24,000 nt of DNA from Alteromonas gilva. GTDB lineage: Bacteria; Pseudomonadota; Gammaproteobacteria; Enterobacterales; Alteromonadaceae. The DNA lies in contig NZ_JAQQXP010000004.1 in assembly GCF_028595265.1 (NCBI RefSeq), positions 132,179 through 156,178 of the forward strand. The letters run 5' to 3'. Made by a program: the position numbers and the translations under genes. Below the pieces are notes generated by a model. The model did not search any database. It saw nothing but the letters and a program-made list of their open reading frames with translations, and was not told where the DNA came from. Of this stretch, positions 1-24,000 are shown piece after piece. Position 1 is the stretch's first letter. Every line of letters starts with the position of its first letter.

Positions 1-841
1 CAACTGCCTGCTGCATCCAGTGTGCAGCGGACATGCCACCACCCAAATTACGAGCATTGGACGCTAAAGTTTCAGCTAAGGACGCCTGAGCTTGATTTAC
101 CTCGTCTTCGTTCTTCGATTTTCTCGCTGCTTGGACAGCTAGTTTCCAGTACTCTTCAGCACGGTGAAAATCACCTTCATTCTCTGCGCGTTCGGCTGAT
201 TCCTTGGCAATGCTAAGGAGTTCATCAGTATCGTCCGACCCGAAGTCAAGCAGTAAAGATATTGACCTAGCTGTTAAGAATTTCTTGTCTTCCGCCGAGT
301 AGTCACGCACCCATGAGAGAAGCAAGTTATAGACGCTTTTAAAGTACTTTGCTTCCTTCCGCCGAAAAAGTGCTGCAAGACGTAAAGCTCGCTCCGCGTA
401 TTCTGCACAATATGTCCAATGCTCAATATCGAAGTGAGTTTTTGCACAAGTGAGAAATTCCTGAATCGCTGTCCATGCGTGTTTCGGATCACGGCTTCTT
501 AGCCAGAGAACATCGAAAACTCTTGCCCGAAGTACACTGGGATTCAGGTATTGAACGGTGGTCTTGAGCTCTTGAAGTTCGTCTTCCACCATATCAGATG
601 GGATTGGAGACCGCCCGTCTGCTGTTTGTATTAAAGGACCATACGGCGAACCAGCATCCTCATATTTTGAATGATAAGAGGCTATGGCCGCCAACGTTTT
701 CAAACACGCACGCTCGTTTTCTGTTAACGCTTCATCGTCACAACGTTGTCGAAGGTCGCCTTGGTAGTAGTCGCAATCATAGCGATCACTTTGCACAATC
801 ACATCATCTGCAATGTTCGCCGCGCGCTCATTCGCCGTCAT
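1..841 (-). CDS. Hypothetical helical protein, N-terminal 280 codons; the ORF runs off the left window edge and is absent from the supplied ORF track
   Basis: Manual reverse-complement translation from the ATG at 841-839 gives MTANERAANIADDVIVQSDRYDCDYYQGDL...RARVFDVLWLRSRDPKHAWTAIQEF...AEEYWKLAVQAARKSKNEDEV...AAHWMQQAV. There is no stop down to position 1. Composition is protein-like. A weak AGGA lies about 9 nt upstream. Confidence 0.6.
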   Translation of the reverse strand, partial: MTANERAANIADDVIVQSDRYDCDYYQGDLRQRCDDEALTENERACLKTLAAIASYHSKYEDAGSPYGPLIQTADGRSPIPSDMVEDELQELKTTVQYLNPSVLRARVFDVLWLRSRDPKHAWTAIQEFLTCAKTHFDIEHWTYCAEYAERALRLAALFRRKEAKYFKSVYNLLLSWVRDYSAEDKKFLTARSISLLLDFGSDDTDELLSIAKESAERAENEGDFHRAEEYWKLAVQAARKSKNEDEVNQAQASLAETLASNARNLGGGMSAAHWMQQAV

Positions 842-865
842 TTCAGGTATCCTATAGGAAATCTA

Positions 866-936
866 CCGCACCAATAAGCAGCGGAGCGTCAGCGACGTTC
901 GGCGACCAACGGGAGCGAATGTAATTGGATTCTTAC
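866..936 (-). repeat. attC-like repeat, degenerate copy D
   Basis: The right end gggagcgaatgtaattggattcttac parallels copy C (ggcgagcgacataatgtgattgttagc). The stop codon of the upstream minus-strand ORF (933-935) lies in its end. The left part ccaataagcagcgg parallels cacataaggcagag of copy C. Confidence 0.3.
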
Positions 937-1472
937 ATCGCAGCTCTGATGAAAGACATCCAGTCCCTATGAAGCTTTTTTAGCATCTGATATAAGTCAA
1001 CGTCCTGTCCATTAATGCTTACTGAGTACAAATAATGGTCGAAGGCACCACATACTGCTTCAGGGTGCCCACATACCGCAATTGGTGAGCCACTGGTCAC
1101 GGTATAATTTTCCCCCTGCTTTTCAATTTCGACCTTTTTGAAATGCTTTGCCTTATTACATAGTTTTCTTACTGTCTCTTGATACGCGCAGGTTTCTGGG
1201 AAGTCCTCTAAGCCATTGTAATAAGACTTAAGCTCCTTGGGTACCTTTCCAACGGAAAATGGATTAAATTGCCTTACACATTCAGTCTTGCAAGAGTTTT
1301 GAATAGACTCATCTCTCAAATACCACTCAAATAAGTGATTCATTCCGAACACCACATTAAAAAGCAAATAATCATATTTTGGATGCGAAAAGCACTCTCC
1401 TAGCTGTATTAATTCCTGCTCACATTTTTCGAGTAGGTGATGGTAGTTGTCCAGAGATAATAAACTCAACAC
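933..1472 (-). CDS. Hypothetical protein (cassette-like ORF); start re-assigned downstream of the repeat
   Basis: The ORF is open from 933. AGGAGG (minus strand, 1481-1476) is followed by GTG at 1472 or TTG at 1469. The first ~51 codons of the 933..1625 track ORF lie across repeat copy C, which is intergenic in its other copies. Confidence 0.6.
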   Translation of the reverse strand: MLSLLSLDNYHHLLEKCEQELIQLGECFSHPKYDYLLFNVVFGMNHLFEWYLRDESIQNSCKTECVRQFNPFSVGKVPKELKSYYNGLEDFPETCAYQETVRKLCNKAKHFKKVEIEKQGENYTVTSGSPIAVCGHPEAVCGAFDHYLYSVSINGQDVDLYQMLKKLHRDWMSFIRAAM

Positions 1473-1492
1473 ATACCTCCTGTGCGATGTGA

Positions 1493-1599
1493 CGCCCACA
1501 TAAGGCAGAGTTACGCATGGGCTAAAATCCGAGCGAAGCGACAGTGCCCATGCGTTACTGTCCCAGGGAGCCGGCGAGCGACATAATGTGATTGTTAGC
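1493..1599 (-). repeat. attC-like imperfect palindrome, copy C
   Basis: It contains a 10-bp perfect stem, acgcatgggc/gcccatgcgt. It shares the core GGCTAWAAT..GCGAAGC and the end GCGACATAAT..GATTGTTAG with copies A and B. The fic stop (1607-1609) lies 8 nt from its TAAC end. Confidence 0.45.
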
Positions 1600-1606
1600 T
1601 CCCGAT

Positions 1607-2971
1607 CTATTTTTTCGCATTCCAATCTTTAAGAATTTTCTTTTGGCTTACCATGCTGAACACCCATTCACGACCTTGTTTTTCCTTTTTGAAGAGTTTC
1701 ATATCGACAAGGCCATTGAGTGCAGATGATGCGGTATTATAGGAACATCCTAAGTTTTCTTTGACATTCGAAGCCGTAAAAAAATGAGCAACACCACTCC
1801 GTGCTACTTGGAATATTTTCTGCTGTTTATCAGATAGTTTTTTATATAAACCAGACTTCCATAGCCAAACGTTAAACTCTTCAGCTTCTTTTAGAGTTCG
1901 TTGGTAAGAATCCTTAAATTTGTTTATCGCTCTAATAATGATTGAGCATTGATAATCAATGAAATAAGTCAAATCCATTTCGTCTGATTCTGTATACAGA
2001 TAACTTTTCCCGTATTGAACAGGTGCATTTTTTAACAGCAGGCTTATAGTGATGTACCTAAATGCAGAAAAATCATTTTTGAACATATACCAATAGAAAA
2101 GTGCCCGTGCAACTCGCCCATTACCATCTCTAAATGGATGCTCAAAACCGATGAGAAAATGAATTATGATCGCCTTTACCAATGGATGGAAGTAGTCACG
2201 ATTATCTGTATCGTGATGACTTTCATTTACCCAACTACAGATTTTTTTCAAACGAGCTTTCAGATTTTCAGCTAAAGGTGGCTGATGAACAACATTACCC
2301 TCCGCATCAACAACTTTCACATCATCAGTTTTCCTAAACACACCGGGGGTGTAGTTATCATCGTCAATCCCATCGACTCCGATTTGATGTAAGTCCCTAA
2401 TTAAATCAGGTGTTAGATCTTTTTCTCTGTTCTCCCATGCAAATTTCATCATCTTAAAATTACCGACGATCATCTTTTCATCTAGGCTTCTAGGCTTGCG
2501 TTTCCTCTTTAACAAGTCTTTTGCAACTTCAGTAGTAGTAGCAGCCCCTTCAAGTTGGCTGCTGCTTATTGCTTCATCCTCGACCAAATCATTTAATAAG
2601 TATTCAAGATGCTTTTCTTCACCGATTTTTGAACACATCCACTCGAGAGAAGCGGTCGTTGTGTTCCTGTCTGTTTCACTTATGGCTTTTTGAATGTTGG
2701 GAGTCAGAAAAAAACGCCCTAATTCATTCGAATCACCGATAGGAAGAATTCTTTTTAATTGTCTCAATCTAGCAGTTTTCACAATTGACCATGCTAAATC
2801 TTTATCTAGATCTTTGGAAAATCTATAACGAAGCTGGTCATAATGAAGGTATCTTCCTTTATTATCTGTAGGAGATAAAAGTCCGATATATTCTTTTAGG
2901 TGCTCACTGTGCTTCTCCAGCGCAAGCTGCAAAGGGTTACTGATAAGTTCTTTTGGTGGAGAAGCAATCAT
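1607..2971 (-). CDS. Fic-family protein (AMPylase-type) with an N-terminal Fic_N-like region and a C-terminal wHTH-like tail
   Basis: The canonical Fic motif HPFRDGNGRVARAL is present. An upstream SSQLEG matches the intramolecular inhibitory motif [ST]xxxE[GN]. The ORF is 454 aa with an ATG start. Confidence 0.9.
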   Translation of the reverse strand: MIASPPKELISNPLQLALEKHSEHLKEYIGLLSPTDNKGRYLHYDQLRYRFSKDLDKDLAWSIVKTARLRQLKRILPIGDSNELGRFFLTPNIQKAISETDRNTTTASLEWMCSKIGEEKHLEYLLNDLVEDEAISSSQLEGAATTTEVAKDLLKRKRKPRSLDEKMIVGNFKMMKFAWENREKDLTPDLIRDLHQIGVDGIDDDNYTPGVFRKTDDVKVVDAEGNVVHQPPLAENLKARLKKICSWVNESHHDTDNRDYFHPLVKAIIIHFLIGFEHPFRDGNGRVARALFYWYMFKNDFSAFRYITISLLLKNAPVQYGKSYLYTESDEMDLTYFIDYQCSIIIRAINKFKDSYQRTLKEAEEFNVWLWKSGLYKKLSDKQQKIFQVARSGVAHFFTASNVKENLGCSYNTASSALNGLVDMKLFKKEKQGREWVFSMVSQKKILKDWNAKK

Positions 2972-2977
2972 ATTAAT

Positions 2978-3052
2978 CTCAAAATTGTGAATAATTGAGA
3001 CAAGAGTATATGAAAAACCAGGCTTTGTCTCAAAAAAGTTAAAAATTGAGAT
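2978..3052. promoter_or_regulatory. Two copies of the inverted repeat TCTCAA-N12-TTGAGA upstream of fic (putative operators)
   Basis: Copy 1 is 2978-3001 (tctcaa aattgtgaataa ttgaga). Copy 2 is 3029-3052 (tctcaa aaaagttaaaaa ttgaga). Half-sites and the 12-nt spacing are identical. Copy 1 begins 7 nt from the fic ATG. Confidence 0.4.
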
Positions 3053-3058
3053 AAGGGA

Positions 3059-3162
3059 GCTAAATTTAAGCTTTTGAGTGCAAACATGGGGCTATAATCG
3101 CGAAGCGGACCCGTGTTTACGTCCCAGCGAACGAAGTGAGTGACAAAAGCGTTTTGTTAACA
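3059..3162 (-). repeat. attC-like imperfect palindrome, copy A
   Basis: Outer stem is gcttttg/caaaagc and inner stem is aaaca.ggg/ccc.tgttt. The core is GGCTATAATCGCGAAGC. The GTTAAC end contains the stop codon (3157-3159) of the upstream minus-strand ORF. Confidence 0.5.
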
Positions 3163-3546
3163 CACATTGTTGAGAAGATCTCCAAAACCCCAAATGACGG
3201 TGCCTACGATCGTTATTAAAACACCTTGATAAACTTTAGAGCCAATTGCACGGTCTTCTGAGCTCGTCACCATGACTTTACCTTCGTGATCGAGCTCTGC
3301 AAAACCAGACGTAGATGAATTGGCTTTATAAACACCTCGAACAAAAATTGGGGAACTTATGAGTAATAGTCCAGAAACCGTTATCAATGAACCGAATCTG
3401 GAAAACCATAACCAATCTGATTGAAACACTGATATTCCAATACCAATTAACCCCATAGCTAAAGCAAAAGAAGCGACAGCAGTTTTGTTTCCTAGAATCT
3501 TAATATAAGGATCGTGCTTATGTTTATCTATGCTACTTGAGTTCAA
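3157..3546 (-). CDS. Small integral membrane protein, hypothetical
   Basis: The 129-aa ORF has several hydrophobic segments (AVASFALAMGLIGIGISVF, LITVSGLLLISSPIF, GVLITIVGTVIWGF). It starts at TTG, preceded by AAGGA about 6-7 nt upstream. Confidence 0.6.
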   Translation of the reverse strand: MNSSSIDKHKHDPYIKILGNKTAVASFALAMGLIGIGISVFQSDWLWFSRFGSLITVSGLLLISSPIFVRGVYKANSSTSGFAELDHEGKVMVTSSEDRAIGSKVYQGVLITIVGTVIWGFGDLLNNVC

Positions 3547-3562
3547 AAAATTTCCTTGTGGG

Positions 3563-3639
3563 TGCTAACACCTAAGTATGGGGCACAGGCAGGCTATAAT
3601 TGCGAAGCCGCCTGCGGGCGACATAATTTTGTTGTTATG
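3563..3639 (-). repeat. attC-like imperfect palindrome, copy B
   Basis: On the minus strand it reads ATAACAACAAAATTATGTCGCC...GGCTTCGCAATTATAGCC...CTTAGGTGTTAGCAC. TAACA/TGTTA termini pair and the arms are bulged. The stop of the upstream ORF (3635-3637) lies inside its TAAC end. Confidence 0.5.
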
Positions 3640-4110
3640 TATCATTAACCGATTTAGCCACAACGAACCCACTGAAACCGATGGCTGACTCGATATACCA
3701 GCCGTTGTAATTATTACTTTCAAGATAATTTACTGTAGTTTCGATATCATCTTTCCATATATCGATTCCAGTTTTGGCTATTATTCTTTTCTTCTTCGAA
3801 GAGAGAGCTAATCGGCACGTTTTCAATGTCAATGATAATCGAATATGCAGTATGCACGAAATAATATATGGTAACTTCCGTGAAGGTGATTTCCGAAAAA
3901 TCGGTTTCTTTATCGGGGTAGCCAAAACCCAAATATAATTTTACAGTTTTGCCGTGGCCCGGAAACTTCGTATTTTTGACGATGATAATCGTGAAACCTC
4001 AATATAGCCTTATCAGCTTCCTTGGCACATAGACACAATGACTTCCTGTGAAATGCTATATTTTCGTTATGAAATGTTACCAATTCAAATAGTGGCGCCA
4101 CTATAGACAT
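3635..4110 (-). pseudogene. Probable frameshifted cassette gene read across three frames
   Basis: Three consecutive overlapping minus-strand ORFs in three frames each look protein-like. They read MSIVAPLFELVTFHNENIAF..KAIL, then GFTIIIVKNTKFPGHGKTVKLYLGFGYPDKETDFSEITFTEV..SSLFEEEK, then IAKTGIDIWKDDIETTVNYLESNNYNGWYIESAIGFSGF. Junctions are near 4000 and near 3785. Confidence 0.4.
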
Positions 4111-4154
4111 GAGTTTTAATAGAGGGGTTGTTATTCTTGACAGCAAAACAGCGA

Positions 4155-4184
4155 TAAGAAAAAGCCCGGGTGATTCCGGGCTTT
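4155..4184 (-). terminator. Rho-independent terminator after the large surface-protein gene
   Basis: Stem is aaagcccgg (4161-4169) / ccgggcttt (4176-4184) with a 6-nt loop. On the minus strand it is followed by TTTTTCTT. Confidence 0.7.
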
Positions 4185-4191
4185 CTATTAC

Positions 4192-7100
4192 TTACCAGCT
4201 TACATCCGTTTCGACAAATTCTCCGCCATTATCTACAGCGCGTATTGTCACTGTCAGGCTTGGGTAATCTGACTTACGGAAGTAAATCACCTTACCTGCA
4301 CGGAAGTCGACTTGGCCTTCCCATGTGTAATAGTAATTCACAATCTCGCCATCTTCGTCAGTACAGTTTGACCGGACATAGTAACGATCACCGCTGTCTT
4401 CCAATTCTGGCAAACAAATTGGCGGAATATTTGGCAATACATTGATAACCGTCGTGTATTCACCCACCTGAGCGTACTCAGAAGTCACCACCAACTTAAC
4501 TTCAAATGATCCAGCTTCATTGAATTCAATGTCAGTCGATGACACTGTGGAGCTCGACAGCTCTGCACCGTCCAAGAACCACTGATAGGTATCAGCATAA
4601 TCTTTTGGATGGCCAGGGTCTGCATATGCTCTCATGCCGACTCTTAATGGAGCACGGTTGAACTCATTGCTCGGTGACTCAACTAATTCAATTTCCATAG
4701 GGTCGGCATCCAGAATGTCTACGAACTCTGAGAAGTCACGCTCATTACCACGGTTATCTCTTACTCTTACTGTGACAAGATGAAGCCCAGGTTCATGAAC
4801 GGTGAAGTAGATGAAGTCATTACTATTTCTGGTAATCTCAATTGCATTCTCATCCACCAGCCACTCATACGTAAATTCAACGCCAGGCACGTCAGTATCG
4901 ATACCATTGATTCTGGCCGAGCCCTGTGAAGGTGCCACAGCAATCTTTGTATCTACTTCAAACTGGCCATCAGGGAACTCATACCTATGTGTAACAACGG
5001 TTTCAGTCTCTGAAGCAAAGGTTTCTGCTTTCAGTCCATTAACCCAAGCAGAATATTTAAAAGTAGCGATTCCACCAACAATGTCGGTTTCTTTTACCAG
5101 GTATTCCACTTCGCTTGCGTTCACAACAGCGCCGTCTGGAAGCTCTATTTCCTCTATGATATCTAAATTCAAGCTTGAGCTGGACGCCCTTGCAGAACCA
5201 GATATCTTCGCTACAAAGCCAGCTTCTGCGTAACGAGGGGTATCAATATTGACTCTCAATGGCTCTGGAGCAAGAACCCTAGTTTTCATTTTATCTGAAG
5301 CATAAGATTGCTCGCCCACGGTTTCACTTGTGGAATCTAAACGATACCGAACGTTCACATAGAAATCTGAATTCGCCATATGGTTAAAGGTATCAGTTCC
5401 TTCAGTCCATGTAGCTCCTTCATCTACTGACCACTCAAATACACCATCTGAAGCACCAACCAAGTCATCCGCAACAACAGCCGTGAATGTACCTTCCTGA
5501 CCTTCCAGCAACGTTGTGTCACCTTCAACTTCAATGTCAGCAACTTCATAACCAACAGCTTCCACTGTAGCACTGTAAGAAATCACACCAGTCAGTCTGT
5601 TTTCTGTTCTAACGCGATAGAACTTGGTGCCCGGCTCATTCATTCTAACACTGAAGAAATTAGTCACATTTTCAGTTTCACTCCAAGCAACACCATCATC
5701 AGACATTTCCCAGACAACTCCTGCTGAGGCATCTCTATCATTACGGCTGGCATACTGGAATCGTACAGTTGTACCAAATGGCACTTCTTCAGTGATCACT
5801 ACGTCACTTAGCTCACCTTCGATTGCGGTGCCTTTAAGGGTTTCAACTCGATGAGCACGAGAATCAATTTGCTGTTCAAATCCTGGAACGCCTGAAATGG
5901 CATCCATCAGCACATAGATATAACTGCCACTATCGAAAATGGTTTGGCCATCCATTATAAATTTAGCCTCACCAGATGCGTTAACCTGAACCGCATCGCC
6001 AATACGGACATACTCTCGCTCATCGTTCCGATAAGCTAGTTGGGCAGTCCACTCACCCATGCTGTCAGTATCATAGATGTATGACTTAGCACGACGGTCG
6101 TAGAAACCAACATTGGCAGTGAACTCAATAGTGTCTTCAGTTGTCGTTTCACCGACAACATCACTGATGACATAAGCCTTGGTCCGTGAATCTGGAGTGA
6201 TTACTGCGGTAAAGTTTTCAGCCACCTTAGACTCTGGCACGCGACGATACTGAACATCAACTTCATATTCTACTTCTGACCATACAGGCGCACTAGTTTC
6301 ACCCACACGCTCAATACGGCCTCTATAATTCTTTAAACTAAACCTGTCAGAACCACGATAGTTTACTGTTTCAGTCATTCCTTGAGCTGATATATTCAGA
6401 TCAATGTACGAATTCGCAGCAGCCAGATTGTAATCCGTTAATCGCTTTGAATTGTGGGGCATTGAATACAAGCCTTCCGAAATTCTACCTTTATCGGAAA
6501 TTACAAAGTCTAGCTCGGGACGCTCCAATGCTTCTATCGTCATAGAGTCACTATATGCAGCAACTTTTTCACCATTGTTATTATGGTAATAGACCGTGTA
6601 ACCAATCTCGTGCGTCCCAATGTCGTTTATAACGCCTTCCAGGTTATATCCCCGCCCCTGGAAAGTAGGCTCTAAACCATCTGGAATGTTATCAAACTCA
6701 ACCGTACAGCCTTTACGGATAGAAAGTGAAAGCGCAGCTGCAGCTTCGTCAGTGGCCGCGAAATAACACTTATCACCTTCAGACTGATAAAAATCCACAT
6801 CCATCTCAGTGACTTCTGAGTAAACTTGCGGCGGCGGATTGTTGAAGTTGAACTCTGACATCATGTATTCAAGCTTGAAGTTGCGAACCATCTCATTACC
6901 GCCACTATCAGAAGCCACTACTTCGACGTTCAAAACCTGACTGGGTAGAATTTCTGGATCACGCTTCAGCAGCACAATATTGTCTTGCACTACATCAATG
7001 TCTGCATCCTCACCATTTATCTTCACGGATGTGATGGTAGAGCCATCCGCCCACCCCCCATGCGCAAAGAAAGCCACGTCTTCCAGGAAGTACGTATCTA

Positions 7101-8379
7101 CCCCGGAACCTTCACGCAACTCAACAGAACCTATAAGACCTCTGATATCTGGTGCAAATCGGTCAATTAATCGATCTGTATATTCAGCAGTCCGACTGTT
7201 GTTGAATTTGTCCGAGGCAATTACTTCCGCACGATAGATACCGTCCGGAACATCATTAATGCTGTACTTAATAACAACCTTATCATTGGCGATAACCGGT
7301 TCACCGATTGCCTTTACGCTGTACTCCGTTCCATAACGGAAATTCGGTACCGAGAAATCAATCACACGCCCGTTGAACTCAATTTCATCAGTAGGCATCT
7401 GGCCATCTTGGATGTGTAGCTTGATTGTATTGGCTACCGGAATCCACCAATCTCCATCTTTACCGGCATGGGGTGTTTGCATTACCAGCAAGGCTTCATT
7501 TTCGTTGAGGGTGAAGTCAGTGCCTTCGATATTTTGGGTGATCACCCCCATATCCCCGGTGCCATTCACAATGAAATTGGTCACCTCTGGTGAGCGGTAG
7601 TCATAGTTGATACCAACCTCAGCCAGCGCCTCATCAAAGTACCCTTTGATATCTGCAACGCCAACCTGCTTAACATCTCGACCAAACGTTTCCGGCTCTG
7701 CGTCACCAGGAATGTAGTCAGGAAGAAATACGCGACACTCTTCTTCATCGATATCAACCTCACATTGCTGTCCATCGATAGAAAGCACCTGTCTAAATGG
7801 ACGCGTTTCAGCCTTAATCGTCACAGCCCTCAAATTACGTGTTTTACTGTAATTCTCTTGCTCCAGGCCTTCCACTTCCTCATCACCCCAATCAGCAACA
7901 ATGTCTAAGATCTTAGGAATCTCAGGTGACTCAACATCCAATGAATATGTACCGGTTAGCAGCTCTGTTTTAACACCATCATCGACAATTGATACTCGAT
8001 AATCAAAATCAACCGTAGAGGCAGTTTCAAGCACGCCTTTTAATTCCAGCGCATCAACTACCAAACCGTGTGATGTACCCGTCCACTCGAAGAAACACAA
8101 CGGCTTCGCGCCTTTGATGTATGTGTTATCTGCAGCAAACTCATCAGTCACGAAGTCGCATTCAATACCGTCTTTTTCAACCGTAAGCTTGAAGTCTTTT
8201 ACATACGCAACCGGTTGGCCCATTGACTCAATCTGGACGGTCGGGTTCACTGCTTCTACTTGGCCAGTGAAGGTTATGCTTTTAGCGTTTGCGTTTGACG
8301 AGAGCATCAGCGCCAATGAAACCACTGATAGCTTCAGTGCAGCTTTCGCTGTTGATTTATGCTTCATTAAATCACCCAT
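4192..8379 (-). CDS. Large secreted/surface protein with repeated Ig-like/PKD-like beta-sandwich modules (putative adhesin)
   Basis: The ORF is 1395 aa. It has a signal peptide, MKHKSTAKAALKLSVVSLALMLSSNANA/KS. PKD/Big-type strands recur: VTVRVRDNRGNERDF, TVTIRAVDNGGEFVE, NVEVVASDSGGNEMV, YRAEVIASDKFNNS. An alternative start is the ATG at 8367, preceded by GGTGA. Confidence 0.85.
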   Translation of the reverse strand: MGDLMKHKSTAKAALKLSVVSLALMLSSNANAKSITFTGQVEAVNPTVQIESMGQPVAYVKDFKLTVEKDGIECDFVTDEFAADNTYIKGAKPLCFFEWTGTSHGLVVDALELKGVLETASTVDFDYRVSIVDDGVKTELLTGTYSLDVESPEIPKILDIVADWGDEEVEGLEQENYSKTRNLRAVTIKAETRPFRQVLSIDGQQCEVDIDEEECRVFLPDYIPGDAEPETFGRDVKQVGVADIKGYFDEALAEVGINYDYRSPEVTNFIVNGTGDMGVITQNIEGTDFTLNENEALLVMQTPHAGKDGDWWIPVANTIKLHIQDGQMPTDEIEFNGRVIDFSVPNFRYGTEYSVKAIGEPVIANDKVVIKYSINDVPDGIYRAEVIASDKFNNSRTAEYTDRLIDRFAPDIRGLIGSVELREGSGVDTYFLEDVAFFAHGGWADGSTITSVKINGEDADIDVVQDNIVLLKRDPEILPSQVLNVEVVASDSGGNEMVRNFKLEYMMSEFNFNNPPPQVYSEVTEMDVDFYQSEGDKCYFAATDEAAAALSLSIRKGCTVEFDNIPDGLEPTFQGRGYNLEGVINDIGTHEIGYTVYYHNNNGEKVAAYSDSMTIEALERPELDFVISDKGRISEGLYSMPHNSKRLTDYNLAAANSYIDLNISAQGMTETVNYRGSDRFSLKNYRGRIERVGETSAPVWSEVEYEVDVQYRRVPESKVAENFTAVITPDSRTKAYVISDVVGETTTEDTIEFTANVGFYDRRAKSYIYDTDSMGEWTAQLAYRNDEREYVRIGDAVQVNASGEAKFIMDGQTIFDSGSYIYVLMDAISGVPGFEQQIDSRAHRVETLKGTAIEGELSDVVITEEVPFGTTVRFQYASRNDRDASAGVVWEMSDDGVAWSETENVTNFFSVRMNEPGTKFYRVRTENRLTGVISYSATVEAVGYEVADIEVEGDTTLLEGQEGTFTAVVADDLVGASDGVFEWSVDEGATWTEGTDTFNHMANSDFYVNVRYRLDSTSETVGEQSYASDKMKTRVLAPEPLRVNIDTPRYAEAGFVAKISGSARASSSSLNLDIIEEIELPDGAVVNASEVEYLVKETDIVGGIATFKYSAWVNGLKAETFASETETVVTHRYEFPDGQFEVDTKIAVAPSQGSARINGIDTDVPGVEFTYEWLVDENAIEITRNSNDFIYFTVHEPGLHLVTVRVRDNRGNERDFSEFVDILDADPMEIELVESPSNEFNRAPLRVGMRAYADPGHPKDYADTYQWFLDGAELSSSTVSSTDIEFNEAGSFEVKLVVTSEYAQVGEYTTVINVLPNIPPICLPELEDSGDRYYVRSNCTDEDGEIVNYYYTWEGQVDFRAGKVIYFRKSDYPSLTVTIRAVDNGGEFVETDVSW

Positions 8380-8463
8380 TTTTACTTCGCAGAGTTCCTA
8401 AGATGTCTACATTTTAAAGCAGTGTGACCACATGCCGATTCTACAGAGAGGGGTAATGCTTAA

Positions 8464-8483
8464 TGTCTATGGGATAAATTGCG
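8464..8483 (-). promoter_or_regulatory. Conserved box TGTCTAYGGGATAA(n)TGCG, copy 1, upstream of the surface-protein gene
   Basis: Sequence is tgtctatgggataaattgcg, with 84 nt between the box and the 8379 start. It is near-identical to the box at 10109-10127. A short flank similarity (ttacc, ct.t.gaa) follows on the gene side. Confidence 0.4.
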
Positions 8484-8492
8484 AAACAGATA

Positions 8493-8518
8493 GAAAAAAG
8501 CCTGCATGATTGCAGGCT
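8493..8518 (-). terminator. Rho-independent terminator after the Cys-rich protein gene
   Basis: Stem is agcctgca (8499-8506) / tgcaggct (8511-8518) with a 4-nt loop. On the minus strand it is followed by TTTTTT. Confidence 0.7.
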
Positions 8519-8535
8519 AACAAGGTTGTTCAGAA

Positions 8536-10023
8536 CTACCCTATAAATGGCGTTTCTTCTTTTTTAACGCATTGGACCCCTTTCTCGTCCACTTCATACC
8601 CTGCTGGACACTCCAGTACTGGGTCTTCAGTCAAGGTTCTCTCGCAAGTTGAATAATCTGCTGAAGGTGAGAATGTTTCATCATCACAATGCTTGAATAG
8701 ATACTCTTCGGTCAGCTTGCAACTCTCTCCATCTTCTTCCATAAGGAATGGTTCATCACAATGTCGCCCGGCAGGCTCATTGATATCTGTCTCGCAATTT
8801 CCAGTGGATGGATTAAAATCCCCACCGTCCAAACAATAATTGCCATATGGCTCAAAATTATATGTCAGGCAGCTCGAACCCGAAACACTACCACCACTTG
8901 GACAATAATATTCTTTATCAGAATAAGATTGGTACTCACAAACATGTTCGGCGCTATTATACGTGCCCCTAGTGCAATAAGGTACCTTTTCAGATTTGGA
9001 TGACGTAACTAGGCAAAAGTCAGATTTTAGAAAGTCCCCACTATTACAATCCCCCTCGTAGTGCGTATATGGAGCGGAGGTTTCACCATCTTTGTAACAC
9101 TGTTCATGATAAGTGTCGTATGTATATCCATCCCTACAACTTGGTACATAATAGTCATAGCAAGAACCATCATTACCTTCTATTTTAGATTGACAGTTGG
9201 TTCTTAGATAATAGTAGCTGTCTCTAATCGTTCTTTCGCACTCGGAGCCATTCCAACTCCCCTTTTTACAACCATAGGTCGCACTGTAACTTGTTGCTGT
9301 ACCTCTGCATTGACCACTTACGTCATCCCACCCCTCGCCACACTTTGACACTGGATGAGACTCCTGTTGAACACACATAACCCCCTCAAGAGATGAACCA
9401 GGATAAGCGGAACAATTATAAGGCGCTGCCTGTACCGTGACACGTGTACAATTCTCACCATTCTTCTCGTACCCATCATCACAGTACAATGTAATAGGCG
9501 CAGTCGAGTAGTTAACACATCGAATGCCATCGCTGGTGTCACTCACATACTCTGGGGAGCAGTTGATAGCCAGTACATCGTAAGTGACTGTCAAGCAACC
9601 ATCTTCTAGCTCCTGCTGCCCCGGCAAGCAAACCATTGATTTCACATCTGGAATATTCAAGGCGTAATTAACCACACCTTCAATCCCGCCGTCTGCCGGA
9701 TAAATTGGCAAGATAAGCTTGTGGCCTGAAGTGGTCAGATTCTGTACGAAAGTAAATGTTTCGCCAGGCTCAACCCTCTGGCCATTTACCATGACTGCGT
9801 AACTGGAAGCTCCATCCAAAGTGAAGTTAATGGTATGCGGCCCACGAGCAACTTTACCTTCTTCATCAAAGATGTTTGCAGTCTCAATTACCGTTGCTGG
9901 CTGACCATCTTCATAAGTCATTTCTTGGGCAACCGGGAAGGTTTTTACCTTCTCCAATGTGACCGTTTCCGCCCACAATGACGAGCTGATTAAAGCTGTT
10001 AAAAGTAGAAATAAATTTCTCAT
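8536..10023 (-). CDS. Secreted Cys-rich protein: N-terminal beta-rich domain followed by about 15 tandem Cys-x(9-13)-Cys hairpin units
   Basis: The ORF is 495 aa with signal peptide MRNLFLLLTALISSSLWA/ETV. Repeat units include CDDGYEKNGENC, CGEGWDDVSGQC, CRDGYTYDTYHEQC, CPAGYEVDEKGVQC, CKKGSWNGSEC and CLDGGDFNPSTGNC. Confidence 0.85.
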   Translation of the reverse strand: MRNLFLLLTALISSSLWAETVTLEKVKTFPVAQEMTYEDGQPATVIETANIFDEEGKVARGPHTINFTLDGASSYAVMVNGQRVEPGETFTFVQNLTTSGHKLILPIYPADGGIEGVVNYALNIPDVKSMVCLPGQQELEDGCLTVTYDVLAINCSPEYVSDTSDGIRCVNYSTAPITLYCDDGYEKNGENCTRVTVQAAPYNCSAYPGSSLEGVMCVQQESHPVSKCGEGWDDVSGQCRGTATSYSATYGCKKGSWNGSECERTIRDSYYYLRTNCQSKIEGNDGSCYDYYVPSCRDGYTYDTYHEQCYKDGETSAPYTHYEGDCNSGDFLKSDFCLVTSSKSEKVPYCTRGTYNSAEHVCEYQSYSDKEYYCPSGGSVSGSSCLTYNFEPYGNYCLDGGDFNPSTGNCETDINEPAGRHCDEPFLMEEDGESCKLTEEYLFKHCDDETFSPSADYSTCERTLTEDPVLECPAGYEVDEKGVQCVKKEETPFIG

Positions 10024-10108
10024 AGAAATCCCGTTACTATCGCAATTTGGGAGGCATTGTAATGTCGCTTAGATGAAGTGGGCTTCCATAGACCTTGGTA
10101 AATCAAAG

Positions 10109-10127
10109 TGTCTACGGGATAAGTGCG
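10109..10127 (-). promoter_or_regulatory. Conserved box TGTCTAYGGGATAA(n)TGCG, copy 2, upstream of the Cys-rich protein gene
   Basis: Sequence is tgtctacgggataagtgcg, with 85 nt between the box and the 10023 start. It has the same orientation and spacing as copy 1. Confidence 0.4.
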
Positions 10128-10193
10128 CTTTCAACCGGTAGCGTGATATCGAATCGTGGTTATTGTTTACGTAAAGATTCAGAGGAAAATATT

Positions 10194-10862
10194 ATGCGAC
10201 CACACGCAAACATGGGTCATCGCACCACAGCAACCAACCAATATACAGGGCGCTCACAGGCTAATAACGCGCCTTACAGGGCGCGACAAGATCAACATCC
10301 AAGTCAACCATCAATTGGCGTCGATAACGCTACTACCAATCAAAATCAAGCGGCAGAAACCGGTGCGAAGAAGAAATTCAAGTCCATTAAATCGCATGGC
10401 AAACAATATGCAATCGAAGTCTCTGCAGATGTTACTCAGAAGAAATGGCACACCGTCAGGTTTGAAGCAGCTGCCAAGCTGAACAACGGCACCAAGGCAT
10501 ATGATTGGAAAAATAAAATCGGCGTCCAACTTACAAAGCAGGAGTTGCCTGTCGTAATCGGTACATTGCTTGGCTATTTGCCCGGCTGTGAATACTCCCA
10601 GCATGGCGATACCAACAAGGGTTTCTCGATTCAGAACCAACATAAGAACTTTTACTTCAAGGTGTTTGAGGCAAGCACCAATCGATTCATGAACTGCCCC
10701 GTTCCAATTGAAGAGGCACATTTAATGGGAATGCTTGTTTTGGCTGAACATACCAGAAATTTTGAGGGCGTGAGCTCCGATGCTGCGCTAACTGCTATTA
10801 AAAATATGTGTTTACAAATGTATAAACACTCCGCCTTCCCTGCGCCAAGAGCAAACAAATAA
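10194..10862 (+). CDS. Hypothetical protein with a low-complexity Q/N/T-rich N-terminus
   Basis: The ATG at 10194 is preceded by AGAGGA 7 nt upstream. The longer 10095 start has no RBS. The globular C-terminal part is protein-like (KQYAIEVSADVTQKKWHTVRFEAAAKL...). Confidence 0.7.
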   Translation: MRPHANMGHRTTATNQYTGRSQANNAPYRARQDQHPSQPSIGVDNATTNQNQAAETGAKKKFKSIKSHGKQYAIEVSADVTQKKWHTVRFEAAAKLNNGTKAYDWKNKIGVQLTKQELPVVIGTLLGYLPGCEYSQHGDTNKGFSIQNQHKNFYFKVFEASTNRFMNCPVPIEEAHLMGMLVLAEHTRNFEGVSSDAALTAIKNMCLQMYKHSAFPAPRANK

Positions 10863-10886
10863 CTGCTAGGGCTCTCTGTCCCTACC

Positions 10887-11285
10887 TTAATGTTCTGGCT
10901 TGACGATATGTGACAACTGCTCAATCCATTGAATCCTGATTGGCATTGCACTCGCCCAATTCTCCAACGTTTGATTGGGCGACTCATTTTGTATGCGAAT
11001 ACTGCGCACTATTGTTCTGACCAAGTTAAGGACGATCTTGGTCATCTTATATTCCTTTGACTCATCCCCGTAAAAGGCTTCAAAGTGCGCCTTTGCCGAC
11101 ATAAGCTCATCAGCCATGTCTTCTGCCAACCCTATATTAATTGACCCGTTTACCAGGTTCTTAGCAAAATCGAGCACGGTGGTTGACCGGTCGCCTCGCT
11201 TAACGTAATCAAGCGCCTTCATCATAAACTCCACAAAATTTGATGATGGCGATCTTACATATTCCGCCGACCATATGACGTTCAT
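10887..11285 (-). CDS. Hypothetical protein
   Basis: The ORF is 132 aa. No RBS precedes 11285. Internal ATG ATG at 11225/11222 is preceded by GGAG, so the true start may be there. Confidence 0.55.
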   Translation of the reverse strand: MNVIWSAEYVRSPSSNFVEFMMKALDYVKRGDRSTTVLDFAKNLVNGSINIGLAEDMADELMSAKAHFEAFYGDESKEYKMTKIVLNLVRTIVRSIRIQNESPNQTLENWASAMPIRIQWIEQLSHIVKPEH

Positions 11286-11372
11286 AGAGCATTAAAAATT
11301 CGTATGTCTGTGACATCCTATTATCTACTACCGCTTTATAATGTTCGCAAATTAAGCAACTGTGACAAAAAT

Positions 11373-11867
11373 ATGAGATTCTTTACTACTATTCTTGCCG
11401 CTTCGGCTCTAACTTTATCTGGCTGCAGCTGGTTTAGTGACGATATAAGGAATGGTCAGTCAAGTGAGCTGGGTGGATCTTGGTTTTACAATGAAGGCAC
11501 CTGCAGCAACTCTGTTGTCAGAGAGACACTATACGAAATCTCTTTTGGCAATGATTTGCCACCGGGTACTTTAAATTCTATTCACACGAATTCACCTCGA
11601 TTCACCACTTCGGCTCTCAACGAAGATGATCAGGTAGTGGTTGACGCTAAAACTCGCCTTGGCGAGTGCGAAGGATTCGATATACCAGCCGGGGAAGTGA
11701 TTTACATCACTTACGACAACGTGCGGAGCGTCCAGAAATTCTTGTTTTATAAAGATACAGGGAAACTGTATTCAATCACTAATAATCAAGTAATGCCCCT
11801 GATCAGGCTTACACATTTGAACATCCTGATTTCGCAAGAAGATCCCAGTATTAAAGAGACCCATTAG
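11373..11867 (+). CDS. Putative lipoprotein
   Basis: MRFFTTILAASALTLSGC has a lipobox L-S-G-C. A perfect TATAAT lies at 11337-11342 upstream. The 11304 start would add a non-signal extension and lies upstream of that -10 element. Confidence 0.7.
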   Translation: MRFFTTILAASALTLSGCSWFSDDIRNGQSSELGGSWFYNEGTCSNSVVRETLYEISFGNDLPPGTLNSIHTNSPRFTTSALNEDDQVVVDAKTRLGECEGFDIPAGEVIYITYDNVRSVQKFLFYKDTGKLYSITNNQVMPLIRLTHLNILISQEDPSIKETH

Positions 11868-11929
11868 CAGCACTTCAAATGGTTGCGCCACCTCGCCTTT
11901 GATAGAAAATGCATTTATCGATTAACTGG

Positions 11930-12224
11930 AGGAATTTGCATCGTCAACGACCCACGACTTTTTCGCTCAGCGAATAAAGTCGGGGCATGAAAGCCTGAGT
12001 TGACCAGACCCCGTCGGGCAACTGATGGAGCCGTTATCGGAGAATAGATAGGCACCGTGGGATGACTTGCCAGTTCCACGCTCTGCGGGAAGCGATTAAA
12101 CAGGCGTAATGGGTTAAGCCAGTGTCGTTTTCTTCAAACCTCCGACTAACTTGGTCGAGGCAAACATTACCCGTTTTATGCGGAGAGCGTCTGGTAACAG
12201 ACATTAATTTGGAGAATTGATATC
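11930..12224 (+). ncRNA. Candidate omega-RNA (guide plus scaffold) of the IscB nuclease; the 5' boundary is uncertain
   Basis: The interval 11868-12224 is a 357-bp non-coding leader immediately 5' of iscB, where IscB omega-RNAs are encoded. Several hairpins are visible: 11951-11985 (ccc-a-cgacttt/tcgc-tca-gcga/aaagtcg-ggg), 12055-12080 (cgtggga/ttccacg), 12139-12160 (cctccgac/gtcgagg) and 12167-12196 (ttacc/ggtaa). No credible ORF is present. Confidence 0.45.
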
Positions 12225-13610
12225 GTGAGAGTTTTGGTACTCGACAATCAGAAACAACCTTTAATGCCTTGTCGTCAAGCGCGAGCACGCCAACTCCTAC
12301 GTGATGGTAAAGCAGCGGTGTTTCGTCGTTATCCTTTCACCATCATCCTTAAGGAGAGACAGGGTGGTGATACTCAGCCAGTGTCATTAAGTGTCGATCC
12401 GGGAAGCAAAACTACCGGGATTGCACTGGTCGCGTTATTTCAACGTGGTCGTGTTGCCATTTACGGACAACACATTGTCCATCGTGGACAACAGATCAGG
12501 GATGCACTCGAAAGCCGTCGCGCTATCCGTCGTTCACGACGAAACCGAAAGACGCGCTATCGTCAGCCGCGCTTCTTAAACCGTACCCGCCCGAAGGGAT
12601 GGCTTCCGCCATCCTTAACATCACGGGTTCACAACTTGGAAACGTGGGCAAAACGCTTAATCGGTTCCGCTCCTGTGACTTCAGCCAATGTCGAAACCGT
12701 GCGCTTTGACATGCAGTTGATAGAGAATCCATCTATCGCCGGAAAAGAATACCAGCAAGGCTCACTGTTTGGTTGGGAGTTGCGCGAATACTTGCTGTAC
12801 CGGCACCAGCATATATGTGCGTATTGCCACGGACTGACAAGGGATGCCGTTCTTGAGAAAGAGCACATCATTCCCAAAGCACTGGGTGGCTCAAACCGAT
12901 TGGCTAACCATGTACTCAGTTGCCGGGAATGCAACGAGGACAAAGGTAAACTGCATCCGAACGCATGGGTTACACTGTGCGAACAACGTGCTGATAAGGT
13001 GAACCTTATGCGGTCAAAAAATATGACTCGCATTATGACTGGCTACCGTCCATCACTGAAAGATGCCGCTGCGGTCAATGCTACACGCTACGCCATCGGT
13101 AATCGAATCAAATCCATTATTTCAGACACCCACTTCTGGTCAGGCGGTCTGACTAAGAAGAATCGTTCTGAGCAGCGATACCTCAAAGACCATTGGATTG
13201 ATGCAGCGTGTGTCGGCCAAAACGGTGGCGCGGTATCGCTGGAATGCAATTATATCATTGTTGCTTCAGCCAAAGGGCATGGCTCACGACAGATGTGTCG
13301 TGTTGATAAGTACGGCTTTCCGCGTACTTCGGCCAAGTCACATTCAATCGTTCATGGATTTAGAACGGGGGATTTGGTGGTAGCCAATGTTCCTAATGGA
13401 AAAAAGCAAGGTCTGCATGTTGGTCGAGTCGCTGTTCGCAAGAACGGCTACTTCAACGTGCAAACCAAAAACGGTGCTGTGCAGGGGATATTTTACAAAA
13501 ACTGTCGGATAACTCAGCACAGCGATGGTTATAACTTTAACTATGGAGCGGCAATTCCTCCGACGACTCATTCAAAGATTCGAGTCGCGGTATCCTTGCC
13601 GAATTTTTGA
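12225..13610 (+). CDS. iscB: IscB-type OMEGA RNA-guided nuclease (PLMP, split RuvC, bridge helix, HNH, C-terminal TAM-interaction-like domain)
   Basis: GTG start preceded by GGAG. Motifs occur in IscB order: QPLMPC (aa 11-16); SVDPGSKTTG (D58); RRAIRRSRRNRKTRYRQPR (RRxRR); NVETVRFD (E157); CAYC...EKEHIIPKALGGSNRLANHVLSCRECNEDKG (HNH with 4 Cys); KDHWIDAACVG (H323/D326); tail GDLVVANVPNGKKQGLHVGRVAVRKNGYFNV. Confidence 0.9.
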   Translation: MRVLVLDNQKQPLMPCRQARARQLLRDGKAAVFRRYPFTIILKERQGGDTQPVSLSVDPGSKTTGIALVALFQRGRVAIYGQHIVHRGQQIRDALESRRAIRRSRRNRKTRYRQPRFLNRTRPKGWLPPSLTSRVHNLETWAKRLIGSAPVTSANVETVRFDMQLIENPSIAGKEYQQGSLFGWELREYLLYRHQHICAYCHGLTRDAVLEKEHIIPKALGGSNRLANHVLSCRECNEDKGKLHPNAWVTLCEQRADKVNLMRSKNMTRIMTGYRPSLKDAAAVNATRYAIGNRIKSIISDTHFWSGGLTKKNRSEQRYLKDHWIDAACVGQNGGAVSLECNYIIVASAKGHGSRQMCRVDKYGFPRTSAKSHSIVHGFRTGDLVVANVPNGKKQGLHVGRVAVRKNGYFNVQTKNGAVQGIFYKNCRITQHSDGYNFNYGAAIPPTTHSKIRVAVSLPNF

Positions 13611-14278
13611 TGAAATACAAAGGCCACTTTGACGGGGCGTGCAACCCTAACCCAGGGGCTATCGGCCTTGGTATTTCTATCAATGACGATGCCGGGCAAG
13701 AAATTGACTATGGATACATGCCTAAAGGTACCGGCACAAACAATGAGGCTGAATACCTTGCTGTCCTGTTGCTGCTTCAAAGAGCCCTTCACATGGGTAT
13801 AACCAGCATTGAATGTGTTGGTGACTCTAAATTGGTCGTTAATCAATTAAATGGCACTTACAGAATCAACCAGGATTCACTGCTGAAACTTCACGGCAAG
13901 GTCATGCACCTTGTTAATCAGTTTGACAGTTGTGAATTTCTCTGGGTGAGAAGACAGCATAACACTCGGGCAGATGAACTATCAAAGATGGCTCTTGAAA
14001 CGAACGAGTCTTTCTTTAGCCAAGCACCAACAATTACAAAAAAAGCAGCACAGGCGCCCAGTGAGGCTCCGAAGGCCGAACACGTAAATCGTATACCAGT
14101 GGTTAAAACCTTAACTGATGGTCGTATATTCATTTCTGACAGCCGGGGGATAAGCATCCTTGAGCCCCGCTCCAGAACATGCACTTGCAGTTGTTTCCAT
14201 AAGCACAAAAGCTGCTTTCATCTGAATACATTTTTACGCCTGAAGCACAAGCCTCAAAAGGTTGCACTAATAGGATAA
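13610..14278 (+). CDS. RNase H (type 1 fold) fused to a C-terminal SWIM-like Cys/His zinc-finger region
   Basis: The ATG at 13610 overlaps the iscB TGA (TGATG). The DEDD set is present: HFDGAC, NNEAEY, VGDSKLV, NTRADEL. A Lys/Ala/Pro linker follows, then TCTCSCFHKHKSCFH (CxC...CxH) at 14180-14221. Confidence 0.85.
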   Translation: MKYKGHFDGACNPNPGAIGLGISINDDAGQEIDYGYMPKGTGTNNEAEYLAVLLLLQRALHMGITSIECVGDSKLVVNQLNGTYRINQDSLLKLHGKVMHLVNQFDSCEFLWVRRQHNTRADELSKMALETNESFFSQAPTITKKAAQAPSEAPKAEHVNRIPVVKTLTDGRIFISDSRGISILEPRSRTCTCSCFHKHKSCFHLNTFLRLKHKPQKVALIG

Positions 14279-14322
14279 CTGTTAAGCTAAACACAAATCG
14301 AATTTGAAAATCGGAGTAGGAT

Positions 14323-14790
14323 ATGAATCGTGGTATTAATAAAGTCATCTTGGTCGGGAACCTTGGTAACGACCCAGAAGTACGTTACATGCCCAACGGC
14401 AACGCCGTTGCCAACCTGAGCCTGGCTACCAGCGAAAGTTGGAAGGATCAGCAAGGTCAAATGCAGGAGCGTACTGAATGGCATCGCTTAACCATGTATC
14501 GTCGCCTGGCGGAAGTAGCTGGTGAGTACCTGAAGAAAGGCTCACAAATTTACGTAGAAGGTAAACTGCAAACCCGCAAATGGCAGGATCAGCAAGGCCA
14601 GGATCGCTATACTACTGAAATCATTGTTGACCAAATGCAAATGCTAGGTGGTGGTAGTGTTGACGATGGAGGTCAGCGCTCCGGAGGTAATCAGCGCGGT
14701 CAACAGCCTCCGCCAACACAACAACCTAGTCAAGGAAGTGGATACCAGCAGCCAGCTCCGCTGCCTGACTTCGATTTTGATGATAACTAG
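14323..14790 (+). CDS. ssb: Single-stranded DNA-binding protein, ending at a TAG just before an in-frame P-F-stop
   Basis: The OB-fold N-terminus [44 protein letters not shown] is canonical SSB. A Gly/Gln/Pro-rich linker follows, then the acidic tail [12 protein letters not shown] lies 7 nt upstream of the ATG. Confidence 0.92.
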
Positions 14791-14841
14791 CCGTTCTGAA
14801 CAAGAATAAAATCTAATCTATTATGTAGAAACATTCCCCAG

Positions 14842-14867
14842 AAGCCTCATTTTATGAGGCTTTTTTG
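14842..14867 (+). terminator. Rho-independent terminator closing the iscB-rnh-ssb transcription unit
   Basis: Stem is aagcctca (14842-14849) / tgaggctt (14855-14862), followed by TTTTTT. Confidence 0.75.
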
Positions 14868-15818
14868 TTAGCTATCATTTCCATTGCTAATATGTGCAGC
14901 ATACATCTCAGCATGTCTAAGTACATGCTCAGCCGACTTCACATCATCTAACATCTCAATTGCTGGCCTTGGTAGCGGCTCCAGGCCTTCTATACATGTG
15001 GGATATGGCTCTTGTTCCAGCCACTGAAACACTTTATTTCTCTTCCTTAAAGCCGCAAACAACACATCAAAGATTTCCAAGGCCAGCTGTCGTTGGCCAA
15101 ACCACTCCATAGGTTTTCTGATTGGGAGTTTTATTGGGATTCTTTCTCGATGTTGCTCTGTGATCTTGTATGGGAACTGCGCGGCTTCTAGCTCTTCTGA
15201 ATTAAAATACAACCTTAGCCAGCTTGAGCATCTAGCCAAGGTAGGGGATGGACTCCTGCTTTCCTCAAAGCCTGGCGTTACTATACCCACATTCACATGC
15301 TCCATCGATTGCAGGGTTTCATACAATCTAACGAAATCAGTGTCATTTGATACAAACACCATATGCTGCTGCCGAGTATCTGTCAGAGCATCCTTCATGG
15401 CTTCAACGGCAATATTTACGTCAGTTTGCTTCTCTTCTATCCGCCAAACTGAGACATTCTCACAATCCGGATGCAATGCTTTGGGATTATCTTTATCAAC
15501 CAACCTTTGGTTATACGGCCGCACGCTATGGTAGCCAAATATAATATCCAGAACATCATCAGAGTAAGAGGCTAACAAAGCGGAATGATATGCTTCCTGG
15601 TCACGCTTGGCGGTTTTGGAAAACGTAACTTTTGGCTCAACAAGAGATGTGAAGTACTTCACTTTGAGGTCGATGTCTGCTGCATTCAGCAAATGTGGAG
15701 GGGCTGACTCTCTGACAATTTGCTCAATTAGCTTTACCGGATCTAGCCATTTATGGGGTCCATGCTTTAGAGAGCCGTAATAAAGATTGTATCCATCAAT
15801 ATAAATACGTAGTATCAA
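14868..15818 (-). CDS. NYN-domain (PIN-like, LabA-like) predicted ribonuclease
   Basis: NYN acidic-residue pattern is present: IYIDGYNLYYG, EEKQTDVNIAVEAMKDAL, VFVSNDTDFVRL. The ORF is 316 aa. Confidence 0.8.
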   Translation of the reverse strand: MILRIYIDGYNLYYGSLKHGPHKWLDPVKLIEQIVRESAPPHLLNAADIDLKVKYFTSLVEPKVTFSKTAKRDQEAYHSALLASYSDDVLDIIFGYHSVRPYNQRLVDKDNPKALHPDCENVSVWRIEEKQTDVNIAVEAMKDALTDTRQQHMVFVSNDTDFVRLYETLQSMEHVNVGIVTPGFEESRSPSPTLARCSSWLRLYFNSEELEAAQFPYKITEQHRERIPIKLPIRKPMEWFGQRQLALEIFDVLFAALRKRNKVFQWLEQEPYPTCIEGLEPLPRPAIEMLDDVKSAEHVLRHAEMYAAHISNGNDS

Positions 15819-15836
15819 ATCCCTTTACCCCGGAAA

Positions 15837-15862
15837 CGAAAAAACCGGCAAAGCAGCCGGCC
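15837..15862 (-). terminator. Rho-independent terminator after the three-gene minus-strand operon
   Basis: Stem is ccggc (15845-15849) / gccgg (15856-15860). On the minus strand it is followed by TTTTTT. Confidence 0.6.
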
Positions 15863-15973
15863 TTTTCACCCTAGTCTCGAAAGTCGCGATGCATCCGTAG
15901 AATTCGGGTTAGTTGTTATTTTTAATATTAGCAGTGAATGACTACCATACTGGTCTAACCAGTTAGGCCGCAT

Positions 15974-16567
15974 TTATGAAAACCTCGCTGTAGCCATTTC
16001 TCTAAACGCCCTTTCAGCATCGAAAGCAAAACGGTTCACCTGCTGCAATATATTAGCAACACACCGACCTCCTTCAAGGATAATTTGACTTCTCATCTTT
16101 ATCTTTGATTTTTCATTGTACAAGGTGGAAACATTGAACATGGCGTTGATAGCATTCATTTGAAAATAATCAGCATGAACAATAGGATCAAACTCACATA
16201 ATGCCTGAATAGATTCAGTGTACTCGCCCTCGCCCCAACCGCTTGCGTCACCCATCGCTTCAAAGGTCAGTTTGCCATAGTAGGTTTTAATAAGCACCAT
16301 TCTGGTGTTCTCAGGCCCCTTAACAACACAAGGCGTGGCTTCTACCGTCATCCCCAGGATATCCACCAGCTCTTCGGCCGTAACCATTTCTATCATGCTG
16401 TGATGCAACTTATGAGAATTCTCACTGTTATCCAATTGCTCACTCGTTCCGCCCTTTCTCACCAGCAGACCTTCAGTAAGGCCACCTACATCCGGATGAG
16501 CAATCTGCTCTCTTGCCGAGCCTGTATTTTCAGAGTCAAAATTAATATCCGGTACATTTTTTTTCAT
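15974..16567 (-). CDS. Hypothetical cytoplasmic protein
   Basis: The ORF is 197 aa with an ATG start, 7 nt after the stop of the upstream gene. Composition is protein-like. No motif was recognised with confidence. Confidence 0.65.
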   Translation of the reverse strand: MKKNVPDINFDSENTGSAREQIAHPDVGGLTEGLLVRKGGTSEQLDNSENSHKLHHSMIEMVTAEELVDILGMTVEATPCVVKGPENTRMVLIKTYYGKLTFEAMGDASGWGEGEYTESIQALCEFDPIVHADYFQMNAINAMFNVSTLYNEKSKIKMRSQIILEGGRCVANILQQVNRFAFDAERAFREMATARFS

Positions 16568-16574
16568 TGATTTA

Positions 16575-17054
16575 CTAAAAGCCTATTACATAAGTTAGAG
16601 AAGCGCTGGCAATTCCAAGAGATAAAACCCATTCACCAATGGAGTTGGTATCCGCTACCAACCATGCTCTGTAGGTTTTTCTTGATGGGTAAAACAAAGT
16701 CACACCCGAAGGGGTAAGAAAGTCTCCAAGCAAATGGAGGAAGTATCCTACCGCGACCCAGTAGATCCATAGCGCTTCAAATTGATAGGCCAGCAACACA
16801 ATCAAAGCGCAAGCCAGAAGGCTATGTGTGAACCCTCTATGCCCAAAAACGATATGTATGGGATAAGATAGCCACCTACACCGCCGACCTATGGTTGAAT
16901 CTGGATGGTCAATGTCAGGAAGTAACACTCCCAGCATGACCAACCCCCAGGTTAAAGCAAAACTTGTATCTGCTTGCCAAGCGCCGCCTGTTGCCCAGTG
17001 AACATAACTCACGAAGGCAGAGGCAGCGACTATCATGTGGCCAGCAATCATCAT
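16575..17054 (-). CDS. Membrane-bound metal-dependent hydrolase-like protein (YdjM/DUF457 family)
   Basis: Multi-pass hydrophobic protein with the family His/Asp pattern: LLPDIDHPDSTIG, GHRGFTHSL, HLLGDFLTPSGV. Confidence 0.75.
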   Translation of the reverse strand: MMIAGHMIVAASAFVSYVHWATGGAWQADTSFALTWGLVMLGVLLPDIDHPDSTIGRRCRWLSYPIHIVFGHRGFTHSLLACALIVLLAYQFEALWIYWVAVGYFLHLLGDFLTPSGVTLFYPSRKTYRAWLVADTNSIGEWVLSLGIASASLTYVIGF

Positions 17055-17066
17055 TGCGACAAAACC

Positions 17067-17834
17067 TTAAAATGCGCCAGTGCGAACACTGTCACCTGTC
17101 GCTTCAGGGTTAGTGTCCTTGGAAGCATTATCTGCTTCCGATTGCTTACGGATGATTTCAGCGCGGTTTTGGAGTGCTTCCTGCTCACGGTTGAACTGTG
17201 CCAGCTTTTCACTTTCCACCTGCTTACGACGCTTATCTAAACGACGCTCAAGATCATCAAATGACGCTCTGACAGTCTTATCCAGAGTTTTATTGCGCTC
17301 CTGCTGCAACACCTTGTTGAACGCATCAAATGGCAGCTTCAGCAAGACATAAGCATGATTAACACCACGGATAGGCTTTACAACCTGCTCAATGACTTCG
17401 TAACCAACAATCGGCACAGAATCCACCAGCTTATCGATCAAAAATTCAGTCTGAGTGACTACATCACCATCAGAATTGCCACGCTCAAACGCACGCTCAG
17501 AGCCGGACAGCTCCTGCTTGTACATCTTGGCCAGATCAAACTCTGCCTGTAATCGCGCAGCCTTTATCACATGAGACAGGCTTTTAGACTTTGCGATGCC
17601 GACACCATACATGCCTGTGCCATCAGATTGAGGCGGCTCTAATACCCAGTCCGGGGCGGCTTCAATTTCTTCTTCACGCTGTTCCTGCATGACCTCTTCA
17701 CGGGCTTCCTGAACATCCAGACGCTGCTCTTCCAGCTCTTCTAAGCGATTGGCCAAATCCCCATTAGAGGAAGCACAGCCACCCAAAAACAAACCAGTAA
17801 CAACCGTAAGTAATAATGTCTTTTTCATAGTCAC
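17067..17834 (-). CDS. Lipoprotein with a coiled-coil-rich sequence
   Basis: Signal and lipobox MKKTLLLTVVTGLFLGGC. Charged E/R/Q-rich stretches lie at both ends. The central region GMYGVGIAKSKSLSHVIKAARLQAEFDLAKM resembles the LPP20-type lipoprotein fold (low certainty). Confidence 0.75.
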   Translation of the reverse strand: MTMKKTLLLTVVTGLFLGGCASSNGDLANRLEELEEQRLDVQEAREEVMQEQREEEIEAAPDWVLEPPQSDGTGMYGVGIAKSKSLSHVIKAARLQAEFDLAKMYKQELSGSERAFERGNSDGDVVTQTEFLIDKLVDSVPIVGYEVIEQVVKPIRGVNHAYVLLKLPFDAFNKVLQQERNKTLDKTVRASFDDLERRLDKRRKQVESEKLAQFNREQEALQNRAEIIRKQSEADNASKDTNPEATGDSVRTGAF

Positions 17835-17912
17835 TCTCCAATGTAGTGAAGTATTTTAAGTTAATCTCTCATGCCATCTTGTTAATAGACGGTTTTGAAT
17901 TCGGGGGTCTAC

Positions 17913-19013
17913 TTACTCAAATACAATTGTGCAATCGTCTTCCGACCACCCATACCACCTCCCAGTTTTGTTACATTCATTAAGACGGCGTAATGCACCA
18001 TCGACCTTTATTTTGGCACTATATGTTCGCTTCTCACTTAACACGTATGGCTGGCAAATATCAGCATTCACATACTCAGTTGCCACGAAAGTAAACTCCC
18101 TGACATCAATCCCCGCGAGTAAAGCCACATACTTATAAAACTCCTGCTGGACGTCGTAACTAAGGTTGTTTAACTGCCTTAGAAACTCTTCCGGCTTAGT
18201 TGAAGCTGTAGTTTTCATATCTACAGCAGTATCGTCATGGCGCAACCAATCGAACTTGACCTTCAACATCATCCCCGTGACAGGGCATCGAGCAATGATG
18301 GCCACTTCTGGCAAACCATTCTGGAAATATGCATTTGCTTCAGCATGATCCCGGGTGGTCTTGGCTGCCCGGTGGGCGTCATCCCACACCTGCCCATCGA
18401 CAGGAACCTTCCCGCCATATGTGGTGATTTCTTCACCCTCAACCATCTCCTGCTTAGGCTCACCCTGCTTGGCATAAAGCTTCTCTTTAATGTCATCAAA
18501 AATCTGAATCTTTGGATTGGCTTCAATTAAACGTTGAACCTTTTCAGCCTTTGTTCCAGACTTTTTCAGCCCTAATGCAACCAACTCCACTTCAATTTGA
18601 GTTGCGGTTTGCAAGGCATCAGGATAATCAGACGGCACAACATCGCGAAAAAACTGCTTGTAATAACCCTCTGGCTCCAGGATCAATGTATGAGCGTGCG
18701 TACCCGCATCAAACGTTCTCTTCTGCGTTAATGTTCGCTTCCGCTCAATACCGGATAAATATTCACGGTAGTAGTGTGCTGGTGAAGACATGAACGTCTT
18801 AAGCTTTGATGAACTAAGGGCCGGCAGAGAGTGATAAACATCATTCGGCATATCGAGATAAATCCCCTCGATAAGCTCACCCTGACAATCCCTGAAAAGT
18901 TCCTCTCCACTATCCCCATATGAAGGCTGTGCTCTTTCCGCCCAGTTCGACAATAAATTGTCAGATGGAAATACCTCTCCTGTTAGCTCATCAATACTTA
19001 CTGCTACTGACAT
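17913..19013 (-). CDS. PD-(D/E)XK exonuclease, RecE/exonuclease VIII C-terminal-domain-like
   Basis: YLDMPNDVYHSLPALSSSKLKTF, AGTHAHTLILEPE, VKFDWLRHDDTAVDMKTT (D...D-x-K) and QQEFYKY match the PDDEXK exonuclease-VIII-like pattern. The ATG at 19013 is preceded by GAGG. The longer GTG start at 19052 is less supported. Confidence 0.75.
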   Translation of the reverse strand: MSVAVSIDELTGEVFPSDNLLSNWAERAQPSYGDSGEELFRDCQGELIEGIYLDMPNDVYHSLPALSSSKLKTFMSSPAHYYREYLSGIERKRTLTQKRTFDAGTHAHTLILEPEGYYKQFFRDVVPSDYPDALQTATQIEVELVALGLKKSGTKAEKVQRLIEANPKIQIFDDIKEKLYAKQGEPKQEMVEGEEITTYGGKVPVDGQVWDDAHRAAKTTRDHAEANAYFQNGLPEVAIIARCPVTGMMLKVKFDWLRHDDTAVDMKTTASTKPEEFLRQLNNLSYDVQQEFYKYVALLAGIDVREFTFVATEYVNADICQPYVLSEKRTYSAKIKVDGALRRLNECNKTGRWYGWSEDDCTIVFE

Positions 19014-19159
19014 AAACACCTCGTCACATTCGATTTGAGAACATTTAAACACGGTTTAAAAATCCCGCTACCAAACGTCCCACATCGCTATACCCCTTGT
19101 ATTCATAGGGTTTCAACAGCCAGATTCATTCGGTGGCGAGAAATTCAAGGCGTCTTATC

Positions 19160-20002
19160 ATGTCTACAGTTTCAAACACCGGAGCAACAAACATGCTGAA
19201 CAGAAATGAGTTAATTGCCTTATATAAAGATGAAGAGTTTAAGGCGTCGTTTATTGCCAACTATGTTGATAAAAATGTGCATCTGCATGTAGCACAGAAA
19301 GAATTCATTACCGCTTTTAATTTGATTGCCAATGACAATGGCAGTCAGGAACGACCCGCCATAAAGCAGGCCTCTGCCAGCTCCATTAAAAGCACCTTTT
19401 TGATGATCAGCTCCTATGGGCTCTCCTTCGACCCTAATGAAAAGGAGGTTTACGTCTACGGCGAGCATCGTGACCCAAATAAGGTTGGTTTAGGGGTTAC
19501 CTTGGGATATCGCGGCATGCGCCGGATTGCGATGAATTCCGGAAAGGTGAAGGTGATCACTTCAGAGATTGTTTACGAGTCTGACAGCTTCACTTGGTTG
19601 GGCGCCGATAAAGCACCTAGCTTTGCAAGTACTGGGCGCAACCAGGATGACAACATCTCATGCGGATTTGTCACCATTAGACTGATGGATAACAGCGTTG
19701 TGTCTTTCAAAATGTCAGCAGCCGAGTTGCTACAAATTGAAAATGACAACATCCAGATGGAAACAGAGTTCACTGGCGATCCAAACAATTCACTGTATCG
19801 AACAGCCTGGCGTGAACGCTGCCTAAGAGCTGCTTTGTGGCGCAGTGCTTACCGTGAGTATCAACACTTATTCATGGATACCGGAAAAATCGTAGACGAC
19901 CAAGGCACGCTGGAGTCAGAAACGGAAACCGCAGACGCTTTTGAAGCAATGATGGCAGAGGCATTAGCCGAGAATGACAACCCACAAGCTGTGAACGCTT
20001 AA
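19160..20002 (+). CDS. recT: RecT/Bet-family single-strand annealing protein
   Basis: The RecT-like core is ASSIKSTFLMISSYGLSFDP...VTLGYRGMRRIAMNSGKVKVITSEIVYESDSF. It is divergent from the exonuclease gene. The ATG at 19160 has AAGG upstream; the GTG at 19133 is an alternative. Confidence 0.8.
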   Translation: MSTVSNTGATNMLNRNELIALYKDEEFKASFIANYVDKNVHLHVAQKEFITAFNLIANDNGSQERPAIKQASASSIKSTFLMISSYGLSFDPNEKEVYVYGEHRDPNKVGLGVTLGYRGMRRIAMNSGKVKVITSEIVYESDSFTWLGADKAPSFASTGRNQDDNISCGFVTIRLMDNSVVSFKMSAAELLQIENDNIQMETEFTGDPNNSLYRTAWRERCLRAALWRSAYREYQHLFMDTGKIVDDQGTLESETETADAFEAMMAEALAENDNPQAVNA

Positions 20003-20013
20003 GGAGAAATGCT

Positions 20014-20928
20014 GTGAGAGATACCGTTATTGCATTAAACGGCCTGTATGGGGCACAGAAAAATCGCGAGCTAACTGTTTGGTTAAATGAGCAGTTTGCT
20101 CGCCAAGGCTCTTTTGAGGGTGGCTCAGTGTCACTGTCTGACATTAAAGAAGAGAGCATTATCAATGCCATTTTGGAAGCAGATGCGGAGTTATCTTTAA
20201 CCGTAGATCAGTTAATTCGCCATGTAATGGTTGTCCCGGCCTTAAGTAAAAACCATCAGACGTTTGAGCCTGTAATTAGATTCAAATCCGGCTTTTTTAA
20301 GTCATTGCTTCACTATGGTAAGCAAATCAAAATCGACGCCGTGGAAGCTGTTCGATTGGGCGATAAATTTGAACGCTATGGCAACGACAAGCATGTTTTC
20401 CACCAGCAGGCAGCGAACAACCATGATGCTCAGGTATTAATGGTGTACTTAAATGGGACTATCAAAGGCACAGAACAGGAGTTCTCAGTCGTACTGAATG
20501 AAAAAGAAGTGGCGGCCATCAAGACTGAAATGATCGACAAGTTCTATAACGGTGTTGACCCGTTCACAGCAGGTGAATGGTTAGATGTTGTTTTCAGTGC
20601 ATTATTCACCCGGATGTATGATGAAGACATCTTCATCGTTCTCCAGTCCATATTGTCAGACAGTCACTTTGAGCTTTACAAAAAGCTCAAAGCGTTCGGT
20701 GTGGGCAGATTCAACCCCCATTCAAATGGTGGCCTAAAGGTCTATTCATCTTATGGTAAGCACATCGGAACCAAGCGTTTTGCATTCAATGCTATCGAAA
20801 GAAAGCAGCAGGAAAGCACTTCACCACCAGAACTCAAAATAATTACCGGTGGTGCTGGCAAGCCGAAAAAGACCGAAACCAAAAAGCACATCGACGAAGA
20901 CATCATGAAGGACTTCGGCGGCTTTTAA
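20014..20928 (+). CDS. Hypothetical protein, possibly a divergent second RecT-like protein
   Basis: GTG start with AAGGAG 7 nt upstream, 11 nt after the recT stop. VIRFKSGFFKSLLHYGKQIKIDAVEAVRLGDKFERYG is collinear with the RecT core of the preceding gene. It ends in the basic-then-acidic tail KKHIDEDIMKDFGGF. Confidence 0.65.
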   Translation: MRDTVIALNGLYGAQKNRELTVWLNEQFARQGSFEGGSVSLSDIKEESIINAILEADAELSLTVDQLIRHVMVVPALSKNHQTFEPVIRFKSGFFKSLLHYGKQIKIDAVEAVRLGDKFERYGNDKHVFHQQAANNHDAQVLMVYLNGTIKGTEQEFSVVLNEKEVAAIKTEMIDKFYNGVDPFTAGEWLDVVFSALFTRMYDEDIFIVLQSILSDSHFELYKKLKAFGVGRFNPHSNGGLKVYSSYGKHIGTKRFAFNAIERKQQESTSPPELKIITGGAGKPKKTETKKHIDEDIMKDFGGF

Positions 20929-20940
20929 TTAGGAACTTCA

Positions 20941-22026
20941 ATGTTACGCAAAGAGAATATAGAACTGAGCAAGGCAAGAAGAAACTTTGCCCAGCATATG
21001 AAACCCAACATCATTAAGTACGTGGAGCTGGAAGGTCGCTCACGCCGCCACATCAAGCTTACTCGCATCGTGATTAGTGAACTTCCAGATGGTCAGTTTA
21101 CTGTTGGTGTTATGCGATACGGGCAGAAAATTGACACCTACTCTTGTTCATATGTGCCTGACGTTGGAATTTACTCCCAGCGTTACTTTGCGGAAGAAAA
21201 GTTAAACGAAATTCTTACTATCGAAGAAATGGAAGGTTTTGAGGTTTCTGATGAGTACGAGGCCCCCATCCAAAACCTGTTCGATAAACGATTTGAGTTT
21301 GGCAGGTTGAATGCCTCTAACAACGTTGCTTTCTATGGGGCTCACCAGCATGAGCATCATCGGTTCATCAGCCAGCCAATTCCGGCTGGCCTGCATGTGA
21401 TCGCCAAAGTTGATGCTTTCGGCAATATGGCCATCCAAGACATCAATTTCGCAAACAAGCCGCTGCAAGAGTCGAATTTAATATCACAACGGGCTGAGTC
21501 GTATCTGAGATCGATTATGTCTGTGGATGGATTCAGGGGCGCCTGTCTCGAGGGTTTCTTCGATGGCCAAAACCTGTTTGTGGTCGATGCCGGCTATTTG
21601 CACGACCAATGCTTTGCCGATACCCCGCTAAAAGACCGACTGGAAATTATAGAAGGTCTTATTACCAAGTTTGACCAGCCAGACGGGTGCAGATTTATTT
21701 CAGGCTCTATAAACAAGCCAGAGTCATGGATGAACACCTATCGCTTTGGTCGCAATAAAGGAATGCTATTGCGGGAAACTAATTCTAAATTCATTCTACA
21801 ACTTGATCCGACCCAAAGTCAGCCAGGCACAATGTTGAGTGAATCCAATGTTTCAACCTACATTGGAGGGCATGTGGTAGATGGTGTTTTAAGCCTTAGA
21901 AACGAAGTGCAGATAAAGGAAAGAGCCACAATCAGGTACCCAGGCAAAACAAGCGGCGCCCTACCCTTTTTGTATCGTGCTATCGGAAACTATGCAGATG
22001 AGCAGGAGCAGGCTTTACTGTTTTAG
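20941..22026 (+). CDS. Hypothetical protein with a weak nucleotidyltransferase (ATP-dependent ligase-like) motif order
   Basis: The ORF is 361 aa; the ATG has AGGAA upstream. IAKVDAFG (cf. KxDG), LEGFFDGQNLFVVDAGYL...PLKDRLEIIEGL (cf. motifs III/IIIa and the following helix) and KGMLLRE (cf. EGxxxK) occur in ligase order but with substitutions. Confidence 0.65.
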   Translation: MLRKENIELSKARRNFAQHMKPNIIKYVELEGRSRRHIKLTRIVISELPDGQFTVGVMRYGQKIDTYSCSYVPDVGIYSQRYFAEEKLNEILTIEEMEGFEVSDEYEAPIQNLFDKRFEFGRLNASNNVAFYGAHQHEHHRFISQPIPAGLHVIAKVDAFGNMAIQDINFANKPLQESNLISQRAESYLRSIMSVDGFRGACLEGFFDGQNLFVVDAGYLHDQCFADTPLKDRLEIIEGLITKFDQPDGCRFISGSINKPESWMNTYRFGRNKGMLLRETNSKFILQLDPTQSQPGTMLSESNVSTYIGGHVVDGVLSLRNEVQIKERATIRYPGKTSGALPFLYRAIGNYADEQEQALLF

Positions 22027-22068
22027 GTAACTCAAGGCGCTTGGAATTTGGAGCTTACTGTCTGAATT

Positions 22069-22469
22069 TTACCTTGCGGTGCAGTTGTAGGCGTTTATTG
22101 TTGCATGCTCAAAAACATTATCAATGAATCCTGCCGCGTGAAAAAAAGCCTCAATTACGCCTTCATTTCCTTCGTATATCGTATATCTGGCAAAGACGAT
22201 TTTCTCTTTGCCGAACCAATCTTCTTTCCATGAAGCATTGTAACTTATGCTTTCATCCGTTAAACCTGTACTAATGTACTCCCTTGATATCTGTGAGCCA
22301 TCCGCATCGGGAAAAGTTCTAATGACATTGCTTGGGGGGTTACAAGTAGGGAAATATTGGCTTCGTCATCATTTTTGTGAGTGCAATTTAATAGCATTGA
22401 CACTTCGTCTGCCATGACTGAAGTTGAAAGCATCATAAGCATTGCTAGTGAAGAGATTTTTATGGTCAT
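22069..22469 (-). pseudogene. Small secreted-protein gene split by a frameshift at a G6/C6 homopolymer
   Basis: Frame A (22469-22260) begins with the signal peptide MTIKISSLAMLMMLSTSVMA/DE. The adjacent frame is open from just upstream of the C6 tract (plus-strand G6 at 22334-22339) to the TAA at 22069-22071. It reads ...PDADGSQISREYISTGLTDESISYNASWKEDWFGKEKIVFARYTIYEGNEGVIEAFFHAAGFIDNVFEH... One extra C would fuse them into 133 codons. Confidence 0.5.
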
Positions 22470-22611
22470 AGAGCTATTAAATGCACTTATCTTGAGATAG
22501 AGAAACTATGCCATCAATTTGATAGTTTTGTCTAGGCGGGGCCAGTATTCTGCTATAGGTTGCCCGCTTGGCTTTAAGCATGAAAAGGTAAGGCCTTTCA
22601 AGAACTGAGTT

Positions 22612-22968
22612 CTATTGAATTAAATTCGCTTGGAAGTCTGCCTTGCTCACAACAGCTGTATCCCAATCGGTGGCCACATAGGCCTGTTCTGAAATTTCGT
22701 AGTAGGTTGAATCAACCTGGTACTTAATCCCAATCTCAGGCATGAGGCCTGCGTTTTTACACGCAGACACCCTAGCCTTACGGACATCCTCAATATTTGC
22801 CGACCACAGAAGAATTTCACCATCAATCTCTTGAGTGGCACATGTAACTTCTTCTGGCCAATCACAAACAACCTTATTCACCAGGTTTAGTAAACTGGCA
22901 TCTATCATCGGCGCGGCGTACTCACCGTCAAGATCGATAACAATTTGATTGTTCATGATATCCACCAT
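22612..22968 (-). CDS. Hypothetical protein translationally coupled to traC
   Basis: The ATG at 22968-22966 shares one base with the traC TAA (TAATG overlap). The product is a 118-aa acidic protein. An alternative ATG (MNNQ...) lies 4 codons downstream. Confidence 0.6.
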   Translation of the reverse strand: MVDIMNNQIVIDLDGEYAAPMIDASLLNLVNKVVCDWPEEVTCATQEIDGEILLWSANIEDVRKARVSACKNAGLMPEIGIKYQVDSTYYEISEQAYVATDWDTAVVSKADFQANLIQ

Positions 22969-24000
22969 TACAAAGCCATTCGCTTTTCGTCTTCCATCAT
23001 TTGGCTAATTGCCTGCTCCATAGACATGCCCTGATCGATGTATTCCTGACGCTTATCCTTTTCCTTTTTGTCAGTAGTCAGGATCAGCTGGAACTTACGG
23101 TCAGTGTAAAGACGGCAAACCTGTGAGTTAAGGCCGTCTTTCACCAGCACTTCGGAAAACGCTTCGTCAGTGACTGCAGGACGCGCTTTAACAGTCTTCA
23201 GTGATGACAACAGCTTGAAATCTGTTTCATTGCCGGTAAATGCTTTTTCCTCTCTAAGGCGCTCAACCTGCTCTGGCTGCTGCTTCATCAGGAGCATCCA
23301 TTTCGAGTTGGCTATGATTGCCCGACCTACTACAGAGGTGTATGCATCCATTACAGACTGAGTAACCAATGCGCCAGCTGCACCATATTTACGGAATCGA
23401 CGCCACCCTGTTTCCAGGAAGTCAGCAAAGAACTGCATCATTGATGCGCCGTTCTTATCTTCCTTCAAGTATTCCCATGCCTCATCGAGAATAAACATCC
23501 GGCGACGAGGTGTATCCCCTTCGTAAGAAAGGTACATTTTGTTCTGTATGCCCATAACCAGCGCCATCAAAACAGTTACCTGTAAGTGTGAATCTGATTT
23601 CAACTCTTCAAGCTCACAGACTACCAATCGACCATCAAAGTTAACCGGTGGATACTTATTACCAAAGAAGTCACCGTAAATACCTTCATCACAGAAAGGC
23701 TTTAACTGACGTCCAATGGCATGCATTTCAACAAGCTCGTGATTCAAACACTCTTTAGCAAAGTCTGTTATCGTTGCTTCCTTCCCTTTGTCTTCCCAAA
23801 CTATCTTCAGGACTTCCAGGATCTCAGCATTTTGTAAGTCTGTAATGTTTCCACTTGGGCTTGCCATGGTCTTAATCAGGGTTCTGATCAAATTGGCTTC
23901 ACCTTCCTTCCCATAGAAGTCGGTAACATTGCTAAAAGGGTTCAACGAGTATTTAAAATCACGTCCAAACGCCAAAAACTGTGACTGCTCATACTGCTCA
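22968..24000 (-). CDS. traC: Conjugative transfer ATPase TraC (VirB4 family), C-terminal ~344 codons; the ORF continues past the right window edge
   Basis: RRMFILDEAWEYL (Walker B-type hhhhDEAW) and RKYGAAGALVTQSVMD (the TQS motif of TraC/VirB4) are present. The frame stays open upstream of the TTG at 23975 to position 24000 (..EQYEQSQF-LAFGRDF). Confidence 0.85.
   Translation of the reverse strand, partial: EQYEQSQFLAFGRDFKYSLNPFSNVTDFYGKEGEANLIRTLIKTMASPSGNITDLQNAEILEVLKIVWEDKGKEATITDFAKECLNHELVEMHAIGRQLKPFCDEGIYGDFFGNKYPPVNFDGRLVVCELEELKSDSHLQVTVLMALVMGIQNKMYLSYEGDTPRRRMFILDEAWEYLKEDKNGASMMQFFADFLETGWRRFRKYGAAGALVTQSVMDAYTSVVGRAIIANSKWMLLMKQQPEQVERLREEKAFTGNETDFKLLSSLKTVKARPAVTDEAFSEVLVKDGLNSQVCRLYTDRKFQLILTTDKKEKDKRQEYIDQGMSMEQAISQMMEDEKRMAL

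Follow-up and report, generated by a model that had tools for sequence, protein, structure and literature searches.

A decaying array of Alteromonas-type integron cassettes, probably carried without an integrase on a conjugative plasmid and edged by the end of an IS1111-type element

Sedentary chromosomal integrons are thought to serve as a reservoir of cassettes for mobile elements, and to our knowledge few intermediates of cassette transfer from a chromosome to a mobile element have been caught. The IS1111-attC group of insertion sequences is said to include ISPst6, ISKpn4 and ISPa25. Members of IS1111 that target one end of attC sites are on record (Siddiquee et al. 2024, PMC11187229), as are integrase-less arrays, or CALINs, comprising at least two attC sites in the same orientation, less than 4 kb apart and with no intI nearby (Cury et al. 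2016, PMC4889954). Fewer than six sites are present in 83% of CALINs, with IntI found on another replicon in 3.5% and an IS adjoining in 38% (PMC4889954).

The stretch of Alteromonas gilva DNA analysed here (24,000 nt of contig C4, hereafter the window) very probably contains, at 1487-4058, a three-cassette fragment of an Alteromonas-type array on a conjugative plasmid of ~176 kb, a CALIN because the plasmid has no integrase of its own. Like described CALINs, the array is small (fewer than six sites), has one orientation and no intI nearby, has its IntI on another replicon, and has an IS at its edge. It differs from a typical CALIN in its unusual decay, with GTT lost in two sites and one cassette reduced to a pseudogene, in being carried by a conjugative plasmid in a member of the Alteromonas group, and in being edged by the end of an attC-targeting IS rather than by an ordinary one. 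Its Fic cassette, matching the PADLOC model SoFic at 146 bits, resembles the defence genes described as integron cassettes. An earlier, sequence-only reading had proposed an integron-cassette-like array lacking an integrase, which stands, with the attC family being that of the chromosomal integron; the alternative offered there, the distal part of a sedentary integron, is inapplicable because the integron sits on another replicon.

The chromosomal integron and its attC family

The integron integrase gene of the host, intI, lies on chromosome contig C1 (C1:2607178-2608119), with a TIGR02249 score of 437 bits against a cut-off of 265. This is the sole match above the cut-off, so that C4, as the absence of a visible integrase had indicated, carries no intI that could adjoin the cassettes together with attI and Pc, as in a complete integron. 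Approximately 37 attC sites of one family adjoin intI, with 10 further copies at C1:253-272 kb and three in the window, and an iterated nhmmer search over the 4.57-Mb genome found no copies outside these three clusters, save a spurious match (E 0.11). The family consensus fold comprises an R box, a spacer, an L box with an extrahelical base, and a stem, a layout we take to be that of the Vibrio VCR, with compensatory changes at 22 of the 31 pairs and conserved ends (TAAC...GTTA). As in sedentary integrons of the Vibrio VCR type, the sites are ~100-118 nt long, with ends TAACAAAC...GCCCCTTA..GGGYGTTA, and occur genus-wide (76 of the 78 other genomes) in dozens of copies per genome, whereas the identity of the L-box extrahelical base is variable (A, C, G or T) in the Alteromonas family, and the window array lies off the chromosome, detached from intI and attI.

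As imperfect palindromes located after ORFs, the repeats could also be read as REP/MITE-like intergenic repeats or simple transcription terminators with no relation to integrons, for which the sequence-only reading had anticipated a scatter across the genome. The family is not dispersed, however, but confined to three cassette arrays, one of them beside intI, and the single polarity of all copies, the conserved TAAC...GTTA ends with covarying stems, and the cassette junctions at G/TT (a slash marks a junction throughout) make this explanation almost certainly wrong. The window attC sites are homologous to those served by IntI in the chromosomes of this host and of the genus at large.

Three of the four related repeats noted earlier are genuine, far beyond chance. 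A covariance model (R1), trained only on 26 chromosomal attC sites adjoining intI, gives three matches in the window, at 1487-1600 (79.8 bits, E 3e-18), 3058-3162 (44.7 bits, E 5e-9) and 3563-3640 (30.5 bits, E 3e-5). They share one orientation, on the plus (bottom) strand, as expected for minus-strand cassettes, and the gaps between them, 1458 and 401 nt, are below the 4-kb limit for a CALIN. An nhmmer profile restricted to chromosomal copies recovers the same three sites, with the 3563-3640 copy at E 4e-9. Homology and model alignment, rather than present-day structure, identify them as attC sites of the host's own chromosomal integron type. The remaining repeat (861-938, minus strand, first delimited as 866-936) is not supported and is at best an unrecognisable attC relic, with R1 giving 7.5 bits and E 0.064 even when the search is limited to 115 nt, the chromosome-only nhmmer profile finding no match, the best pairwise score against family members equalled by 44 of 200 shuffles, and no attC-like fold.

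Each confirmed site lies immediately 3' of a minus-strand ORF, as proposed. The TAA stops at 3157-3159 and 3635-3637 overlap their TAAC boxes, the TAG stop of the Fic gene lies 9 nt ahead of its TAAC box, and all flanking ORFs have the same orientation, again as proposed. Two details required correction: GTGTTAGCAC, assigned to the 1487-1600 copy, is actually the terminus of the 3563-3640 copy, and degeneracy at one end, suggested for the 3058-3162 and 3563-3640 copies, holds for the former at its R' end and not for the latter, whose ends are intact around a central deletion. The R' end is also damaged in the 1487-1600 copy.

Decay of the sites and content of the cassettes

The attC of cassette 1 (3563-3640, minus strand, 78 nt) retains TAAC and GTTAGCA, and its MFE fold pairs the R box, with a weak energy of -12.6 kcal/mol (z -1.4). 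That of cassette 2 (3058-3162, minus strand) is full length, with three substitutions in the L' stem and an R' box of TTTAGCT rather than GTTAG; it folds at -13.3 kcal/mol (z -0.8), and subfamily members of other species, 86-90% identical to it, retain GCGCCCCAAAGCTTAAAGTTAG. The attC of cassette 3 (1487-1600, minus strand, 114 nt) is the best preserved of the three in sequence, with a damaged outer stem and an R' box of GTCACAT rather than GTTAG; it is at most 92% identical to attC sites of other species, which retain CCCCTTATGTGGGTGTTAG, and folds at -18 kcal/mol (z -1.3), compared with -30.9 kcal/mol (z -7.2) for a chromosomal relative. Of the inverse core motifs of attC sites, RYYYAAC at R'' and G/TTRRRY at R', the TAAC box of the R'' end is present in all three sites. 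In the R1 alignment each of the three has a position for the extrahelical base. Folding of the bottom strands, suggested as a search for such bases, gives weak MFE folds (z -0.8 to -1.4) that lack the canonical hairpin, except partly at 3563-3640, the only site with a paired R box. Fold energy per nucleotide is -0.13 to -0.16 for the window sites, compared with -0.22 to -0.33 for intI-proximal chromosomal sites. With the GTT triplet, otherwise invariant in the R' box, gone from two of the three sites, most of the hairpin stability lost from all of them, and one cassette gene broken, the array is a fossil, or decaying relic, and not a working platform.

A satellite array that still works, with the chromosomal IntI acting in trans on its sites and cassettes moving to and fro between plasmid and chromosome, would suit the presence in one cell of an intact intI and of one attC family, and also the 3563-3640 site, which retains TAAC/GTTA, L boxes and the extrahelical base; CALINs with IntI on another replicon are documented (PMC4889954). 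Excision, however, requires two competent sites, and in the other two GTT has become GTC and TTT, and their folds do not surpass those of shuffled sequences. With one cassette a pseudogene, and no copy of any plasmid cassette in the chromosomal arrays, continued exchange is quite improbable. If the array is a relic, IntI in trans could act at most weakly, on the 3563-3640 site, leaving the cassettes effectively fixed, and any cassette expression would have to be driven by promoters inside the cassettes, Fic being one such case, or by read-through.

Cassette 1 (3569-4031, minus strand) holds a pseudogene, with a gene of ~128 aa spread by two frameshifts over three frames (ORFs 3910-4110, 3747-3932 and 3635-3925), which an intact relative protein matches in turn as frames -1, -2 and -3 by tblastn. 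The cassette is 82-85% identical in nucleotide sequence to cassettes between strong attC sites in the genus genomes G023, G058 and G044. Those copies begin at G/TTATGTGCC; the window copy is preserved only from TATGTGCC onwards, and in place of GT stands TC, the final bases of the IS end. Cassette 2 (3065-3568) holds, between two attC matches, a gene (3157-3546, minus strand) for a predicted small membrane protein of 129 aa, with no match in Pfam, PADLOC or NCBIfam and no homologue in the 78 genus genomes.

Cassette 3 (1493-3063) encodes a SoFic-like Fic-domain protein of 454 aa (1607-2971, minus strand; Pfam Fic, E 1.8e-17) and includes twin TCTCAA-N12-TTGAGA repeats at 2978-3052, the gene having its own putative operator/promoter region. 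The PADLOC SoFic model matches at 145.8 bits, and the protein is considered a distant SoFic relative because its score with the NCBIfam SoFic equivalog is 36 bits, below the cut-off of 550. An exact-sequence look-up of the protein returned no record, and the gene is a candidate anti-phage gene. A cassette 92.7% identical in nucleotide sequence lies behind a different attC in another genome (G007:C511), with homology beginning at G/TTAG. Cassette boundaries lie at or within one base of the G/TT crossover, with the Fic cassette starting at TT after G, and the broken-gene cassette starting at G/TT in relatives but, in the window, one base inside that point. Both of these cassettes recur in arrays of other species, and no homologues of the cassette genes were found in the host chromosome, including its arrays.

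The carrier plasmid and the edges of the array

By its gene content, C4 is classed as a conjugative plasmid of ~176 kb, with F-type transfer genes (TraF-like S26 peptidase, TrbC/TraW, TraU, TraN and TraG) beginning ~300 nt left of the window, a MOBH relaxase on the same contig, and apparent circularity, seen as a 123-nt terminal overlap that itself lies within a 99-nt tandem repeat. This is consistent with the suggestion that the array lies on or next to a conjugative element. Within 10 kb of the array lie transfer genes, an Ig-like protein and a Cys-rich protein. The plasmid collection holds no near match to the array or transfer region, only distant ones to traN/traU of Alteromonas and Pseudoalteromonas plasmids, and none of the other 40 genomes searched contains the transfer region. 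Neither an empty plasmid site nor a donor site for the array was found in the plasmid collection and related genomes.

A 178-aa gene (orf181, 933-1469, minus strand), with no homologue found in the genus, directly follows the 1487-1600 attC. Its homologues elsewhere lie in ordinary chromosomal or defence-island settings, not between attC sites, and as cassette cargo it is doubtful. The 5' part of a 585-aa DUF7380/DUF4209 gene (Pfam) occupies 1-841 (minus strand) and continues to C4:131265, after which transfer genes follow; its product matches the PADLOC candidate defence protein PDC-S39 at 561 bits. Neither of these left-hand genes need be a cassette; both may be cargo of the plasmid. A fifth attC after the stop of the PDC-S39 gene (TAACAAAAG, L022:18971-19089) was rejected, with 7.1 bits, no fold, and a score no better than shuffles. 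The downstream end of the array has no defined boundary because both the first repeat and this possible fifth site are undetectable.

The upstream edge is the truncated left end of an IS1111-type element, which in relatives inserts into the R' box of attC sites of this family. This remnant (4032-4058, plus strand, with weak similarity that may reach ~4072) abuts the first cassette at ...CATTGTGTC/TATGTGCC. A 31-nt match to it recurs, at 94-97% identity, in 41 of the 78 other genomes of the genus, present more than once and frequently within attC arrays, with full copies of ~1585 bp encoding a 388-aa protein with DEDD_Tnp_IS110 and Transposase_20 domains and positioned at GTT/ATG of the attC R' box. 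The Alteromonas element would belong to the named IS1111-attC group, with which these full copies share a DEDD transposase of the IS110 family, subterminal inverted repeats (ATGACTCCCT..), a longer non-coding region downstream of tnp, and a position at one end (R') of attC sites; unlike members of that group, only 27-31 nt of its left end are left in the window, and the remainder is absent from both the window and the host genome.

The plasmid side of this edge is marked by the terminator hairpin of the upstream 1395-aa Ig/PKD-like gene (4153-4185, minus strand), which has a GC-rich inverted repeat and then a run of T; another terminator like it is present at 8489-8518. An octamer, ATAACAAC, at 4130-4137 was rejected as half an attC, with no model match or fold, the true boundary being the IS end at 4032. 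An attI-like boundary was likewise rejected: the search for intI and attI located intI on C1, and the array edge has no similarity to the chromosomal attI/intI region, with a few short chromosomal matches elsewhere at chance level. Rfam gave nothing relevant over 1-4400.

Origin of the array and its meaning

The integrase may instead have put the cassettes directly into the plasmid at a secondary, non-att site, with the IS remnant a later, unrelated insertion followed by deletion. Integrase-catalysed cassette insertion outside att sites has been reported (bioRxiv 10.1101/2022.09.11.507474; PMC4889954), and the cargo region that contains the array directly precedes the conserved transfer genes. 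Against this, the upstream junction is IS-end/TATG, exactly as at the IS-occupied attC sites of relatives, and not plasmid/TT-cassette; furthermore, no R1 attC match remains upstream of the IS remnant in the window, and the host chromosome holds neither the IS nor the cassettes. Such direct insertion is rather unlikely. From the 27-31-nt remnant, we infer that an IS-associated rearrangement in an earlier Alteromonas host probably brought the block to the plasmid, or cut it down, and that the array would not have been assembled cassette by cassette in the present cell. A more specific proposal, which we offer tentatively and with low confidence, is that an attC-targeting, guide-RNA-directed element of the IS1111 type moved or truncated a block of chromosomal-integron cassettes, including the SoFic-like gene, onto the conjugative plasmid.

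The plasmid array is an element of known kind and leaves the known picture unchanged. It places genus-typical attC cassettes, one of them matching an anti-phage defence model, on a conjugative plasmid with the end of an attC-targeting IS at the boundary, and these cassettes have near-identical or similar copies in the arrays of other species and none in the chromosome of the present host. This provides a concrete, checkable case of cassette traffic between chromosomal arrays and plasmids in marine bacteria, and also shows how cassette arrays decay once parted from their integrase. If IS-mediated transfer proved true, it would represent an integrase-independent route by which cassettes of Alteromonas sedentary integrons become conjugatively mobile between species.

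Homology, polarity and genomic distribution of the attC sites

The region 842-4146 of the window (G000:C4:132179-156178) holds five ORFs with imperfect palindromes between them, and, as the sequence-only reading held, these ORFs share one direction, all five lying on the minus strand. The four repeats reported there as related and attC-like were judged against independent evidence and not against one another, using a covariance model (R1) trained on chromosomal sites alone in an unfiltered search of the window and both flanks. Three are matched by R1 on the plus strand, namely 1487-1600 (79.8 bits, E 3e-18), 3058-3162 (44.7 bits, E 5e-9), and 3563-3640 (30.5 bits, E 3e-5), and these stand as attC sites. 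The fourth, 866-936, is not supported, reaching only 7.5 bits with R1 even when searched in isolation, giving no match with a chromosome-only profile, and in pairwise comparison performing no better than shuffles (44/200). As the R1 matches lie on the plus strand, the bottom strand of the minus-read cassettes, the polarity of the sites is fixed, in the sense originally supposed.

The consensus fold of 26 chromosomal attC copies (alignment A1) comprises a 5-bp R box (TAAC./.GTTA), a 2-nt unpaired spacer, an L box in which the bottom-strand 3' arm carries a single extrahelical base, and a long stem, with compensatory changes in 22 of its 31 pairs. The family ends are ATAACAAAC... and ...GCCCCTTA..GGGYGTTA, a layout we take to resemble that of Vibrio VCR-type attC sites. 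R1 finds matches in 76 of the 78 other genus genomes, usually dozens in each and often in several clusters, and the window attCs are homologous with this chromosomal and genus-wide family.

An iterated nhmmer search of the host genome, seeded with the window copies, recovers ~37 copies at C1:2572368-2605864, directly adjoining the integron integrase gene intI, ~10 further copies at C1:253638-271697, and 3 in the window, with a single orientation for all copies within each array. Outside these three clusters, the host search returned a single spurious match (E 0.11), such that the genome-wide scatter named beforehand as evidence against an attC array was not found. A REP/MITE origin is contradicted by the confinement of the family to three same-orientation clusters, one of which adjoins intI. 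The integrase has one true copy in the genome (C1:2607178-2608119; 437 bits against a TIGR02249 cut-off of 265), its nearest named relatives being from Aestuariibacter, Marisediminitalea, and Alteromonas species, which places the host in the Alteromonas group.

The host sedentary integron, intI included, spans G000:C1:2572368-2608131 (loci L020, L021, L014). Its attI probably lies near C1:2606880 (AAATTG|TTAGAGC), the attC of its first cassette is heterologous (TCTAAC...GTTATGC), and the ~37 family attCs come next, with a fold stability that drops with distance from intI; C1:2602573-2602686 is a chromosomal attC that folds well. In one attC, G000:C1:2587733-2587847, the central loop runs opposite to that of the other family members, and nhmmer matches this site on both strands. 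The cluster at C1:253638-271697 is a second integrase-less cluster of same-family, same-strand attCs, 2.3 Mb from intI, with some sites that fold well, down to -34 kcal/mol.

Cassette junctions and decay

The Fic cassette (1569-3063) has a counterpart of 92.7% identity on a contig of another genus genome (G007:C511), behind an attC that is distinct and well preserved (51 bits). Through ...GGGGCG the two copies show no relationship; they are homologous from TTAG on, placing the start of homology at the integrase crossover G|TT. The first cassette (3569-4031) shares 82-85% identity with cassettes in three further genomes (G023, G058, and G044), where it is flanked by strong attCs (90-120 bits) and starts at G|TTATGTGCC; the window copy is retained from TATGTGCC on, with TC in place of GT. 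The cassette junctions lie at or beside the crossover, and the window cassettes are real and were formerly mobile. None of the cassette genes has a homologue in the host chromosome. Upstream of fic, paired TCTCAA-N12-TTGAGA inverted repeats (2978-3052) are kept in the G007 copy, and hence are part of the Fic cassette; they are probably fic's own operator/promoter, and this conserved region would drive expression of Fic.

Both the sites and one of the genes have decayed. A chromosomal relative of 1487-1600 folds into a complete attC hairpin at -30.9 kcal/mol (z -7.2), compared with -18 kcal/mol (z -1.3) for the window site, with values of -13.3 and -12.6 kcal/mol for 3058-3162 and 3563-3640 respectively. 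Scaled by length, the fold energies of the window sites (-0.13 to -0.16 per nucleotide) are like those of the eroded chromosomal attCs far from intI and unlike those of the intI-proximal ones (-0.22 to -0.33). Alignment of 1487-1600 and 3058-3162 with their closest subfamily members in other species (up to 92% and 90% identity) shows that substitutions unique to the window copies hit invariant positions, with R' boxes of GTC and TTT respectively in place of the GTT of relatives, and stem-breaking changes in both; only 3563-3640 keeps both boxes, its centre being lost. The decayed gene proposed among the array contents is borne out by the first cassette gene, intact (~128 aa) in three relatives and scattered over three frames in the window. 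With an integrase encoded on C1, ongoing recombination in trans by IntI is conceivable; given the damage to these sites, this is the less likely explanation, and the block appears to be recombinationally inert today.

Boundaries of the array

The upstream border of the first cassette reads ...TAGCATTTCACAGGAAGTCATTGTGTC|TATGTGCC, and 41 of the 78 other genus genomes contain the ~30-nt stretch at this border with 94-97% identity, in multiple copies that often lie at contig ends and inside arrays. This stretch is the left terminus of a ~1585-bp insertion sequence encoding a 388-aa protein with DEDD_Tnp_IS110 and Transposase_20 domains, an IS1111-type element with subterminal inverted repeats (ATGACTCCCT..) and a longer non-coding region (~300 nt) downstream of tnp, the expected place of a seekRNA. 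In G072 (L154, G072:C1:552700-555000), G067, and G012, the element interrupts the attC R' box (...GGGYGTT|[IS]|ATG...), and at loci L154, L155, and L156 it lies at GTT|ATG of attC R' boxes. IS1111 family members whose target is one end of an attC site have been described (PMC11187229), and the full copies in relatives fit this behaviour. Of the element, the window retains no more than the terminal 27-31 nt; the IS body is gone, and no other copy exists anywhere in the host genome. The attC that must have preceded the IS is likewise lost. The IS end marks the array boundary, and the block was probably acquired in an earlier Alteromonas host via an IS-associated rearrangement; direct placement of the cassettes by the integrase at a secondary site is less likely. 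A perfect 16-bp palindrome, ATAGTGGCGCCACTAT, lies at 4087-4102, between the IS remnant and the terminator of the upstream gene.

Downstream, no supported attC follows either the 585-aa DUF7380/DUF4209 gene (window 1-841 and L022:19084-20000) or the 178-aa gene, and both may be plasmid genes and not cassettes; the array therefore probably ends at 1487 or just past it. Elsewhere, homologues of the 178-aa gene occur in ordinary or defence-island surroundings. The 585-aa gene matches the PADLOC candidate PDC-S39 (561 bits), and PADLOC's SoFic model recognises the Fic protein (146 bits), which falls far under the NCBIfam SoFic equivalog cut-off; together, the PDC-S39 match and the SoFic-like gene form a small predicted defence-gene cluster on the plasmid. 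Carriage of defence genes in integron cassettes has been reported.

Plasmid context and classification

The carrier contig C4 (176,393 bp) has a G+C content of 43%, compared with 48.5-49% in the large contigs. The contig begins and ends with the same 123 nt, which lie within a 99-nt tandem repeat. The ends of C1, C2, C3, and C5, which appear to be chromosome pieces, are shared repeats. Genes for a TraF-like S26 peptidase, TrbC/TraW, TraU, TraN, and TraG lie ~300 nt left of the window, past the 585-aa gene, and C4 carries the sole MOBH relaxase of the genome. The terminal overlap, transfer genes, and relaxase make a conjugative plasmid the most likely reading of C4, consistent with the earlier placement of the array on or next to a conjugative element. 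The tandem repeat in which the contig both starts and ends (1-123 and 176073-176393) may consist of iterons, and it left the plasmid assembly unclosed.

The array, with its homologous attCs, its junctions at or beside the crossover, and intI located on C1 and not beside it, is a CALIN, a cluster of attC sites lacking integron-integrase, sensu Cury et al. 2016 (PMC4889954), which is one of the two options that the sequence-only reading proposed. CALINs with an IntI on another replicon are a minority (PMC4889954), and the window array is of this type, with an IS at its edge. Every component is already known, from integrase-less attC clusters to attC-targeting IS1111 elements and genus-typical attC families, and the array represents a well-documented new example.

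Follow-up and report, generated by a model that had tools for sequence, protein, structure and literature searches.

Directly upstream of an iscB gene in Alteromonas gilva lies a 357-bp interval rich in predicted hairpins, and the question it raises is whether it encodes the guide RNA of the neighboring nuclease and, if so, where the guide itself comes from. We examined the interval within a window of 24,000 nt, the whole stretch of DNA analyzed. A first-pass annotation of the same DNA had placed the interval at 11868–12224, correctly, between a lipoprotein-like ORF and the iscB GTG. The features on which the first part of the analysis turns are:

11304–11867, + strand: lipoprotein-like ORF upstream of the interval (ORF listing)
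11943–12203, + strand: omega-RNA (HEARO) scaffold, consisting of the Rfam-modeled part, 11943–12170, and two further conserved hairpins
12034–12288, antisense: ORF in the interval (ORF listing)
12225–13610, + strand: iscB, 461 aa, GTG start, Shine-Dalgarno GGAG at 12211–12214 (Pfam RRXRR and HNH)

The interval encodes a HEARO/omega-RNA scaffold

Scanning the whole window at Rfam gathering thresholds returned a sole match, to HEARO (RF02033) at 11943–12170 on the plus strand. The match covers the full model (positions 1–211 of 211), reaches 121.8 bits (E = 4.5e-25; gathering score 83) and stops 54 nt 5′ of the iscB GTG at 12225, on the same strand. Published work has identified HEARO as the IscB omega-RNA, whose 5′ “spacer” programs DNA cleavage. 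Across 31 homologous loci from genomes, metagenomes and viral contigs, a scan found the same arrangement, HEARO directly upstream of iscB, in 23. In an alignment of 19 homologous RNAs, 34 of the 45 consensus pairs carried compensatory changes on both sides, a count that does not equal independent events, as the alignment takes in close relatives. The segment 11927–12224 folded at −101.4 kcal/mol, compared with a shuffle mean of −84.7 (z = −3.4), and none of 200 shuffles folded as well. The first-pass annotation had proposed an omega-RNA 5′ of and abutting iscB with the guide at its 5′ end, to be checked with an IscB omega-RNA covariance model and by fold and covariation in homologous loci; the RF02033 match, the homologues and the covariation strongly support this proposal. 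By these measures, the RNA encoded upstream of iscB belongs to the HEARO/omega-RNA family and is unexceptional within it, a textbook case of a curated RNA family beside a gene already annotated as IscB.

Mapping the covariation-supported consensus onto the window revised several of the hairpins drawn from the single sequence. An outer stem pairs 11943–11948 with 11999–12004; it encloses the hairpin at 11951–11985, which had been recognized correctly but without this stem around it. The hairpin described at 12055–12080 is also real in the consensus, where 12052–12063 pairs with 12073–12086. The one described at 12139–12160 dissolves in the family consensus, as it is not a local structure: 12141–12150 pairs at long range with 12033–12041, and 12154–12156 with 12007–12009. 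The feature at 12167–12196 is structured, as reported, but consists of two small conserved hairpins (12171–12174/12180–12183 and 12189–12193/12198–12202), the second of them terminator-like. Both are conserved past the end of the Rfam model. RF02033 lacks downstream structural elements (Meers et al.), and the ~33 nt of conserved hairpins outside the model in the window (12171–12203) reproduce this family feature. The RNA otherwise resembles RF02033 in the full model it matches, in its position 5′ of iscB on the same strand, in its variable 5′ segment and in its covarying helices; it differs in a 15-nt insertion in the first hairpin, common to the relatives L009, L018 and L022. Scaffold identity to L018 and L009 is 89–90%, at a divergence of pS 0.51 at iscB synonymous sites, a contrast that points to selection on the RNA.

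The terminator-like hairpin at 12189–12202 just before the iscB Shine-Dalgarno, together with a conserved region that extends to the iscB start codon, would also suit an interval acting mainly in cis, as a riboswitch- or attenuator-like leader for iscB translation or transcription rather than as a trans-acting guide RNA. We regard this as extremely improbable, given that the RNA family has been established experimentally as the IscB guide in published work; any cis role of the 3′ hairpins would be additional to the guide role. A protein-coding role for the antisense ORF at 12034–12288 was rejected: the ORF recurs in L007 because the RNA sequence is conserved, and for no other reason.

The scaffold and iscB lie within a delimited insertion sequence

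The RNA and the nuclease gene turned out to be parts of one element, with the following features:

11943–13609, no strand assigned: non-autonomous IS200/IS605-family insertion sequence, 1,667 bp (empty site in L015 and homologue conservation)
11951–11985, no strand assigned: right-end subterminal hairpin, identical with the first omega-RNA hairpin, 8 nt inside the boundary (DNA fold)
13560–13590, no strand assigned: left-end subterminal hairpin, in the iscB 3′ coding region (DNA fold)

On the iscB-sense strand, the order is right end, omega-RNA, iscB, left end. The boundaries come from an uninterrupted relative, L015, which carries homologues of the genes for the 1395-aa, the ~495-aa, the lipoprotein-like and the RNase H proteins and of ssb, without iscB. 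By blastn, window 10365–11935 corresponds to L015 6416–7993, and window 13617–14659 to L015 8008–9051, leaving a gap of 1,681 bp in the window versus 14 bp in L015. The sequences are colinear across the junction (...GCATC|ATGAAA in the window, ...CATC|ATGATC in L015), so the element extends from 11943 to 13609, a length of 1,667 bp. No bases are duplicated at the junctions relative to the empty site. L015 is ~75% identical, and its junction reads ATGAT, not ATGAA. Among close relatives of the element, homology stops right at the iscB stop, at 13609.

Both ends carry matching hairpins. The right-end stem, CCCACGACT...AGTCGGGG, is similar to that of the left end, CCGACGACTC...GAGTCGCGG, and the two change in step between subfamilies. 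A 19-nt spacer (13591–13609) separates the left-end hairpin from the boundary; on the strand that reads TTCAT, the layout is TTCAT, the 19-nt spacer, the hairpin 13590–13560, and, at the other end, the hairpin 11985–11951, 8 nt and the boundary. This matches the canonical IS608-type arrangement. The possibility had been raised that the hairpin at 11951–11985 is a relic IS200/IS605 left-end palindrome and not part of an omega-RNA. It is indeed a transposon-end hairpin, but an intact one, and by the TnpA convention it belongs to the right end; moreover, the two readings do not compete, as the one hairpin serves both functions. A relic end was rejected on the matching hairpins, intact at both ends.

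The ends are not peculiar to this element. Positions 13557–13595 (39 nt) match at 37 of 39 positions a sequence beside a TnpB-related gene on plasmid pAMCP48-600 of Alteromonas mediterranea (NZ_CP018025.1). On that plasmid, the TnpB-related gene is flanked on both sides (L042 3001–3039 and ~4436–4466) by the hairpin of the window left end, in the form CGACTCATTCAAAGAAT[C/T]GAGTCG. From these sequence matches, the ends, and probably a transposase, appear to be common to IscB and TnpB elements in Alteromonas, which suggests one TnpA supplied in trans. The 24-kb window contains no TnpA-like ORF. Most IscB elements have no tnpA close by and rely on transcription from outside (Meers et al.).

Several searches addressed the distribution of the element. 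Copies occupy different sites in sister subfamilies (L013 versus L020, both from metagenomes). The closest relatives of the window IscB are ~84% identical in protein sequence, with no identical second copy found; a genome-collection scan yielded 8 relatives, A. gilva itself not among them. A near-identity DNA search with the whole window against plasmids and phages returned no matches. The left-end 16-mer GGAGCGGCAATTYCTC had 43 matches in viral contigs, none with an IscB gene, and these were taken as chance; when plasmids were searched with a reconstructed donor joint of 100 nt, the sole matches were 41-nt ones in Bacillus, at chance level.

The element closely parallels ISGst5, which encodes GstIscB in Geobacillus stearothermophilus (Meers et al.). 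Both are non-autonomous IS200/IS605 elements with the scaffold at the right end and the guide outside, both have a co-oriented upstream gene and the same flanking motif (TTCAT, equal to ATGAA on the iscB strand), and in both the end hairpins recur in tnpB elements from that genus (ISGst1–5 in Geobacillus). The window element differs in its gammaproteobacterial host and in its iscB ORF, which reaches the last base of the element and has its stop completed by the flanking motif.

The element separates a ribosome-binding site from its start codon

Downstream of the left end, two features overlap:

13610–13615, + strand: target-adjacent motif ATGAAA in the 3′ flank (flank of all 15 insertions; GstIscB motif)
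13610–14278, + strand: RNase HI-family gene, 222 aa (protein called by NCBI from the ATG at 13610)

The sequence ATGA[A/C] stands directly 3′ of all 15 distinct close-family insertions. The target-adjacent motif of GstIscB, defined experimentally and written 5′ of the left end, is TTCAT; ATGAA(A) at 13610 is its reverse complement. The exact empty site would be TGGAGGAATTTGCATCATGAAA. When it is reconstructed as ...TTAACTGGAGGAATTTGCATC|ATGAAATACAAAGGC..., the ribosome-binding site GGAGG stands ahead of the ATG that opens the RNase HI-family gene, placing the insertion point between the two. The RNase H-like gene therefore appears to be without a ribosome-binding site of its own. The iscB ORF crosses the left end, and its TGA stop (13608–13610) is made of the last two bases of the element and the A of the flanking ATG; that the stop shares this A suggests that translation of the RNase H gene may now be coupled to the iscB stop.

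At its C terminus, the RNase HI-family protein carries ~90 additional residues that have no Pfam match and contain a Cys/His cluster (CTCSCFHKHKSCFH). Its gene lies just before ssb in the window and in the relatives L015, L016 and L017.

The guide is flanking DNA and varies with the insertion site

The 5′ boundary of the element also fixes the 3′ end of the guide:

11927–11942, + strand: guide segment TGGAGGAATTTGCATC (conservation stop at 11943; colinear with the uninterrupted L015 site)

Identity among loci starts exactly at G11943 (GTCAAC...) and runs to the iscB start codon, with unrelated bases upstream. L013 and L020 combine one scaffold with different 5′ flanks, and the guides of the window, L018 and L009 likewise differ over a common scaffold. 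As conservation begins at 11943 and the upstream sequence differs among copies with the same scaffold, the guide is read as transposon-flanking DNA at ~11927–11942, with a 5′ end that may extend further upstream; a length of 16 nt is assumed from published IscB guides. The segment makes up the final ~16 nt of the 5′ flank, occurs once in the window and includes GGAGG, the ribosome-binding site of the RNase HI-family gene that the insertion interrupts. The suggestion that the guide is possibly fixed does not survive these comparisons, in which it changes between insertions with the same scaffold. The guide drawn ahead of the first hairpin, ggaatttgcatcgtcaacga, was partly flank, as it should be, but overshot by 8 nt: 8 of its 20 bases (gtcaacga) fall in the first scaffold stem. 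The segment GTCAACGA, the first bases of the transposon, forms the 5′ strand of the outer scaffold stem.

The scaffold comes from the transposon right end, the guide is outside the element, and transcription must also start outside (Meers et al.). A σ70-like pair, TTGATA/TTAACT, had been put forward as the promoter; it failed the criteria of our promoter scan, a consensus search that found no promoter-like (σ70) site in 11250–12350. The proposed start of transcription near 11934 was also untenable as the source of the guide: only 9 nt of guide would remain, so that this promoter alone could not yield a working one. By eye, a candidate promoter can be made out at TTGCGC (11883–11888) and GAAAAT (11905–11910), both conserved in L015.

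These data also bear on the idea that the IscB has been domesticated, with a fixed guide serving the host or a mobile element (for example, by repressing or cutting a defined target) and no longer as part of a transposon. A single copy in the window, the lack of a nearby tnpA and the co-directional position of the gene in an operon-like array with RNase H and ssb would fit such a role. We nevertheless judge it very improbable: the 16 nt upstream of the scaffold are conserved in no homologue and vary by insertion site, the flanking motif and the two transposon ends are intact, in forms typical of the family, a relative (L015) retains the uninterrupted site, and the nuclease residues are intact. 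On balance, we read the locus as a transposon-borne iscB with a guide set by its insertion site.

IscB is intact and under purifying selection

The iscB ORF matches Pfam RRXRR (1.2e-69) and HNH, and its product is 100% identical to the NCBI entry “RNA-guided endonuclease IscB [Alteromonas gilva]”. The PLMP motif (residues 12–15), the RuvC residues D58, E157, H323 and D326, and the HNH residues H214 and N228 are all conserved, and alignment to IscB proteins of solved structure, OgeuIscB among them, shows the catalytic residues intact. The domain plan is that of an IscB, with a split RuvC, an arginine-rich bridge helix and an inserted HNH domain. Compared with OgeuIscB (PDB codes 7XHT and 7UTN), the domain order and catalytic residues align (PLMP, RuvC D/E/H-x-x-D, HNH H/N), whereas overall similarity is distant (E ~1e-23, in two partial stretches), and the C-terminal ~130 residues, which include the motif-reading region, gave no sequence alignment to the solved structures. 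The published motif of OgeuIscB is NWRRNA, and the ATGAAA of the window fits it.

Across relatives, iscB dN/dS was 0.06–0.11 in six of seven pairs, the seventh (L025) being synonymously saturated; judged by these ratios, iscB is under purifying selection. This argues against the reading of the locus as a decayed relic, an immobile element whose IscB and omega-RNA are no longer made or are inactive. Such decay might be suspected from the failure to find identical copies, a tnpA in the window or a promoter. Most IscB elements, however, are likewise without a nearby tnpA and rely on outside transcription, the covariance model is matched over its full length, with 121.8 bits, iscB is intact with its catalytic residues and a dN/dS of ~0.1, and both end hairpins are intact. 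We consider decay very unlikely, if marginally less so than domestication, and favor an element that would still be functional.

The 3′ end of iscB varies within the family. The gene is not closed within the element: its stop is split as TG|A in copies of the window type and as A|TGA in the L013/L007 type. In L024 (2330–2409), the frame misses the stop and iscB continues for 24 more codons, out of frame with the lipoprotein gene that lies downstream. In L009 and L018, iscB stops 26 nt before the element end, making their IscB 9 residues shorter than that of the window. An Aliidiomarina copy (L002 698–2021) is a 1,324-bp deletion derivative with a truncated iscB. A second IscB, P0003, is recorded for the same 176-kb A. 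gilva contig; it is 84% identical to the first and 458 aa long, the same length as P0005 and P0006, the latter being the protein of L013.

Most insertions coincide with gene starts

In 11 of the 15 distinct close-family insertions, an ORF of at least 60 aa starts at the junction ATG (the window, L007, L013, L018, L020, L024, L025, L002, L009, L022 and L089). In L087 and L090, the element lies in the 5′ UTR, 13 and 20 nt ahead of a called gene start, which brings to 13 of 15 the insertions that sit on a start codon or no more than 20 nt before one. Among the first 11 insertions analyzed, the junction ATG opens an ORF of 100 aa or more in nine, against 83 of 506 control ATGA[AC] sites (16%) in the same flanks; 18 of the 506 were start-like. 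More distant IscB loci mostly have an ATG at the predicted left-end boundary, where boundaries were placed by eye. Several of the 5′ flanks, and hence of the guides, include the Shine-Dalgarno sequence of the host gene.

It is conceivable, and we propose it tentatively, somewhat short of an even chance, that this IscB element family is specialized for, or strongly filtered by selection to, exact gene start codons. On this reading, ATGAA would be a Met-Lys/Asn gene start and the guide the ribosome-binding region of the host gene itself; the host promoter would drive the omega-RNA and iscB, and the displaced gene would be re-coupled translationally to iscB. If general, the pattern would secure transcription of the guide from outside and limit harm to the host gene. 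It may also be a trivial outcome of the motif combined with selection against gene disruption. No description of the arrangement was found in the literature searched.

A proposed cycle of excision, cleavage and restoration

Taken as a whole, 11943–13609 is very probably a non-autonomous IS200/IS605-family element that carries iscB and its omega-RNA and would cut its donor joint by the published mechanism, in which IscB cleaves the donor joint and recombination restores the element (Meers et al.). Transcription would enter from outside, starting in the 75-nt intergenic region or reading through from the lipoprotein gene, which has the same orientation. The first stretch of the transcript, ~11927–11942, would be the flank-derived guide, and 11943 to ~12203 the IscB-binding scaffold. 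TnpA acting in trans would excise the element, which may still be mobile, leaving an empty donor joint of TGGAGGAATTTGCATC followed by ATGAAA. The IscB–omega-RNA complex would recognize this joint and cut it with RuvC and HNH, and homologous recombination with an element-bearing copy would reinstall the element. The occupied site would be spared because the guide match there precedes GTCAAC and not the motif.

What had been described as a 357-bp “leader” is, in these terms, part of a fully delimited mobile element with guide, scaffold, nuclease gene, both ends and target motif. With it, a marine gammaproteobacterium contributes a natural IscB/omega-RNA pair that has a deduced ATGAA motif and a defined native target and is directly testable.

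Genomic surroundings

By its gene content, the window appears to belong to a conjugative element. Besides an SSB gene, the surroundings of the insertion (933–10023 and 14868–23975) include:

1607–2971, − strand: Fic protein
4192–8379, − strand: Ig/PKD-like protein, 1395 aa
8536–10023, − strand: cysteine-rich, secreted-looking protein, ~495 aa, no family match
14868–15818, − strand: NYN protein
17913–19052, − strand: PD-(D/E)XK nuclease
19133–20002, strand not given: RecT
22968–23975, − strand: TraG P-loop protein

Relatives of the element occupy similarly mobile DNA: L089 lies in a phage, between terminase and portal genes; L090 in a conjugative plasmid, before a TraG/TrwB-like gene; and L091 adjoins an integrase.
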